Shown one piece after another: positions 1 through 64,000 of a stretch of 64,000 nt of DNA. The position numbers and the translations under genes are program-made. The stretch comes from Cyanidioschyzon merolae. Its lineage: Eukaryota. Below the pieces are notes generated by a model that made no database searches, was not told the DNA's origin, and saw only the letters and a program-made list of their open reading frames with translations. The stretch is from NCBI GenBank assembly GCA_000091205.1, contig AP006500.2; one strand, 5' to 3'. Positions within the stretch are counted from its first letter, which is position 1. Every line of letters starts with the position of its first letter.

Positions 1-2684
1 AGTTCGTGGAAGACGACGACCTTACCTGTAAAAGTCAGTCATTCCATGTGGAGCACGTAGATGAACCAACGAACCAACAACCCGTCTCGTAGTCCTTATT
101 CTGAGTGTCGTGCACCAAAACAAATGATCAAAAATCCCTTGTGCACAACGATCGCCCCGCCAATCCATTCCACTGCGTAGGTATCCCACGAAACACTCGT
201 AGACGAACATCAGCATGTGCACTTTCCATACCATTGATACGAACGGTGATGAAGAGACACAGATGCGCAAAGACAGCAAAGCATGCCTGTAGGAGAGATC
301 GTCCCGCGATGAACAACCTACCATCGGTTTCGTGCTGAAACGTGAACGTCCCGTCGCACGAGGGACAGAAATATGCCTCGTTCAGTCAATGCGACCTCGT
401 TCCGGAGGTATCGAGGACTTGTCTACGGATACCCAGGAGGGAGCAATCCGCTGTTCGTCAACAGGACACCAACGAGCATTCCGAGAATACCCGCTCTGAC
501 GGCTATTCAATGATGACGTCAACTGCGAGCGGTCAGGACGACAGCATCGCTCAACGCGTCATCTTTCGTCAAAGCGCTATGTCACTTGTCCTTCTCCTGC
601 CCAAGGGCTCCCGTCCAGCTCTTGGACAACATCGCATACGACGACTGACAAGCGGCCAACGAATGCGACGCTGACACTGGCGTTCCGCTGCCCTTCATGC
701 TAGCCTATTCGCCTCGCTTCGAGCATGTCCAAGGCGCCGTCTCTGTACTCAGACGCCGTGCTGATGCTGAGGTACCGATAGACGAGTCGTCCGCGTTCAC
801 GAAACCGTCATGCAACAAGCCGTTCTCTGCCCTTAGTAGCGCTGAGCTGCTAGGTTGCTTCGCTGCTCGAGTCTTGCAGGGAGTGGCATACGCGCTTCGG
901 CCCGTGTGAGATCTCGCGGTGAATAAGGTAACGAGAGCCTACCCGAAGAACCACAGACGCGAACAAGGGTAGGGAGCGTGAGTTTCGGAGCCGCCCATAT
1001 CTCAGGGCGTCTGCGTCTCAAGAAAGAAAACGGATATAGGGTCGAGGGATCACAGTCCTGACATTCGGCCATGTAGAGGAAAAGGAGAAGAAACTTCCAA
1101 GTCATTGAAGAAACAGATCTTTCGGGAACGAGGACACAAAAAGCCGGGAACGAAGAACAGTCGGTACGGGGAAGATCTATATCAAACAAGTTGCAAAGGC
1201 TGCACGACGAATACAGATCGACTGAGGGCCTCCTCCACAAAGTACGGCACAGCACGCCACTAGGGATCGCAGTGCTTGTCGCTCGAGGAAGGCTCGGCTA
1301 GCTTCTCACGCCCTGGCGCCCACTGCCAAGCAACTGTTCGCTGGCGTTCCGGACGCAGGGCTACCAGCTTCTCTCATTCGTCTGGAATGTGGCGATCAAA
1401 ACTTTGTGCAACAACACAGCTGATGCTTTGGACAGACGATGCAAGACGAGTTCATCATAGGATCAGGGGTGCGCACCCGTGCTTTTCCATAATACATTGA
1501 CGCGTTGGCATGCCATATCGGCGATCAAAGCATCTACAGTCCAGACATCGAAACGTTTGAGACCATTTTCGAAAAGCCAAGAGTATCAGCGGATCAATGT
1601 CGAGCGCTTCGTGCAGCGCACCATGGGGGCATTCTACCTAAAGCTTGCTGACCCAGAAAAATTCGGGACTGATGGAAGCGATTCCACCTACATGGAGTAC
1701 ATGAGCGTCCGACTGGCTCATGCGGACGACCTGTGGCAGGAGTCCACGGGATAGCGCCGCTGTTGCCAACGGTTCCGGGTACGTGGATGCGAGAATCGTG
1801 CATGAGGAAACCCTCTCTCTATAACCTGGAAAACGACATGACCGATCATTTGCCTTGCTCGATGTTGTTAGCCTATGGCGTTTGGCATGCTGTAGCGCGC
1901 GGCGAGGGGTGCACGCTTGTCGTTTATACAGGAGCGCATAACGAGATTAGGACGTGATACGAACATCGCGAGCACTGGTGCCGCTCAGACACTTGAGGCG
2001 AGAGAAAGAGCGAAACAGAGCCGGATGTATAGGATAGTACGCATGATGCTGACCGAACGTCAGCTTGCGAGGCAATCGCTCATGAGAGGCTTGCAATAGG
2101 ACGATTCCACGAGCAACCACGCGGACAAACACATTCCCACCGGGAGTTGAACGCCTCGATCCACGTCGAGAAAATGTCTCGCACCTCCGTAACTTCCAGC
2201 GGTATTGCTTCGATCGGGCTGTGGACGGAATCGTTTAGTACTCAGTATGGGCATCGTGCTGGAAAGCTGAAGACTGACGATGCAAAACACCATTGGCTAG
2301 GATAGATGGCATTGGATTCTCGCGTGGACCAAGGCACCGGTATGGTGCTGTTCAGCAATCCAGCAAAACTAGAGCGCCACATATGTATTCACTGGGAACG
2401 ATATTCTGTGCCCAGTGGTGGTAGATAACGATGGTCCATGATTTGATGTTGTTGTGAAATCCCCAATTGTACACAAGTTTCCGTAGAATGGCACCAGGAG
2501 CGTAGGCGCTGTGGCAACCACGGTTCCCGTAGGTCCTCGCGACAGCAGTGCGGTACAGCTACGAACTGACAGGTATAACCCGAACAGCGCTGGTTCCGGA
2601 GTCCTAGTGCCAGAACGTCAGCAGCAGCGGTTGTAGAAGTCGTATGGGCGGTGGTCGGTATTGCAACCTGGCTTTCACCGACTG

Positions 2685-4787
2685 CTAGGCCCAAAAGCAC
2701 TGCTCTTCGGGAGGGTCAGCGTTCGCACGGAAACTGCTCAGGGCGTGGTCGTACTCTTGGTACCAAAGACGCCAGCGCTGTTGTTTCCAAAAGCATTGAG
2801 CAGCGAACCAAGAGCTCCGATCCACGTGCCAAGGCTTCATGGGGCCGTTGAAGTGGAGTACTCGCGTCTGACGACTCCGAAATCGACGCTGGCAGGTGGT
2901 ATTGAACGCAACAGGCAGCTCTGTGAAGGTGTCTTTGAAGAAGTAGTTGAGAAGTGGCTGGTCACCATAGGGGAAGGGGTAGCCGCGCGTATACGCCGAG
3001 CGCCATTCTTCGTAAAGCAAGCAGTTTCGCAGCGCCTGATACGTATGCAGACCTGGATGGATGACCATGACTCCACTGTTGAAAAGACCGCATCCACTTT
3101 TGACCGCGGCAAGTTCTTCATAGCGGAAGAGTTCATGTAACGCCCCGAGCACGATGGTGTCCGCATCGAGGTAGATGAGTTTCTCAAAGTCGACCAACTC
3201 CCAGATATTCAGTTTGTCGAATGTGGAGCGTTCCCACTGATCGTGCGCATCCGTGAACCTGGATGCAGCGTGCGACGCAGTTCCATGCCGCACTGCGCGG
3301 CGGGAAAAGGGTCTTTTCAGCTCGCGGTTGGAGAGATCTCTGGAGCTGAGAAATCCCTGCCACTCGAGATCGCTCAGAAAACTCGAACAGGAGCGGACAT
3401 CCCAGCCAGCTCTCGAAAGGACCTCGCGATGCCATTTATCCACCGCGGTGGACACCACCAAACATATCATTGGAATGCCGGCATGGTACTGTTGCAGGGT
3501 AGAAGCAAGCACCACCGCTGGCAACACGTATGTTCCGGAAGAACAAACGGTGACAAAAGCACAGGGAGCGCGGCCGTTGGGGCGAGCTTGCACACGCGGC
3601 GCGCGCAGAAAAGGCCGTGGCTTCTCCATTGGGGTCGCAGGAGACACCTCTGATTCATTGTCTGCACGATCGCGCCGTAGCGGGCGGCTTGCACTCACTT
3701 GATCAAACGCATTTCGCATAACGTGCTCTGTTTGCCGAGTTGCTAACAGCGCTCGATACTGCGTTTTATCGTGAGGGAAATCGCTGCCAGTTTTTAAAGG
3801 TGTCCCATCTGGAGTTATAAGGGAATCGGAGCCCAATGGAGACGTCTCCTCATATAGTTTTGGCGCTAAACGGGCAATCGATCCGCTCAGGGCTGGATTC
3901 ATTTTCTCGTTCAGATAGCGCATGCCGAGACCATGACCCAAAATTGCAAGAAACAGACGCCGCTCCAGTCCGTGTTGAACATCAGGCGCACGCTGCTGCG
4001 CGCGTTTTCGGGCAGAGCGCACTGCCTGCCTCCAGCCGAACCAGACCAAGACGCCGATACCAGCCCCAATTGTGGTCGTATCCGAGTAGTGAAGAACGTT
4101 CCGCACTCGTTCAAGAGAGCTGCGCGCACACGAAGAAAAACTCTTCAACCGTGATTCCGACGGTGGCGCTGCACTCTCGTCGCTGTACGGTTCAGGAACA
4201 GCGGCCCGACGAGCGTCGCGCGCACCACTGCTCTGTTTACCTACAGCAGTTTGAGATTCGAACGCCCTGTTTATCTCAGCAGGATCGTCATAATACTCGA
4301 TAAGGACATCATTTTCAACCACAGCGTCTGCACGCTGCTTTTCTCCCCACATACGGTATGCCGACCAGACGCACTGGATATGCTCCGTATTTCCCAAGGC
4401 CAGAGCAGAGCGCTGCAGCGTAGCGCCGGAGATGTAGCCGAGTTCCGTTTCGGAGGGCGCTGCGCAGGCCTGCGCGCTCGGGCGGATCCCGAACGCGCGA
4501 TTTGAATGGCTTTCGCGCCATCGCTGCGTGCGCCTGTGCGGCGATTTCCGGATCCAGGGGGCAGCGGGAGGGGCGTTTCGCCCGCAGGCCTGCGCGCTCG
4601 GGCGGATCCCGAACGCGCGATTTGAATGGCTTTCGCGCCATCGCTGCGTGCGCCTGTGCGGCGATTTCCGGATCCAGGGGGCAGCGGGAGGGGCGTTTCG
4701 CCCGCAGGCCTGCGCGCCCGGCATCTTTCGCGCCATTGCCGGATGTGTGCCTCGTTTACGGATGGTATGTCGGATCGATGCATCCAA
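2685..4787 (-). CDS. Glycosyltransferase family 8 (glycogenin/PGSIP-like) type II membrane protein; N-terminal extent uncertain, since the maximal ORF runs through a 120-bp tandem repeat
   Basis: Conserved GT8 motifs are present. LDADTIVLG is the DxD motif, then NSGVMVIHP and the C-terminal HFNGPMKPW. A single TM segment (IGAGIGVLVWFGW) lies upstream of the catalytic domain (CAFVTVCSSGTYVLPAVVLASTLQ). This is a 700-codon uninterrupted ORF. Confidence 0.6.
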   Translation of the reverse strand: MDASIRHTIRKRGTHPAMARKMPGAQACGRNAPPAAPWIRKSPHRRTQRWRESHSNRAFGIRPSAQACGRNAPPAAPWIRKSPHRRTQRWRESHSNRAFGIRPSAQACAAPSETELGYISGATLQRSALALGNTEHIQCVWSAYRMWGEKQRADAVVENDVLIEYYDDPAEINRAFESQTAVGKQSSGARDARRAAVPEPYSDESAAPPSESRLKSFSSCARSSLERVRNVLHYSDTTTIGAGIGVLVWFGWRQAVRSARKRAQQRAPDVQHGLERRLFLAILGHGLGMRYLNEKMNPALSGSIARLAPKLYEETSPLGSDSLITPDGTPLKTGSDFPHDKTQYRALLATRQTEHVMRNAFDQVSASRPLRRDRADNESEVSPATPMEKPRPFLRAPRVQARPNGRAPCAFVTVCSSGTYVLPAVVLASTLQQYHAGIPMICLVVSTAVDKWHREVLSRAGWDVRSCSSFLSDLEWQGFLSSRDLSNRELKRPFSRRAVRHGTASHAASRFTDAHDQWERSTFDKLNIWELVDFEKLIYLDADTIVLGALHELFRYEELAAVKSGCGLFNSGVMVIHPGLHTYQALRNCLLYEEWRSAYTRGYPFPYGDQPLLNYFFKDTFTELPVAFNTTCQRRFRSRQTRVLHFNGPMKPWHVDRSSWFAAQCFWKQQRWRLWYQEYDHALSSFRANADPPEEQCFWA
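4465..4722. repeat. Perfect tandem duplication of a 120-bp unit (2.1 copies) containing a near-palindrome flanked by GGATCC sites
   Basis: The sequence at 4465-4584 is identical to 4585-4704 (caggcctgcgcgctcgggcggatcccgaacgcgcgatttgaatggc...). The same duplicated peptide appears in three minus-strand ORF translations. Confidence 0.9.
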
Positions 4788-7700
4788 ACAAAACCATCGG
4801 AAGCGCGAGCGGTGCCATGGATTAGGCGAAAACTAGCTTTGTGCTCTACATTCGCCTTTGCACCTGCATACTCCTAGTTTAATGATGGTGTCGAATCGAT
4901 GGATTCTCCAGGATTCCATCGGATGTGAGAGCATTGCTGGCAATCAGGGGAAAGACTAGTGCTCGACTGGAAACGCAACCACATGGCCGTATGCACGATC
5001 GCTCGCGGGAGCGTGCACGCATGCAGAGCGTTCGCGTGGTGTTGCCTGCGCTCGCGCTCAGCTTGAACGGCGACTTGAGGCGCTTGGAGACGCTTTGGGA
5101 GGAGTGAAAATTCGGACAAAGCTGTACCAGTGGTCCACTTGGCATTCGTATGATATGTAGTTGCTCCTGCGGTATTCGTCACAGCGTTATATGCTTGGTC
5201 TCATCGGAGGAATGCATGGTTTGTAATATGAATTCGAAATGACTTTTACTCGCTTTATGGTTTCAATTTGTGTTTTTGTGTTATGCGGGCATGGTTGCGG
5301 TGCTGGGCGCCCCGCAGATCACCGTCCTACCTCCGAGTCATATGACACTGGGCCACCGCACTGATTGCCGGGCGTCAGCTTTGCGATATTTTCTGAGTTT
5401 TTTGCTGGGTGTACAGCCTTGGGATGAAGCATGAAGCAGTAAAGGGCTATCCGTTCATGCGTAGTTTTAGGACTTTCGGTCGTCATTTCGGAGTGGCACG
5501 ATTGACACATTGGTGCTGGAATTCGCAACAACATCGGCATCAAGATGATTCGCGACGCCCTCGAACAAGGGTTCCATTCATTACCGATATCATGATCTAG
5601 CTCATACGTACAAGCACCGAATATTGTTCTGTCCTGTGTGTAGTATGCGCACATGAAGCATTCTTCAATTTTTCGATCTTTTTTGTTTCATGGGAACTCG
5701 GAGACGCGGCTACTCGCTCCGCTGGGTTGATGAGGGGAAAACTCGAGAGCGTCGCTTAACGACTGCTTTAGGAGGTGATGCCTAAAGCTCAATGAATTTC
5801 GCAAATCAATGTATCGATTCCGTTCGAAAGGCATAGCCACCTCTCCTCTTGGCAATCGGCTACATGGAATTCTGCTGCTGCTGCAACAGCAGCAAGATAG
5901 TTCTCAGGCGATATGTTTCCAGGTGCTCGCGCCTCTTCTGTCTGCATGGAAAAGAGTCTCGGACACGGAATTTACTCATCGCAGTGACCGCTTCGAGTGG
6001 ACAGTGCTACGCTGCTTTTGCACCGTACGAGCGCATACAGAACGACCTTTCTCGACTCGAGTTCCAGCCTGGATATTCCGTCCGGTACTTGTTTCTGCAT
6101 GAATAGCATCGGGTGCCACAAATCCTCTATCGAATGGAACAGCATGCGCATGCGTGTGCAATGGAGATACTAGTCGCTAAGCGGACCACCCAGAGGCAGC
6201 CCGTGAACCTGGGGTACGGCACAGGGCTTGGAAGGGGGCCAGCGCTTCGCCGGGTGCCTTCTATTCCCTCCAACGCCATGTACCGAGCGATGCAGCAAGG
6301 CGTCATACGCCACCGGAATGCCCCCAAGGTAAAATATATGGTGGATACGTGTAAAAGCGCTGAACAAAGTCCAGTGTCGCCGCTGCGAGGGAGACACCCA
6401 GTTCGTATGAAAAGAAAATGGAAATGAGAAGCGAAGCCTTTACTGCAGCCTTGCGCCTGTGCATGAAGTTTGTCGACAACAGCCGGGACCACCAAAATCG
6501 GGAAGCGAACGCCACCGTTAACATCCCTCCACTGCTGACAGCGGAGCTGGGGTTCCAGAAGAGCTGGTCTTTTTTAAAGCCGGATATGAGTGAGCAAAAA
6601 GGAAGCGACCACCGAGAATCCAGCAAAGGCTTGCGTTGAAGACTATAGAAAGAGACCGAAACTTTAGAGTTTAGCCTTAATTGGCAAACTGGACCCCTTC
6701 TTCTAGATGCTGACTGGCATGCACCACCCATCTCATCTAAAAATCGCTACACACTGTCAGGCGGCTCCCCGTATTGCCTATCACTAAAACTCACAGGTTT
6801 CGGCGACGCGCTCAGTGCGTGCCATATGCCGAACAGCAAATCCGTCTGATTCGAGACCTGTTGTGCGGGCGCCCTGAGAAAGGCCATTTCGCACAGACAG
6901 CCAATGGTCCGACTGCGCGTGCTCCCTCGACACCCTGCTTTGAGACTGGCCGTAAGGCGCCGCATCCCGTGGACGACTCTTACATTATTGACAGTGTTTT
7001 TACACATTCCGCTCGATGCACCAGTTGGAATATGAAAATGCCTCGCATTGGCAGTAGAATTCATATCATGGATATGCGGCATGCGTCAGTTCGGAAAGCT
7101 GGATGAGCGGGACGGCCGGTCACCGAAAGAAGAGCGCAACCTCAGAGCTGATCGACGCAGTCCCGAGCGAGCCAGTACGTGAGTTTGTGCTATCTTCGGC
7201 CGGCTGACCGGTTCCCAACTGCGTCAACTATCTCTGTTCGGCAGTCGGCAGCTACCTCCATGTAGTTCAGCGAATGACGCTTCTCGCGGACGCGCACTGG
7301 GCTGCAAGGATCGACTCGAGCTCAAAACCGGTTCTAGCACGCTGAATACAAGCTCGGTTCCGTGCAGCATTTTGCGCTTATCAATCAAGAGCCCGTCCAG
7401 CACAATGGTAACGGTGCGGTAGTCCATTCGCACTCAATAAAGTGTCCATGAAACGCAACTCGGACAAAAACAAACAACCTGCGGCTGTTCACGGGCACAC
7501 TGCCTACGCCAGCATATTCGTCACTGTCATCGCACTCTTTTCCGCGCGCGCAGCTACCAAACCTAGCCCTGAATCGTCGATGAAATTGAACCGTTGTTGC
7601 GGCATCCGCCACGTTTGTAGCCGTTTCAGAAGAAAGCTCATAATATCGCCCAGGCAGTCATGAAACGAAGCGCCGTGGTTATGACGTCGCATCGATGATA

Positions 7701-8050
7701 CCTACTTCAGCTCCCCGAGCGCACATATGGTATTGGCGTCTGCAAAACCAACCATCAATCATCGTCCGAATCCAAGTTCCACAGTCCGCAACCAAATTCT
7801 CCTTCGCAAATAGCAACCTTTTTCCAAACGAGCCCACGGAATCCTGACGCAAACTTGCTCGCTCGCGCGTCGAGCGGTATGCGGAAGCAGCGCGCCCCGG
7901 CGAAGGCACGCATCGTCAATGGACACGTGTCCACGCGCCTCCTGTACACGCACCCGCGCATGGCGCTGTCGTCGGCATCGCCTTGGACGCATCTCGGGGA
8001 CAGCATCTCGATTGCATGTTGGCGTGTACGCGGAAGTTGCCGTTGGACCT

Positions 8051-8560
8051 ATGTCTCATCTGCAGATTGAGATCGACGAATCCCTCCGTTTCCCGGCAGC
8101 GACCTTGAAAAAGATCATACGTCGGAAACTGGACAAGCTGCTGTCTGATGAGCTGGTCCCGCGGGAAGACGGCGCCTCCGAGGCTCGACGCGTCCAGCTG
8201 GACAAGGACGCGCAGTTGGCCTTCTCCGCCGCAGCCACCGTTTTCGTGTCGTACATTACCGCAATTTCGACTGCAGTTGGGGCAGAGCGAAAACGCACCA
8301 CGTTGAACATGGATGACGTTATAGAAGCGCTTCGGAGGACCGAGTTTGAGGACTTCGCGGTCGAAGTAGAGCAGTTCGTTCAAAACTGGCGCATGCTGAA
8401 CGAGCGGCGCAAGGCGCAGGCACGGCAAGCGCGGGTTGAGCGCAAGCGGAAAGAGCCTGAAAACAGCGACGTCGAGAACGACGACGGCGCATACGCTTCC
8501 GACATGCCACAGGAAGACACCGAAGATCCCGAAGAGGACGATCTGATAGAGGGTACCTGA
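8051..8560 (+). CDS. Histone-fold protein (NF-Y/NC2/DNA polymerase epsilon accessory subunit-like) with acidic C-terminal tail
   Basis: The segment LRFPAATLKKIIRRKLDK...AFSAAATVFVSYITAISTAV...KRTTLNMDDVIEAL fits the histone-fold L1-helix pattern. The C-terminus is Asp/Glu-rich (DTEDPEEDDLIEG). An internal ATG at 8051 is the likely start, because upstream residues are Arg/Cys-rich junk. Confidence 0.5.
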   Translation: MSHLQIEIDESLRFPAATLKKIIRRKLDKLLSDELVPREDGASEARRVQLDKDAQLAFSAAATVFVSYITAISTAVGAERKRTTLNMDDVIEALRRTEFEDFAVEVEQFVQNWRMLNERRKAQARQARVERKRKEPENSDVENDDGAYASDMPQEDTEDPEEDDLIEGT

Positions 8561-9750
8561 CTCACGGAAGACGACTGCAGGCTCCGGGAGGCTTATCGCG
8601 CCGGTCAAGCACCTTGTCAGATGTCGAGGCTCAACGCTGGTGCGTATGGGCGAACTCAAATACGTGTCCACCGGATCAAGGGCACGATGTAAGCTCCAAT
8701 GATCATGAGACGCAATGAATTAGTCAAGTCCTACATAATCGGTTCCCCTGAGGCGCAAAGAGACAGCAGCTTGGGCAGGACTGTGAATTGGTCGCTGTCC
8801 TGCGAGCCTAGTGAAAGAACGGTGTTGCTTCGTGGTCGTTTCGTGGACCCTGACAACCGAGACAAACCGCTCTGTCAATTCTTTCTCCGGAATTGTGTTC
8901 CGCCCCCCAGATGTGTGTACTGAATTGCTTTTTCACAATTTATACCATGCGCATTCGAAGTATGTTTATTTGAGGAAACAGAAATCTAAGTGAAAGGCAT
9001 GGACATGCAAGTCGGCAATCCTGGATGACAGTCAATGCCGGCTGCCGGAAACAATCCTCCTCTTGTCGACCATCGAGCGCAGAGGCGCAAGTGACGACGA
9101 AGACGAAGAGGGCGAATAGGCGAAAAACAGTGCCTCCCGACGGGACGATAACGAGACTTTTGTCGCACAGAGGGTACGGGTCTGAGAAATCCTTGCAAAG
9201 GTGCGTTCAACCGGTGTCAATGTACGCAAGGAGTTCGTGAGCCCAGACCTCAACGCCGCCGTCAATATCACACAATGTGTAGCACTGGAGACTAGACCCG
9301 CGGAGCCGACGCGAGCGAACTTTGCAGGGCATCCTCTCCCGCTCGATGTGTACAAGCAGAAACTAAAACCGATAGCAGTCGGACGGTCGAAAAGGGATGG
9401 GAGGCGTCTTCCAATGGTTTTCCATTTACCCTACACGGTCGTGGGACATTTTTTGTTTCACGAACATTTATGTATATTGGGGAATAATTGCATCAGAGAG
9501 GTGATTGTTGCTTGCTTCCGCTTGTGGTGATCCACGCCGACATCTCCACACCATCGAAGAACGATGTGCATCCGTCCGCAAATGACGCATCCCGCACATG
9601 CCTCCTGCTCCTACGATGACTGTCTATACGTTGACGATGCGAACCAAGCCAAAGACAAGTTTAAACAGAAAAACCTCGCTTTCGTCGCGCGATGTCGTTG
9701 ATATGCAGCGCCGGTCGGGATCACTCCTGTTCACGGGTACGCACCGTGCG

Positions 9751-10266
9751 TTATTCATCATCGGGATCTTTGGAGTCATCGAGACTCCAGCGCAACGATT
9801 CCACTTCGTGTTTCAGGCGAAGAGTCGACTCTCTGATTTTGGTGGCAAGAAGCTCGCCCTCCTCAATCTCGTCATCGGTGAGGCTGCGTTTTGCCCGCCA
9901 GTCCATCGTTCGGACTAGAACATGGGCACCGGAGGTCGCTTCCGGAAAAGGACACGGCAAAAGCACTGTCGACACGTAGCCGGTATAACGTGCGTCATTT
10001 CGTAGCTCGAGGAGAATATTTTTCCGCTCCTCGTCGATTGTGACGCGCTCCTCAACGAGGCGACCATCTGAAAAGTACAGACGTCGATCGTGCTGTTGTC
10101 GAAACCTAGCAACACCTGTGGGATCCTCAGCAACTGAAAGAGGTACAATTTCAGCCCGCTCAAGTCCGGGCATAAACTGTTCGTCACTCTGGAGCTTGTC
10201 AAGCAGTAAACCCCAGAGCACATCCAGGTCTGCGTGAATAAGTGCGGCGTACGTTGCTGTCGGCAT
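9751..10266 (-). CDS. Hypothetical 171-aa protein, possibly an SRPBCC (Bet v1/START-like) fold
   Basis: The ORF is intact. Its helix/strand/helix hydrophobic periodicity (ALIHADLDVLWGLLLD...YTGYVSTVLLPCPF...VLVRTMDWRA) is typical of small ligand-binding SRPBCC proteins. No catalytic motif is seen. Confidence 0.3.
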   Translation of the reverse strand: MPTATYAALIHADLDVLWGLLLDKLQSDEQFMPGLERAEIVPLSVAEDPTGVARFRQQHDRRLYFSDGRLVEERVTIDEERKNILLELRNDARYTGYVSTVLLPCPFPEATSGAHVLVRTMDWRAKRSLTDDEIEEGELLATKIRESTLRLKHEVESLRWSLDDSKDPDDE

Positions 10267-11489
10267 ACAAACGGCGACAAGGCAAACCGAAGACAGCTAT
10301 CCACCACTTTTGCGATTCGTCTCCAAAAGCGGTACCAACGAGCGCTACGTGTCACTAACGAACGACTTTCCGTTGAGTAGTCACCAATAATGCAACCAGT
10401 TTCCCCGAGTCAAGCGAACAAGCGCTGCGTCCCGTTTCCAGAAGCGTACAACCCCTGTATGGACCCGCGCGGTAGTTGTCTGAAAAAAGGCCTCTTCAGC
10501 CGCGTGACGCCGCTCGAACAGAGTCTTATCAGTGAGCTACCAACCAAAGCAAAGATTCTCTTAAATAGCAACCTTGCTGATCCACGTCGCAAAATCACGT
10601 ACCAGATAGCAGTATCTGCTGTAGTACCACAAACTCCGCTGCCTAGACGCCGTCGTGTGCAGCGCAATGACCAGCGCAGACGCGGATCGAAAATTCCGGT
10701 GCATCGCGTGACGGCCTCCGCAGTCGCATCGCCTTCTTGAGCGCCGTATTCCCTTTCTATCTGGGAGATGATCTGTCTCAGGGGTGGTAGAAGAGACCAG
10801 ATACCCTCGGGTACGCGTACATGACCAGGATTAACCGAATAAACAGAAGATGTTCCCGTTCCACGCCTCCAGAACAAGACTTTCCTCCAGAACAACATCT
10901 CCTTCGTGCGTGTGTACGATACGTATGCTGCATAGCCGCGTGCCGCACGAGTCAGGACGACTCTGAGACCACAGCAAACGAATGAAAGACTGTTTTGGGT
11001 AGCATGCTGGATGCCCGGCTCACGACTGACGCCACGACATTCGTATCATGCCGCGTCCACTGCTTGTGCGATACGCAAGTACAAGCGTGCGGTTCCATGC
11101 ACATGCAGCAGAGCTGCGGTTCGGCGCACGTAGGTGCATCCTGTGCCTCGCCATCCCTGAAAGAGACAACCGGGTACGGCACCTTGTCTATCGACGGTTG
11201 TAACGTGCTCCCGCTGGTTGCGGCGACGCTCAGGGCTTTGCGCGAACTCCTGGCGATCCATGCGCTCTGTGGGCGTACACCTATGCGCTGCTGCTGTCGT
11301 GAATGCTGTCGTCAGTACCGTCGTTATCTTCGATGCCGTTTCCGACGCCCACACAATGATCCGGAGCGATGCGAAACGGCATCTCGTCTCGAAGCTAGCG
11401 ATACCATTCGACGCTCGCGCATTCACTCGAAAACATGGAACAACCACTCGACTGGACGATGAAACCTACGCAGAAACAATGAAATAAAG

Positions 11490-11711
11490 ACATACACCAT
11501 GAAAGATGCGCATATACACTGGACGAGACTGTCGTGCCGCACGCGCGCCCCCCCGCCGCCAGCACTGGAACCCGCACGAGCAGTGTTGTTCCTCGTATCA
11601 GACATACACCATGAAAGATGCGCATATACACTGGACGAGACTGTCGTGCCGCACGCGCGCCCCCCCGCCGCCAGCACTGGAACCCGCCCGAGCAGTGTTG
11701 TTCCTCGTATC
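11490..11711. repeat. Tandem duplication of a ~112-bp unit immediately upstream of the ERMP1 start codon
   Basis: The unit acatacaccatgaaagatgcgcatatacactggacgagactgtcgtgccgcacgcgcgcccccccgccgccagcactggaacccgc... occurs at 11490 and again at 11602, with one substitution. Confidence 0.85.
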
Positions 11712-11836
11712 GCTGGCGACCTGTGCGAATCTCGACGCGTCCAGAGCCGAGTTCGAAGCGTTCATGATCCGTAGGGCGCTTTTGTGCTAGGCAATTCTCT
11801 GCGATAACTTGGTGTCTATTTCTTGTTTTAGGACCT

Positions 11837-14785
11837 ATGAGTAATACGAATGAAAAGGTAGGCCAGAAAGGTGAGCACAACGCCAAGCTGCATAAACGAG
11901 CTGTGAAACATGCAAGTGCGGTGGTACGGGTGCCTTGTGCTTGCCGCGGTGTGCTGGCGCTCGTGCTGGTGCTGCTCTTGTTTTGCATTGCGTTCTTTGT
12001 GACTATCCACGCCTGGTACGCTGTTCCGAGAGCTTTATCAGCGAGTGCGTCCGATTCACTTTTTTCGGGGGAACGAGCACGCGAGCATCTGGTGCAGCTT
12101 GCTGGGCCTGCGGTCGTCGGCAGTCGGCGGGCTGAGGCGAATGCAGCCTTCATTGAACGAAAACTCAGTGCAATGATTCGTTCTGGAGGATGCAGCACTA
12201 CTTGTGAGCGCCTGAATGCAGCTGACGACTTGACAAAAACGTTGGGATTGCGAGCATTGGTCGAACGTCAGTGGGGAAACGGCTCGTTCGAGATGGACTT
12301 TTCGCAGCTCGGCGAACAGAGCATCACCAACGCGTACACCAACATTTCCAACATAATCCTGCGTTTGGAACCACTGGTAGCTACAAATGATACAGCAACG
12401 TCAGCATCCGCCTTTGTCTGTCCGAAGTCGATTGTAGTGAACTCGCACTACGACACCGCACCGGGGTCGCCGGGGGCCTCAGACGCCCTGGCACCCATTG
12501 CCGTTATGCTGGAACTGGTGCGCCTTATCCTCTATACGAATAGGCAGTATTATGTGGCGCACGGCACACCGTGGCTACGTGCCCCACTGGTCTTTCTTTT
12601 CAATGGTGCCGAGGAGGCGATCCTGCTTGGTTCGCATGCGTTTGTGAGCGGTCATCCGACGATCAATTCGACGGCAATGTTGCTGAACCTGGAGTCGGCT
12701 GGTGCCGGTATTGGTCCGGAACTGCTCTTCCGTTACGATACGCGCTCCCCGTGGCTGATGAAACTCTACGCAGACGCAGTGCCTCATCCACACACGGGAT
12801 CCTACGTTCAGGACATCTTTGAACGCAACCTGATTCCAGCGGAGACGGACTATCGAATGTTCAGCGAGACCGCAGGTGTTACTGGAGTGGATCTGGCCTT
12901 CCACTTGCACGGGTACACTTACCACACGCGTTACGATATGCCGTCTCGCGTGGACGTTGGCTCGATCCAGCATATGGGCGATAACGTTTGGGCGCTCCTG
13001 CGGATGGCCGCACACGAGCGCGCCGAAAGTGTTTGCAGCGAGGTGTCGGTCCCGCGACACCCGGAAGACGGAGCCCGCAAAGACCCCGAACCGTTGGCGT
13101 TTTTCGATATCCTCAGCGCGAAGGTTTTCTATTTCAACCATCGAAAAGCGTACCGAGTTTACATGGCGATGGCGGGGATCCTTGTACTCCTGATCTGGCA
13201 ACCATCGCGATGCTTCACAAGGCGGAATAGACGCGCCGGTGCTACCGCAGAGCCTGCGCTGGACGACGCGACACCATCCCAGTTTCGTGCAGTGCTGGCT
13301 GTGCTCTTGGGTGCTGCCACCGGGTTTTTAACTGCGCTGGCGCTCGCTAGCATAATGTCCTTCCTTCTCCCGGGGCCGAAACCGCCGATGATTTGGTACG
13401 GGCGCCACATGCTCGTGTTGCCGTGCCTGTACGGAGCACCTGCAGTTGCCATCGCGCTTGTCGTCGCTGGTCGACTCCTGGATCCCAAGCATGCTGCCCA
13501 TCACATAGCGATGCCGGAGAATCCGATTCCTCGGTTCGAGCGCATCGAACGCGCTGTAGCCGTGTACTTTATGGCACTGGCGCTGTTGCTAGGCTTCTGG
13601 ATCGAACTCACCATGGTGTACTTGTGGGCATTCCAAGCGAGTGTGCACATTCTCGGTTCAATCATCGCTTGGCCGTGGCGACATACCAGTCGACCGATGG
13701 TTTACGTGTTCCTGCGATTTTTCTGCTTCGCAGTTGCGACGCAACTTATCCACCTGCCGCCGGTGCTGATGACCCTGGAAACCTTTGCCCCGCTCATGGG
13801 TATGGCCGGCTCCGGTGCTCGCGTGGAATTCGCTGTGGCTGCATTGACGGCCTATCTCGCAATTCACTGGGGATACATGCTCTGGCTTCCGCTCCTGAGC
13901 ATACGCAAGGCATGGATGCGAGGCGCTCTTCGCCTTGCGCTGGCAGTATTTCTGGTCGGGGGTGTTGCGCTCCTGGTGCCGCACTGGCTCGGTGCGGTGC
14001 CTTATTCGCCGCAAGCACCGAAGCGTCTCGTCGTTCAGCACATGTGCGCGCAGCAGCCACTACAGGTGCACGTCGAGCAGCGCGCCCGTGCCTCGGCTCC
14101 AGCACAGATGGCTTCAGCTCCGCAGGTGTGCTTGGTCGGTATCGCTGGTCTGGATCCGTATCCGTTGGAGCGCGTGCTCCCGAAAGCGCGCTTCCAACAC
14201 TGTGAACCAAACCGCTTTACCTGGGGGTACCGGAGTAAGCGCTCGATCTTCGCGAATGTGGCACCTCTAGAGAAGCTTGTCCACCATGCCGGTATCCAGT
14301 GTCCGGAAGATTCGTTTGGCGCTGGTGTGCTCGAGTCAGTCGCGATGCCGCGTTTACTGGTCAAAGAGGACGCGTTGGTGGAGTGCGTACCACCAGCGCA
14401 TCTTCCGCGCGCTGAAGCAGCCGATAACGCGACGCTGGTGTGTCGAGCGCTCACCCTGGAAATCCGGGCACTGCGGGCTCACTGGAGTGCACTGGTCTTC
14501 GATGCCGCAGTGCGCCAGTGGAGCCTCACTGCCGACGCCCCGAACCAGGGCCAGACTCGTCGACACTTTATTCGACACGTCGCGGGACACGGCACACCGC
14601 ATATATGGAACATGTCGCTGATTGTCGAGCGAAACAACACGGAGCCTGCCGTCGTTTTCGATGTGATGGCAACGCGTTATGGAGAGAACCGCAGCGAACT
14701 GAGTCCAAGCCTCTGGTCTAACGCGTTGCCCGATTGGACTGCACCGGTCTACATGACCTCAAAGTTTGCAACGTATGTTGTTTGA
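11837..14785 (+). CDS. Endoplasmic reticulum metallopeptidase 1 (ERMP1/FXNA-like), with an M28 zinc aminopeptidase domain followed by a polytopic membrane domain
   Basis: M28 ligand motifs are present: NSHYDTAPGSPGASD, FLFNGAEE, NLESAGAG and AFHLHGYTYHTRYD. There is an N-terminal TM segment and at least six C-terminal hydrophobic helices. The 982-aa length matches the ERMP1 family. Confidence 0.7.
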   Translation: MSNTNEKVGQKGEHNAKLHKRAVKHASAVVRVPCACRGVLALVLVLLLFCIAFFVTIHAWYAVPRALSASASDSLFSGERAREHLVQLAGPAVVGSRRAEANAAFIERKLSAMIRSGGCSTTCERLNAADDLTKTLGLRALVERQWGNGSFEMDFSQLGEQSITNAYTNISNIILRLEPLVATNDTATSASAFVCPKSIVVNSHYDTAPGSPGASDALAPIAVMLELVRLILYTNRQYYVAHGTPWLRAPLVFLFNGAEEAILLGSHAFVSGHPTINSTAMLLNLESAGAGIGPELLFRYDTRSPWLMKLYADAVPHPHTGSYVQDIFERNLIPAETDYRMFSETAGVTGVDLAFHLHGYTYHTRYDMPSRVDVGSIQHMGDNVWALLRMAAHERAESVCSEVSVPRHPEDGARKDPEPLAFFDILSAKVFYFNHRKAYRVYMAMAGILVLLIWQPSRCFTRRNRRAGATAEPALDDATPSQFRAVLAVLLGAATGFLTALALASIMSFLLPGPKPPMIWYGRHMLVLPCLYGAPAVAIALVVAGRLLDPKHAAHHIAMPENPIPRFERIERAVAVYFMALALLLGFWIELTMVYLWAFQASVHILGSIIAWPWRHTSRPMVYVFLRFFCFAVATQLIHLPPVLMTLETFAPLMGMAGSGARVEFAVAALTAYLAIHWGYMLWLPLLSIRKAWMRGALRLALAVFLVGGVALLVPHWLGAVPYSPQAPKRLVVQHMCAQQPLQVHVEQRARASAPAQMASAPQVCLVGIAGLDPYPLERVLPKARFQHCEPNRFTWGYRSKRSIFANVAPLEKLVHHAGIQCPEDSFGAGVLESVAMPRLLVKEDALVECVPPAHLPRAEAADNATLVCRALTLEIRALRAHWSALVFDAAVRQWSLTADAPNQGQTRRHFIRHVAGHGTPHIWNMSLIVERNNTEPAVVFDVMATRYGENRSELSPSLWSNALPDWTAPVYMTSKFATYVV

Positions 14786-15199
14786 GCAGGTGCTTTGTCA
14801 AGCAGTGCTGTGCACGACGAACGTGTCGAAGGCGTTACCCACTTGGTGCAAGTCCGTGCGCTGCTCTGAGGCAGGGACGACGTCCTTCTTGCTTGCGCTC
14901 ACGCCACCCCAGCAGCAAACACCTCTGAGCGCGTACCACGGCTTTGCCGCAGGATGCATCCGCACCGGCGCTCGTCTGGATATGTTGTGAGCAGCGGCAG
15001 CATAAGTTTTACACACCAACGATGCGGATATGAGATCTGGTGCAGGACGCTGCTCGCTTGATTCATACCAGGACCTGGATCCTCCGGGCGCAGCACTTGG
15101 CCTCGGGCAGGTGTCAGTCTGAGTCCTGCTCGCAAAAACGCATCTGCATATCCGTGCCCAACATCCATACGCGACTAAAGCGTTATCTCAGTTTCTCTC

Positions 15200-16030
15200 T
15201 TATGTACCGGAAAGTTTCCTGAATGACGGCGAGCAATGTCGAAAACGGGCGACAAGACGCGTCCGGGTACTGGTCTCGTTCAGCTTGTGTCGCGAGGTCA
15301 AGGCGATGGAACTCGTTTCGGAGAGTCTCTCGGACTGAAGCTCCACAAGGGAGGCGCGTTGCGAGGTCACTGTGTGCAGAGGCAGGACTCGAATGCGTTT
15401 GGATGCGCGCTCTTGCTCCATTTCGATTCGTCGGTGTCGCAAACGCGCACAAGCGAGTCGCAGCTGGCGTCTAGTCTCTCGCTCTTGCTGAGCGTAGGCT
15501 GCGGACCATGAGACCGCACCTGACGGAAGACCCAGTGTCGCGGAGGCAGCGATGGCGTTCGGTGAACTCGAGGGGACGCCCTCGACACGCGCGCGCGAGA
15601 AATAGAGTTGTTTCCAACGTTGCTCCAGAGCCAAGTTCAAGCTAAGACGCATCGAGGCTGAAAGCTGCGCGGCGCCGCGAGCAGTGACCAACGTCCACGC
15701 CTCCTTCTGGTCATCGACGGCATCGTCTAGGTCGGAGTCCACCCAATCGGATCCTGTCAGTACAACAACTCCAAAGCTTGCTTGGACGGTGCGTTCGCTT
15801 GTGCTGTGTTCAAGCGAGTCGTAGAGTGGCAGCCCGTTGCAGCGAGCAAGTCGCCGCAGGTCACGTGGCCGGGCGCCCTGCAGAATAGTAGCCAACTGCC
15901 CGTCGAAGAGCTCGGCACCGTGCAGCTCCGCCAGACAAGAACAGTTCCGTGCCAAAGCGTCCGTGCATAGTTGCGCCAACGTCGGTGGCGCTGGCATCGC
16001 CACAGCGACGCCCCTCAGACGCCCTGGCAA
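15200..16030 (-). CDS. Hypothetical protein with an Elongin-A-like domain
   Basis: TLAQLCTDALARNCSCLAELHGAELFDGQLATILQGARPRDLRRLARCN matches the L..LC...I..N...L...G.......L..VL....P..L.R.E..N pattern of the Elongin A (SIII) domain. The rest of the protein is unrecognised. Confidence 0.3.
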   Translation of the reverse strand: MPGRLRGVAVAMPAPPTLAQLCTDALARNCSCLAELHGAELFDGQLATILQGARPRDLRRLARCNGLPLYDSLEHSTSERTVQASFGVVVLTGSDWVDSDLDDAVDDQKEAWTLVTARGAAQLSASMRLSLNLALEQRWKQLYFSRARVEGVPSSSPNAIAASATLGLPSGAVSWSAAYAQQERETRRQLRLACARLRHRRIEMEQERASKRIRVLPLHTVTSQRASLVELQSERLSETSSIALTSRHKLNETSTRTRLVARFRHCSPSFRKLSGT

Positions 16031-16172
16031 ACTCGTTTCAAACCTAGAGCCTGTACGTCTTCACCAGGCCGTATGTGTGGAGAGCGTTGCGTGGGTCATG
16101 CTGCCACCACTCGGCACGCGGGATCGGCGGTTGGCATCGGAAATGGCGGCGTTGTGCGCGTCCATCGCTGAG

Positions 16173-16700
16173 GCGCTGCGTTCTGGAGTTGTGTGGAGGC
16201 TCATGATGGGCGCTGCGTTCTGGAGTTGTGTGGAGGCTCATGATGGGCGCTGCGTTCTGGAGTTGTGTGGAGGCTCATGATGGGCGCTGCGTTCTGGAGT
16301 TGTGTGGAGGCTCATGATGGGCGCTGCGTTCTGGAGTTGTGTGGAGGCTCATGATGAGCGCTGCGTTCTGGAGTTGTGTGGAGGCTCATGATGGGCGCTG
16401 CGTTCTGGAGTTCTGTGGAGGCTCATGATGGGCGCTGCGTTCTGGAGTTGTGTGGAGGCTCATGATGGGCGCTGCGTTCTGGAGTTGTGTGGAGGCTCAT
16501 GATGGGCGCTGCGTTCTGGAGTTGTGTGGAGGCTCATGATGAGCGCTGCGTTCTGGAGTTGTGTGGAGGCTCATGATGGGCGCTGCGTTCTGGAGTTGTG
16601 TGGAGGCTCATGATGAGCGCTGCGTTCTGGAGTTGTGTGGAGGCTCATGATGAGCGCTGCGTTCTGGAGTTGTGTGGAGGCTCATGATGAGCGCTGCGAG
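16173..16700. repeat. Minisatellite of a 37-bp unit (gcgctgcgttctggagttgtgtggaggctcatgatgg), ~14 copies
   Basis: Head-to-tail copies with minor variants (gatggg/gatgag, ttgtg/ttctg) run from 16173 to 16690. The unit length is not a multiple of 3. The array directly abuts dispersed-repeat copy A. Confidence 0.9.
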
Positions 16701-17873
16701 TCTGCTGCGAATCCCTACCTGCTTTTGCACCTGTCTCGGATTGAAATGGATCACAGAGCTGCTCATTCTGTTCCTGCGCTGAGGCTTCTTTCCGAACTGG
16801 TTCTAGACATAGAGAACCTCGACATTCGAAGTGCAGCAACACGAGCATTCGGATCGATACCTAGTTCTAGGATGCGGGGGCGTCTTTTCCGAGTGATATA
16901 TTCGAAGAATACTTGCGGATGGAATTCGTTGCGTTGCTGGAGTCAAAATGATTCGCGGAGTGTCATCGAAGATGCGTTCGTAAAATATCCGATATCATTA
17001 AGCAATGGATATGTACGAGCCTCCAGTGTGCGCCTGTGCTGATGTGCAGCATCCCCGTACCGTACACTCTTCAAGATCCCTGTCTGGGTATCTCATGGAG
17101 AATCGCGGGCGCTGTGATTCCGGTCGATTGATGGACAATGATAGATACTCGACGTCGCCTGCGCACGACTGCCTCACAAGATCTTATCGCAAGTTCAGTG
17201 CAACGCTCGCGTCCAATAGCCGATTCCGTTCGAAAAGCAAATCCTCCTGTCTCGATCGCGATCGACGAAGCGGGACGCTGCACCGAGGTGACGCCCCCGA
17301 CGGGATACGTCCCGAGACGATCCCGTCTCTCCAGGCTGCATAGACAAGTATCTTGGACCGGGACTCGAGTCATCGGAGGTACCGCTGCCGGTGGATCGAG
17401 CGTCACTGCTCGGCACAAGCGAGGAGCGTAGACGGATCAACGTATCGCGACTTGACCTGTTGCCAGGGCTCCTCTTTCGGTGCTCGGTTCGTCACGTACA
17501 ACATCGCGTTCCACGAATCATCGATCGAAAGGGAGTGCGTTCGCTCGCACGTGTATCGGTCGGATTACGTGCCGCTGGGATCGCAAAGAACAAGCACGTG
17601 ATCACAGTGTACGGCAATGCCGGCGGTTACGGACGAGGGCATCGACGGTATCCTTGGGTACTCGTCGAGGGCATGCAGCGCTCGATGATGCAAGTATTCG
17701 TGCGCCACTGGGCGGCTCTCGGAGGAGGAGTAGGGAGCGTGCTGGGCACCAGACGGCACCAGACCACAGCCAGGTATCGACGATGCCAGGAGCACAGCGA
17801 GGCTCTATACGAAGAAGATGAAAATAGCAAGCGAGGCTTCGGTCGGAGCTTTCGCCTGTCTTTGGAATACGTT
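16701..17873 (+). repeat. Dispersed repeat copy A (~1.17 kb; truncated ~220 bp at the 17873 end relative to copies B and C)
   Basis: Near-identical ORF translations are shared with copies B and C. The 17391..17894 ORF matches 25885..26403 and 34324..34842. The 17005..17343 ORF matches 26451..26789 and 34890..35228. I mapped the homology break points by direct sequence comparison. Confidence 0.85.
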
Positions 17874-18936
17874 GAAAGCAGCGTGAAGCAATGAGGTAAG
17901 GACTTGAACGGTAGGGACAATATCCGTCCACTCCTGATTATTGATCTGGAGGCAAAGGAGAGACCAGCGTATTGAAAGCGGGGTAGCCGACAGGCGAAAA
18001 GGAGGAATTCGCAGGAAAAGCGCTCAGAGGCTTGTGTGCGCAGCAATGGGGGAAGCGACCCAAACTTTCGTACGTATGACCGACTTGCTGACAAGACCTG
18101 TTCCCCTTTATTCTGCGATGGTTGTCAGAGCAGTGATAATTGAAACCTGCCGAAACCCTTCCGGATTGTTACCTACGAAAAGCTCTACTCACGCTCCCAT
18201 AGATCGTTCGTCTGTAAAGCATCCGCAATAGCCGGTGCTCATGGGCGTTCCCAAGGAATATAGGCACAGCGCGAGGCACGCAGATAACGATACTGGTCCC
18301 AGGCTTGCCGCTGGATATAACTGCACGTCTTCGTTCCTGTGCTGGTGACGTCGTTTATCCGGCTGAGCGGCTACTGCACCGCTCAGCGTGCAAGGTCCAG
18401 CAGCCAGACGGCCAAGGAACTGATGATGCATCCCAACACGCCTGCGAACGGCTTCTTGAACGATGCTCGCCAATGCATCATCGGCCTTTTGCCCGTGATG
18501 TGCTCCATATAGCCGACGCGGCAACACTAGCCTCCGGTTCTGAGAGGGACGTTCGCCTGCATACCACTGCGGCTGCCAGCAACGGCTCCTTATCGGCCAG
18601 TGTCACACAAGTCGGTGCTTGGAACGACACCTTGGTACGCACAGGAACGCTAGTGGGTAGACGTTGCTCTGGTTTAAACGGGCGAAACTGCTCGGGTCAC
18701 AGCGTGACTGCTCGGCATCGATGAGGAAACAAATGCTCGCGCGTTGTGTAGACGTGGCTTTGCAGCGACAAGCAGGTAAAGCGCATGCTGCGGCAGCAAC
18801 TCCACAAAAAACATACACCTCTGTATCGATATGCGTACATCGGTGTCGCAGGTCTTGCCATTACCCCATAAATCCGACATGACACCGTTGAAACTCCACC
18901 GAAAACGGACGCTTATGTGGCAATACTCACAGGTGT

Positions 18937-19428
18937 TTAGCGAAATACCTCCGATGTTACGGTATCGATCCACTGCATACAGTCAATCAAGTCGTCTTTC
19001 GTTGATGTTTCCACGAACGCGAGGAGAAGCAGTGCCTCAACACTGAACGCAACCAGCACTCCATGCGGAGACAAGTGGCCCTGCCCCAATGTTTTAGGTA
19101 GATCGCTCGCCCATATGGACTGCTTGGAGAGCCAGAACCCGAAATATGCAGACCCTGCGACCTGCAGAGGTTCACCCAGAAGCCGCACCACTTGAGCACG
19201 TTCCCTGACACACGCAAAACGAGCGAGCAGTGCCTGCGTCTCCGCAACATTTACTTCAAGACTGCCGTATTGACCGACAACTTTGGAACTCGGTTCCGTT
19301 GGCGGTGTCGAACGCTTGTCGCTTTCCTGACAAGATTCAAGTGTACGCAGCAAGACCAGGCTCCCGCTGACGACGCTCTTCGCATGGACCCGTTTCTGCC
19401 AGGTATTGACGCGACCTTGGTACTCCAT
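18937..19428 (-). CDS. Hypothetical 163-aa protein
   Basis: The ORF is intact and of non-repetitive composition. No motif is recognised. Confidence 0.2.
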   Translation of the reverse strand: MEYQGRVNTWQKRVHAKSVVSGSLVLLRTLESCQESDKRSTPPTEPSSKVVGQYGSLEVNVAETQALLARFACVRERAQVVRLLGEPLQVAGSAYFGFWLSKQSIWASDLPKTLGQGHLSPHGVLVAFSVEALLLLAFVETSTKDDLIDCMQWIDTVTSEVFR

Positions 19429-19945
19429 CGGCGCTTGTATAGTACGCTAGATGCTTTGAGACGATGATGAGGCTTTTCTCAGGTGCTTATTCACACGCTC
19501 AGCGGGAAGCGTCGCAAGGAAGCTTCCAGGTAGCAGCGTGCGACGTACCTCCAGAAACTATATTGTTCTGTGTTCGGAACACAGCTCCGTTAGGGCCCTG
19601 ACCTCGCTCGAAACTAGATTAATTTTCGACAACCATACCGCAATGACTCGTTCACGTGCGCTCAACGAAAACCGAAAGAATAGCTACAGTTTGCGTCTGG
19701 AACAAGCGAGTACAACGCAGACTTCGCAGCGCCCGTTAGAGACGCTAGCGGCTGCGCTAGCGCCCAGCCAGCGTCCACCGATGGCAGCATTGCTTGCAGT
19801 CGACGACTACTGCTGCTGCTCGCTATGGTGCTAGCGAGCGTCCTCGTTGCACGTCGACGGACGTTTGGCCTCTGGGAACCTCTCCTGCAGCGCCGACCGA
19901 AGCGCATAGCCTCGCGCAAGAACGAAAGCGCAAAGCGCCGTTTAC

Positions 19946-21874
19946 TCATACGTCTTCTGCATCCAGCAAGTCCACGTCCTCGACATCGTACTCAGGGAGG
20001 TTTTCGATGCCGTGTGCTGACGCGAGGCCCCGTATGACGCGTTCTATTACCAGTCGGTAGGCGTCTGCATCACTCGCTGCGAATAATTTGCTTGTGCATG
20101 CGTTCAAATACTCAAGCTGGTACGATTCTGGCGAAGACCAGGCTAGATGCTCGATATACATGAGCATGTAGATGCCGCAATCCATGCCATTTTCCTGCAG
20201 CGGTACTTTTGGTTTCAAGAGCGGCAAGTTTTCGCCGTCGAACACGAAGGAATCGCCGCTGCGTTCATCGGCGTCTCGCTGGTCTCCGGCAGTCGATACA
20301 GTTCGCAGTGGCGATTCCGGCGAGTCGTGCGCTGCGGCGGGGCGTACACCTCGCAAGTCATCGCCAGCAGTCATCTTTTCTGGATGAGCACTCTGTGGGT
20401 GCATGGCAAGGTGCCCAGCCGAGTCCGTGCTCCCAAACTCGGAGTCAGCGGATCGTACTCCAGTGGAGCGCTCCGTACCACCCGCGCTGCAGAGCCGTAC
20501 CTTTCTGGTTGTACCTACGCCTGTCGAGCACATGGTTGCAGCTCGCACACGCGCATAGGTAGTCAAAAAGCTGCGCACTGATTTGGTCATGCCACCGGGA
20601 CTCGCGGATCGCATCGAGTCCAGATAGAGGATGCAGGGCTTGTGCCGACACTCGCAATCGAGTTCCGAATGCCAGCCATTGGCGAATGCATCGAGATTAC
20701 AGACCACTGCCACAGACCAGTGAAATTCATGGTGTATCGGTATGAATAACATTCTCTTCGTGAACAGATCGACACCTCGCGAGATGAACCAGCGCAGCGC
20801 AATGTAGTCGTAAAGTTCCTCCGCGAGCGACGCATCCGAACGCGATCGCTGGGGTACGCTGGTGATTTTCTTGTAGAAGAATGTCGACATGAAATGCAAT
20901 TGTTCCATGCGATACGGTGGAATCCGGTACCGCTCCAGAAACTTGAGCCAGAACTCAATAACGTTATCATTGAGGTAGCCACCCGGCTGGAGAAGGCGCA
21001 AATCGCCTAGCGTTATCGAAACGGCACCTGGGTTTTGTTCGGGAAAACGAAACAAATCTCTCTGCTCGGTATCTCCGCTCTCTTTTCGCCGATGAATACG
21101 CTTCGAACGACGCTCTGTGCCGGGTGCGGTCTCAAGGTAGTTGTCAACTTGCATTGGTGATTTGCGTTCGCTCGCAGGACCAGAAAGTGTATCCGAGGTA
21201 GTCGGTTCATGCGGGCATACCGCAGGCTCCTCTGCGGGTATCTGTACACAATTTGCAGACGGAAGCGGTATCGGAGAGCTCTGATTTTCTCTGGAGCAGT
21301 CCACCGCTTGAGGTGAAAGCGATGTACCTTGCGAATGCCCTTCGTCTGACTGCAACAGCCATACATTACAGCCATGCGAATCCATGCGAGCGCCGACGCC
21401 TCCTGAAAGGTGGCGAACCATCGTTTGAAAGCTCTTTGCAGGAGACCACTTTGCAGGCTGTGCTGCTGAGGCTTCACTCGAGGACTCGAGCGTGCCAGCT
21501 AGTTCTGCTCTATAGCGAGCGCTCGTTGACTCGCATCCCGTAGGCAGTGCACGACTTGCTTTACCGCTCCGGTCACGCATGAGCAGTCTACGGGGCATTC
21601 CAAGTCGCAGTCGATCCGCCTGTTCACTGAGCCGTTCACCCGCCGGCGGCTGCAAGGGTAAGCCCTCAGCACCATCCTCCTTCGATTGGTGACAAACACT
21701 TCGGATAATTGCTCTTCGCAGCTCTGTTTTCTTGTACGTTCTCTTGTGACAGCTCGCGTCTGAGGCGATCTCGCTGAGAACGACTCGCTCAGCGGAGCTC
21801 TCGATTTCACCGTGACTGTGCAGCGTTTTACTCGTACCGGGCGCTCGTGAGTTGGGCTCCATGCACTCGAGCAC
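19946..21874 (-). CDS. Ulp1/SENP-type SUMO-specific cysteine protease (peptidase C48) with a long Ser/Gly-rich insertion inside the catalytic domain
   Basis: The C48 domain is visible: FWLKFLERY, LFIPIHHEFHWSVAVVCNLDAF (catalytic His), LYLDSM (Asp) and ENGMDCGIYMLMYIEHL (catalytic Cys). About 150 residues of low-complexity sequence lie between the His/Asp and Cys blocks. Confidence 0.6.
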   Translation of the reverse strand: MLECMEPNSRAPGTSKTLHSHGEIESSAERVVLSEIASDASCHKRTYKKTELRRAIIRSVCHQSKEDGAEGLPLQPPAGERLSEQADRLRLGMPRRLLMRDRSGKASRALPTGCESTSARYRAELAGTLESSSEASAAQPAKWSPAKSFQTMVRHLSGGVGARMDSHGCNVWLLQSDEGHSQGTSLSPQAVDCSRENQSSPIPLPSANCVQIPAEEPAVCPHEPTTSDTLSGPASERKSPMQVDNYLETAPGTERRSKRIHRRKESGDTEQRDLFRFPEQNPGAVSITLGDLRLLQPGGYLNDNVIEFWLKFLERYRIPPYRMEQLHFMSTFFYKKITSVPQRSRSDASLAEELYDYIALRWFISRGVDLFTKRMLFIPIHHEFHWSVAVVCNLDAFANGWHSELDCECRHKPCILYLDSMRSASPGGMTKSVRSFLTTYARVRAATMCSTGVGTTRKVRLCSAGGTERSTGVRSADSEFGSTDSAGHLAMHPQSAHPEKMTAGDDLRGVRPAAAHDSPESPLRTVSTAGDQRDADERSGDSFVFDGENLPLLKPKVPLQENGMDCGIYMLMYIEHLAWSSPESYQLEYLNACTSKLFAASDADAYRLVIERVIRGLASAHGIENLPEYDVEDVDLLDAEDV

Positions 21875-23264
21875 GAGCCGCTGCTCTAGAGATCGCGAGG
21901 TGAAAGTACGGCCGGCCGCGGTGTGCTTCCCCAGCGGAATGCCTGCTGATATACGAAGAGGCCAACTTGAAATGGTGCGCGCGGATTCGAGTCGGCTCCA
22001 GACCCCTGGTGTTTATCCATCAAGTTTAGATGAGCACTTGCGAGGATTACTCGCATAGGAGCTGTGCATCGCTATGATTATAAACGGCCCAATAGGGCAT
22101 GTATGCTGGGCAGAAGTGCGGCCAACGCGTCGACGCGCTCACTAATGCAATAACAGTCACTGGTCACAGGTGATAGCGATAGCACGCTGTATGGCATCGG
22201 CAACGACCCAGGACAGCTGGTCAGTGCTCTTGTTTTGAAACTTAGACCTCTTAGCAGCTATTTGATGATGCGCTGTTCGGCATGCTCCTAAAGGCAAGTC
22301 GCGATTCGGGACGCCGTGCGGCAGACCTCGTGTCTCGGCGCTCGACGTTCACGGATGCGTCCACTCGGTGCGACGTGTTTCAGTTTAACGGAGAAGGGTG
22401 TGTGAAGAGGTTGTTGCCGCGTTGTTTGTCGTGTGCTGTGCAAGATACTCTTCACCATAAGCAGGTGTCAGGCATTCATCCATCGATATCGCAACGAGTG
22501 AAGCCAAAAGATCCGGAATTTTCGATGAACACATGAAAGATCTGTCGGGGGCGTTCTCTCTCTAGAAGCGGTGAAGCTTGCTGGTCGCCCATCGAGGCAC
22601 CAGTTACCAGCCCTTGAACGCATCGCAGCTGAGTTGCCCTGAAGAGCTCCTGCAACACAGAGCAAACGAACATGCTTTCGATTCATACCCGCAAGGTCTT
22701 CATATGGTCATTGACTAGGCACTTTCGACAAGTGCCAGTGAGCGCCATATGAGGCTACCGAAGGGTGTTCGGCTCGATCATGTGCTCCAGCGATGGCTTT
22801 GTGCACGTTGTTCGCAACTTTGCTGAGAGTCTTTCCGCAGAGAGCCCCGCGGCAAAACAATACGCTTATATGGCCAAGCGCGTACTGCACTGAGAGCTCC
22901 AGGGCAGCACGGCTCCTTCGGACACGCTGCGTGATGCGCTGGCGTCTATCTGGCTGAGGATGCACATTCACGACAGGCGCGTAGGTCTGGCTCGAGTGCC
23001 GGCGAGTCAGCACCTCCCGGTCTACGGTTACCGACACCAAACGGGGGCACGCAGTATCACCAGGTGAAGCGCTCTTGCTCAGAGCACTGCACCGCACTAT
23101 TCAGTTCCGAACGAAACATGATCTGTACGCTCCACCGGCGCCTTTGCTTGATTCCGAAAGACACCTCGCAGCAGTACAGCTCCGCAAGGCATTGTCGCAA
23201 CCATCAGCCGCCTCTACTATGAAGTGACATACGATTTTCGCTCCTATATAAAAGTTTCCATGAC

Positions 23265-23606
23265 GGTACTCGAACAGAATCGGGCACTCTTTGCACCAAA
23301 CTTAAAGGTACGTGATACTCGAGTAGAATCGGGCACTCTTCGCACCAAGCCTAGAGGCTCCTGGTACTCGAGTAGACTCGGGCACTCTTTGCACCAAGCC
23401 TAGAGGCTCCTGGTACTCGAATAGACTCGGGCACTCTTTGCATCAAGTCTAGAGGCTCCTGTTACTCGAGTAGACCCGGGCACTCTTCGCACCAAGCCTA
23501 GAGGCTCCTGATACTCGAGTAGACCCGGGCACTCTTCGCACCAAGCCTAGAGGCTCCTGATACTCGAGTAGACACGGGCACTCTTTGCACAAAGCCTAGA
23601 GGCTCT
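23265..23606. repeat. Minisatellite of a 49-bp unit (gtactcgagtagactcgggcactctttgcaccaagcctagaggctcctg), ~7 copies
   Basis: The tandem copies are visible directly, with point variants (agaatc/agactc/agaccc). Confidence 0.9.
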
Positions 23607-23890
23607 ACAGCGGGAATTCGCCGACTGCGAGTTACCGCGTCGAACGACGGCGCTCGCAAATTCCTATCATCCGCCGTCGCTATACTAGCTTTATTGCTAG
23701 AGTGTCATCCTTCGTTTTCACGAGAACTCGTAACACTTTAGGTATTGAGTTCCTAGTGAATCTTCTTGCCGACGTGAAGAAGCCACTGAAGAGGAATTGT
23801 GAACCAGTGTGTGTGCCGGTTTCGGGTGTAACGCAGCTGGCGCTGTAGCATCGTGTACCTGTTCGGTAGAGAAGGTGAGCAGCGCTGCGC

Positions 23891-24586
23891 GTGGCGGCTG
23901 CTCGGCTGCAGCGGCACATCATGGAATCATCGGTACCAAGTGAGAGTCCTAAGTTGGTCATTGGCGTCCTGGAACTTCAGGGCGACTTTTTTGAGCATGA
24001 GCGCTTGTTGGAAAAGTGTGGGGTTTCTACCAAGGGAATTCGGCAGCGTCGGCATCTACTTGATGAAAACGGAAAAATTCTCGTGGACGGTCTCGTTATA
24101 CCTGGCGGTGAAAGCACCACGATCGGAAAGCTGTTAGTGGAGCTTGATATGCTAGATGTGATTCGCACAGCGGTTGCACCGCCTCACTGTTTGCCGGTTC
24201 TTGGTACCTGCGCCGGTTGTATCCTCCTCGCGCGGCGGATCAGAACGTTCGACGATCAACCGCGAATAGGGTGTCTGGAAGTCGAAGTGGAGCGAAATGC
24301 ATACGGGCCCCAAATCGAGTCCTTTGAGTGCCAGGTTCAAAATGTGCAGGTATTTGGCGAAGAGCCTCTGCGAGCGGTCTTGATCCGGGCGCCGGTCATT
24401 ACCCGAGTTCTGGATTCGGCGCGGGTGCAGGTGCTTGCGTCGTTCCGGGACACTCCGATAGTCGTTCAGCAGGATCACATACTAGCGTGCACTTTTCACC
24501 CTGAATTGACGGGCGATACACGTATCCATCGCAGATTTATCGAGATCGTGAAACAGAACATAGCCGTGGAAAGGCGCCTGAACTGA
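23891..24586 (+). CDS. pdxT: Pyridoxal 5'-phosphate synthase glutaminase subunit PdxT/Pdx2 (SNO family)
   Basis: IGVLELQGDF, LVIPGGESTTIGKL, the catalytic-Cys nucleophile elbow PVLGTCAGCILLA, LEVEVERNAYGPQIESF and the C-terminal FHPELTGDTRIH (His/Glu dyad) are all present. The true start may be the ATG at ~23921 (MESSVPS...). Confidence 0.7.
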   Translation: MAAARLQRHIMESSVPSESPKLVIGVLELQGDFFEHERLLEKCGVSTKGIRQRRHLLDENGKILVDGLVIPGGESTTIGKLLVELDMLDVIRTAVAPPHCLPVLGTCAGCILLARRIRTFDDQPRIGCLEVEVERNAYGPQIESFECQVQNVQVFGEEPLRAVLIRAPVITRVLDSARVQVLASFRDTPIVVQQDHILACTFHPELTGDTRIHRRFIEIVKQNIAVERRLN

Positions 24587-25658
24587 GCGCCGCGGCTTCG
24601 GCCCTGCTCTATCCCGGACCGGAGCGTTCATGGCGACAACTGCACAGAATTCGACATCCGTATGCACGTTTGTGCTGAGGCCTCAACACGCAAGTCTAGG
24701 ATCGCTCGGATTTTTGGACACTTCCGTCTCGGTGTGAAGCTGATCGAGCGTTTGTCATCCCGTGCCCGGCGAGCAGCGTAGCCTGCTTATGGGGCTCGTG
24801 GATGCGCTGGCATGTTAGACCTGTGATGCTCGCAACGCAGCATGGAAGGATACATGCTGAGTGGAGAGCTTTCACGATCCATTCGGCCCGAAAATTGGCC
24901 TCCAACCACGAAGTGCTGGAGCAAGGCGCACTCGCTTTAGGGTCGGATCGGCACCTGCTGCTCCACCCTCGTAATCGCATCATCTCCGACGGCTGAGTGT
25001 ACAGCCAAATCTGCAGCAAAATATCTGTGAGTGTCGTGCCTTTCTATAGAACTGTTTTATCTTGATTATCGTCTCGGATAACGAACGCTAACCTTGCCGA
25101 TAGTGTTCGCGTCCCTGGAGCCTATGGCAGTGCCTAGACAGCTGTGCATAGGAGTCAGCAACGCTTGGTTGCCTGCGAGATGTCGCATGGATTCTTCCCC
25201 GACGATGCTATGATCCCGTTAGAGATCTAATGTGAGTGTGTGTCTCAGACGCCGACGTGTCATTCAAGAAAGCTGAACGATACTCCTGCATCAAGTACGT
25301 CACTGAATGCTTAAAATGCACAGATGCGCTATTGGGGCTGTGAATTTCGCACAAGAATACTCGACCGATACGCCTGCAGCAAGTACGCTAGCAAATATCC
25401 CAGAGAATGCACAGTTGCGTTTCACGCATTTGCGCAGGGGATATCGAGACGGTGCGATGTATGGTACTGCGAGCGTTACGTCTTCTGAATGTACAGTGCC
25501 GTATACATCCCGGGATTCGCGCTACCCTTTCGTATGGGTCCTGCTCCCTGCAGCCCAGGAGCAGCAGCTGGTGCTCGGGATCCGGTGCAGTACGTCGCCA
25601 GCCGCGCTCATATCGGAGCTGAGAGGATGACGCGATTTCTTTAACGTGTATAGCGCCG

Positions 25659-27072
25659 TCCATTTATATCAGCAGAACATGGAGTGGGGCAGGTCGATTG
25701 ACTTGCTGCTCGGATGTACACAAAAAAAGACGGGTTTCTTCCTGCTGCCGTCAACATCACCATATCCAGACTTTGTCTCCGACTATTTCCGTATCCTCGC
25801 TTGTGTTCCGTTTTAAATGAGCCGCTGAGCTTGCTCGTCTCAAACTCGATTGTCGGCAGTCAATGGATGTTGATGGCAGTTTGTTCAAGACCCGATTTCG
25901 CTGTTCCCACTGCGGCTGTCGACGTATTCCAAAGACAGGCGAAAGCTCCGACCGAAGCCTCGCTTGCTATTTTCATCTTCTTCGTATAGAGCCGCGCTGT
26001 GCTCCTGGCATCGTCGATACCTGGCTGTGGTCTGGTGCCGTCTGGTGCCCAGCACGCTCCCTACTCCTCCTCCGAGAGCCGCCCAGTGGCGCACGAATAC
26101 TTGCATCATCGAGCGCTGCATGCCCTCGACGAGTACCCAAGGATACCGTCGATGCCCTCGTCCGTAACCGCCGGCATTGCCGTACACTGTGATCACGTGC
26201 TTGTTCTTTGCGATCCCAGCGGCACGTAATCCGACCGATACACGTGCGAGCGAACGCTCTCCCTTTCGATCGATGATTCGTGGAACGCGATGTTGTACGT
26301 GACGAACCGAGCACCGAAAGAGGAGCCCTGGCAACAGGTCAAGTCGCGATACGTTGATCCGTGTACGCTCCTCGCTTGTGCAGAGCAGTGACGCTCGATC
26401 CACCGGCAGCGGTACCTCCGATGACTCGAGTCCCGGTCCAAGATACTTGTCTATGCAGCCTGGAGAGACGGGATCGTCTCGGGACGTATCCCGTCGGGGG
26501 CGTCACCTCGGTGCAGCGTCCCGCTTCGTCGATCGCGATCGAGACAGGAGGATTTGCTTTTCGAACGGAATCGGCTATTGGACGCGAGCGTTGCACTGAA
26601 CTTGCGATAAGATCTTGTGAGGCAGTCGTGCGCAGGCGACGTCGAGTATCTATCATTGTCCATCAATCGACCGGAATCACAGCGCCCGCGATTCTCCATG
26701 AGATACCCAGACAGGGATCTTGAAGAGTGTACGGTACGGGGATGCTGCACATCAGCACAGGAGCACACTGGAGGCTCGTACATATCCATTGCTTAATGAT
26801 ATCGGATCTTTTACGAACGCATCTTCGATGACACTCCGCGAATCATTTTGACTCCAGCAACGCAACGAATTCCATCCGCAAGTATTCTTCGAATATATCA
26901 CTCGGAAAAGACGCCCCCGCATCCTAGAACTAGGTATCGATCCGAATGCTCGTGTTGCTGCACTTCGAATGTCGAGGTCCTCTATGTCTAGAACCAGTTC
27001 GGAAAGAAGCCTCAGCGCAGGAACAGAATGAGCAGCTCTGTGATCCATTTCAATCCGAGACAGGTGCAAAAG
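25659..27072 (-). repeat. Dispersed repeat copy B (~1.4 kb, inverted relative to A; the longest copy)
   Basis: It shares the start point ttatatcagcagaacatg with copy C. It has ~97-99% nucleotide identity to A and C across the internal ORFs. Confidence 0.85.
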
Positions 27073-27161
27073 CAGAGCGTGCACGATGATGCGATACCAC
27101 ACATTCCATTGCTGCCTGCATGCAGAACATACGTGGAACAGTCATGGCATCAACATGGAGG

Positions 27162-28147
27162 CTACCGTTGACGCTGACTATCAAGCCAGCGCCAGATACC
27201 TGCCGCCACACTCCCGATGACGGAGTGCATGGAAGCGGAGATCGCTGCGGGCACTGCAACCTGGGGGTCTGCGAAATGTGCCTGGGCGAGCGCTGCCCCC
27301 AGACCCGAGTTCTGCATGCACACCTCAATCGCAACCGCTCGATTGATTTGCTTATCCCGGAAACGCAGAAATGATACGACGTATCCAAGAACGAGTCCAA
27401 GGCCATGTAGGAGTAAGAGTGCGAAGAAAAGTCGCAAACCACCGGTGCGAATCGCATCCACGCTTCCTGAAATGATGGAGGCATTGATGAGCACAACGCC
27501 AGCCACAGAGACTAGTGGAAACCAAGGCAATAGCCGCTGGATGACAGCTCTCGTTCGGGGTATCGCATTCAAAAGCATGCCCACTGCCAACGGTAGGAAC
27601 ACGACCTGGACCATAGACAAGAACATACCACAGGCATCAACAGGCATCATGGTTCCTGCCATCACTTTCATGAGGAGCGGTGTGAGGATTACGGCCGCTT
27701 GCGTCGTCGTTGCCGTCATGAGGACGCTAAGCGCCACGTTAGCTCCTGCCAGGTAACAGACCAGGTTCGACGCGGTGCCTCCTGGGCAAGACGACACCAG
27801 CAGCATACCAACGGCGTACGGTGTTGGTAGCCCCAGGTGCCGGGAAAGCATCCAGCCGAGCAGCGGCATGATGGAGTATTGCGCGAGCGCGCCCCAGAGC
27901 ACTACATCAGGAACACGCAAAACTGCGACAAAATCATCGACAGATAATGTCAAACCCATTGCCAACATGATGACCGACAACGTAGGAGATATGTACTCGC
28001 GTTTGAAGAAAGCGAAAACGCTGGGGCAGGTTGCCGCGGTGATGGACCCCAGAATCACGTACAGTGGAAAGAGGTTCGTCAACAGGCCGAGAACGCGTTC
28101 CGATCGCGAGGTCATCCTCAGGTGCCGGCCCTGAGTGGTCTCTCGCA
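27162..28147 (-). CDS. Bile acid:sodium symporter family (BASS/SBF, PF01758-like) transporter; core region given, and the maximal ORF extends to 28634
   Basis: About 9 TM helices carry the SBF signature blocks: LAMGLTLSVDDF, LLVSSCPGGTASN, AIEVCMQNSGLGAALA and a Gly-rich helix break. The N-terminal 160 codons of the maximal ORF are Arg/Cys-rich and could be a transit peptide or non-coding. Confidence 0.6.
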
Positions 28148-28633
28148 TAACTGGGGGTCTTTCACGCCCTGGACAAGGCGCTTGCCGGTACGCGTGCTGC
28201 CCCAGTGTTCGCCAGCTGCTGAAACCCCCACCTCTACAGCAGTCATCCCGCCCAAGTCCGCAAAGCCGCTGCGTCCGCCAGCGCTTACTTGAATCAGTTG
28301 CTGGCTGCAGGTACGAAGCAGCGCGACTTCGTCGACAGCTATGCTCCGCTGTCGTCTGCAGTACAGCCGTCTTGATGCACAAGACGAAACAGCAGCCGCC
28401 GGTGCCTCGCCAGGAACCACGACAGACCTTGTGTGAGACCATGCAAACCCCAGATCTAAAGACTCGTCCTAGCAAGGTCCTAGAGGCGTCTCGTGAGCCG
28501 CTCAGCAGAAGCTGCCGAGCTGCGCTTCTGTGGATATTGCCATTGCGGATACGTGGATGCGATATGTGGCTGCCGCGCTCGAGTTGCAGTCTACAACAGT
28601 GGGCGCTCGGCTGCTTGCAGAACAGTACCAACA

Positions 28634-29727
28634 TGGACTGGGAATGGAACGTGGTTCAAGTTCCGTTGGAGAAGTCTGTTGAAGGACAAGTGACGGCTTG
28701 GCGATGCTTGTTCTATGGGCGGCCGACCAGGCCAGAGCACGTGAGCAGCTTTGTCTGGCGATGCCTGACACAGGGACGACTGCCGACGGCACTGCTCGAA
28801 GAGGACACCGCTGCGACGCACAACGCTCAGCTGTGTGGTGCTTCGACCCAAAAGCGACAACACGACGGGAGCCATGCGATAGCTGACGCCTGCAACGGGC
28901 AGTCCGTGACGGAGCTACTGCGTTTGGTGCTGGTATTCTGGAACTTGCCGATGGGAACGCGGCGAGAGGACCTGGAAGAGGCCTGCTCGAGTGCGGGCCC
29001 AGTGCGTTGGGCCTTTATTGAGCACAGCGATAGCGCAGAGACAAAGTTTAAGACGGAGAACGTCCTCGAGAAAGAGAAGGCGTTTCGCATACGGCCAAAT
29101 AGTGCGGTCGGAGAGCCAGCGGTCGTTCGTGGGTATGTGTGTTTCGAGAGCCCAGAGGATGCACAGCGGACTCTGAACTCACCAGACGAGCTTAAGCTAT
29201 CCGCTTTATCGCGCCGGACGATTCCCAAGCTGAAACAGTTTCTTCCGGTTCAGCTGCGAGGCGCGCTGGAGGTCAATAGTTTCCCCCACTGGGCCTGGTT
29301 GCGATTCAAACATGACCACCTTGCGGATATCCGCGGCCTCGAGGCAACGTGCGATCGCATCATGGCAGCATATGAGCAACAAGTACGTAAGATACAGCGA
29401 GATCAGGAGCGGAAACGATGCTTGGTCGACGAGGATGGCTTTACGCTGGTAGTTCCGCGGACGCACAAACAGCAGCACGTGAACAACGACGACAAGCGCT
29501 CTCGTTCTGGTAATGCGAACCCGCTATATGCAGGTGCTCCGCAGAACTCGCGAGGCGAGTCAGTGATCGAAAATGTATCGGAAACGAAAGCTGCCCCGGT
29601 CGGGTTTTATCGATTCCAACGGGATGAGCTGAAGAAGCGAGAGCTCGCCGAGTTGCGGGCGCAGTTTGAGCGCGACCGACACCGCTTGCACAGCCTGCGA
29701 GCAACCCGACAAACCTTCTTGAGTTGA
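28634..29727 (+). CDS. Rrp7-like ribosomal RNA-processing protein
   Basis: The C-terminal RRP7 signature is present: DEDGFTLVVPR...VGFYRFQRDELKKRELAELRAQFERDRHRL, followed by a basic tail. The start is set at the first ATG after the divergent transporter gene, because upstream codons of the maximal ORF overlap that gene. Confidence 0.5.
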
Positions 29728-30510
29728 TCGACAAGGTCCGTGGTTCGCTGTATCATCAACCAAACACACGATATATATATATAGGGATAGTGCTGGATCG
29801 CTTGCGGGCAGGCAGCATGCTGCTCGTCGCACCGCGTGGTCAGTGCCCCAGGCGAGTGCACTGCCGCTCACGCAACGGGCCCGGTGAAGCGCCTCTGTCA
29901 CGAACCGGCAGCCGCGAGCGGGAGCCAGCACCGCTTTTGTGTCATTGACGCTGCAGTGTCCATAAAAGAAAAGTCCGAAAGAACGCGATCAGAGCGACGG
30001 CATGTTTTCCACGTGCTGCGCAGTAATCTAGAGCGCGGCCGGCTCCGAAGCAGCACCCGGCGAAGGCGGCTCTTCGGAAGCGCTCGGTGTGCTCTTGCCT
30101 CGCTTCATCAGCGCACGCGCTCCCAGCCCGATAACTAGCCAGGAACCTAGGACAATCGCTGCTTTCTGACACTCACAATACGATGCAAAGTCGGTCTTGT
30201 TTTTAACCTCACTCCAGGGCGTGTGGCCTGAGTGCCAACGCTGCTGTCGTCCGCTCGTAACCAGCCCTGAGTTACGGACGGGACGCATTGCCCGAGCCGC
30301 ACGCACGAGACCTAACATGTTCAACAGAAGATCGTGGTGAAGCCTGCTTTGAGGTACGAAATCGGAGTTTCCCAGGCTAGCTCTGCACGATGACAGCGTC
30401 GCGCGTGCGTAAACGCCGAACAAGAGCCGCGAGCGAGATGCCCGAGGCCCGCGACCAACGACCTGCGTCCAGCGTCGGGTAAGGACTTTACGCTGCGGCT
30501 GCTGCTGCTT

Positions 30511-31590
30511 GTGGAGATGTTTACAAAACAACCGGTATCGCAGGCGTTAGCGTCGCTTACTTTATTGGATTCGAGTGACATTAATACACACAAAGAAGAA
30601 GCAAAGGGCAACGAAGCGTGCTTTTCTAGTTCATCATCGTCGTTGTCGTCAACTTCATCGACCGCAACGGAGCTTCGTGACTTGCACGACGATGCGCACA
30701 CCGATGTCGTTGCGAGGCTCGACCAAAGGCCGCTTTCGGAGAACGGCGACTGCGAGTCAGATGCTGATTCTAGTGCTGGCGTCGGGGAGTCTCGCGAAAC
30801 ACGGACGCTTCCGCGAACGCCGCACGAGGTTCTGTACTCGGAGCTGGACCCGCCAGTGGCTCCCGATTCGAGCTTGATACGCCCCGATCACTCGCTCAAG
30901 TCCGTTGGGTCGATTCTAGCGTTCATCGACGGGCTGGTGGTCGTGCAGAGCGCACTGGAACTCGCGCCCCAAGTCAGGGCGAGTCTGGGCGAGGACTCAC
31001 TATTTTGTTTCGAGGATCGCCAGCCGCTGGGTTTCGTGTTCGAGGTGTTCGGATCGGTGCAACGCCCAATGTATATCCTGCGCGTAGATGCACGGGATAC
31101 AGCGCTGTGCAGTAAAATACGGGTAGGATGCGCGGTTTACTACGTGGAGGAACTTCTCAGGCCGCTTGAGCTTGAAAAGAATGCGAAACGTGGCTGTGAC
31201 GCATGTGACGAATTCGGTGAAGAGCTCCACAGCTCCGACCTGGAGTTCTCGGACGATGACGAGGAAGCTCGGGCGCGGAGCCGGCGGCGACGCCAAGTCA
31301 CCCAGACGCCGCTCCTCCGCAGCAGCGGCAGCAGCAGCCTCCAGGGACGGCAATCCAGTCCATTTCGGAACCGCGTCTGGTCGCAGCGCCAACGCGGACG
31401 TGCTGCAGCGTCATCGGCGATGACCAGCACTGCGCCTACATCATCTGGCGCTCGTGATCCACGGTCGATGCCGCGGCAGCGAGCAGCAGAAACGCAAGTC
31501 GAGTCTGCAGCGCTCCGAGGACAAGCCTCGCGACGTGGTCACGGACGGCACGCCGCGGTTCGCCAGGAACGTGCACTGCAGTTCCGTTGA
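30511..31590 (+). CDS. H/ACA snoRNP assembly factor Naf1-like (Gar1-domain protein)
   Basis: The Gar1 beta-barrel signature is SVGSILAFIDGLVVVQS...FCFEDRQPLGFVFEVFGSVQRPMYILRVDARD. It is flanked by Ser/acidic tracts and a C-terminal Arg/Ser-rich tail. There are no Gly/Arg (GAR) boxes, which argues for Naf1 rather than Gar1. Confidence 0.5.
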   Translation: MEMFTKQPVSQALASLTLLDSSDINTHKEEAKGNEACFSSSSSSLSSTSSTATELRDLHDDAHTDVVARLDQRPLSENGDCESDADSSAGVGESRETRTLPRTPHEVLYSELDPPVAPDSSLIRPDHSLKSVGSILAFIDGLVVVQSALELAPQVRASLGEDSLFCFEDRQPLGFVFEVFGSVQRPMYILRVDARDTALCSKIRVGCAVYYVEELLRPLELEKNAKRGCDACDEFGEELHSSDLEFSDDDEEARARSRRRRQVTQTPLLRSSGSSSLQGRQSSPFRNRVWSQRQRGRAAASSAMTSTAPTSSGARDPRSMPRQRAAETQVESAALRGQASRRGHGRHAAVRQERALQFR

Positions 31591-31778
31591 TGACGGATCG
31601 CACCACACGCTCAAATACGTAGAGGATGCCTGTGAGAAAAGATGCTTGCTATGAAGCATCCGAGGGAAAACGTGCACTGCAGTTCCGTTGATGACGGATC
31701 GCACCACAGATTCAAATACTACGTAGAGGATGCCTGTGGGAAAAGATGCTAGATATGAAGCATCTGACGGAAAAAACC
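31568..31778. repeat. Tandem duplication of a ~106-bp unit spanning the Naf1-like stop codon; each copy carries a short hairpin (gatgctt...aagcatc)
   Basis: The unit aacgtgcactgcagttccgttgatgacggatcgcaccaca...gatgc..gaagcatc..ggaaaa occurs at 31568 and again at 31674. Confidence 0.8.
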
Positions 31779-32972
31779 CAGTGTCTCTGTGCAGACAAGC
31801 ACCCTGGAGAGACACCGGTTTCGACGAGGTGGGGTCTGCGCAATCGGATCCGCATGGAACTGCGTCGTCGCAGTGCAAACCTTCACGGTTTGGATGAGGT
31901 ATTCACGTGCGCGTTTCCCGGATGATGTCCAGTAATGTACATATTGTGCTCGTTTCGTTTTTTGACCCCGCTTCGACAGCGACGTGCGTGCCGATGCGCA
32001 CGGACCCCATGAGTGACCTGCATGGCCATGGTCAGTTCAAGCGCGCTCCAATAGGTCTACATTGAATCCGGTTCATTGGTGGACTAAAAAGGATACAGTA
32101 TCTGTGGGCGGCCTGAGCAGGCACCGCTGAGGCCCTGGACCCGAACTCTCAGGCAGTGATGATGTGAACGGCCTCGAGGGCGCGCAGGAGCTTGCGCGCG
32201 ATGAACGTCGGTATCGCGCACTGCGTGCGTGAAGATTGCGTGGCTGCGGCAACAACGCTTGAGACGCATTGACGTTTCCAGGAGGAAGCATCAGCAGAAA
32301 CGATTCCTTTCAGAAACGAATGAGAGGCGTCTCTTTGGTCGCGCTTCACCGCGGCGTCCAATGTTGCTTGCGCCGAGCTATGATTCTTTGCAGCGTACGC
32401 ACGACTGGCGGGGTGGTGCTGGTGCAGCAAAACAGGCACAGAGGATGCCTGGGTTCATGGCAAATGTACTTGTCATTGGGATCGATTCCCGGGTCAGAAA
32501 CGCGACACTCTTGTTTTGGCGTCGTGCCCGAGAGGTGTCTCTAGGAGCAGGAACACTCGGATGAGCTGGGTCCACAGCGTCTGCGTTGCCGCATACAGTG
32601 TCAACTGCGCAGGGCTAGTCCCCTGGCACCGAGAAACGCCAGGACGGACGTCTTGTGCAAGAAGCGGACCGGTAGGACGAGCGCATGCAGCAGCCGCGGA
32701 TACGCCTGCTTGGGCGCCACCGAAAGGCGCGACCTGTGCACCCTCGTGATGCACGGATTTCGCCACGAATGGGCGCCCAGGTGATGCCGGGCACCCGCTC
32801 ATGAGCTTAGTGTTGCGTCATTGCGGGAAGCGCGGGCCCAGGTGCTCGCTGTGTCGTCACAATGGTGCCGGGCGCCCGCGGATACCGGTAGTTGTGCGTC
32901 CTTGCGGGATGCACGGGCCCAGGTCTTCTCAGGTGATGGAGCGTTCTGCAAGCCAATCTTCACCCTTGCGGT

Positions 32973-33746
32973 TTACCAACACGTATACCCTGCATCCGCC
33001 AGGACAATCGCGCCAGTCATTAGACTGGAGGCATCGGATGCGAGGAACAGAACCACGGACGCTACCTCTTCGGGACGACCTACCCGATGTGTTGGCGTCA
33101 TATCAATCCATATCTTGTAAAAGGAATCATCGCTTAGCTGTTGGCGAATCAGCGGCGTCTCGATATACGTCGGGGCGACGGCATTGACGCGGACCCCGCG
33201 GGTCGCCCATTCAGCAGCCAGGGACCTCGTCAGATGATGTACGGCCGCTTTGGTCACGTTGTAAGCGGTCTGCAACTGCGGACGGTTGGCAATCTCTCCG
33301 GACATGGATCCGATATTCACGATACACCCTTGTCCTCGTTCAAGCATGCGACGCCCAAAACTTCGACAACAATAAAAAACGCCATCGACATTGACCTTCA
33401 TGTGACGGTGCCAGTGCTCATCGGTCATATGTTCGGTCGCCTGTCCCATGATGTTAATGCCAGCATTATTCACGAGAATATCGATTTGACCGTGCTCTTT
33501 CTGAATGCGCTCCGCAGCCGTCTCAACTGCGGCCGGGTCTGTGACGTCGACCTGCACGCCTGACGCCAAAATGCCCCGACTCTGCAGGTACTTGAGCGCT
33601 TGGTCAATTCGCTCGGGAACGAGCTCGGCAAGGACGACTTTGGCGCCAGCTTCACCCAGCGCCTCTGCACAGCAAAGTCCAATACCTTGGCCACCGCCGG
33701 TTATGACTGCTACACGTCCATCTAGACGGTACTTCTCGAGGTACAT
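32973..33746 (-). CDS. Short-chain dehydrogenase/reductase (classical SDR, NAD(P)-dependent)
   Basis: The Rossmann motif VAVITGGGQGIG, NNAG, the catalytic triad context S...YNVTKAA and the PTYIETP substrate loop are all present. The 257-aa ORF is complete. Confidence 0.8.
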   Translation of the reverse strand: MYLEKYRLDGRVAVITGGGQGIGLCCAEALGEAGAKVVLAELVPERIDQALKYLQSRGILASGVQVDVTDPAAVETAAERIQKEHGQIDILVNNAGINIMGQATEHMTDEHWHRHMKVNVDGVFYCCRSFGRRMLERGQGCIVNIGSMSGEIANRPQLQTAYNVTKAAVHHLTRSLAAEWATRGVRVNAVAPTYIETPLIRQQLSDDSFYKIWIDMTPTHRVGRPEEVASVVLFLASDASSLMTGAIVLADAGYTCW

Positions 33747-33987
33747 AGAGGGGAAACGGGTTAGATCACTTGGTTAATTCAAGCACAAAAGGCACCTGCT
33801 GTGACTACGATTTCTCAACACTCACACTTGACAAAGCGCTGAGCTTGGTTGATGCGTTTGCACGGCGCCTGATACCCAGTGAACACGCACAACCTCACGC
33901 AAGCGTTCTGCTCGCAGAGACGCTCATACAGCCCGGGGTCACCGCGTTACCGATCGCTGCGGCGAGATGCATGCGCCTCGACATCGA

Positions 33988-33988
<1 letters not shown>

Positions 33989-34058
<70 letters not shown>
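33989..34058. repeat. (GCGT)n microsatellite, ~17 units
   Basis: A gcgtgcgtgcgt... run is visible. It lies ~45 bp upstream of dispersed-repeat copy C. Confidence 0.95.
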
Positions 34059-34059
<1 letters not shown>

Positions 34060-34100
34060 GTTGACACGGCGTCCAGTTCCATGCATCGATTCTAGGTACC

Positions 34101-35403
34101 ACTTATATCAGCAGAACATGCAGTGGGGCAGGTCGATTGACTTGCTGCTCGGATGTACACAAAAAAAGACGGGTTTCTTCCTGCTGCCGTCAACATCACC
34201 ATATCCAGCCTTTGTCTCCGACTATTTCCGTATCCTCGCTTGTGTTCCGTTTTAAATGAGCCGCTGAGCTTGCTCGTCTCAAACTCGATTGTCGGCAGTC
34301 AATGGATGTTGATGGCAGTTTGTTCAAGACCCGATTTCGCTGTTCCCACTGCGGCTGTCGACGTATTCCAAAGACAGGCGAAAGCTCCGACCGAAGCCTC
34401 GCTTGCTATTTTCATCTTCTTCGTATAGAGCCGCGCTGTGCTCCTGGCATCGTCGATACCTGGCTGTGGTCTGGTGCCGTCCGGTGCCCAGCACGCTCTC
34501 TACTCCTCCTCCGAGAGCCGCCCAGTGGCGCACGAATACGTGCATCATCGAGCGCTGCATGCCCTCGACGAGTACCCAAGGATACCGTCGATGCCCTCGT
34601 CCGTAACCGCCGGCATTGCCGTACACTGTGATCACGCGCTTGTTCTTTGCGATCCCAGCGGCACGTAATCCGACCGATACACGTGCGAGCGAACGCTCTC
34701 CCTTTCGATCGATGATTCGTGGAACGCGATGTTGTACGTGACGAACCGAGCACCGAAAGAGGAGCCCTGGCAACAGGTCAAGTCGCGATACGTTGATCCG
34801 TGTACGCTCCTCGCTTGTGCCGAGCAGTGACGCTCGATCCACCGGCAGCGGTACCTCCGATGACTCGAGTCCCGGTCCAAGATACTTGTCTATGCAGCCT
34901 GGAGAGACGGGATCGTCTCGGGACGTATCCCGTCAGGGGCGTCACCTTGGTGCAGCGTCCCGCTTCGTCGATCGCTATCGAGACAGGAGGATTTGCTTTT
35001 CGAACGGAATCGACTATTGGACGCGAGCGTTGCACTGAACTTGCGATAAGATCTTTTGTGGCAGTCGTGCGCAGGCGACGTCGAGTATCTATCATTGTCC
35101 ATCAATCGACCGGAATCACAGCGCCCGCGATTCTCCATGAAATACCCAGACAGGGATCTTGAAGAGTGTACGGTACGGGGATGCTGCACATCAGCACAGG
35201 AGCACACTGGAGGCTCGTACATATCCATTGCTTAATGATATCGGATATTTTACGAACGCATCTTCGATGACACTCCGCGAATCATTTTGACTCCAGCAAC
35301 GCAACGAATTCCATCCGCAAGTATTCTTCGAATATATCACTCGGAAAAGACGCCCCCGCATCCTAGAACTAGGTATGGATCCGAATGCTCGTGTTGCTGC
35401 ACT
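34101..35403 (-). repeat. Dispersed repeat copy C (~1.3 kb, inverted relative to A); its end runs into the maximal ORF of the downstream helicase gene
   Basis: It has the same start point as copy B. It diverges from A and B at ~35403, where C reads ...gtgcagcaacacgagcattcggatccatacc and then becomes unique. Confidence 0.85.
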
Positions 35404-35594
35404 TTGAAATTAGAGCCTGTTCATCAAAAGAAAAAGTTCGCAAGAAAACCGAAAAAAAGAGCCGCAGCGCCATCGGTAGCATATGCCTTTTCCCATCTGA
35501 CACTGGTGGCGTGTGCCGAGTAGTACTCGACTGCTCGCTTGCGCTCACACACTGGACACGTCGAGCTCTGGTTAGGCATATTCCGCGTCGAAGA

Positions 35595-37229
35595 ATGACC
35601 TTTCTTCAAGCTCCAGTCACGTTTTCAAAGGCGCGTCCGCGACCTTGTCGGGGGTTTGTGTCACCACATCCTGAGTATACTCGGAACGCGAGTCGTTTCT
35701 CTCAACGAGTTCCGTTGGAACGTCGACGTTGCCGCGTGCATACCGTGCTTCGACTCGAGCTGTCGGGTGACGCTTTCGACAAATTTGGAGACAGCTGTAG
35801 AGAGACACCTGCTATAACTGCAACGCCGGGCGAGCAGCGTGAGTCGGGGAGTTTTCGCGAGCGCTACGCTTCGCGCCTGCCTGCGTGGCTCCTCACCCGC
35901 CTCGAGTCGGTCGGTTTTCACCGTTATACGCCTATCCAGAAAGCAGCATTGGACCATTTTCTGGGTACAGACGAGTCAGCACAAGGCGAAGAGCGCGCCA
36001 GGGACGCTGTCGTTTTCGGAGAAACCGGCTCCGGCAAGACTCTGGCATACCTCATTCCGCTGCTGGCCACCGTGAAGCCTACCCGTTCAGCAGTGCAAGG
36101 CCTCGTGATTGTCCCTACTCCGGAACTCGCTGTGCAGGTATATCGCGTTGCTCGCCGTCTTGCTGTGGGATACCTAGCCACGACAGCACCTGCATCGTCG
36201 TCAGTGCCACGGCGCGACCGTTTCCTTATAGGCATTGCACTCAACGAGGCTAGTGTCGATCGACAACGTCGCTTCTTTCGGAACGCACCGCCGAGAATCC
36301 TCATCGGCATCGCGGACCGCATTGAGGCTCTTGCGAGATCCAACAAGCTCCGTCTGCACTCCGTCCGCATGGCCGTTATAGACGAGGTTGATGTGAGCGT
36401 CGGGGAGCCCGCCTACCGGGCAAGCCTTCACGCGCTCCTGAACGTGTACTGCATGTCGAGGATCGAGGGACGGCGCACCACAGTGTTCGTTTCGGCAACG
36501 ATCCCCCAGTATCGACATTTCATGGACTATGCACGCCAGCAGGGATGGATGGATGGCGACATCAAAATCCTCGCAACAAAGTCGAGTCCCATGGACGCCG
36601 CACCGCAGGTGCAAGCCGTCCATGCCGCGACTCTCCGGGCCAACGCAGAGGAAACGCCCGCTTCACCGAACGGCCTGGAGTTGGCGTTGCAGCGCACGAA
36701 CGCTCCAGGCGTCGCACAACTACCCGAACGAATCGAACATTTTTATGTCATCTGCACCGAATCGCGAAAAAAGTTGAAAGCGCTTGCTTTCCTTCTCGAA
36801 AGGGAACGCCCTTCGCTTACCCAGGTCATCATTTTTTGCAGTGAATCACGAAATCTTGACCAGATTGCGAACTATATCCATGTACAGGGTCTTTTTACGG
36901 AATCCGAAGTTGCAGTGTTGTCGACAGCGCTTCCGCTGCGACGCCGACGACTCGCTCTGGAGCGCTTTCGCTGCGGCGAGGTCCGAGCGCTTTTCTCCAC
37001 CGATCTGGCGTCACGCGGTTTGGACATACCCGAAACGAGTCATGTGATCAACTTTGACTTACCCGAGACCGCAGAGCAGTATGCCCATCGAGTAGGACGC
37101 ACGGGAAGACTCGGTCGGCGGGGTCGCGCGATCTCGATAATCGTCCCTGGGGAACGATTCGTGCTTCAGCGCTATAGCAATCGCTTCCGCATCGATTTCA
37201 CGGATTGGACCCAAACTTCCCAGAGCTGA
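35595..37229 (+). CDS. DEAD-box (DEVD variant) ATP-dependent RNA helicase
   Basis: Motif I is GETGSGKTLAY, motif Ia is PTPELAVQ, motif II is DEVD, motif III is SAT, and motif VI is HRVGRTGRLGRRG, with ARGLDIPETSHVINFDLP. The start is set at the first ATG downstream of the repeat-derived 5' part of the maximal ORF (35385). Confidence 0.7.
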   Translation: MTFLQAPVTFSKARPRPCRGFVSPHPEYTRNASRFSQRVPLERRRCRVHTVLRLELSGDAFDKFGDSCRETPAITATPGEQRESGSFRERYASRLPAWLLTRLESVGFHRYTPIQKAALDHFLGTDESAQGEERARDAVVFGETGSGKTLAYLIPLLATVKPTRSAVQGLVIVPTPELAVQVYRVARRLAVGYLATTAPASSSVPRRDRFLIGIALNEASVDRQRRFFRNAPPRILIGIADRIEALARSNKLRLHSVRMAVIDEVDVSVGEPAYRASLHALLNVYCMSRIEGRRTTVFVSATIPQYRHFMDYARQQGWMDGDIKILATKSSPMDAAPQVQAVHAATLRANAEETPASPNGLELALQRTNAPGVAQLPERIEHFYVICTESRKKLKALAFLLERERPSLTQVIIFCSESRNLDQIANYIHVQGLFTESEVAVLSTALPLRRRRLALERFRCGEVRALFSTDLASRGLDIPETSHVINFDLPETAEQYAHRVGRTGRLGRRGRAISIIVPGERFVLQRYSNRFRIDFTDWTQTSQS

Positions 37230-37440
37230 CAGCGCAGCATACTAGAGTTAATATCCGTTTGGGCACGACGCCGTCAATGTGGCGTTTCCTCTTCAACGAG
37301 GCACACGAGAAGCGCCATGCGATAACCGTTGCCCTACGCGCAACTGGAGCGGAACCGTAATTCTCATGCATAAGCCGTCGACGAATACCCAAGGCAGCGG
37401 CGTCATAATAGATGAACGCTGAACCTATCCCGTTCGACGC

Positions 37441-40400
37441 TTACAGTGCATCTAGACGGAGCACCGTAACGGACACTTGCATGCCGTCCGTGGCGTCCTC
37501 CGAGGTGACTTGTGGACTCGTGCGCGCCGCCGTCTCTGGGACCTCGGCAGCTGCTTCCGTCAGCAGGCGCTCTATGGCCTCATCGGAGAACGTCTTGGAT
37601 GCGTTCTCGTCGTCAATGCTCAGTCGCACACCGTGGCGAACGAGTCCGCGCATGGTGGCCCGCGACAGCGTCTCACGATGGGTCGCGATCCACTGGAGAA
37701 TCCGCGGTAGCGGTGCCAGATGGAGCTGGATGAACTGACAGAGCTCACTTGCGTACGGGAGCGGATGGAAACCCAGCACTTCTTCCAGATTACCGATAAG
37801 GGTCTTGGCATCTACCAGCGCCTGGCTCACGCATTGAATGTCTACACTGGTGACGGGAATCTGTGCGATGCCGTCCTGAACGGCAACAAGTACGCCAAAA
37901 ACGCAGGCGCGCCACAATGGCTCCTCGGCATGCGCCGGTAGTCCTCGGGATTCGTGCAGCATGCGCAAACGAGCCGTTATCTGGGCTACATATGGACTAG
38001 CCCGCGAAACGGAGACCGCATCCTCATTCCCGCCTGCAGAGGCTTCTCCAAGCGTTTCATGCACAGCGCCTTCTGCCGACGGTGAGACCGGGCTCTGTCC
38101 CTGGGTAATAGACTGCCACCAGGGTGCCTTTTTCTGTTTCAACTGTTGAACGACGTTGCGCGTGATCTCTGCGGTATCCACGAGCGCCGGTGCCAGGGAA
38201 CGGTACAATGCCAGTTGCAGCGCATCGGCGAGGCCACGTAGCTGGTTCGCTCTACCAAGAGCCTCGGCGACAAACGCGTTTCGCCATCGGCTTTCCGGTC
38301 GGTATGCAACCTGTGTTTGTTCCTGAAAGGTGGCCGCTGTCTCCAGAGTCAGCGCAGCGACCTGTCCTATGGTCCAGGCCGACTCCACAGCGCAACAAAA
38401 CTTGCTCAAATTGAGTTCCGACCGCGGTCGTTGGAGCGCTGTTGACGACGCTGCACTGGATCCCGGTTCATGTAGAAAGTGTGCCAAAAGTGCTCGCTGG
38501 TACGCACTCAGTGCTGGCCGCAAGCTTTCATACTTTTCCAGTTGAACGAGACTACCGCCTAGAATACCCGTTGCCATGAAGCACGGCGCGTAGACGACAC
38601 CGAGCAGGTACATCGCAAAAAGTGCGATTTGCTGAATCGCTTCCGCAAATAGACCAGCTGGGGCAACATTTGCATATTCAGATGGTGCATACAGCATCGA
38701 TGCGAGCGTGCCAATGCATTCGATCCCAAATACCGATGCGCCCGTAAATGTATAGTCGTCGGGTATAGAATAACCCTCATCACGATGCAAGCGCTCCCAG
38801 ATAATAGACAGGAGATCTTCAACGCGCAAAGAGGCTAGCTCGTGGGTAAGCACCTTCACCACGAGGCACGAATCCGGATCCGCATCTGGTACTGCATACC
38901 AGGCGCGAATCGTCTCCCAGTAAGAACGCCAAGTCTCCGGTACAAAGCGATTCTGATCGAGCTGCATCTGGTTGCGCGTGTCAGTATTTCCCAGCGACTG
39001 AACGCTGATTGCTTGCCAGTCATTGGGAGTCGCAAATATCTCCATGAAGCGCGACTCAATATCACGTTTGAACAGATCAATATAACTCTTGAGGAGAGGC
39101 TTCACGATATTCTCGTGGATCGTAGCGAGCGGCAACGTGCGCTGCTTCCTCTGTCGAGTACCACGCAGGAGGCGTTCTGCATTCAGCTCCAAACTCGATG
39201 TGCGCACTACCGAGCCGTTCGGGCTTGCAGTAACCATTGAATGCTTCCTTGGTGCAGTCGCATCGAAGCTATAGATACCAGCGGCGCGTCCATCAGCGTC
39301 TTCCGGGAAGTGATCATCGGCTGCAATGGATATCCACTGTGTCTCCAGAGCGTGCAGCACCAGTTGGGAGCGCCAAAGCTCCGCCAGCGTCACTACAGGA
39401 TAGGTATCGTGTTCAGCGACAAGCTGATTCGCCATGAAATCGCAGTCCGCGTCGAGTCGAGCTTGCAGTGCCTCCCAAACGATGCTTCGAAATCGTTTGC
39501 TGATCCTGGGGTGTTCGAAAAGCTGTCGCACTGGGTAACAGATTGCTGAGAGAAATCCAGCCCAGCAGTCTAGAAACTCCCACGGATTCCGTGGTCTCGA
39601 GGCCAGTTCCCCACCAGATGGAGCGGTGTTGCTTGGCACATGTTGCGATTTTGGCGTCCGTGGTGCCAACGCGTTGGCATGGGCGCCTGCAGCCTGCCAT
39701 ACGTTCGTAAAGCTCGCAAGCAACGGCGACGCCACCGCAGCCTCTCTTTTGGATAACTCGTTTAAAGTCGCACCGGAGGCTTGCCTCCATTGTGCGCATT
39801 CGAGCGCCCTTGCACGAATCTCGGCAAGCACATGCTCCAAGGCATATGCGAAACGCTCGGCTAGGACCAACTCAGCGCCGAGATTCTCATAGGCGTTCCA
39901 GACGGCCTGGAATACTTCCGCATCGAACTTGCAACAGAGACCCTGCACCTGCTCGAACATGCACTGAAGCGATCGAGCGGCAAGGTCCATGAACACGTCT
40001 GAGAAATCTCTAAATATTCTTCCCTTTCGAACGACAGATCCAAGTTCTCTACGGAGAAGGCTCGAACGATACAGCAGATCGAATGACTTGCAAAGACGAT
40101 TCGCTTCATCATACTGATGCAGACGCAGCGCATCTCGCACTTCGTCTAAGAGCTGCTGCATCCGTCGAATAGTTTCAAGACTCTGTACAACCGAACGCAG
40201 AAATGAACGCTTGCTTACTTTGCGTTCGAATAGCTCTTCTGATACGTGCAGTTCTTTTCTTGAGCGACGAATAAGGTTCGAGTTTTCAGAAAGCGTCCCG
40301 AGTGCTTTCGACAAAGCGTCCGACACCAAATCCAGTGCGAGCGTTCGCTGCGCAACAGCTTCCGGGCCGGCCCGCAGTCGGACGTAGCGATTACTTCCCA

Positions 40401-41076
40401 AAGCCTGCGCTTGGTAGAGATGAGCCGTGTAACAGTCCAGCTGCTCGGTTGCTCGACCTAACTCATCAATGGCTTCGGTAAGGGCGCTCAAATTGATTAT
40501 CATTTTGCCATCAGCTCGTCGTCGAGATGCACGCATTAGAGCCTCCTGCAGCAAACTCGACGGTGTAACGCTTTCAATGACTTTGAGCTCGGACGCTTTT
40601 TCGTTGGACTCCTTGGCGCCGGCAGCGGCAACGGCACGTTCCACCGTGCTCAAGGAGACGTGCAACGACTTGAGCTGACGAAAAGACAGCTTTTTCGTGC
40701 CTCTCTCCGAACTTGCTGCTTGTCGGTTGCCGTCCTCGGTCGTGTCACTGTGGCGAGGCCGTTCGGGAACGACGGCAGCCGCTGTCGCTCGGGACTGGTT
40801 TTGCCGTGCATTGTAAGCGCGGCAAGTGCTCTCGTACTCAGAATTACAGTGCGAAAACGAGCCAGTGCCTACCGTGGAGCTGCCTGAACCGCCAACGGAT
40901 CCTAACAAACGTAACTCTTTCGCCAGAGGTTCGAACGGGCGTCCCGCAATGTGAAGCTGCTCTGCTGAGAACGAGCGACCGACCCGGAGCCCCCGGGAGT
41001 GGCGTGTTTTTTCGGAGTTCCACGAACCAACGTGCTCACCGGTTTCACGGGGCCGTTCGTGAAGAGATTCCATCAA
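37441..41076 (-). CDS. Large (1211 aa) hypothetical protein, mostly alpha-helical; weak resemblance to vesicle-tethering complex subunits (Vps54/COG-like)
   Basis: This is a 3.6 kb uninterrupted ORF with non-repetitive composition and predicted amphipathic helical repeats. I recognise no diagnostic catalytic motif. Confidence 0.4.
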   Translation of the reverse strand: MMESLHERPRETGEHVGSWNSEKTRHSRGLRVGRSFSAEQLHIAGRPFEPLAKELRLLGSVGGSGSSTVGTGSFSHCNSEYESTCRAYNARQNQSRATAAAVVPERPRHSDTTEDGNRQAASSERGTKKLSFRQLKSLHVSLSTVERAVAAAGAKESNEKASELKVIESVTPSSLLQEALMRASRRRADGKMIINLSALTEAIDELGRATEQLDCYTAHLYQAQALGSNRYVRLRAGPEAVAQRTLALDLVSDALSKALGTLSENSNLIRRSRKELHVSEELFERKVSKRSFLRSVVQSLETIRRMQQLLDEVRDALRLHQYDEANRLCKSFDLLYRSSLLRRELGSVVRKGRIFRDFSDVFMDLAARSLQCMFEQVQGLCCKFDAEVFQAVWNAYENLGAELVLAERFAYALEHVLAEIRARALECAQWRQASGATLNELSKREAAVASPLLASFTNVWQAAGAHANALAPRTPKSQHVPSNTAPSGGELASRPRNPWEFLDCWAGFLSAICYPVRQLFEHPRISKRFRSIVWEALQARLDADCDFMANQLVAEHDTYPVVTLAELWRSQLVLHALETQWISIAADDHFPEDADGRAAGIYSFDATAPRKHSMVTASPNGSVVRTSSLELNAERLLRGTRQRKQRTLPLATIHENIVKPLLKSYIDLFKRDIESRFMEIFATPNDWQAISVQSLGNTDTRNQMQLDQNRFVPETWRSYWETIRAWYAVPDADPDSCLVVKVLTHELASLRVEDLLSIIWERLHRDEGYSIPDDYTFTGASVFGIECIGTLASMLYAPSEYANVAPAGLFAEAIQQIALFAMYLLGVVYAPCFMATGILGGSLVQLEKYESLRPALSAYQRALLAHFLHEPGSSAASSTALQRPRSELNLSKFCCAVESAWTIGQVAALTLETAATFQEQTQVAYRPESRWRNAFVAEALGRANQLRGLADALQLALYRSLAPALVDTAEITRNVVQQLKQKKAPWWQSITQGQSPVSPSAEGAVHETLGEASAGGNEDAVSVSRASPYVAQITARLRMLHESRGLPAHAEEPLWRACVFGVLVAVQDGIAQIPVTSVDIQCVSQALVDAKTLIGNLEEVLGFHPLPYASELCQFIQLHLAPLPRILQWIATHRETLSRATMRGLVRHGVRLSIDDENASKTFSDEAIERLLTEAAAEVPETAARTSPQVTSEDATDGMQVSVTVLRLDAL

Positions 41077-41336
41077 AAGGTAGCATAATCAAGTCGGCAC
41101 AGCACGCACCAACAACGCCTTTCGAAAGAGAAACGTTGTCACCGGGCGTGTATAGTAGTGGCGAGTGACCTGCCCTAGACAAGAAGTCTCCAACTGAGGT
41201 GCAGACGCCTCTCCGTCTTTTTGGACCGGCCACCCACCACTTCTTCAAACTTTTTCTCATATAGTTCTACTTTGAGAGGTTTTCCAATAAAATTCTCTCG
41301 TATCAGCTCTGGAGGTCTATTCTCCAGCACCGCCTA

Positions 41337-41609
41337 TTTCCTTACATTGATAGCGGCGTTAAAGTCTCGGTTCACGAATTCCATACGTTTCTTGCCATCA
41401 CTGGTTGTACTTATTAGTGCAAGTAGTCCACGAACTTTCGCTCTCATTTCCATTTGCTCTTCCGTCAGCGGTCCGTACCATTTCATATCCTCAGGGCTCC
41501 TCTGGCACTGTTCCATCTCGACCCCCTGAAGTGTGCATCCCGGTTCATGGTGTGGATAAGACGTTCGAAACTCATCAACAGGTATCGTGACAAAACGCCG
41601 TGCGCACTC
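41337..41609 (-). pseudogene. TnpB/Fanzor-like gene, C-terminal segment (TS motif, Cys/His cluster, RuvC-III)
   Basis: My manual translation of the same frame after the TAG gives ECARRFVTIPVDEFRTSYPHHEPGCTLQGVEMEQCQRSPEDMKWYGPLTEEQMEMRAKVRGLLALISTTSDGKKRMEFVNRDFNAAINVRK*. The TS...C...C...RDxNAAxNI order is the TnpB/Cas12 C-terminal architecture. Confidence 0.5.
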
Positions 41610-41612
41610 CTA

Positions 41613-42542
41613 GTACGTTCTTGTCTTTGGAGCTGGAGTAGTCCCTTTTTGGATCTTCCAGCGCCCTGCTCTGTATGCTACTACGAGCCTCCGACTTTGA
41701 TCCTCTTTGAGGGCGCTCAGTTGATTGAAAAAGTTCGCGAACGCCCGCCGCTTACCGCAATATAAATTCATTCGCAAAAGAGCCCAACTGGGATTTGTAT
41801 ACTCCTCCCACAGTGCATCCCAATGAGGAACACGTACATTCATGAACTTCCGAAAAGCTTGTAAGCCCGCTCCTCGGCTCGTCACCTCGCTCAAAGCTTC
41901 CAGGTGATCCTTCATTCCTGAATTCCACGTAACAATTTTCTTCCTCACATTCATTATACCGGATTCTCGATAGTATCTCGCTCTCGAGAACCTCAATAGA
42001 CGCAAGTCTTTCTGACGTAAGTTGCCGTCAATGCCGTCTTCCCCACATTTGAGTGCGGCGATGGTAACGATATTCGTGTTCCCGGGGTCCGCGCCAACGA
42101 CCAAGTCGTTATCTTGCACTTTCTGTGTCGCAGGACCCGCCTGCTTCTCATCTTCATTCTTCGTCGCGGGCGGAGCTGGACGATCTGTCTTCAAGCGCCG
42201 ATTGTGCACACTCAAGGCTACTCCATCGGTTTCGATCATCCCAGCGAATACCTTTTGTTTGCTGACTTTGAGACGTTTGAAATCGAAGATATTCTTCCAG
42301 TACTTCTCCCGGTTTTCGCCGGAGAATCCCTCCTTGCTGACACCGAACTCGGGACTGATCTCGCTAATGATGCCGTAAAGGATTCTGGACTCGATAGTAA
42401 CAAAATGTGACTTGATGTTGCACATTGGAACCACGTTGAAGCGCTTCCCCATTAGGAACGCCTTCCGTCTCTCCCACTCTTCATTTTTTCCCTCAATCAG
42501 CTTCATCTCCGCCTTGCGCTCGAGTTCTCGACTCAGCGACAC
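41613..42542 (-). pseudogene. TnpB/Fanzor-like gene, central segment containing the RuvC-I-like motif
   Basis: The motif [19 protein letters not shown] is present, and the segment ends ...RRLVVAYRAGRWKIQKGTTPAPKTRTY. It terminates at an in-frame TAG (41610-41612) and continues in the same frame into the next segment. Confidence 0.5.
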
Positions 42543-43152
42543 GAAATACCGCAGGATAAAGGGATGCCATCCTTTTCATAATTGATACCCTTTTTTGTGG
42601 ATGCATCAGCCCCAGAACCGCACGGTGCTCTTGAATAGCCGCACAGATCACAGAAGCTTTATTCTCTCCCTCGCATGATGTCTTCTTGTGGACGAATTCC
42701 ATTTCCTGTTCATTCTTACTATCGTTCGTGATGCTATCGATGATGGCCCATATCCTTTTGCGAGAGAGGCCCGGGTACAGCGCAAAGATGAAGCCTATCA
42801 TGAAGCGTTTGAGGTTCATAGTCATATGGTTCTTCCGGTACGTGAGGTACTTCGTCGCTCCGTAGGTGTAAATATCCCGGTTACCCATGTATCGAGTACC
42901 CTCGACGCGGAATTCCACGAAATTTTCGTAGAGGGCGTGCACTGGCTCATTATCCCTCCGCGCCTGCCGTGTACCAACCATCAGGTGGCGAACGAAGGTC
43001 TTGTTGAAAATTCCTCCGGAACCTCGACTGTTTTGATTTCCGTCGCGTTGCGATACATCTCCTTCACCAAATGCATTAGCCCTTACGAAGCGTGTATAAT
43101 ACTCATGGATTACGAATCGACACGGTTTCCGATGGCTTCTCGCATCTTCTCC
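42493..43152 (-). pseudogene. TnpB/Fanzor-like gene, N-terminal segment (frame 1)
   Basis: The open frame runs from 43152 to 42493. It overlaps the next segment by 50 bp in a different frame (a frameshift or short intron). A Lys/Arg-rich putative NLS region lies further upstream in ORFs 43110..43358 and 43165..43419. Confidence 0.45.
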
Positions 43153-44423
43153 TTATACGGATCTTTAATATGTCCAAGAAGACAGGCTTTCACGACCATC
43201 TCGTCGTACTGTCGTCTTTCTTGCAGTCTTCGACGTAAGGCCTCCCCCTTTTGCCTCTTTTCCGCTTCCTTTTCCTCTCGACTTGGCACTGTTTCTTGTT
43301 TTTTTTTTCTGGCAGCCGGCGACAATTGGTCCCCATGATCGTCGACTTGATTTTTCAATTCTTTCCTTTTTAATTTTTGAATATGAACGCTCTTTGAAAG
43401 CCTCTACTATAACCAGCAAAAAATCACTTAAAAACTTTTGTTTGAGGTTTGAAACACAATCGAATTGAAAAACTATACTTTGCTACGACTTTAACGCAAA
43501 GACCACTTGTAAGTTACAGCAACGCGCTGATGATCTGGATCTCATTCCCCGTCAACGGCGACGTACACATCGTGAAAGCCTGATATGGAGGTGCGTGTAT
43601 CGACCGTGCTTAATAGAAAAGAACAAAAACAAACAATTGACTAGCAATTCGATGATATTTTCGTTCAACTCTCATGGTATATGTTAAAAGGAGGAAAAAC
43701 TTTCCATGTTGTCGAAAGCTTACGATCTAGGCGGAAGGTCCCGCGACCCTGACGCCTTTGCCGGGCTCGCGCTTGGTGCCCCCAACAATGACTGGTGCTT
43801 TGGTTAGATATGAGCAGCTCGTACACAACACACTTTATTCTGGGACTAGGAGCGGGTAGACTGCCTCTGGGCGTCGCACTGGTCGGGTTGCTCTCCTTGC
43901 ACATCGCTTCGCGCTGCTCCAAAAGGTACGTCTTTCTGCGCAGTTTGCATGCTCCGAGAATGACAATGTATCCCGACTCCGCGTCGAATGGACTACGCCT
44001 CGAGCCGACGCCCTCAGCTGGTATAGCAAAGCAGTTCTATCTCCATGCTGGATGCGCACCAGCCGTAAAAGCGCTTTGGCGGGTGCATCAAGGCAGGTAC
44101 TCGGCGTCAGAATAGAACGTACAAAAGGACCGGTACATCCGAAAGGAAGTGCAAGTGATGAAACTTGGAGGTAGGGTGCAGCATGATAATCGATTTTCCA
44201 ATTATCAATATCCGTCCCGCAATCTGGGATCATCCGTGGTCAACGTAAGCGGTTTGTCATTGGAAACAAAATCAACGCAAAAGACGCCATTGGGTTTGTG
44301 CACGCGTTTCGGGACGCCTCAGCTTTCTTGTTGTTTGTGAACAGTTTCTCTAGTATCCGGTTCTGCTTCTTTGCTTTTTTGCTGTCATCCCGCTATCTCA
44401 GAAAGTTCTGAGTCGAGCTGTGT

Positions 44424-45167
44424 TTGTGTGTGCGTGCGAGCTCCTGCATGGAAGCACCGACAGCTTCCAGCGATGCTGCTCTATCGAGCCCGGTGGAGTC
44501 GCGGGACGCGCGGCTGCCCGCGGACTCCCTCGAGGCCACAGCTGCGCTGCTGGAGGCACTCTCACGAGTAAAGGAACTGGAAGGAGAACTGGCCAACGAA
44601 CGCCGTCGGCGTATTGCTTTGGAAAACGAAGTGCAACAGCAGAAAGCGCTGAACGTACGCATCCAGCAGCAGCTGGAAGCCGAAGAAGAGGCCCTAACGA
44701 ACCGCCTGAACAAACGCCTCAGCGAGCTTCGTTTAGAGAAAGAACAGCTCGCTCGTGATATTGAACGAGAGGAGGAGTACTTAACTAATACGCTCCAGCA
44801 GCGCTTGGAGCAACTGAAAAAGGAGAAAATCGACATGGAGAACGCTTTAGAGGCAGAGCAGGAGGCTATTGTCAACCGCCTCCAGCGCGAAGTACAGAAA
44901 CTTCAAAAGGAAAAAGCAGCGTTGGAAAAGCAGCTGAGTCAGTATGCACGCTCGAGCTTGGATCTACCGCCCGCAACACCGAGTGACTCCGAAAGCGAGC
45001 GCGACATTGTTCGCAGGCGGCGTTCATTCAGCCGCGACTCCAGTCCACGTGTATCCGCTGCCGCTTTCCGGGCACGTCTGGAGCAGACTCGTCTAGCCGG
45101 CCATAGCAGTTCAAGTGCGCACACCACACCACCTGGTACGCCGCCTCGTCCGAAAGATCAAGCATGA
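44424..45167 (+). CDS. CCDC6-like coiled-coil protein (DUF2046 family)
   Basis: The characteristic periodic blocks are EEEALTNRLNKRLSELRLEKEQL, EEEYLTNTLQQRLEQLKKEKIDMENALEAEQEAIVNRLQREVQKLQKEK and a Ser-rich C-terminal tail. Together they match the CCDC6 family pattern (EEEFLTN.L.+KL..L..EK..LE..LE.EQE.(Q)VN+L). Confidence 0.55.
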   Translation: MCVRASSCMEAPTASSDAALSSPVESRDARLPADSLEATAALLEALSRVKELEGELANERRRRIALENEVQQQKALNVRIQQQLEAEEEALTNRLNKRLSELRLEKEQLARDIEREEEYLTNTLQQRLEQLKKEKIDMENALEAEQEAIVNRLQREVQKLQKEKAALEKQLSQYARSSLDLPPATPSDSESERDIVRRRRSFSRDSSPRVSAAAFRARLEQTRLAGHSSSSAHTTPPGTPPRPKDQA

Positions 45168-45902
45168 TATGACGAGTGGAGTGCGGAATGGGCGTAGCCA
45201 CGAAGCCTTCGACACCCTCGGGTCGCTTCACCAAAGGCCCGCGCCCATGCTCCCATGCATCCGTCGGAAATCGTCGTCACCTTCACACATTCGCAGTTGT
45301 ATTGAATCTCATTCTTGCTGTCATCCATGACGAAGAAGGATTCCATGCGGAGCGTATTTTCGCGTAATGAACTCTTTCGTGTTTGCCGCTTAAACCGACG
45401 ATACGATTCACGAGAAACGCTTGAAAAGTAGCGCACGCGTGGAAACAGATTTTGCGGTCACAGAGCGGATACATAGAAGCGTGCATTTCGTGTTCACAAA
45501 AGCTCTGTGCACCTGTGTTGCCCTAAATCTTGCCTCGTTCTCACCGCCACGTTTCTAAAATAGCAAGCTAGAGGAGGAGTTGTTTTGCCGCCTCAGCCAC
45601 TGCACTGACGTTCTGCACCCACACCTACTGCCGTTACCGGACGATACCGGGGCTGCATGAACCACGGTCAACGTCGTCACTCGGATGCCGCCACAGAGAA
45701 CATCCTTGGTAACGCCACGGTCCGGATGTCGAAGGCGCTTTGCCTATGAAGCGCGTCCTAGCGTCGATCAGCATACACACCCGACGGGTTTTCCATGCAT
45801 GGTCCAGCCACGAAACAACTCGGACTCCAAGATATATGCGCTCGAGTCCCAAACTTGGTTCCTTCCTGTGAACAAATCCCGTCGCGACACCGCTCTATTC
45901 AA

Positions 45903-46916
45903 CTACCCCATCCGGATCGCCAAGAAAGCAACGAACCATAGCGCGATGGCAACCGCTACCAATAGCCACTGGGAGCAGATGGAGCGCACCCGTTCGTTCA
46001 CGTAGGTCTGCAGCCTTCCCTGCTGCGTTCGGACACTCTCCAGATTCCGCTCCAACTTGGGTTGCATCCGATCCAATATCTCATTGTCTCGCGTCACCGA
46101 TTCTTCAATCTGTTCTGCATGCTCACGTATGCGACCTACGGTATCCGATAAGACCTCAACGTACCTGTCCTGAAGCTGGAAATGCGCGAGAACCCCATCT
46201 GGTGCTTTGATGGCATATCGCGAGCTCGTCGATGAGACTTGTCCGGTGGGGTCCGCTGCGACCGATGGAAGCTCCAACCAGGTATGCTCCTTGCCAGGGT
46301 GGCTTCGTCGGCGTCGCAGTACAGGCTGTTTGATTTCCTGCCCTTCTTCTCGTTTCGTTTCCATAGGCTCAAACAACTTAAAAAAAGGAGCGTATTCCGC
46401 GAGCGTCTCAGCAACGACGGTCTCGGGGTCGGACTGCTCCCTCCGAGGCAACGCTTCGGCAGACGCCAGGCGCTCCACTCCAGGCGCTGCCTCGGTCACT
46501 TTGTCTAGTCGTCGCTCGACGAGCTTGTCTAGCTTATTGAACCATTGCAGAAAGGCGTCAAGTTGGCCCTCGATATCAACGCTTGGCAGTTCACCGTCCG
46601 GAGACTGTCGGCGCAAAGCCGTAACCACCTCTTTGAGAGCGACTAGGTACACCCTGAGATGCTCAGTACGCACGAGCAACTTGCCAAGCGTAGGTACGCT
46701 CACCGTTGTATCCGCGTTATTCGGGATGGAATGCAGTAGGTCTTCGAGTTCTCGCAAACGGTTCCCGATGGTTCCAGTGAGCTTCTTGGAGACGCGCCTC
46801 AGCTCTGCAGGCGAACCCGTGAGCAGGTCCCGAGCGATGCACGCTTTGGGTACTTGCACTCTTTCCAGAACCGGCTGGTGTCCGAGACTTGAGCCTTTTC
46901 GCAGCATCATTCTCAA
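45903..46916 (-). CDS. Tail-anchored SNARE-like protein (coiled-coil plus C-terminal TM anchor)
   Basis: There is a C-terminal heptad-repeat helix (EQIEESVTRDNEILDRMQPKLERNLESVRTQQGRLQTYVNE). A single TM segment (WLLVAVAIALWFVAFLAI) immediately follows it, 3 residues from the stop. That is the Q-SNARE topology. Confidence 0.4.
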   Translation of the reverse strand: MRMMLRKGSSLGHQPVLERVQVPKACIARDLLTGSPAELRRVSKKLTGTIGNRLRELEDLLHSIPNNADTTVSVPTLGKLLVRTEHLRVYLVALKEVVTALRRQSPDGELPSVDIEGQLDAFLQWFNKLDKLVERRLDKVTEAAPGVERLASAEALPRREQSDPETVVAETLAEYAPFFKLFEPMETKREEGQEIKQPVLRRRRSHPGKEHTWLELPSVAADPTGQVSSTSSRYAIKAPDGVLAHFQLQDRYVEVLSDTVGRIREHAEQIEESVTRDNEILDRMQPKLERNLESVRTQQGRLQTYVNERVRSICSQWLLVAVAIALWFVAFLAIRMG

Positions 46917-48083
46917 CCAGCAGAAACGGAGATGAGTTCCGTGGACGCATACATCAGCGAGGCAGCGTCCCGTTGGGAAGACCCGAACCGCTAGACAATG
47001 TTAGAACACGTTCGCAGCAACGCCTGATGCGGGTGCAGCGAAGCGGTACACTTCTACGGCGAGTTTCGGTGTATGAAAGTGCCCTGAAAGCGATCTTTAG
47101 AGTGTGCTGGCCATGGCGCTGCGGTGCAAACTACCTGTAATGTGACAGGAACGTCTAGGAAACGGAAACGTTCTAATACAGTAAAAGCAAACCTAAGATT
47201 ACGTGAATCCTCGTCACCAAAATCGGTGTAAAATAGAACGGATCCACTACTCCAACCCAGACGTTCACAAACTAGTGCGGGTCTATCGCTGCTCTAGTGA
47301 CCACTAACCTCTGCGGACTTTTTCTGAGACAAATCGTTTCCCTCTCTCTTATCTGCGGCTTTAAAGATGCCAGTCTCTCACGTCCGTCTATTTCTGTTGT
47401 TAGCAGTCGAAGGATGTGGATCACACTTTTGAAATCCCTATTCCGCAGTTTCCGAAAACTGTGCACGCATTCCGAGCATAGGGAAAAGTTACGAGCAACA
47501 CATCGTTTGCGGTTTTCATCTTTTTGGTGCAGAGGCTCGATGCACGCTTCGCAGCAATGACACTCGGGTGCGTTCAGGTGTTTTTGTATGTCCACTAAAC
47601 GTCTTCTTCCGAAGGCTGCCGCACTGCGGCGCGCGAAGGCTTGCTACATCGTTTAGTACAGTCCCATAACGGGCACAGAAGGCTGGCTTCGATTTCCTCG
47701 ACAGTTCCACGTCCGGTAACGGACCCAATAATCGCCGGCTTCCTTTGGGCGATCACCTGAGCGAGTACGACGTCCGCTGTATGTGCAAGCGCATGCTGTT
47801 CTGCCCGATAAAGGATTCTTGGAACGCGCTTTTTTCAACGATGACACGAGTGTTGGAAGGGAAATAGGGGCAAGAGAAGAAGTCGAGAAATTTCGATACA
47901 TCTACGCCTCCTTCGTGCGAAGCGCTGGCGCACTCTCCTCTATCGCAATGGATCGTGTTGATGACTCAGGTCCAATTACCAGACCCGTTTCCGTTCAGGC
48001 AGAAGAGACCGGAGCACCTGGGAGCATATACCGTGAAAGGTGCCATGCTACTGTCGAGCGTCATTTCCTCGATGGCTTCAAGG

Positions 48084-48120
48084 AGAGGAGGATTTGTGTT
48101 TCGAACGGAATCGCCTCTTT
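48084..48120. repeat. Orphan ~35-bp fragment of the dispersed-repeat core (aggaggatttgNNtttcgaacggaatcgNct)
   Basis: It matches the repeat at 26553-26587 and its equivalents, with 11 + 15 exact bases separated by 2 mismatches. Confidence 0.5.
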
Positions 48121-49899
48121 GAAATGACATACGCAGTGAGCTTTCAGCATGGGCTTGAAAAATAATCTTCAAGGAGCAACGTCGGGATACTTTCCTTGTC
48201 AATCCCCGTACGCGAAATGCCGCATCTACCAGTTGCCTTGAGACACGAAGATCGAAAACATGAACCATGCGTGATTCGAGCTTGCATTATGTGAGGAAAA
48301 GAGAAGCGTCGAAAGTTGTACATTTGAATTGGATAGTGATACAGCCTGTTTTACGAACTCTTGTTCAATGGCGTCGCGAATCATCTTGACTCCGGTGACG
48401 TAAAGTAATCCAACGGCAAAGCGTGGAAGGAGCCGCTCCTGAAATACGTCCGAGAATCCTCAAACGATCATTGAATATGTAAGCCCTAACTGCTGCACTT
48501 CGAATGGCGACGCTGATCATCAAACAATTTCGAACAAAAATCTCAAGCAGGACATAGTGAGCAGTTCAACGTTCCATGGATATCTGACTCACGTGGCACA
48601 TATGCGAGTGGGCTCTCGGGATTGCTGTTGGCCAGCAGCTCATTCAATACGTATGCTTCTCGACGCTTGCCGACGCGTTGCGTCAAATATGAAGCGCTTG
48701 GACATGGAAGTACTCTCCTAGCCGCCGATCAAAACAGCGCCAGCGAAGATCCCTCTTTTGACTCACCAATATTGCACCTAACAAACGCAACGAAAGGGCC
48801 GCTGCTGCAGCGGCCACCACACGCTTGGTGCTGGGGGACACACGACGCTGGCTTCCTTGCTGGCGATGTTTCCGTATTTCATGACGAAGAACTACACGAA
48901 GAAAATCATAAAGTTCGTGTCGCCTTTGCGCTTTCCATAACGGAAAGCAGGCAGATGGTCCACCTGGCTGGCCCTGGTATTGGATCAGTTCCCCTAAGGT
49001 CTTTGTCAAGAATTGCAAGCGGATCGGAAGCGTTCTAGCTGAGGATCTCGATGCTCGCGCATAAGAATATCAACCCCATGCAACATATGGGCGCCGCATC
49101 AAACATACCTGGCCTGTCTTTCCTCCTGGTGTCAAGTCGCAGAACTTGAATGTCCCTCCTTGCATAAAAAAGCGCGAGAGAAAAGCGTGAGTATACGCGA
49201 CGCTTCCCGACGGACTCCAATCCTTGGTTTGCACGCGGCAAGTACTTCACTGTTGATCGGGCTATGTGCAGCAAGCGATGTGCGCCTAACAGACACAGGG
49301 TACCAGCAGCCTCCCGCAAGTCCTGCGGTAGCTGGCAACAACCTACATGGTATCGCCCTCGCTGCTCAGCAGCAGCGCGCCAATTGAAAGCACCTATGGC
49401 CCGCTTCTGCAGCAGACGCGCTCTGTGGTAAAGCAAAGCCGTTCTGACTCCTTGCTACGACCGCACCAGCGATATAGGCGCTATCGGGGCTGCTCAGGGC
49501 AGGCACGCAGCCCAAGATAGAACGTGGAAAATACCTAGGAGGGAACGTATCGGTCGTGGAACTCATACGGAACGATGGACGTTTGGCCAATCGATACTAT
49601 AAAGCCCTCAATTGGTAAACCTGGGTCTCTCTCTCCCTGTATATATGTACATATGCGTGTGGGTGTCAAAGATGTTTCCGACAATAAAAAGAAACAGAGC
49701 ATCTGTCGAGAGCCCCTGCATGCCTCGTCGAAGCGTCTCCCAGGAAAGCGCCCGTGTCATCGATCAGGAGGGATTACTTGGGGGTGCTTTGGTAGGCACC
49801 CCCGAAATGTCGCGACGCGCGCTGTTGCCCAGTCGCAATCTCGATTCGTGAACGTACCTACGCTCTAGATTCTCTTCTGGGTCGAAAACTCACTCAGTT

Positions 49900-52800
49900 A
49901 TGACGGGAGAGAGTGTGAGTGTGCAATACCAGCCCGACGGAGTTGCCATCATCGTTTTTTCTGCTCCTCCAGTGAATGCGCTTTCGGTGAACCTACGGCG
50001 TTTGCTGGCTTTGAACGTCGCGAACGTTGTTGCTGATCGGCGGGCGAAGGCGATCGTGCTGTATGGTGGCGAGAGCACCTTCTCGGCCGGGGCTGACGTC
50101 GGCGAGTTCCCTGAAAAGCTTGGAAGTGCGGAGAATATTATCTCTTTGGATACGGAGCCGTTCAAGACGCTGCTAGAGACTAGTCCGAAGCCGACTGTGG
50201 CCTGTATCACAGGCACAGCGCTTGGCGGAGGCCTGGAGCTCGCCCTCGCGTGCCACTTTCGCGTTGCTCTATCGGATGCAAAGCTTGGACTTCCGGAGCT
50301 CAGACTGGGCCTTATCCCCGGTCTTGGTGGTACCCAGCGTCTTCCCAGACTGATCGGCGTTGAGCCAGCACTCGATATGATTATGCACTCGCGAATCATT
50401 GACGGCGAGGAAGCGCATCGCTGCGGGCTCGTCGACCGTCTCGTTCCAGCGAGTCGTCGAGAGACGTTACTGCGAGAGGCCTGTGCTGTAGCCCTGGAAG
50501 TCGCCTCAGATCCTCAAAAGATGCCGCCACCGCTATTAACCCGAACGGACAAGCTTGGGAATGCCGACGTTGAGAAAATTCGCAGCAAGTATCTGCCGAG
50601 AGCTGTAGAAATGCGGCAGAAAACTGGTCAGATCCAGTTTGAAAGCTGTGTCCGAGCTGTCCTCGAAGGCATTGAGCGTGGTGGTGGCGATGCTGGCTGG
50701 GCACTAGAAGCGGAGCTTTTTCGACAGTGCGCGGCGTCGGAGGCATCACGAGCTCTCATTCATGTCTTTCTTGCCTCGCGAAGAACAGTGACGAATTTTA
50801 AGGCAGAGCCGCACCTTCATGAGCCTCGGACAGTTGCGGTGATCGGCGGTGGCCTCATGGGAAGCGGGATTGCAGCATGTATCCTACAAAATGGTGGACG
50901 CGTCGTCTTGAAAGAAGTCAATGAAAATGCCCTTGCTGCAGCTATACAGCGTATTGAGGCTATCTTGAGCCGCGCCAAGGTCGACACCGCGGATGCCAGG
51001 CGGCGACTTCAAGGCACGATCGAATTCGACAAAAAGCTTTTCAGTGATGTAGACCTCGTCGTCGAGGCAGCCGTCGAAAATGTACAAGCGAAGCAAGGCA
51101 TCTTTCGATCGCTGGCGGAATGCACGGGACCACACTGCATTCTGGCGACCAACACCAGCACGATCAACTTGGACTTGATCGGTGAAGCGATTCCGCAAGT
51201 CCATAAGGAAGGGCGTCTGATTGGTGCACACTTCTTCAGTCCTGCACATGTTATGCCACTCCTGGAAATTGTACGTGCGAACCGCACCAGAAACCGCGCA
51301 GTGCAGATGGTGCTTGCGTTTGCGAAACATCTGCGGAAAACACCAATCATTGTGGGCAACTGCGCCGGTTTTGCCGTGAACCGAATGTACTTCCCCCAGA
51401 CCCAAATGGCGTTCTTTCTCACTGAGTACCTCGGTATTCATCCATACGACATCGATCGTGCATGTCAAGAGGTGCTTGGTCTGCCAATGGGACCCTTCGG
51501 CCTTGCGGATCTCGTCGGTCTCGACATCTGTGATTCTGTGAACCAGGTTTTTAGCATGTCGTATCCCGAGCGAGTTTGTAGCCTCAGCATCGCGGGCAAG
51601 TTGATTGAGATGGGCAGAAAAGGTCAGAAGAGCGGTGCTGGCTTTTACCGCTACGGTGCGGATCATCGCAAACCGATCGAAGATAGGGAGATGTTGGATC
51701 CGCTCCTTGCCTCTATGACGCCGCCACCGCTGCGCGAGCCATTAACGCCGTTAGACATCGTGCAGATGATTTTCTTCCCGGTCGTCAACGAGGCCATGCG
51801 GGTTCTCGAGGAGCGTATTGCCGACAAAGCAGCTGACCTCGACGTTGCATCGGTGCTTGGCTACGGTTTTCCGGCCTATCGAGGTGGCCTGCTCTACTGG
51901 GCTCAGCATCTTCCCGGCGGGCCGCGTCTCATCCTGGAGCGCCTGCGCGAATGGGATACACGATTCGGTACGCAGTGCCCGCTATTCGCTCCGTCGTTTG
52001 CCCTCGAATGTGCGCTAAGGTCAACTGAACCTGTGCTGGAGCGGCCTCCTCGTCCTCGTTTAGCGACAGGCTCGGACGACGATATCGTGTTCGTGGCCGC
52101 TGTTCGCACCGCGATCGGAAAAGCGGGGCGCGGCCTCCTGAAGGATACGCTCCCCGAAGACATGCTTGCGCCGCTCATCGGGGCGCTCTTGGATCGATCA
52201 GCTGTGAAACCCGCCGAGGTCGGAGACGTTATCGTCGGAACCGCCCTACCTCGTGGTGATGCGGCTGCTGTGAGTTTGCGCGTCGCTGCGCTGTGTGCTG
52301 GCCTTCCTGATACCGTTCCAGTGCGGCTGGTAAATAGGCTGTGTGCGTCGGGGTTGCAGGCTATCGCTGACGCTGCCGCTGCCATTCAGCGAGGCGATTA
52401 TGGTATCGCTATAGCCGGGGGTGTGGAATCCATGTCGATGAATGCTATCCAGTTAAGTCTGGAGCGCAGAAGTCACCGCCTAGCGAGTTGCGCAGCAGCA
52501 GAGGATGCCTATCTCAGTATGGGAGACACCTCGGAAAACGTTGCAGCGCGCTTTGCGATCAGTCGAGCAGCGCAGGATCGCTTCGCAGCTTCGAGTCATG
52601 CTCGAGCGTCACGTGCATCGCTTTCGGGACGCTTCGAGCGAGAAATCCTTCCCATTTCGACACAAGTGTATCCCACCAGGAAAGCGGCGAAGCAAGCAGA
52701 CGGGAACCTCTCCACGGCGGAACGCGCGCCCGCAGTCCCACAACCGGTTGTGGCGCAACGCGATGAGGGTATTCGCTTGGGCGTCACCACTGGAGCGTTG

Positions 52801-53337
52801 GCCAAGCTCCCGCCAGTCTTCCGAAAGCAGGGTACCACTACAGCTGGGAATAGCTCCCAAGTCAGCGATGGAGCGGCACTGGTACTCTTAATGAAGCGCA
52901 GCGAGGCACGGCGGCGGGGTCTCCGGCCGCTGGGAACGTTCCGGGCCTTTGCGGTTGCAGGCGTGCCGCCAGCAATCATGGGCATAGGACCCGCGGCCGC
53001 TATTCCGAAGCTACTTTCGCAGGCTGGAGTCGAAGCTAATTTGATTGATCTATACGAAATCAATGAAGCATTTGCCTCTCAGGCGGAATACTGTGTCCAG
53101 AAACTTGGACTCAACCGAGACGTTCTCAATGTGAATGGCGGTGCAATTGCACTCGGTCATCCGTTGGGCATGTCCGGCGCTCGTCTCTGTGTGACGCTCT
53201 TGCACGAGCTTGCTATCCGGGAGGGGCGCTATGGCGTGGTCAGTATGTGTGTTGGTACCGGGATGGGAGCCGCTGCTCTACTGGAACGATGTGAAGATGA
53301 CGGTTTTGATGAGCGACGGTTGCGAGCAGCACTTTAA
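49900..53337 (+). CDS. Fatty-acid beta-oxidation multifunctional enzyme with enoyl-CoA hydratase, 3-hydroxyacyl-CoA dehydrogenase and 3-ketoacyl-CoA thiolase fused in one 1145-aa polypeptide
   Basis: The crotonase fold reads CITGTALGGGLELALACHFRVA...PELRLGLIPGLGGTQRL. The HAD Rossmann motif is VAVIGGGLMGSGIAACIL, with NTS and HFFSPAHVMPLLEIV. The thiolase carries N-terminal DIVFVAAVRTAIGKAG, the active-site Cys NRLCASGLQAI, NEAFASQ, NVNGGAIALGHPLGMSGAR and CVGTGMGAA. There is no stop or frameshift between the FadB-like and FadA-like parts. Confidence 0.8.
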   Translation: MTGESVSVQYQPDGVAIIVFSAPPVNALSVNLRRLLALNVANVVADRRAKAIVLYGGESTFSAGADVGEFPEKLGSAENIISLDTEPFKTLLETSPKPTVACITGTALGGGLELALACHFRVALSDAKLGLPELRLGLIPGLGGTQRLPRLIGVEPALDMIMHSRIIDGEEAHRCGLVDRLVPASRRETLLREACAVALEVASDPQKMPPPLLTRTDKLGNADVEKIRSKYLPRAVEMRQKTGQIQFESCVRAVLEGIERGGGDAGWALEAELFRQCAASEASRALIHVFLASRRTVTNFKAEPHLHEPRTVAVIGGGLMGSGIAACILQNGGRVVLKEVNENALAAAIQRIEAILSRAKVDTADARRRLQGTIEFDKKLFSDVDLVVEAAVENVQAKQGIFRSLAECTGPHCILATNTSTINLDLIGEAIPQVHKEGRLIGAHFFSPAHVMPLLEIVRANRTRNRAVQMVLAFAKHLRKTPIIVGNCAGFAVNRMYFPQTQMAFFLTEYLGIHPYDIDRACQEVLGLPMGPFGLADLVGLDICDSVNQVFSMSYPERVCSLSIAGKLIEMGRKGQKSGAGFYRYGADHRKPIEDREMLDPLLASMTPPPLREPLTPLDIVQMIFFPVVNEAMRVLEERIADKAADLDVASVLGYGFPAYRGGLLYWAQHLPGGPRLILERLREWDTRFGTQCPLFAPSFALECALRSTEPVLERPPRPRLATGSDDDIVFVAAVRTAIGKAGRGLLKDTLPEDMLAPLIGALLDRSAVKPAEVGDVIVGTALPRGDAAAVSLRVAALCAGLPDTVPVRLVNRLCASGLQAIADAAAAIQRGDYGIAIAGGVESMSMNAIQLSLERRSHRLASCAAAEDAYLSMGDTSENVAARFAISRAAQDRFAASSHARASRASLSGRFEREILPISTQVYPTRKAAKQADGNLSTAERAPAVPQPVVAQRDEGIRLGVTTGALAKLPPVFRKQGTTTAGNSSQVSDGAALVLLMKRSEARRRGLRPLGTFRAFAVAGVPPAIMGIGPAAAIPKLLSQAGVEANLIDLYEINEAFASQAEYCVQKLGLNRDVLNVNGGAIALGHPLGMSGARLCVTLLHELAIREGRYGVVSMCVGTGMGAAALLERCEDDGFDERRLRAAL

Positions 53338-53355
53338 AACGATCAGAGCGCTATG

Positions 53356-53934
53356 TTAAGCGCGCTTACACAGGTACGAATGCGGCATTCTTGCGAGGAT
53401 CATGTCGACAGCGAAGAAATCGGGATCAGGTGAATTAATCGGGATGAGCTGGATTCGATGCACCCGCGAGCATCTAGTCGGCTTCCGGGAAACGGGGAAC
53501 GGATTGATCAACCGATTCTTCTGGCCCGGTATGCGAGCGGGCCCCAAGTCGGCTGCCGAGAAACGGACTTTTGGTCGACCCAGCGAGTTTCGCGACCTAG
53601 AGCCTTGCCGTGGGCGCTCGTAGCAATCCAGCATGTAGTACAATGGTGAACGCGCGAAAACAGGACAGATTTGCGGCACCGTCATGGGTATGCGCCCAAT
53701 TTTATCGATAACAAAGTCAATGCGAGCTGAAAGCGTAATACGAATATCTAAAACACCGTACTCAGACCAGTGAATCCTGGAACACCTGGACCAGCAGCCC
53801 ATATTTGTTTCCGATCGTCTCTCTCGCAGATATGCAACTGACAGTGGCGTCCTTTGGATATGCAAAAAGTCGCGGATAGTCGTCCCGCTGGCACTGCTAG
53901 CTTGCGCGGAGACGGTCTTGAATGTACAAGTCAT
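53356..53934 (-). CDS. Hypothetical 192-aa protein
   Basis: The ORF is intact. No motif is recognised. It lies in an otherwise gene-poor 4.7-kb stretch. Confidence 0.2.
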   Translation of the reverse strand: MTCTFKTVSAQASSASGTTIRDFLHIQRTPLSVAYLRERRSETNMGCWSRCSRIHWSEYGVLDIRITLSARIDFVIDKIGRIPMTVPQICPVFARSPLYYMLDCYERPRQGSRSRNSLGRPKVRFSAADLGPARIPGQKNRLINPFPVSRKPTRCSRVHRIQLIPINSPDPDFFAVDMILARMPHSYLCKRA

Positions 53935-56900
53935 TCATTCTGTGATCAACAGGCGGGTCAGTCTCGCTTGAGCGGGTCGTTCTCCTGCCGCTCATGATCC
54001 CAAAATAGGGCCTTCCAAGTGCTATCGACATGACTGTCTCTCCATCAGTGTACGCCAGTCCATAGATGCTCAAAGAAACGGTATCAGAAAACCCACTGGA
54101 TGCGAATTTTCCATACCCTTGATATGAGCCGTGGTGAAGCGACATGGATGGGCAAAGAGAAAAAAAGGTGCCTCCCCAGGAGACCGTCACGAGCTGGACA
54201 ATTTCGATTCCGCATTGATAGGCGAACGCTTATGACAGGAGCGACCGGTACTCGCCTCTCTCGGTAACAGCTCTTTCGTGAAAAACGGAGGATCTAAACG
54301 TAGATACGCAAAGCGGTGCCAAAAATTCCTCTCGTAAAGCCTCGACCGGTGAGCGTAGCGACGACAACATCAGCCCCAGCGGCGATTCAAGCATGTAGTC
54401 GCCTGAGTCTCGGCAAACAGGCAGACTCAAGCAACACGTCTGCCTCCCTTCTTCGAAGCACTCTGTGGCCTCTGCTTCTCGCGTTATTCTGTCCTGCGGG
54501 TAGGCCACGTTGCTTGCTGTGACGCAAAGGCGCTCCACGAGTGCGCAGCTGAGACGAGCGTTGAGCTGGTGTTCGCTTCAGCCTGGAAGTGCACGCTCAG
54601 TCCAGTTGGAAGCGTCTTCTCTGTCCTCCGTCGCCATGCTTTCCCTCAGGATGCGTTCCATAAAAACGTTCGGATGCGTGACGCTGTCCTTGGACAAGTC
54701 GTTTTCAGTCTTCGTCAGCGTTGAACGACTCTGGTGCTGAGCGGGTCGCCTGCGGGGAGGGATCGGTGAAGCGCGCCTCAGGCGTTTGGCACGCTCGCGG
54801 CTGAGAAGCTCGTGGAAAAGGCAGCTGCGGGATCGGAAACATATATACGCGGGGAGGCAAGTTGCTGGCTCGCCGTCCATCCACGGGGTCTGACTGCCGG
54901 TGTAAGAAAATGGAAGTGGAGTGCGACGTGCACATCCACGCTACCCGCCACGAAAGGAGAATGCGAAGCAACCACCTGACAGAAAAGAGAAGGATCCCAG
55001 CCGCAAAGAGGACGACGAGAGTCAGGAAGGAAACCCTGCGCACTGGAAAGGCCAGTCCGAAACCAGCGCCTACACGTCGGTGCCAGAACGCATCAACGGA
55101 AAAAATTCTCCGAGTACGTGAGATGCCCAGGGCTATTAGGTATTGCGTAGAATGTGGTTGACGGAAGGCCCGCCTAGCTCTCCCCGAATGGATGCCCCTC
55201 GTGCAGCAACTGGCGGGAAGGGTTTCGGAGGCAGCGCTGCCAGCAGTTCGCATTCGTAGGGAGTTTTTGGTCAAACCCTCGAGCGACAGCACTAGGAATG
55301 CTCCGCTCCGAGCATGCCAGCGGGCCTGTTCGTGGTGTCGTTGACCAATACACACGCTGGCCGGCATCCGTTTCTGCGCTGCACTACATGGTTGCTCGGC
55401 CCATGGACAGCGTAGGTGCCAGGAAAAGTTTCGCCCAAACCTCAGAACCTATAGCCAAGAGCGGGTCCGTGGCGACTACCCTACGAGGCGCACCCCAGAG
55501 GCGTTGTACTCGTTGCGTCCACAGCGTTGTGGTCGACGAAATGTTGGCGACTGACGCAAGCGGCTCTTGGGATGTCCGTGGAGGCACGTGACGAGCTGGC
55601 TCCGGACGAGAAGGTGCTGGAAGCGAGCTCGGAGATGTCGCATCGAGAACGAGCGACGCTCCAGATCGTCCGAGCTCATGGAGTAGGTTTCTGTTCCGGA
55701 GCTGGGCACGTCGTCTCGGAAGGATTACGCGGGCGTTGACCTGGCCTAACTTGCATCCTGCGCTGCTAGGTTTTCGCGAACGCGGCGCTCCACCGCAAGG
55801 CAGACCCTCTGGTCGTATGTGAGCGCCTTTGCATCCTCAAACCCCTGGTCGATACGGTCCCCGCATTTCGGGGCAAAGCCCATGATACCACCGTGCATAT
55901 TTGTGTGGTGTACGACGTCCTCAGTGGTCTACGATGTGTGCGCACGAGCAGCTAGGGGGCACTCTGCCTATTTCGGGCAGAGCGTTGGCGGGGCTCGTTC
56001 AACGCCACTCGTTGGCTGGGAAAACACGGAAAGCGATGTACAGGGGCCTTGGGGACGCGCACGGCACATCAAACAGCATGCACTTTGCGAAACCGCGGCC
56101 CGATGGGAGCAACGAGACTCATATTCAACCGCTTACGGAAAACGAACGTGAAGGCTTCGTGGTGCGCGTGGATGCCGTTTCTGAGGGCGCCGTGGCCGTC
56201 ACCGTGCCCGTTCGTCACGGGGCAGCGCCAGAGACCTGAACGGAAAGCAAATGAGTCTGCTCCACGCCTCCAGGGCTCGGTATCATCCGGAGTTGGACGT
56301 GAACGACGCCAGCAGGCGTACCAACTCGTGGAATGACGACGTAAAGACCTGTCGTGACGCGCTGAGTACGGTATCGGGCAAAAGGAGATGCACTGCGCAC
56401 CTCATTCATAACGGGTATGAGCGACTAGATCGCTCATGCGGACGAGCCATGGCAGAGGAACGCGGGACCGAGCTCGAGTCTCCAACAGTCGCAACCGCTC
56501 GCGGGCACGAGGCGGGTATTCGCAAGCTTCCTCAAAGCACTGGAAACGGAACTGGCCGATCGGTTGCATCTTATAAAGATAGTGCATGGCGGTGGACGCG
56601 CTCTAGTTGCAGAACTGGACTGTCGTCGATAACGCACAAGGGATCCGCGAACCGGCACTGAAGTGCTCTCAGTGATGAGCTCTGGACGAGATTCTCACAT
56701 CGCGAGCACAGAGACACGCTGAAACTGCCGCTGGAGACGATTTGGAAACGGAGCCGGACGTATGAGATGACGTACGCTGAGTTCATTGAGCTCCAGGTGG
56801 CAATGCAGTCACAGTTGAGACGCTTGCTGTGGAGTGTCTCCATCACGAACGGGAAACGCGTCCAGTTTCTGAACCGAGATTTGAGCGCCCACATCAGCAT

Positions 56901-58071
56901 CTGGAACTGCGTCGTTCTTCAGGAGCGTCCATCGGCTTTACTTCAGGCGAGGCTTCGATTCGATTGTTTAGTATGCAGTGTGGGTATTGTGCTGGAATGC
57001 TGCGGACTCTCGATGAAAAACATCATGTATCATCAGAGCGGCGATTAAGTCCCCGCTTGGAGCAAGCCACTTGTATGGTACGGTCTGCACTGTATCAAGG
57101 CTGGACTGCCATATACCTTCGCCACGAACAATGCTCGTGGGTAATTGTCGAACACTCATCGTATTCCTTACTTGGGTATTACGGATGAGACTCCGTACAA
57201 AGCAATACGCCTGTTTGATCATCGTATTTGACTCGTTTGCATCGAGTTGCTACTGCTGTTTTACACAGAAGCTTGCATAGTTTTATCGTGCATTGCCATG
57301 TGCGGTCGATGCGCTGGCTCACTGAAGTACCTGCGTCCATGCAGTGTAGACGCGATGCACCTCCAGGACCAGCGGCAAGGCAAACGACGCAGCGCTGTGT
57401 CATTCACGACTAGGAAGAGGCTTTGCACTGCTCGCAGCTGGTGTCCCAGGTCTTTGGATGCTAGGATGCTACAACTCTGCTCCAGATGTGTGCGTTCCCA
57501 AACCAGGATTGTAACGTGAAATGAGCTGCTCTCGCGGACCTTTCTGCTTCATAGAGCCCATAGTGCACCCGAGTGACACCAATCAATGTCAATCGTTTCA
57601 CACAAGATCCCAGGTCAGACGGAACGACTTTGCTCCAAAAATGACGCATACTTCGATGCGTACAATCAGAGTCCCACCGGTGCACTGGGAGACGTTTCAG
57701 GGCTACATACGAAAAAGCGCCGGCAGCTGAAGCTCGCACCGCCCACACCGTAAACCTATCACTTGGCGCCTTGTGGCGTCACCTGAAAACAAAGCAGTTG
57801 CGGCGAGCTCAATGCACCACGGTTGGCGCTAATGGCTATGGTAGGCACGGTGACGGAACGCAGAGCTCCGCAGCGGAAGGGCGGGTCTCTCGGTCGAACA
57901 GGAAGCCGCGCATATTCTTTACAGTGGACGCAGCTCATACCGTGTTTCGCAGTGCTGGCACGGATGCCGCGAAAGGACGCGGGTACGTAGCATAATGATT
58001 CAGATCAGACGAAAGGAGGAGCCTCGCCATCAAACGGTCGCTGGAACCTAACGCGACTCCTGTAACGTTGT

Positions 58072-59808
58072 CTAGAGTTCTCGTGCTCCGAGCAGTAACG
58101 CTCGATCGTCTATGGCAACCACTGCATCTTCTGTCTGTTGTTGTTGTTGGTGCATCCAGCGGGTCATAATCGGATTGGTCTCGGTGGTGGTCTCGTCCTC
58201 GGGACCCGTATCATGACCAGGTACCGTGTCGGGTGCATCCTCCGCACTTTTGATCAAACCGGACAGGTATGTTGCGCTATCCAACGTTGCAGCTAAAGGA
58301 AATTCGCTAAGATCGGCATTACACTGGGCTGATTGCGTTTCTGGCCGCGACAGCGAAGCCGTCTCTTGCGTCTCCTCGAGGGCACCGTACCCGTCGATGC
58401 TGCGCTCCCTATCGGAATCTGACGCTCCATAGGCGAATCGCAAAATCCGTCCAAAAAACAATCCCTGGACGAGAATCGACCAGACGACACCGATATAGGT
58501 CAGCATGAAGAGCAAATGATTGAAGCTCCTGGTCACCGCCTGTCCAGAAGCTTCCAACGCACCGGGAGCAGCGAGTGCCAGGGCGATAGATACTCCACCG
58601 CGCAAACCTGACCAAATGATTATCGCTACAGAATCGATTCTATATACCGCACGACGGTGCCGAGGTTCGTGAACAGCATCCCCGAACAACCGCCAACGGC
58701 GACCTCGTGACCAGTAGCGCCAGCAGCGGCTGCTCAACATCACCGCCGCCAGACTGAGCACCACCGAGGCCGCTCGAGCGATCATCGTGATAAGAATCGT
58801 GATGCAAGCTACAAGCAGCGTGCTTTTCCAGGATGAGGTCGGGCTCCAAACAACCGCCGAGAGACCTATGAGAAGAAAGAGCATTCCGTTAAGTGTTTCA
58901 TCGATGAATTTCCAGATGTGGAGCAATCGCTTCTCACCTCGTCGAGTAAAGGCTGTACCGCGTCCGCGGCTACTCATGACAATGCCAGCAAACACAGCTG
59001 CCAACGGTACGGATGCGTGTACATAGGAGCAAAAAACTTCCAAATTCAATACCAGCACAACTGAGGTCGTCACCTCCAGTAACGCATCCTCCACCATTCC
59101 GATAACATGACAGGCAAGCAGACCGAATGCGAAACCAATAGCGACACCGCCGAGGGCCTCTACTAGAAACACCCGCAGGACTCGAAAAACTGCACTGCAG
59201 TAAGTGCAGGGTTCTGTTGATTTCCCCGACCGAATTAGAACGACGTAGAGAATGACGCTCACAGCGTCGTTGAAGAGCGACTCGCCCAGGATGGCAAAGC
59301 GGGTAGCATCTGGAACTTGGCGGCGATACTTTTTCAGGATACTCATTACCGCAACTGGATCCGTGGGCGAAATAATCGCCCCAAACAGCAGTGCCTCACG
59401 GAAACTGAGCGCATAGAGGCTGGCCAGCCCACCGTAGGTCAGGACGCCTACCAAGAGCGCAGACAGGAGCGTCGAGAGTACCGAGAGCGCGAACACCGTT
59501 ACCCGAATGCGCCGGAACTCTCGCACATCAACGTGCAGTGCAGTCGCAAACAACAGAAATCCCAGGAAATAATCCAGTAAAAGTTCTGGGAATTCGTAGA
59601 TCACTTCAGTAAAACGATCCACTTCCTGCTGCAGGGGCGGCACCACCAGCGCCAGCTGCTTCAACACAAACGAGAGCACAAGTGCAACCAGCGAATTCAG
59701 CACTACCTGCGGTATTTGGAAGACTCGCTCGTTGACCAGTCGAAGGATCCACGTTGTGGTGAGTAGAAGATCCAGAATGACGACCGCTGTAGCGATCATC
59801 AGGAACAA
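58072..59808 (-). CDS. Na+/H+ exchanger (CPA1/NhaP-NHE family)
   Basis: About 11 TM helices are present. The NHE signature is LLFGAIISPTDPVAVMSILK, with ESLFNDAVSVILY and the GLRGGVSIALAL helix. A hydrophilic C-terminal tail follows. Confidence 0.7.
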   Translation of the reverse strand: MFLMIATAVVILDLLLTTTWILRLVNERVFQIPQVVLNSLVALVLSFVLKQLALVVPPLQQEVDRFTEVIYEFPELLLDYFLGFLLFATALHVDVREFRRIRVTVFALSVLSTLLSALLVGVLTYGGLASLYALSFREALLFGAIISPTDPVAVMSILKKYRRQVPDATRFAILGESLFNDAVSVILYVVLIRSGKSTEPCTYCSAVFRVLRVFLVEALGGVAIGFAFGLLACHVIGMVEDALLEVTTSVVLVLNLEVFCSYVHASVPLAAVFAGIVMSSRGRGTAFTRRGEKRLLHIWKFIDETLNGMLFLLIGLSAVVWSPTSSWKSTLLVACITILITMIARAASVVLSLAAVMLSSRCWRYWSRGRRWRLFGDAVHEPRHRRAVYRIDSVAIIIWSGLRGGVSIALALAAPGALEASGQAVTRSFNHLLFMLTYIGVVWSILVQGLFFGRILRFAYGASDSDRERSIDGYGALEETQETASLSRPETQSAQCNADLSEFPLAATLDSATYLSGLIKSAEDAPDTVPGHDTGPEDETTTETNPIMTRWMHQQQQQTEDAVVAIDDRALLLGAREL

Positions 59809-60322
59809 CGCTTTCTAAGCGCTTGCATGAGGCGGTGCAGGCCGAAAACGCTACCAACAGTCTACCATGTGGATCATCTGCGGTTCGCGTCAGAATCGTT
59901 TTGGAGTTCACGTGCCTAACTGTAGGCTTGACGCGTTTTACGACTAGAATATTTTTCAAAAAGGAGCGATTATCGACAAGGACTAAACAGATTTTTCACA
60001 TGAGTACCAGCAACCTTCCTAGGAAGTGTTCCAAGCTGGCACGCATGTCGTGATCGACCAGGAGATAACAGACTTGATTAGACAAGTGACGGCGTTCGTT
60101 CAAGGAAGTGTTGCAAGCTAGTTGGCAGGTGCCAGCACTGGACACAGCTCAAGCTTTTTCGTACTAGCCTGTAAAACCGCCACGAGCAGTCGCCCGTGCA
60201 ATACGAGGTACTGCAGAAAGCGCTCCGAGGTCCCTGAAAAAGCACAGCTGGCGTAGAGTCGCAAGACGTGTTCGAATGCAAACCTTTTGCCGTTTGGAGC
60301 ACTTTCTGTGGAAACGCACGCC

Positions 60323-61168
60323 ATGGGTGCCGAAGACTCTTCACTTTGCGCGGAGCTCTATCGATTTCTGAGGCTGCTGGTTCACAATCTACTCTACGCT
60401 GCGAAGGTGTACCCCGAGCAGTACTTTACTCAGCAAATAGCGTTCAACTTGACGACTCGAGTCGCCACCGTGGACTGCCTCGAGCGCTACATCACTGAGC
60501 ACATCGCGTTGCTCCACCGCGGCCAACGCCCTATAGGTACTGTCCATGAGATGATTGTTTCCATTCAAGAGCTTCCAGAACAACAGGATATGAACCCGAC
60601 GGTCGAATCTGTGGCGAAGCAGACCTCTCAGAATGGAGCAGAGGCGCAGCTGGCATCAAATACGGATCCCTGTCATTCGATGCTCGAGCTTGTTCGTCTT
60701 CGAGTGCTTCTCCCAGATCTTGAGGCACTCGAGGCCCTTGAAGCAACACCAGATAAGTGGAAGCTTCTCGAAGCCTATCGGTCCCGTTTTCGCCTCGTGC
60801 TCTGTCGAGTATTGACGTATCCGTGGCCACCACTCGCGGCACCAGTTTCGCTTGAAACATGGCGTCGAACATTCCGCCTCTATTTTCGTCTTAGTATGCC
60901 AGAGAAACAAGACGATACTGGTCTGATTCTAGAGACGCTTCGAGAACCTATCATATCAGAACGGGAGAGCGCACCGTCCACCAGCGAGAAAGAGCCCGCG
61001 AATGACGCTCGCGCTCTTCTTTATGCCAGTCAGAGGTTTGGCTTTCCGAGGGGCGTTTCCGTCCCTTTATGTGATGACGCAATAACAACACTCGACGGTG
61101 CTTCGAGCTTTCCTCCGAAACTGTCGCTTTTTGTTTTCATTGAAGAGCCACCCTTGGTGCCGATCTGA
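60323..61168 (+). CDS. HORMA-domain protein (Rev7/MAD2-like)
   Basis: SLCAELYRFLRLLVHNLLYAAKVYPEQYFTQQIAFNLTTRVATVDCLERYITEHIALL parallels the Rev7/Mad2 HORMA N-terminal block (...LILYVREVYP..F......NVPV.M...P.L..YI). The start is taken at the ATG of MGAEDS..., and the maximal ORF begins 36 nt upstream. Confidence 0.5.
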   Translation: MGAEDSSLCAELYRFLRLLVHNLLYAAKVYPEQYFTQQIAFNLTTRVATVDCLERYITEHIALLHRGQRPIGTVHEMIVSIQELPEQQDMNPTVESVAKQTSQNGAEAQLASNTDPCHSMLELVRLRVLLPDLEALEALEATPDKWKLLEAYRSRFRLVLCRVLTYPWPPLAAPVSLETWRRTFRLYFRLSMPEKQDDTGLILETLREPIISERESAPSTSEKEPANDARALLYASQRFGFPRGVSVPLCDDAITTLDGASSFPPKLSLFVFIEEPPLVPI

Positions 61169-64000
61169 ATGAGAAACGGTTGCTTCATATGCAACGTATA
61201 CACACGCGTTGACGATTCTATCTTCATGCACTTGCCGGGAATACGATTGGGTCGAAGGATTGATGTAGGCGTTCCATCCAATGATATACTGCACTATGCG
61301 CTGGCTAGGATGAATGCTGAGCTTGCCGGCAACGTACCATGCAAAGATGGCGCTCACAATGTGCCGGCGAGTATGGACAGAAATGTGGCAGGCGAGCGAT
61401 CCAATGCCTCGTGTAATACAGTTCACATTGCGACTTGCATGCAAGAATAAAATAGAATGGGTCCACTGACTCGAGCGTTCACGCTAGATTTCGCGTTTGG
61501 TCCATTGTTCGTCAACACCAGTCTTTGCGGGTTTCGTCTGCGACTGCATCCGTTGCGTATTTGTCATCTCCGGGATTTAACGACAACACAGTCTTTGGAA
61601 TCTCCCTAGCTCCGTCGTTCGCTGTCAAGGAATGATGATAATAGTTTTCAAGTCCAGATGACGCTACGAACACCCGGTCCGTTGCTCGACCGAGCGAACG
61701 TTGTTCGAAGCTTCCACGCAGTATTCGTTTCCTCGCACGCTCTTTGTTTTCGGTGTACTTTCCTGTAATTTCGAATGTGACGTTTGCGCCAAAGCGGCGA
61801 AGAGGTGTTCAGTCGAGAACAGTAACGCGGAAGAAAAAGAGCCGGTCGACGACATGGAGTTCATGAAGCGAATCATGTACTTTTTCGCTCGAGGCTTCGA
61901 AGGAAATCATGTATGGCTAGATGAACGAACAGCGGCTGAAGGCAGAGAATGGTGCCAAGGCAAAGGAAAAAGCAAGAAACGGTACATTCGCGATACGGCG
62001 AGGAGATGGATCGTTCAGCGTCGAGACGGATGACGTGGGCGTAGTCATCCTGATCAACAGCGAACTTGGTTCACGCTTCACGAGCCCCTGAGAGCTCAAA
62101 CGCACTCGTGCTCAGAAGAGGAAATACGCGTAGGACCAGCGCATATTTGAGGTGTATCGACTCATAGAGATGCTTCCCAATGCGATCTGCATCTGCATTG
62201 ATCCAGGAAGAACGAACCTTGATACCTGCGCTTCCGTGAGATTCGAAGGAGGGTCCGATTCCGCTGTGGGAACCGACGACGCTCCGTGAATGTTCGTATG
62301 GAACCCTCTGACCCTCAAATACGCTCAGGAGTTTCGCTCGCGCATCTGGAGTGTTCTTCTCAGCAGAAGAGAACAAAACGAGTGAATTGTCCAATGACTG
62401 AGCAAACGAAACAGATGGGAATAGCAGAAACCTTGGCCGCACAGTGGATAGCGATGCCCACGAGCGGTTCACGTACTATGGTCCCGTCATGCTCATTGAC
62501 TCGTGTTGTGGGAATAATACACGAAAAACGAAGAGCGTTCGAGGAAGCGGATGGTGAGTTATCGAATGGAATCATTTGCGGTCCCGTTTGCAGCGGACAG
62601 AGCACTCGTCCGTAAGATCGCTCAGAAGAAGCGCGTGACCGTCAGGTACGGCACCAAGCGCGAAAACGGTAGATGATATCCAGGAACTCTCCTGTCTTCG
62701 TAAAGTGCATATAGAGGGCGATGAAGGATGTGCTCAAGCCCCACACGGCGACGTTCGAAGGCGACGATGTGGTGGACACACGGAAATAATTGACTTCCCT
62801 CGAGTTTCACGGCTGCGAAGGGCATACCAAGGCTGTTTCCAAGGAAGATGAAAATAAGAGTCGGAACGTGAATCGCTACTTTCACGTATGCATAAAATAC
62901 GCAGAAACACGGCCGGAAGCAGTAAAATCGGGATTTTAACGCAGCCATCAACATCCATCAACTGCGAACAACGGAGCTGGTGGGGCAGGAAAGACCAGCA
63001 TTCTAAAAGCCTGAGACAAGAACGCATTGAGCAAGCAGTCATAGAGAAAACCGGCAAACACTAGCGTTGCTATTGATTGCGAGAGACAAAAACCTTGGTG
63101 TACAAGCCAAGTGAGAGGGCCCATTCCATTTTATGCTGGCATGGTTGCAGGATACAATCCACATATAGAATTATCTGAGCAGACGAATGGATTCGTCTAC
63201 CAGAGCATGCGACCACACACAGACGTGTCAACGGGGACAAACGCAAGCCGTGCTGCAGACGCTCTGCCTCCGTCCGAACGAAAAGGCCGCGCTTGCCTGC
63301 AGGTGGCATGTTCATGCTGCTGGCCCCGACTCTGAAGCGTTTGCTTAAAGACGTGCGGCGCACAGACCCGTGATAAAGCGCTGCAGCAAATGTCGCAAGT
63401 TAACCTACCGTACGCAGGTACCCGAAATCCAGTTTGGTTTCCGCGCTTCGCTCAGAATATGCACGGCTCAAGCGCAGCGATCACTTAAGTCGCTAGGAAC
63501 AGTCCACAAGCGCACACTGCCTTCATGGCGGTACGTCAGCAGCCCGCTCGCTCTTTAAGCAATCTTCAAAGGCTTGTCGTTCAGGTATCTCAGTCGCGAT
63601 GTCGCTCTCCGCTTGGTAGCGTTCGAATCATGATGCTCTAGACCAATAAAATTGTGGACATAAGTATCATCGTTCTCGACAATGCAATCCTGCAGGTTGA
63701 TGAGCCCCCGACGCAGCAGTTTCTCTTCCGCCGAAAGCATGGTAGCAGTGTCAACCGCGGCTCCCGTGACGCCCTCTGCAACGCTCGGCTGGCGACCGTT
63801 CGACACAGCCAACTCGGATATCTTTTCAGTGCTTGGTCGCCCTGACTTGGTGGTCTCCGAATGATTCACAGGTTGTTCACCGTGGTGAGCTTTTTCGGTG
63901 TTTTCTGGAGAGCCCAGCGCAGCGGATCGCTCGCTCTCTTCGTGCCCATTGGGTTGCAGGTAGATCACGGGATGCCGCTCCGCTGGACGTACATACAGCA

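Follow-up and report, generated by a model that had tools for sequence, protein, structure and literature searches.

The CMe-1A copy between CMR375C and BAM82569

The stretch of DNA analysed here (the window, 64,000 nt) belongs to chromosome 18 of Cyanidioschyzon merolae 10D, and eight of its ORFs match C. merolae 10D proteins exactly, CMR375C (BAM82568) and BAM82571 among them. A copy of the transposable element CMe-1A occupies 3,149 of the 3,374 bp between the start codons of CMR375C and its neighbour BAM82569. The relic is unannotated: the accessions BAM82568 and BAM82569 follow one another directly, and the protein collection contains none of its ORF fragments. The locus is organised as follows.

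37441-41073, minus strand: CMR375C (BAM82568), exact protein match
41114-44262, minus strand: degenerate full-length CMe-1A copy, Fanzor1-bearing, no terminal inverted repeats (TIRs); consensus alignment and pile-up
41114-41177, minus strand: 3′ non-coding end of the element; shared end of copies
41175-43358, minus strand: Fanzor1 (CMe-1) pseudogene from degenerate start to ancestral stop; tblastn with the intact relative P0001 and the 734-aa consensus ORF
43625-44262, minus strand: 5′ non-coding module (consensus 1-635); consensus alignment, inner boundary approximate
44448-45167: BAM82569, a CCDC6-like gene, exact protein match

CMe-1A was described by Bao and Jurka (2013, Mob DNA 4:12, PMC3627910) as a Fanzor1-bearing element with a 3,169-bp consensus, no TIRs and about 150 copies in the genome, ~80% identical to the consensus; the figure of ~150 copies is theirs and not a recount. 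Its protein, CMe-1, is listed as 734 aa from a single exon (“734 (1)”), and consensus positions 1-635 are assigned to a separate element, TE-N2_CMe (PMC3627910). Positions 3-3169 of the published consensus aligned to window positions 44260-41116 with 83.3% identity over 3,181 columns and 17 gap openings, which shows what the copy is; its divergence of ~17% fits the published figure. The two agree in genome, collinearity, single-ORF layout, 635-bp 5′ module and lack of TIRs. We are almost certain that 41114-44262, on the minus strand, is one of the ~150 C. merolae CMe-1A copies and holds an old, fixed Fanzor1 pseudogene; nothing that we found contradicts the CMe-1A/Fanzor1 identification.

Metagenomes yielded 71 related loci, which are 77-85% identical to the window copy. 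In a pile-up of ~70 metagenomic copies, homology begins abruptly at 41097-41148 and stops at either 43556-43574 or 44176-44273. Every copy terminates in ...GGCGTT, directly after which the flanking sequence diverges, and two conserved T residues that follow the 3′ end as published extend the element, here as in other copies, to 41114. The initial annotation had set the feature at 41200-43720, which is too short. The 5′ module is not common to all copies but to a subset (about 16-23 blast pieces), and one fragment of it stands apart at 49411-49531. Three further CMe-1A relics lie within the window; with these and the ~150 published copies, the earlier view of the gene as a rare instance does not hold.

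A search for TIRs found no inverted repeat pairing 41114-41137 with 44240-44262. The ORFs of the 5′ module and of the antisense strand matched no Pfam family; hence the element's other ORFs offer no candidate for the associated transposase that the initial annotation had proposed to look for, and no TnpA. Affiliation with Replitrons or Helitrons, which an element with a terminal hairpin and no TIRs brings to mind, seems unlikely: no Rep gene was seen, and no Replitrons were detected in red algae (PMC10288648).

Fanzor1 affiliation and catalytic motifs

From its motifs, the gene had been assigned to the TnpB/Fanzor group of RNA-guided nucleases. This assignment is correct: the locus encodes the relic of a TnpB/Fanzor-like RuvC nuclease gene of the Fanzor1 family. 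tblastn with P0001 covered 43289-41283 in three frame pieces (E = 0), so the motifs are not chance resemblances. We recovered 53 homologues, the best with 59% identity over 94% of the query and others with up to 83% on shorter stretches; a second search from the alignment added almost no diversity, close fragments having saturated the result. Pfam, PF07282 included, gave no match to the four ORF fragments or to the stitched 679-aa protein, so the search against TnpB and zinc-ribbon profiles proposed earlier failed for the window protein. phmmer with the stitched protein alone returned only noise from PDB. A family profile was therefore needed, and hmmsearch with this profile did reach SpuFz1 (8gkh; E = 5.1e-15, 360 profile positions aligned). 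Substitution rates by codon position within the family were 0.093, 0.079 and 0.145, a pattern that is the signature of past purifying selection on the family.

The fold was assessed on P0001, which is 59% identical to the conceptual protein of the window, rather than on the pseudogene product itself. Its AlphaFold model (pLDDT 71.3, pTM 0.66) matches the Fanzor1 fold (WED-REC-RuvC-TNB). In a Foldseek search of PDB the best seven matches were all Fanzor1 proteins (SpuFz, PpFz and GtFz) with probability 1.00, E = 5e-15 to 2e-12 and TM scores of 0.50-0.71, normalised to target length. Structural comparison, which the initial annotation had also proposed, thus agrees with the profile match and with collinearity to CMe-1A in placing the gene.

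SpuFz1 of Spizellomyces punctatus (PDB 8GKH, 9CEU-9CEZ; Saito et al. 2023, PMC10432273) is homologous over WED, REC, RuvC and TNB (fold match to the P0001 model at E = 5e-15 and TM 0.70, target-length normalised), although sequence identity to CMe-1 is only 14-15%. Both proteins have a DPx RuvC-I, a relocated Glu (DEF/DEY) and the RD motif of RuvC-III. They differ in the CCCC zinc finger, which SpuFz1 has and of which CMe-1 lacks all four Cys. Spu-1 elements carry 30-nt inverted repeats, whereas CMe-1A has none, and activity and an omega-RNA have been demonstrated for SpuFz1 but are only presumed for CMe-1. More distant is the RuvC/TNB fold similarity to Cas12f and miniature type V effectors, with weak Foldseek matches (E = 0.02-1); the Pfam domain Cas12f1-like_TNB occurs in distant relatives (P0052 and P0053, both of which pass its gathering threshold). 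CMe-1A differs from these systems in being transposon-borne and in having no CRISPR array.

Prokaryotic TnpB (IS200/IS605 and IS607, e.g. ISDra2) has the split RuvC architecture in common with CMe-1, and in both cases the gene sits towards the 3′ end of an element without TIRs, the right end of which should encode the guide RNA. The usual TnpB motifs are D-hydrophobic-G and the canonical RuvC-II Glu, whereas CMe-1 has DPG and an alternative Glu (PMC10711439). CMe-1 further differs from TnpB in its eukaryotic host, in having no TnpA partner and in its much larger size (734 aa), with a long REC-like N-terminal region and a K/R-rich N-terminus.

The motifs of the window copy are listed below in the order of the protein.

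43212-43313, minus strand: K/R-rich N-terminus; translation
42093-42167, minus strand: one unit of a ~26-aa (78-79-nt) repeat, within the disordered linker that precedes RuvC-I; blast coverage spike at 42089-42168
42054-42101, minus strand: RuvC-I, a block of 16 residues of the Fanzor DPG type; catalytic Asp codon 42087-42089
41658-41678, minus strand: canonical RuvC-II position, AYRAGRW within RRLVVAYRAGRW; no Glu, family consensus AYGAGRW
41559-41579, minus strand: VDEFRTS within IPVDEFRTSYPHHEPGC, with the alternative catalytic Glu; Glu codon 41571-41573
41343-41372, minus strand: RuvC-III, NRDFNAAINV; catalytic Asp codon 41364-41366

The K/R-rich N-terminus, the RuvC-I block, the VDEFRTS segment and NRDFNAAINV are thus all present on the minus strand, as originally reported, and all three catalytic codons are intact. 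RuvC-I reads GADPGNTN, with its Asp and Pro invariant in our protein alignment (A1), and was placed by the profile alignment opposite the DPN of SpuFz1 (D383/N385; residue roles in PMC10432273). An Asp of the DPG type in RuvC-I is a criterion for Fanzors (PMC10711439). In RuvC-III the D, N, A, A and N are likewise invariant in A1. The linker repeat, a single unit here, is present in 2-5 units in other copies and in multiple units in P0001 and at two metagenomic loci (L001, L023); the linker is disordered in the AlphaFold model of P0001 (residues 375-471).

The initial annotation had found no RuvC-II Glu and suggested that the copy may be catalytically dead. The residue is absent, as stated, but this is normal for a Fanzor: the canonical RuvC-II glutamate of Fanzors is replaced by Pro or Gly (PMC10530073), a defining rearrangement of the group (PMC10530073, PMC10711439) and not evidence of inactivation. 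AYRAGRW of the window carries an additional Gly-to-Arg change relative to the family's AYGAGRW. VDEF does supply the alternative Glu; it is invariant in A1 and aligns to the Glu of SpuFz1 LDEYKTS, which, judging from the alignment, is probably E541 of PMC10432273. In the literature this residue lies ~45 residues past the canonical site (PMC10530073, PMC10711439) and 6 residues ahead of the first zinc-ligand position (PMC10711439); in the window it is 34 residues past the canonical site, in VDEFRTSYPH. The copy is dead because of stops and frameshifts, not because of a missing RuvC-II Glu.

VDEFRTS had also been read as the entry to a zinc finger. That part of the reading fails: the CCCC finger is absent from both the window copy and the family consensus. 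YPHHEPGC stands at the expected first CxxC, and the Cys positions are all replaced, by H, P, L and a non-Cys residue in the window and by H, L, L and a non-Cys residue in the consensus. PF07282, which has no match in the window, scores only 12 bits with P0001, although P0052 and P0053 exceed its threshold. Both Cys pairs are missing in 85 of the 117 top cluster representatives. Bao and Jurka included the CCCC zinc finger in the Fanzor/TnpB motif (PMC3627910), and it has since been attributed to “many”, not all, Fanzors (PMC10711439). CMe-1 sits in a very large Fanzor1-like clade that lost the CCCC zinc finger.

Decay and age of the copy

Compared with the published CMe-1A, the window copy has lost its start codon and gained four stops, besides two frameshifts and an in-frame deletion of 12 nt. 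Of eight changes to the consensus ORF, seven are disabling:

43356-43358, minus strand: lost start codon, TTG for ATG; both consensuses have ATG
43110-43112, minus strand: in-frame stop 1, TAA, Tyr in relatives; tblastn and translation
43083-43085, minus strand: in-frame stop 2, TAA, Ser in relatives; tblastn and translation
43008-43012, minus strand: frameshift 1, 1-nt deletion relative to the consensus at ~43011; tblastn frame change at 43008 and pairwise alignment
42556-42576, minus strand: frameshift 2, 11-nt deletion near 42575 that restores the original frame; tblastn and consensus alignment
41610-41612, minus strand: in-frame stop 3, TAG, Lys in relatives; tblastn and translation
41334-41336, minus strand: in-frame stop 4, TAG for consensus TGT (Cys); alignment to relatives and consensus

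The N-terminus reads LKNQVDD in the window, MKKQVDD in a 34-copy consensus and MEKEVED in the published consensus. With the start codon lost, four nonsense mutations and two frameshifting deletions, no Fanzor protein is made from this copy. The frame is more broken than the original description, three ORF fragments, implied. The fourth stop, 3 residues past NRDFNAAINVRK, arose by nonsense mutation; in relatives and the published consensus the frame stays open for ~52 residues beyond it, to the TAG at 41175-41177. Hence the position of RuvC-III 3 residues from the stop, which had been likened to TnpB, is an artefact of the change from TGT to TAG. Programmed frameshifting, suggested by an upstream ATG in another frame and a poly-A run, was considered and rejected, as the consensus has an in-frame ATG that is mutated to TTG here.

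Fanzor genes of other eukaryotes contain introns (PMC10530073), and with three intact catalytic codons the copy might be taken for a functional gene whose frame breaks are introns. However, each stop is aligned to a sense codon within unbroken homology and not to an intron-like insertion, the frame changes fall at the two deletions (1 nt and 11 nt), and the start codon is TTG. Moreover, the published consensus ORF is single-exon, and no protein is annotated at the locus. The C. merolae genome has only ~27 introns. Such a gene has practically no chance of being what lies here, and we regard the intron explanation as effectively refuted.

The age of the pseudogene is shown by its orthologues. 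Two environmental strains (L041, 99.5% identical, and L039, 98.8%) carry an orthologous copy with the identical four stops and a frame broken into pieces at matching places. The initial annotation had instead read the AT-rich island as a sign of recent horizontal arrival, with a giant virus as one possible source. The GC content of the element (48.5%) is indeed below that of the whole window (54.9%) and of the local flanks (55-60%), so the island is real but modest, and giant viruses do carry Fanzors (PMC3627910). Yet the CMe-1A consensus has only 52.3% GC, and substitutions between copy and consensus are biased towards AT (246 GC>AT against 130 AT>GC, a 1.7-fold per-site excess); the low GC of the copy is thus accounted for by its consensus and by AT-biased decay. 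A divergence of 17% from the family consensus, seven disabling changes, stops and frame breaks in common with two other strains and ~150 dispersed copies all argue against a recent arrival, and the neighbours are host housekeeping genes, with no viral genes adjacent. We consider recent horizontal acquisition very improbable.

The 3′ end and a proposed mechanism

By analogy, the 3′ non-coding stretch of the element is a candidate for its right end and for the scaffold region of an omega-RNA. It finishes in a hairpin at 41114-41137, AACGTTTCTC-TTTC-GAAAGGCGTT, which is intact in the window copy and is retained in two different registers among copies. Rfam gave no match for the 3′ end, single-sequence folds of it were not above shuffles (z = -1.4 to +0.2), and covariation in hand-specified 3′ helices was no better than in shuffles. 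The consensus energy from RNAalifold for the 3′-terminal 112 nt was near zero, as indels and the two registers of the hairpin spoil the alignment. Nor was the 3′ end more conserved than the ORF; substitutions amount to 24% in the 62-nt 3′ non-coding stretch and 13.6% in the ORF.

These comparisons bear on whether parts of the relic have been exapted, its 3′ end serving as promoter or 5′ UTR of CMR375C, or still yielding an omega-RNA for intact CMe-1 proteins to use in trans. In favour of this, the ATG of CMR375C, at 41073, is 40 bp past the element end at 41114 on the same strand, nearly all of the intergenic region is element, and the terminal hairpin is intact. Against it, the 3′ end shows neither extra conservation nor covariation and has the higher substitution level. 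Partial exaptation, which is not exclusive of the pseudogene explanation, therefore seems unlikely to us.

For the ancestral CMe-1A, the most likely mechanism is RNA-guided. An element of ~3.2 kb without TIRs, whose sole gene is a Fanzor1 (a eukaryotic homologue of TnpB/Cas12), would in its active members produce a CMe-1 protein and, from its 3′ end, an omega-RNA to which the protein binds. CMe-1 would then cut DNA matching the guide beside a short target-adjacent motif, using a single RuvC site formed by the Asp of DPG, the relocated Glu of VDEF and the Asp of NRD. CMe-1A reached ~150 copies without TIRs, recognised target-site duplications or a transposase gene, and its hairpin is exactly 3′-terminal.

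The family, host and Fanzor1 gene of the element have been on record since 2013, and Fanzor biochemistry since 2023-2024. The window copy, a dead relic of a catalogued transposon, therefore has little discovery value. It is of use for annotation, since the whole intergenic region from CMR375C to BAM82569 is an unannotated CMe-1A relic and three more lie in the same 64 kb. It is also a calibration case, in which motif reading of raw sequence got the family right but overstated how rare the gene and how recent its arrival is, and read too much into the missing RuvC-II Glu. Finally, it points to two under-discussed matters, the missing zinc finger of this clade and the means by which CMe-1A is mobilised. 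As a long shot, zinc-less Fanzors may be active RNA-guided nucleases that spread their own element by homing or copy-back with no dedicated transposase, and dead copies like the one described here could still be a source of guide RNAs or regulatory sequence.

Identity, borders and setting of the element

The minus-strand feature at 41114-44262 is a copy of CMe-1A, a Fanzor1-bearing transposable element, and is thus a member of a known family, in the genome where that family was first described. Bao & Jurka (2013, PMC3627910), who named Fanzor1 and Fanzor2, listed CMe-1A as the one Fanzor1 family of C. merolae, with a 3,169-bp consensus and ~150 copies, each ~80% identical to the consensus. The initial annotation had considered the feature rare and of special significance; the copy number speaks against the first claim, and the second is unsupported for a pseudogene of an element family that was already known. 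CMe-1A was described as lacking TIRs, with TSDs not determined, and as encoding one single-exon protein of 734 aa (CMe-1); its 5′ 635 bp share 95% identity with TE-N2_CMe, a distinct element present in ~70 copies (PMC3627910).

We aligned the published consensus (Additional file 2 of PMC3627910) with the window. Over an alignment of 3,181 columns, consensus positions 3-3169 were 83.3% identical to 44260-41116; in a global alignment the two ends of the consensus fell on 44262 and 41116, and with two more T residues, kept in nearly all copies, the element reaches 41114 on its 3′ side. The same borders emerged independently when 71 related metagenomic loci were piled up, with a sharp onset of homology at 41097-41148 and a stop at 43556-43574 in most copies, or at 44176-44273 in copies with the 5′ module (the part equated with TE-N2_CMe). 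We looked for an inverted repeat joining the two element ends and found none.

Many metagenomic copies begin at consensus ~640-670 (5′ sides of L014, L017, L020, L023 and L031), with an inverted 5′-module fragment, from within consensus 60-282, ~120 bp upstream. TE-N2-like modules also lie 56 bp past the 3′ ends of Fanzor copies. The stretches L020 3698-4047, L033 1859-2503 and L023 9663-11259 also belong to this set of observations, and one metagenomic locus fuses consensus 2-636 to 2239-3169. These arrangements suggest that the published 'CMe-1A' may be composite, made up of a ~2.5-kb Fanzor core plus TE-N2_CMe, or that the two may insert side by side.

Eight long ORFs in the window are exact matches of C. 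merolae 10D proteins. Those relevant here are as follows.

Annotated genes around the element
37441-41073, minus strand: CMR375C (BAM82568), exact protein match
44448-45167, plus strand: BAM82569, the accession next after BAM82568
49900-53337: BAM82571, fused fatty-acid-oxidation protein, exact protein match

BAM82569 and CMR378C (BAM82570) occupy the two accession numbers between BAM82568 and BAM82571, indicating that 41073-44448 has no annotated gene; as for the Fanzor-like ORF fragments of the window, no protein record exists for any of them. Two divergent genes flank the relic, which occupies 3,149 of the 3,374 bp from one start codon to the other (gaps 41073-41114 and 44262-44448). The CMR375C ATG follows the 3′ end of the relic after only 40 bp, on the same strand, so the promoter or 5′ UTR of this gene is probably within the element.

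Assignment to Fanzor1 and the catalytic site

Three-frame translation of the minus strand of 41100-43800 recovered every motif that the initial annotation had listed.

Motifs in the three-frame translation
43212-43313, minus strand: K/R-rich stretch
42054-42101, minus strand: RuvC-I motif [16 protein letters not shown]
41658-41678, minus strand: AYRAGRW, within RRLVVAYRAGRW
41559-41579, minus strand: VDEFRTS, within IPVDEFRTSYPHHEPGC
41343-41372, minus strand: NRDFNAAINV, within NRDFNAAINVRK, which is followed by a stop

Pfam gave no match to the ORF fragments or to a stitched conceptual protein of 679 aa, and the stitched protein had no direct match among PDB sequences. A homologue search returned 53 proteins, all from metagenome assemblies (JGI, ENA) or Logan assemblies. 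The best, P0001 (752 aa), is 59% identical across 94% of the query; two distant ones (P0052 and P0053, 25-27% identity) exceed the Pfam gathering threshold for Cas12f1-like_TNB, formerly OrfB_Zn_ribbon. Searched against solved proteins, a profile built from eight family members had one convincing match, Spizellomyces punctatus Fanzor1 (SpuFz1, 8gkh; E = 5.1e-15, 360 profile positions), with DPG aligned on DPN, DEF on DEY and NRD on NRD. We also modelled P0001, an intact relative, with AlphaFold2 from a 26-sequence alignment (mean pLDDT 71.3, pTM 0.66; residues 375-471, a linker with repeats, disordered). When this model was compared with the PDB using Foldseek, the first seven chains were Fanzor1 proteins (SpuFz, PpFz, GtFz; E = 5e-15 to 2e-12, probability 1.00, TM ≤0.71 normalised by target length); after them, and only at E ≥ 0.02, came Cas12 variants, Cas12f and Fanzor2. 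The profile match and this ranking bear out the original TnpB/Fanzor-like family call. An exhaustive profile search found 5,278 related cluster representatives, indicating a large superfamily.

The initial annotation had suggested that the copy might be catalytically dead, on the grounds that a RuvC-II glutamate was absent. In Fanzors, Pro or Gly replaces the canonical glutamate, and an alternative Glu lies ~45 residues downstream (PMC10530073); Yoon et al. (PMC10711439) add two further Fanzor signatures, a RuvC-I with DPG and a Glu placed six residues ahead of the first CxxC. At the canonical position the family reads AYGAGRW and the window AYRAGRW, and at the alternative position the family reads VDEF-RTSYP-H, with correct spacing and a Glu that is invariant in the family alignment. 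The suggestion of a dead enzyme therefore rested on the wrong feature. Motif and spacing suggest that DPG, DEF and NRD correspond to the SpuFz1 metal ligands D383/N385, E541 and D606 (PMC10432273), respectively.

The CCCC zinc finger is part of the Fanzor family motif of Bao & Jurka (PMC3627910) and is present in both SpuFz1 and ISDra2 TnpB (PMC10432273). In contrast, neither the window copy nor the CMe-1 consensus (TSYTHHELGC...RGLLALVSTTSDGKK) has any of the four Cys; CMe-1 thus lacks this defining feature. Of the top representatives from the exhaustive search, 117 hold both flanking motifs, and in 85 of these both Cys pairs are also missing (proteins P0171-P0319, close cluster representatives of the Fanzor1-like clade), so finger loss is not confined to the window copy. 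Finger-less members typically read DEFRTSK....RGLLWC.ST...KFVNRD. Yoon et al. place a zinc finger in 'many', not all, Fanzors (PMC10711439), and the Fanzor papers that we consulted do not discuss its widespread loss from this clade. We nevertheless keep the family in Fanzor1 because of its homology, its fold and the classification by the original authors.

Decay of the copy and other relics in the window

Lesions were scored against the published consensus and against our own 34-copy consensus.

Lesions relative to the consensus
43356-43358, minus strand: ATG to TTG, start codon lost
43110-43112, minus strand: TAA stop; Tyr in relatives
43083-43085, minus strand: TAA stop; Ser in relatives
~43011, minus strand: 1-nt deletion, frameshift
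~42575, minus strand: 11-nt deletion, frameshift, original frame regained
~42177, minus strand: 12-nt deletion, in frame, not disabling
41610-41612, minus strand: TAG stop; Lys in relatives
41334-41336, minus strand: TAG stop; TGT (Cys) in consensus

The window copy is therefore a pseudogene. The frame is broken, as the 'three ORF fragments' of the initial annotation implied, but in more places than this phrase suggests; the initial observation as a whole was real but imprecise. The end it took as natural, three residues after RuvC-III, is the TAG at 41334-41336, beyond which relatives and consensus read on (CAVLEKRPPE...NFVGQPLKVELYEKK...) to the TAG equivalent to 41175-41177. All three catalytic codons are retained (D 42087-89, E 41571-73, D 41364-66).

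Two metagenome contigs, L041 (99.5% identity) and L039 (98.8%), share synteny with the window for 10-12 kb, and in both the insertion and the same four stops are present; P0001 aligns to both in pieces whose frame breaks coincide with those of the window. Hence, the lesions are older than the divergence of these strains. GC content is 0.43-0.51 over ~41000-43800 and 0.55-0.60 on both sides, confirming the drop reported as an AT-rich island. However, the published consensus is itself only 52.3% GC (window copy 48.5%, whole window 54.9%), and substitutions from consensus to copy comprise 246 GC>AT and 130 AT>GC (per-site rates 0.150 and 0.087). We conclude that the island reflects AT-biased decay in a family whose GC content is already slightly low, and that it is not a signature of recent transfer; the shared lesions likewise do not support a recent arrival.

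Nearly all environmental copies (loci L001-L073) are pseudogenes as well. L001, which encodes P0001, has an 819-codon stop-free stretch across the whole gene, and L004 has one of 505 codons without the N-terminal part. The window holds further traces of the family, and a linker repeat.

Other relics and the linker repeat
55581-57000, plus strand: older, far more diverged Fanzor1-family relic with stops (tblastn)
8891-9409, plus strand: internally deleted CMe-1A-like relic (consensus alignment and tblastn)
1190-2261, plus strand: weak Fanzor1-like relic (P0049 residues 480-696, E = 6e-8; P0320 residues 64-179, E = 2e-5)
49411-49531: TE-N2_CMe-like 5′-module fragment, ~115-120 nt, 73-79% identical to consensus 139-251
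42093-42167: one unit of a linker repeat, 78-79 nt long (~26 aa, ...[24 protein letters not shown]...), directly before RuvC-I

The relic at 55581-57000 has 27-30% amino-acid identity to residues 228-696 of the homologue P0049 (E = 4e-16), and P0001 also matches (E = 2e-13). The relic at 8891-9409 matches consensus 802-961 and 2854-3082 at ~68% DNA identity, with a C-terminal RD.NAA.NI..C..LE.RP stretch at 9153-9338 (tblastn). The BAM82571 start codon lies ~370 bp downstream of the 5′-module fragment. The linker repeat, present once in the window and the published consensus and up to five times among copies (other examples: L001 7221-7376, L023 6178-6482), falls in the stretch predicted by AlphaFold to be disordered.

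The right end and selection on the protein

In active members, judged by homology, an omega-RNA from the element's right end would guide cutting, and a single RuvC site would cut DNA adjoining a TAM (PMC10432273, PMC10530073); the CMe-1A omega-RNA is putative. Every copy ends in ...GGCGTT, with flanks that differ right after, and the last 24 nt (41114-41137) form a putative hairpin ending exactly at the final base, in the register GGCGTCGTTCGA-CTT-TCGAACGGCGTT in one subfamily and AACGTTTTTC-TTTT-GAAAGGCGTT in the other. RNAalifold gave no consensus structure at the 3′ end, and Rfam no match. Hand-specified helices paired in 81% of cells, with covariation no better than in shuffles, and conservation of the 3′ end was not above that of the ORF. 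We detected no transposase candidate within the element.

Past the 3′ end (loci L001-L073), the first six flanking bases lean weakly towards B-G-K-T-G-Y: of 37 flanks, 25 have G at position 2 and 23 have it at position 5. Either a target preference or an imprecise end could account for this; the bias is a candidate lead to a target motif (TAM), as is a T-run at the 5′ junction. At L005 923-1018 and L036 1234-1329, the terminal 96 nt of CMe-1A (consensus 3073-3168) stand alone, preceded by unrelated sequence and followed 730-750 bp downstream by the core of another copy. These may be ORF-less derivatives keeping only the right end, much like the S. punctatus 'ghost' elements.

Measured against the consensus across copies, substitutions per site were 0.093, 0.079 and 0.145 for the first, second and third codon positions, indicating that part of the family's diversification took place under purifying selection on the protein, in agreement with the remark of Bao & Jurka on long-lasting coding capacity (PMC3627910).

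Follow-up and report, generated by a model that had tools for sequence, protein, structure and literature searches.

One Fanzor1 family, CMe-1A, is listed for the red alga Cyanidioschyzon merolae, in a classification that files CMe-1 under Fanzor1 (Bao & Jurka 2013, Mobile DNA 4:12; PMC3627910). It is described there as an element of ~3 kb, without terminal inverted repeats (TIRs) and with TSDs undetermined, present in ~150 genomic copies that are each ~80% identical to the consensus; some of these still encode an intact Fanzor1, and the 5′ 635 bp of the element are common to a second repeat, TE-N2_CMe. From the same work comes the Fanzor motif D-X(125,275)-[TS]-[TS]-X-X-[C4 zinc finger]-X(5,50)-RD. 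A further peculiarity of Fanzors is a rearranged RuvC-II, in which the place of the canonical Glu is taken by a non-acidic residue, with an alternative Glu further downstream (Jiang et al. 2023; PMC10530073). The bacterial TnpB proteins (IS200/IS605, IS607; e.g. ISDra2 TnpB with its omega-RNA) resemble the CMe-1A protein in being RuvC nucleases carried by a transposon, and in both cases the 3′ end of the ORF or element is where a structured non-coding RNA may be expected; CMe-1A ends in a two-hairpin module. The differences are that the host of CMe-1A is a eukaryote, that the element has no TnpA-like transposase, and that the presumed role of its RNA is read from the sequence.

The window analysed here is a stretch of 64,000 nt of C. 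merolae (contig AP006500.2 of assembly GCA_000091205.1). Exact protein look-up showed that proteins of the window are identical to the strain 10D entries BAM82559, 82567, 82568, 82569, 82570 and 82571, and the ORFs behind BAM82559, BAM82567 and BAM82571 are long and intronless, their chromosome measuring 1,253,087 bp. The last of these (49900-53337, plus strand) is a single 1145-aa ORF fusing enoyl-CoA hydratase, 3-hydroxyacyl-CoA dehydrogenase and thiolase domains, and GenBank annotates it as a fusion protein. The Fanzor1 remnant considered in this study sits between CMR375C (BAM82568) and BAM82569; since these two neighbours have consecutive accessions, no CDS is annotated at the remnant. 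A search of a collection of 15 billion proteins gave no match to its ORF fragments. The GC content is 48-51% over 40-44 kb, compared with 55% for the whole window.

A first-pass annotation had described at this place a TnpB-like gene in which a single in-frame TAG separates a segment containing RuvC-I from a segment with a zinc finger and RuvC-III, and had left three explanations side by side: a decaying pseudogene, a short spliceosomal intron, or stop-codon readthrough. The plus-strand bases at 41610-41612 are CTA, i.e. TAG on the minus strand, where the translation around the stop reads ...TTPAPKTRTY*ECARRFVTIPVDEFRTS... and the longer stretch ...RLVVAYRAGRWKIQKGTTPAPKTRTY*ECARRFVTIPVDEFRTSYPHHEPGC...NRDFNAAINVRK*. 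This frame stays open for 92 codons past the TAG, and the two ORFs said to share it, 41610..42542 and 41334..41516, indeed do so (41610-41334 = 276 = 3x92). The frame change reported near 42493-42542 is also real, the ORFs 42493..42981 and 41610..42542 overlapping in different frames. As to the singleness of the TAG, it is the sole stop between 42542 and 41337 in this frame, but six further disabling lesions are present in the same gene copy, among which the lost start codon, two TAA stops and the upstream 1-nt deletion had been overlooked. Moreover, the TAG at which the downstream ORF ends is itself premature, the ancestral stop lying further on, at 41175-41177.

The arrangement of ORFs around the TAG is not a chance juxtaposition, since the stitched translation is colinear across it with homologous proteins. 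The search with the stitched ORF found 55 of them (best E = 1e-294), all from JGI/ENA metagenomes and none from NCBI; four (P0045, P0048, P0052 and P0055) are full-length intact homologues at 26-41% identity. A scan of the metagenomes yielded 389 stretches encoding a relative, of which 80 loci were used for blastn comparison of the element. A profile made of the window reconstruction and 8 homologues (A1) was searched against the PDB, where it matched the Fanzor1 of Spizellomyces punctatus (SpuFz1, 8GKH) at E = 3.2e-6 over profile positions 275-648, with the Asp of DPxxxxI, the Glu of DE[FY]xTS and the Asp of NRD aligned, and that of Guillardia theta (GtFz1, 9CER) at E = 0.023. These two matches bear out the TnpB-like/Fanzor label given at first sight. 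The relationship is very distant: the family consensus protein, used as a single sequence, had no match in the PDB, Pfam found no family on the window ORFs, and the close homologues reached no TnpB model in Pfam but only a weak DUF8286 or a sub-threshold PF07282, while the distant homologue P0055 matched PF07282 (Cas12f1-like TNB) at E = 2.9e-5. What aligns to SpuFz1 is its WED/RuvC half, and the Lys/Arg-rich N-terminus of the CMe-1A protein recalls the NLS-bearing N-termini of Fanzors (PMC10530073).

Judged by its sequence, the gene at 41.1-44.3 kb is one copy of the known transposable element CMe-1A. The likeness covers the host, the length (~3.2 kb), the single Fanzor1 ORF, the absence of TIRs, the multicopy state, the extra 5′ module of ~0.7 kb and the identity to the consensus (~80-86%); for the window copy the latter is 85.5% over 2455 nt, relative to a consensus built here from 40 metagenome copies and not to the Repbase consensus. 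The difference is that the window copy is disabled by seven lesions, whereas some of the published copies are intact (PMC3627910).

The lesions were defined by comparison with this consensus, which is the majority of 40 aligned full-length paralogues from metagenomes. It consists of one open, intronless frame of 784 codons (MKKQVDD...SWRRFV*). An apparent stop at codon 148 of a first version arose artificially, because two subfamilies (TTT and GAA) had been merged in it. The features mapped in this way are listed in Table 1 together with the catalytic codons and the neighbouring genes.

Table 1. Features of the CMe-1A copy and of its surroundings, in window coordinates
Feature	Position	Strand	Basis or remark
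CMe-1A copy	41100..44277	minus	blastn homology starts and ends against 80 metagenome loci; boundaries approximate
5′ module, ~700 bp	43575..44277	minus	only in some copies; matches the description of the part shared with TE-N2_CMe (PMC3627910)
Fanzor1 ORF remnant, ancestral start to ancestral stop TAG (41175-41177)	41175..43358	minus	mapped on the 784-codon consensus
Lost start codon, TTG	43356..43358	minus	ATG in 32/40 paralogues
Premature TAA	43110..43112	minus	consensus TAC (Tyr), 34/40 copies
Premature TAA	43083..43085	minus	consensus TCA (Ser), 33/40 copies
1-nt deletion in T run, frameshift	43008..43012 (~43011)	minus	GAA-TTTTC vs consensus GAGTTTTTC
11-nt deletion	42572..42577 (~42575)	minus	GAA-----------AAGG vs consensus; is the frame change near 42493-42542
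RuvC-I catalytic Asp, GAC in GADPGNTN, retained	42087..42089	minus	aligns to Asp of VVVIDPNKRDI in SpuFz1 8GKH
Gly>Arg (AGA) in LVVAYG strand	41670..41672	minus	Gly in 35/40 paralogues and all distant homologues
TAG, AAG(Lys)>TAG nonsense, A>T	41610..41612	minus	paralogues AAG 30, AAA 8, AGG 2, TAG 0
Catalytic Glu, GAG in VDEFRTS, retained	41571..41573	minus	aligns to Glu of LLDEYKTS in SpuFz1
RuvC-III catalytic Asp, GAC in NRDFNAA, retained	41364..41366	minus	aligned to SpuFz1 NRD
Second premature TAG	41334..41336	minus	consensus TGT (Cys); paralogues TGT 34, TGC 3, TAT 1, TAG 2
Two-hairpin module, begins at ancestral stop codon	41113..41177	minus	covariance model R1, 40.5 bits; degenerate copy
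BAM82568 = CMR375C	37444-41073	minus	exact protein match; neighbour of remnant
BAM82569, CCDC6-like coiled-coil protein	44448-45164	plus	exact protein match; neighbour of remnant
BAM82570 = CMR378C			exact protein match; nearby gene

The first-pass annotation had suggested looking at whether other genomic copies share the TAG at 41610-41612. None of the 40 paralogues does and, as all of them have AAG, AAA or AGG at this codon, the TAG is a Lys-to-stop change private to the window copy among the paralogues; the distant homologues have K, R or A there. Before the second premature TAG arose, the ORF ran 53 codons further. None of the other 40 copies is free of damage by the same test, each having one or more stops or frameshifts. 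Another source of variation in the family is a 75-nt (25-aa) in-frame tandem repeat directly before the RuvC-I Asp, with one unit in the window (about 42089-42168), 4 in L001/P0001 (L001:7149-7449) and 2-4 in other copies; an in-frame difference of 162 nt between the window and the consensus results from the smaller number of units. This variable repeat sets the CMe-1A family apart from SpuFz1 and GtFz1. A Ka/Ks estimate among copies had been proposed too: for the window copy against the consensus, dN/dS is 0.42. Being below 1, this value probably means that much of the divergence predates insertion and was acquired by master copies under selection.

Information on what happened after insertion comes from three independent metagenome assemblies (L015, L016 and L017) that are syntenic with the window. 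They are 98.6-99.3% identical to it over 7 kb including both flanking genes, and thus show this very insertion in wild strains related to 10D; the insertion is present in all four strains compared. A further contig, P0004, was considered as a syntenic copy and rejected, its insertion site being different. The seven lesions are base-for-base identical in the three wild copies, so that the TAG is neither a sequencing error nor recent. Three frameshifting indels inside the remnant are polymorphic among strains: a 1-nt deletion at 42396 (T present or absent) in the three wild copies relative to the window, an A run at 42597 with a length of 6, 7 or 8, and an indel in an A run at 43308. No indel was found among the strains in 2.25 kb of the CDS of CMR375C, and none in the 0.74-kb CDS of the coiled-coil protein. 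The substitution divergence among strains is 0.96-1.55% for the remnant, 0.44-0.89% for CMR375C and 0.13-0.27% for the coiled-coil CDS. The ratio of nonsynonymous to synonymous changes among orthologous copies is 25:12, against 25:11 in the real gene CMR375C (Fisher p = 1), and since CMR375C gives the same ratio it brings no independent support for neutrality. The substitutions are spread over the codon positions as 9:13:17 (p = 0.29 vs uniform). Both the ratio and this spread are compatible with neutrality, without being discriminating.

Taken together, seven lesions shared with the orthologues, newer indels and the absence of an annotated CDS strongly support the decaying pseudogene among the three explanations initially offered. 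None of the marks of a functional gene was found: there is no ATG, there are four premature stops and two frameshifting deletions, and divergence is faster in the remnant than in the CDSs on either side. We are therefore confident, to a degree close to certainty, that the TAG arose by a point mutation, AAG(Lys)>TAG, which became fixed in a CMe-1A relic that is unannotated and no longer functional. With seven lesions in the copy, neither an intron nor readthrough is needed to explain the stop. One counterpoint is that the D, E and D catalytic codons are intact, so the decay of the window copy is not extreme. All the same, a full-length nuclease from this copy would be impossible, and a product ending at the TAG would be without the catalytic Glu and the RuvC-III Asp, though their codons survive. 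This need not mean that the CMe-1A family is dead throughout, since some copies are intact (PMC3627910).

The history that we propose is as follows. The ancestral element carried the gene, free of introns, for a Fanzor1 protein of about 784 aa, a TnpB-type RuvC nuclease that, by homology to SpuFz1 and to the Fanzors of Jiang et al., was presumably RNA-guided, and whose relocated RuvC-II Glu would be the one in DEFRTS. After insertion, the copy evolved without selection for coding capacity and accumulated damage: loss of the start codon, four nonsense codons, and deletions of 1 nt and 11 nt.

Other readings have to be weighed against this one. The relic could have been co-opted, either as a truncated protein or as DNA or RNA serving the host, for example as promoter or 5′UTR of CMR375C. 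CMR375C is co-oriented with the element, whose 3′ end (41099-41114) precedes the annotated ATG of this gene (41073) by only ~27-40 nt. The upstream region of the gene is thus made of transposon sequence, in which its promoter/5′UTR would then have to lie; furthermore, the insertion was kept in 4/4 strains. Retention in strains that are 1-2% diverged is, however, what is expected of a neutral relic, and constraint is nowhere apparent, the remnant outpacing the flanking CDSs in divergence and being polymorphic for indels. The 3′ hairpin module is degraded (40.5 bits), and the 310-aa ORF has neither support from an ATG context nor a match in protein databases. We consider co-option very unlikely.

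A second possibility is that short spliceosomal introns take out the TAG and also restore the frame near 42.5 kb, the spliced mRNA then encoding a working Fanzor. Fanzor genes of other eukaryotes do contain introns (PMC10530073), and the search for GT..AG boundaries around the TAG returned 67 frame-preserving pairs at distances of 20-400 nt that span it. Yet the window copy aligns colinearly across the TAG with the 40 paralogues and with the intact distant homologues, and no inserted sequence is left over that splicing could remove. The shortest candidate (72 nt) would delete the conserved stretch VAYGAGRW..TTPAPTTRTY, and a 117-nt candidate would delete the catalytic VDEFRTS. At 42493-42542, where a GT...AG intron had also been envisaged, the frame change is an 11-nt deletion with respect to the consensus and not an insertion, that is the opposite of an intron. 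The 784-codon consensus ORF is intronless, and the host has only 27 introns in total and a reduced spliceosome. Splicing would, in addition, have to mend two TAA, the 1-nt deletion, the second TAG and the missing ATG. For these reasons we give practically no credence to the intron.

The same holds for programmed readthrough or recoding of the TAG as a route to a full-length nuclease. The catalytic codons are intact on both sides of the TAG and the frame is open for 92 codons beyond it. Against this, TAG is the stop codon of 3 of the 10 neighbouring genes and no tRNA gene was found within the window. Programmed recoding would be expected family-wide, instead of which the TAG is private (0/40 paralogues). 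Even if it did occur, readthrough would leave no ATG, two TAA and two frameshifts upstream, and a premature TAG downstream; with four stops, two frameshifts and no start codon, we regard it as highly improbable. Finally, a sequencing or assembly error that would leave the real gene intact at this codon has a negligible probability, for it has nothing specific in its favour beyond the fact that single-base errors occur in any assembly, and the TAG and the six other lesions are identical in L015, L016 and L017.

The reading of the TAG as a point mutation in a dead CMe-1A copy makes it an ordinary nonsense mutation in a transposon family already known since 2013. The locus encodes no working RNA-guided nuclease, and shows no unusual decoding or splicing in an organism famed for its near-absence of introns. 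For the annotation, the gain is that the stretch from about 41.1 to 44.3 kb, flanked by CMR375C and BAM82569, can be labelled a CMe-1A/Fanzor1 pseudogene. The set of paralogues, with its intact 784-codon consensus and a two-hairpin module at the 3′ end, could be used for resurrecting a red-algal Fanzor1 and its guide RNA.

The way in which the TAG divides the protein had been correctly described as far as the nuclease is concerned, with the RuvC-I Asp upstream and the catalytic Glu and RuvC-III Asp downstream, whereas the zinc-finger label was loose. The family consensus has the D, [TS][TS] and RD parts of the Fanzor motif, D being codon 481, E codon 653 and RD (VNRDFNAA) codon 722, and TS follows the RuvC-I D by ~175 residues. 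The aligned catalytic Glu of CMe-1A is the one in DE[FY]xTS, as in SpuFz1, and the Gly of LVVAYG, 33 residues upstream of it, is presumed, from the description by Jiang et al., to mark the old RuvC-II position. A canonical CxxC...CxxC zinc finger was found neither in the window copy (41420-41565, minus strand) nor in the family consensus. The corresponding region of the latter reads TSYTHHELGC-x9-C...RGLLALVSTT and, unlike SpuFz1, has H, L, L and a gap at the positions of the four Cys that are the Zn ligands of that protein. The distant relative P0055 keeps CxxC...C..C. The missing canonical finger thus appears to be a trait of the whole red-algal clade and not a result of decay of the window copy. 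What had been called ZnF would be a degenerate remnant at best, although the remaining His and Cys residues might bind zinc.

From the stop codon onwards, the final ~65 nt of the element make up a two-hairpin module that reaches the terminus and is kept in 61 copies (e.g. L037:4474-4535). With a covariance model (R1) the best copies score 60-90 bits, compared with 40.5 in the window. Over the 61 copies, 88.5% of the cells are paired, against 37-61% when the partners are slid, and the covariation score is 0.195 vs 0.143 in shuffles, a value reached by 0/500 of them; both figures come from an alignment fitted to the model and from related copies. One hairpin pair is split between GC (23) and CG (20). 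For the terminal stem there are two variants of different length, CGUCGUUCGA-CUU-UCGAACGGCG and CGUUUUUC-UUUU-GAAAGGCG, whose G-U pairs fit the sense strand only. RNAalifold missed this terminal hairpin on a MAFFT alignment in which the two length variants were misaligned; it was recovered by single-sequence folds and the covariance model. Rfam gave no match on 40.8-44.5 kb. It is plausible, from sequence and predicted folding, that the module is a candidate for the 3′ end of the scaffold of an fRNA guide RNA; it lies where the end of a Fanzor scaffold would be looked for. The module is absent from the published description of CMe-1A (PMC3627910). A joint reading, in which CMe-1A is a Cyanidiophyceae Fanzor1 lineage without canonical C4 finger, its scaffold ends in the two-hairpin module and the 3′ end of the dead copy supplies the promoter/5′UTR of CMR375C, can be put forward tentatively, but as a whole it seems rather unlikely to us.

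As to the limits of the element, the 3′ end of the window copy can be placed at 41099 to 41114, the 5′ end less sharply at 44148 to 44277, and no terminal inverted repeats join the two. In window coordinates, many copies start at 43561-43574, and the long ones at 44148-44277. Fragments of the 5′ module are found alone or inverted at other loci (L005:1783-1967, L044:1334-1535 and L077:1038-1244), which agrees with the existence of TE-N2_CMe as a repeat of its own, as described in 2013. On the other side, past ...GGCGTT, several copies share short 3′-flank sequences (GGTG[TC]G, TTYCAGGGG and GTCGCTGCC), which could mark termini specific to subfamilies, a favoured target or insertion into other repeats; in the window, the 3′ flank at 41099-41106 is GGTGCGTG.

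Follow-up and report, generated by a model that had tools for sequence, protein, structure and literature searches.

A single open reading frame in Cyanidioschyzon merolae joins an MFP and a type-I thiolase of predicted peroxisomal ancestry

The window analysed here is a 64,000-nucleotide stretch of nuclear DNA from the red alga Cyanidioschyzon merolae. At positions 49,900 to 53,337 on the + strand, it contains a single uninterrupted open reading frame that begins with ATG and comprises 1145 codons and a TAA stop within one exon. The translated product is identical at 1145 of 1145 residues to the C. merolae 10D protein XP_005538607.1/BAM82571.1 (UniProt M1UWH1), the product of locus CMR380C, and the same protein is encoded in the 1.25-Mb C. 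merolae 10D chromosome record. From its length we estimate a mass of roughly 124 kDa. Upstream of the ATG, an in-frame stop is reached at 17 codons with no alternative start in between, so that an N-terminal presequence is impossible in this protein. An earlier note, made from the raw sequence, had described a 1145-residue polypeptide without stop or frameshift in which all three beta-oxidation modules are fused, and this description is accurate in both respects. The note had also doubted whether such a fusion is known at all. However, the GenBank record already bears the name fusion protein, and Mori et al. 2016 (Front Plant Sci 7:958, PMC4928187) described this very protein, with no difference from ours, as ECH, HACDH and KAT in one chain with the same five Pfam domains, reported the same architecture in Porphyridium purpureum, and presented a three-activity single chain as a red-algal feature. 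The fusion is therefore annotated, published and not new, and the reading from raw sequence, while correct, is a rediscovery; what the present analysis adds are comparisons of selection, phylogenetic breadth and targeting signals.

A Pfam scan placed five domains along the chain, all well over their gathering scores and in the order of the red-algal fused MFPs: ECH_1 (135 bits), 3HCDH_N (159), 3HCDH (90), Thiolase_N (221) and Thiolase_C (152). The enoyl-CoA hydratase/isomerase (crotonase) domain covers residues 13-206 (49,936 to 50,517, + strand, as for all features below; ECH_1 3e-39, ECH_2 4e-24). It is followed by the Rossmann NAD domain, 3HCDH_N, at residues 311-487 (50,830 to 51,360; 1.5e-46) and by the C-terminal helical domains of the dehydrogenase at residues 490-705 (51,367 to 52,014), which include Asn494 and consist of Pfam 3HCDH (490-585; 1.2e-25) and a second helical repeat typical of MFE1/MFP2. 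The inter-module linker, residues 706-727 (RSTEPVLERPPRPRLATGSDDD; 52,015 to 52,080), is a coil in the AF2 model and stands in place of both the PTS1 tail of an MFP and the PTS2 presequence of a thiolase; across red algae its length differs by only a few residues and a PRP motif is kept. The thiolase N-terminal domain, with the nucleophile Cys815, occupies residues 729-1001 (52,084 to 52,902; Thiolase_N 1.9e-65) and contains a loop insertion at about residues 925-947 that is common to red algae in the alignment and of low confidence in the AF2 model. The thiolase C-terminal domain spans residues 1009-1130 (52,924 to 53,289; Thiolase_C 5.8e-45), and the chain closes with a disordered tail, residues 1131-1145 (53,290 to 53,334; block pLDDT 56 then 40), that ends in -LRAAL. 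The motifs by which the thiolase had been recognised, NRLCASGLQAI, GHPLGMSGAR and CVGTGMGAA, are present in the translation at residues 811-821, 1086-1095 and 1117-1125.

Across 34 fused homologues from distant lineages, 13 catalytic or cofactor residues are invariant. These are Glu113 (GGGLE) and Glu133 (LPEL) of the crotonase; G316, G318 and G321 of the dehydrogenase GxGxxG motif, together with S420, H444, E456 and N494; and C815, N1055 (NEAF), H1087 (GHPLG) and C1117 (CVGTG) of the thiolase. The three activities are predicted ones, and a module might in principle serve as a scaffold without catalytic function, which would leave the protein short of true trifunctionality. However, the invariance of the residues checked in all three modules, and a minimum of pN (0.11) that falls in the thiolase half, make this very unlikely.

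Several lines of evidence address whether the junction near 52.0 kb, for which assembly support had been sought, is genuine. The 3435-nt coding sequence recurs in three independent JGI metagenome assemblies, where it shows 8 substitutions but no indels; the exact window protein had no match in the contig index, and these contigs were reached through P0001, a 3-residue variant of it. In comparisons with orthologues of 79% and 64% identity, the reading frame is preserved throughout, linker included, although pS is near saturation at 0.68-0.79; pN amounts to 0.11-0.28 across the ECH, HAD and thiolase modules and to 0.31-0.38 in the linker, which thus evolves faster than the domains while remaining in frame. 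Both halves are under strong purifying selection. About 60 red-algal proteins of 1100-1200 aa share the architecture, several of them derived from transcriptomes, and full-length fused proteins from transcriptomes include those of Porphyridium (MMETSP), Gracilaria changii, Heterolobosea BB2 and others. Together, the metagenome contigs, the frame kept at synonymous saturation and the transcriptome-derived fused proteins exclude misassembly and a hidden intron. An artefact could take the form of a chimeric junction, a sequencing frameshift that masks a stop, or an intron missed by annotation that separates two genes. It might seem to be suggested by Cyanidiococcus yangmingshanensis (GCA_013995675.1), whose annotation splits the locus into an MFP gene (752 aa) and a gene for a thiolase fragment (300 aa). 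However, this split results from a single frameshift in the C-terminal region of the MFP, with both frames matching CMR380C at 74-81% identity, and, set against the evidence above, it leaves an artefact with virtually no probability. The frameshift is most simply an indel in the GCA_013995675.1 assembly, although it could be a real mutation; a true gene fission in Cyanidiococcus is unlikely, the split being one frameshift in one assembly.

The two halves were also compared with enzymes of known structure. Among PDB sequences, the N-terminal 700 residues are best matched by plant peroxisomal MFP2 (2wtb; E about 1e-150), as against 1e-95 for FadB and 1e-77 for HADHA, and an end-to-end alignment to AtMFP2 covers residues 9-691 at ~43% identity (E 4e-150). 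The C-terminal 420 residues are best matched by plant peroxisomal KAT2 (2wu9; E about 1e-122), as against 1e-106 for ACAA1 and 8e-68 for FadA (1wdk_C), with residues 726-1140 aligning to KAT2 residues 29-426 at ~53% identity (E 6e-122). In E-value, the FadB, FadA and HADHA matches thus fall short of those to MFP2 and KAT2 by 45-73 orders of magnitude, and HADHB does not appear among the best 60 PDB sequences. No bacterial FadB-FadA fusion occurs in the best 150 of 1.84 billion representatives, where one would be expected at ~550 bits, near the top of the ranking. We know of no TFE complex formed by peroxisomal MFP2/KAT-type enzymes. These results bear on the FadB-like framing of the earlier note and on its description of the protein as a fusion of TFE alpha and beta subunits, whether FadB with FadA or HADHA with HADHB. 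Such a fusion would have the same three activities, and the N-terminal 700 residues do share their fold with FadB and HADHA, but the far higher scores of MFP2, KAT2 and ACAA1 and the absence of a bacterial fusion from the best matches render it extremely improbable; a bacterial context is also at odds with the nuclear red-algal origin of the DNA. The comparisons instead indicate that the halves are a peroxisome-type MFP and a peroxisome-type thiolase, for which "alpha-beta fusion" is the wrong homology.

The homologue search, covering the related taxa in which fusion had been questioned, found the single chain conserved throughout red algae, with proteins at 47-79% identity over 97-100% of the length in Cyanidium, Galdieria, Porphyridium, Chondrus, Pyropia and Hildenbrandia. 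A separate search with the thiolase half used a word-based prefilter and returned mostly stand-alone thiolases, omitting most fused proteins, and supplied comparison sequences only. In a neighbour-joining tree, the thiolase halves from red algae group together as a single clade (bootstrap 99%), and a Na+/H+ exchanger downstream of the fused gene is conserved in four Cyanidiales loci, which supports orthology. Judged from these sequences, the fusion is monophyletic across red algae, with a single origin there. The expectation of a taxonomically restricted fusion was borne out, in that beyond red algae we found patchy copies, in Andalucia godoyi (ANDGO_06968), Heterolobosea sp. BB2, Balamuthia mandrillaris and Cyanophora paradoxa (tig00000692_g3274); the searchable literature yielded no relevant account of the fusion outside red algae. 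These non-red proteins have the same domain order, with 1111-1218 aa and 41-46% identity over ~98% of the query, but they end at the natural thiolase end without a PTS1 tail. Four non-red proteins, those of Andalucia, a close relative of Andalucia, Heterolobosea BB2 and Balamuthia, are extended at the N-terminus by 40-60 residues that include a PTS2 nonapeptide of the thiolase type (for example RREVLLSHL, RQTVLLGHV and RRELVLSHL). Neighbour-joining backbone support for the relationship between red and non-red fusions is only 6-40%.

Thiolase is a classic PTS2 cargo, and its position within the fused chain raises the question of import. According to the literature, PEX7 and PTS2 are absent from C. 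merolae and red algae. CMR380C lacks the cleavable N-terminal PTS2 presequence of type-I thiolases, and neither its first 60 residues nor the junction contains a PTS2-like motif (R-[LVIQ]-x5-[HQ]-[LA]), the sole loose match, at residue 813, being the active-site loop RLCASGLQA. An internal PTS2 at the junction was rejected for this reason, as was a mitochondrial presequence, since no N-terminal presequence is possible. At the other end, the C-terminus -AAL falls outside the PTS1 pattern [SAC]-[KRH]-[LMI], although AAL is listed as a possible PTS1 derivative (Gonzalez 2011). Other red-algal orthologues end in SRL, AKL, SKL, AKM, ARL or GKL, so that a canonical PTS1 is found on nearly all of them, including the cyanidiophyte Galdieria (-SRL); the GKL ends of Pyropia and relatives lie just outside the pattern. 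The terminal tripeptide is AAL or AML in Cyanidioschyzon, in its relative at 79% identity and in Cyanidium, and a basic residue at -4 and the terminal Leu are retained in the tail in three Cyanidiales lineages.

The compartment of the fused enzyme in C. merolae is a question already raised in the literature. Mori et al. 2016 (PMC4928187) found that GFP with the C-terminal peptide of CMR380C was not peroxisomal and that the protein was absent from the isolated-peroxisome proteome, so the peroxisomal part of our account may not apply to C. merolae. Together with the -AAL end and the lack of both a PTS2 and a possible presequence, these results favour a cytosolic enzyme, which would either run beta-oxidation in the cytosol, the suggestion of Mori et al., or catalyse the reverse, condensing reactions. 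On the other hand, nearly all other red-algal orthologues carry a canonical PTS1, the partner acyl-CoA oxidase carries one as well, the tails of three Cyanidiales lineages keep their basic -4 residue and terminal Leu, and a weak or context-dependent PTS1 can escape reporters built on short C-terminal peptides. We consider a cytosolic location a serious contender, with chances somewhat below even. This alternative touches only on where the enzyme resides and leaves the main account of the gene intact.

That main account, in which we have high confidence as the best explanation of the whole, is that the intron-less CMR380C encodes an MFE1/plant MFP2-type MFP and, connected to it through a linker of 22 residues, a type-I 3-ketoacyl-CoA thiolase (KAT2/ACAA1/POT1 type). 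MFPs of this type have enoyl-CoA hydratase/isomerase and (3S)-hydroxyacyl-CoA dehydrogenase activities, and CMR380C would carry out steps 2-4 of non-mitochondrial beta-oxidation, downstream of the acyl-CoA oxidase CMK115C. Step 4 need not depend on the fused thiolase, since C. merolae also possesses CMA042C and CME087C, which are stand-alone thiolases. The AF2 monomer model of the fused protein (pLDDT 88, pTM 0.87) superposes on 2wtb with a target-normalised TM of 0.91 over 722 columns, and shows the linker as a confidently placed coil (block pLDDT 85-90) and the C-terminal tail as disordered and accessible. A Foldseek search against the PDB found no solved chain covering both halves, with a longest alignment of ~750 columns and a query-normalised TM of at most 0.57. 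Thiolases are obligate dimers, which argues for dimerisation through the thiolase domain. Such a dimer, from what is known of the family, would resemble the alpha2-beta2 trifunctional complexes but with the parts covalently linked, and intermediates would be handed over locally within it. By analogy, CMR380C probably works like TFE complexes, with a thiolase dimer as core and two flanking hydratase/dehydrogenase modules; substrate channelling is plausible on the same grounds, while a 1:1 stoichiometry follows trivially from the single chain. The protein may also offer a compact three-step module for engineering beta-oxidation or reverse beta-oxidation.

The targeting signals suggest how the fusion may have evolved. 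It would have removed both the C-terminal PTS1 of the MFP and the N-terminal PTS2 of the thiolase, after which most red algae would have regained import through a new PTS1 tail behind the thiolase; in Cyanidioschyzon and Cyanidium this tail would have degenerated to -R-A-[AM]-L, with the peroxisome or the cytosol as the compartment. The protein bears on how thiolase stays importable in lineages without PEX7. The copies in Glaucophyta, Jakobida, Heterolobosea and Amoebozoa raise the possibility of a fusion older than red algae, whose ancestral form would have entered peroxisomes by an N-terminal PTS2 of the thiolase type. Red algae would then have lost PEX7, shed this PTS2 and gained a C-terminal PTS1 tail on the thiolase, which later decayed to -AAL/-AML in Cyanidioschyzon and Cyanidium. 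We offer this history tentatively and think it rather doubtful. If true, it would be a concrete case of what Kechasov et al. 2020 called a "yet unknown mechanism of PTS2-to-PTS1 cargo transition", and the decay to -AAL/-AML may have shifted steps 2-4 of beta-oxidation to the cytosol; a PTS2-to-PTS1 swap on a fused protein was not found described in the searchable literature.

Compared with known systems, CMR380C has the same catalytic residues as plant MFP2/AIM1 (2wtb) and rat MFE1 (3zw8), including the two glutamates of the crotonase, and it shares with the MFE1/MFP2 type the GxGxxG Rossmann NAD domain, the Ser/His/Glu/Asn set and the duplicated helical domain. Plant MFP2, however, is a separate polypeptide whose own PTS1 directly follows the helical domain, whereas in CMR380C this signal is missing and the linker and thiolase replace that tail. 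With KAT2 (2wu9), human ACAA1 (2iik) and yeast POT1 (1afw) it shares the Cys-Asn-His-Cys set, but KAT2 is free-standing with a cleavable N-terminal PTS2 presequence, at the position of which CMR380C has the MFP module, and CMR380C also has the red-algal loop insertion and an added C-terminal tail. The TFE complexes (P. fragi FadBA, 1wdk; M. tuberculosis, 4b3h; human HADHA/HADHB, 5zqz/6dv2) combine the same three consecutive activities, but they consist of separate, non-covalently associated alpha and beta subunits from other subfamilies, as the PDB matches indicate, whereas CMR380C is a single open reading frame of peroxisomal MFP and KAT lineages. It may thus be viewed as a covalent, peroxisome-lineage counterpart of the TFE complexes, conserved since the red-algal common ancestor, and as a natural experiment.

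The open reading frame at 49900-53337 (+), locus CMR380C, runs without interruption from an ATG through 1145 codons to a TAA stop, and its translation contains the motifs NRLCASGLQAI, GHPLGMSGAR and CVGTGMGAA. Five Pfam domains, all encoded on the + strand, score far above their gathering scores: ECH_1 (residues 13-206), 3HCDH_N (311-487), 3HCDH (490-585), Thiolase_N (729-1001) and Thiolase_C (1009-1130). Reading frame, translation and domain content thus confirm as written the uninterrupted hydratase-dehydrogenase-thiolase fusion that the earlier note had read from the sequence. Its doubt as to whether such a fusion was known at all was misplaced, as CMR380C is already annotated in GenBank as a fusion protein and has been described as one chain with three activities (Mori et al. 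2016, PMC4928187). Our translation is identical at 1145/1145 residues to the C. merolae 10D protein XP_005538607.1/BAM82571.1 (UniProt M1UWH1), encoded at that locus on a 1.25-Mb chromosome record, and the finding of the fused gene is therefore a rediscovery.

The surrounding window has a G+C content of about 55%, long ORFs lying far apart on both strands, and housekeeping products typical of eukaryotes, including a GT8 glycosyltransferase, an ERMP1-like M28 peptidase, an Ulp1 protease, RRP7, Gar1/Naf1, a DEAD-box helicase and a Na+/H+ exchanger. G+C dips to 0.48 at 42001-44000, where GC and AT skew are both negative. Two ORFs, at 37441-41076 (-; 1211 aa) and 60287-61168 (+; 293 aa), have no Pfam match at E<=1e-5. 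An SBF-family transporter ORF (27162-28634, -) and the RRP7-domain ORF (28135-29727, +) overlap by ~500 bp on opposite strands, probably through over-extended starts rather than true gene overlap, since the + ORF starts at GTG.

The junction between the two halves, for which the earlier note had wanted read or assembly support, is intact in three independent JGI metagenome assemblies, where the 3435-nt coding sequence recurs with no indels and 8 substitutions (5 synonymous and 3 non-synonymous). The frame is also kept in two syntenic orthologues, each a single ORF followed by an oppositely oriented Na+/H+ exchanger gene: that of a Cyanidiales relative at 79% identity (1186 aa; Logan, JGI and NCBI contigs) and that of Cyanidium caldarium at 64% identity (1142 aa). 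Compared with these orthologues, CMR380C has essentially saturated synonymous sites (pS 0.68-0.79), with pN at 0.11-0.28 across the hydratase, dehydrogenase and thiolase modules; the reading frame has thus been maintained by selection and not by recency. The linker region (27 analysed codons, residues 701-727) evolves faster (pN 0.31-0.38), and despite this its length and a PRP motif are conserved. Full-length fused proteins derived from transcriptomes are available from Porphyridium (MMETSP), Gracilaria changii, Heterolobosea BB2 and others, so that the evidence for single mRNAs comes from relatives of C. merolae.

The sole apparent exception is Cyanidiococcus yangmingshanensis (VWRR01000016.1, locus L001, 4001-7436), where the annotation has two genes, for an MFP of 752 aa and a thiolase fragment of 300 aa. 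While this could be read as gene fission, tblastn places the split at one frameshift near L001 6045-6142, inside the C-terminal helices of the MFP, and both frames still match CMR380C at 74-81% identity, so that an indel error in that assembly is the more probable cause. The exchanger gene follows the fused gene, on the other strand, in C. merolae (58072-59808, -), Cyanidiococcus (L001 8717-10030), the 79% relative (locus L005, 7683-9356) and Cyanidium (locus L007, 6580-8610), and this local synteny is conserved across the Cyanidiales.

An alignment covering 34 fused proteins shows 13 catalytic or cofactor residues to be invariant: E113 and E133 in the crotonase, G316, G318 and G321 in the Rossmann domain, S420, H444, E456 and N494 in the dehydrogenase, and C815, N1055, H1087 and C1117 in the thiolase. 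An AlphaFold2 model of the monomer, run with this alignment, has a mean pLDDT of 88.2 and a pTM of 0.87. The linker (706-728), whose structure the earlier note had proposed to predict, is coil without regular secondary structure, yet its block means are 85-90, and this high confidence suggests that it is pinned to the domains and not floppy. Thiolases are as a rule obligate dimers, and we therefore infer that the protein may dimerise through its thiolase domain into a covalent alpha2-beta2-like particle. In red-algal thiolase halves a hairpin of the loop domain carries a shared insertion, which varies in length (about 8-30 residues); this insertion is missing from non-red fused proteins and Arabidopsis KAT2, and in C. 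merolae (52672-52740; residues about 925-947) it is modelled with low confidence.

Homologues in related taxa, as the earlier note had proposed to look for, are fused too. A collection of 5.8 billion proteins yielded ~60 clusters (1019-1201 aa) with all five domains at 45-79% identity over 90-100% of the query. Named red-algal carriers are Cyanidiophyceae (Cyanidium, Galdieria phlegrea), Porphyridium, Compsopogon, Timspurckia, Pyropia, Hildenbrandia, Chondrus, Agarophyton, Gracilaria and Purpureofilum, and the same domain order occurs in the non-red Cyanophora paradoxa, Andalucia godoyi, Heterolobosea sp. BB2, Balamuthia mandrillaris and a few other sequences. An exhaustive HMMER scan covered 1.84 billion 50%-identity representatives; its best 150 matches held only 3 full-length fused clusters plus junction-spanning fragments, the remainder being MFP/FadB proteins of ~700 aa or thiolases of ~400 aa. 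No bacterial FadB-FadA fusion was among these 150, where one would be expected near the top at ~550 bits. In a neighbour-joining tree of thiolase halves (100 bootstraps), the red-algal fused copies form one group with 99% bootstrap, which gives a single origin within Rhodophyta. Backbone support of 6-40% does not separate red fused, non-red fused and stand-alone eukaryotic thiolases, and outside Rhodophyta the tree favours neither one ancient fusion nor repeated fusions. A different beta-oxidation fusion among the representatives in the HMMER scan, the 827-aa protein P0227, has the reverse order and lacks a crotonase domain (Thiolase_N/Thiolase_C at residues 2-423, then 3HCDH_N and 3HCDH at 438-712). 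Separately, the stand-alone Myxococcota thiolases P0398 and P0447 are 51-53% identical to the thiolase half, on par with plant KAT2; their similarity recalls a myxococcal contribution to eukaryotic beta-oxidation, which has reportedly been proposed.

The earlier note had suggested a search for targeting signals. The C. merolae protein cannot carry a presequence of mitochondrial, plastid or PTS2 type, because an in-frame stop precedes the ATG by 17 codons, the crotonase fold begins at residue 5 and the protein has no PTS2-like motif. Red-algal orthologues run 7-30 residues past the natural thiolase end and carry PTS1-like termini (SRL, SKL, AKL, ARL, AKM, SKM, SRM, AKI or GKL); the C-terminus is -RAAL in C. 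merolae and the 79% relative, and -RAML in Cyanidium. In the C. merolae model the final 15 residues form a disordered stretch with block means of 56 and 40, as would be expected of an exposed targeting tail. Non-red fused proteins end at the thiolase terminus, and four have a thiolase-type PTS2 in an N-terminal extension (RREVLLSHL, RREVLLGHL, RQTVLLGHV, RRELVLSHL), with a similar RAQIVLRHL seen by eye in the protein P0077. Together with the literature on the lack of PEX7 and PTS2 cargo in C. merolae and red algae, this pattern suggests that red algae may keep thiolase importable via a PTS1 on the fused chain. Among possible PTS1 derivatives, Gonzalez et al. 2011 (PMC3178647) include a C. merolae thiolase with an "AAL" end, which is probably the CMR380C product, as the ends match. 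GFP carrying the CMR380C C-terminal peptide was not peroxisomal in C. merolae, the protein was missing from the isolated-peroxisome proteome, and cytosolic beta-oxidation was proposed (Mori et al., PMC4928187); the enzyme may be peroxisomal or cytosolic in this species. The remaining interest lies in the wider patchy eukaryotic distribution of the fusion and in the PTS2-to-PTS1-to-degenerate-signal series, neither of which we found described in the searched literature.

The earlier note had taken the protein for an alpha-beta fusion of the trifunctional enzyme. Residues 9-691 match Arabidopsis peroxisomal MFP2 (2wtb) end to end (E 4e-150), with far weaker matches to FadB of Ralstonia, Pseudomonas and E. 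coli (about 1e-95 to 1e-99), rat peroxisomal MFE1 (1e-93) and human HADHA (1e-77). For the N-terminal part, the Foldseek matches in PDB were likewise MFP2 (target-normalised TM 0.91), MFE1 and FadB; no solved chain spanned both halves. Residues 726-1140 match residues 29-426 of Arabidopsis peroxisomal KAT2 (E 6e-122), the alignment beginning directly after the PTS2 presequence of KAT2; human ACAA1 (2.5e-106) and yeast POT1 (4e-86) follow, the beta subunit FadA (1wdk_C) falls to 8e-68, and the best 60 PDB matches include no HADHB chain. A fusion of trifunctional-enzyme alpha and beta subunits is contradicted by the much weaker scores of FadB, HADHA and FadA. The fusion thus stands as real, conserved and restricted; its supposed FadB/FadA-like origin does not, and the match scores point instead to a joining of the peroxisomal MFP lineage with the peroxisomal thiolase lineage of KAT2.
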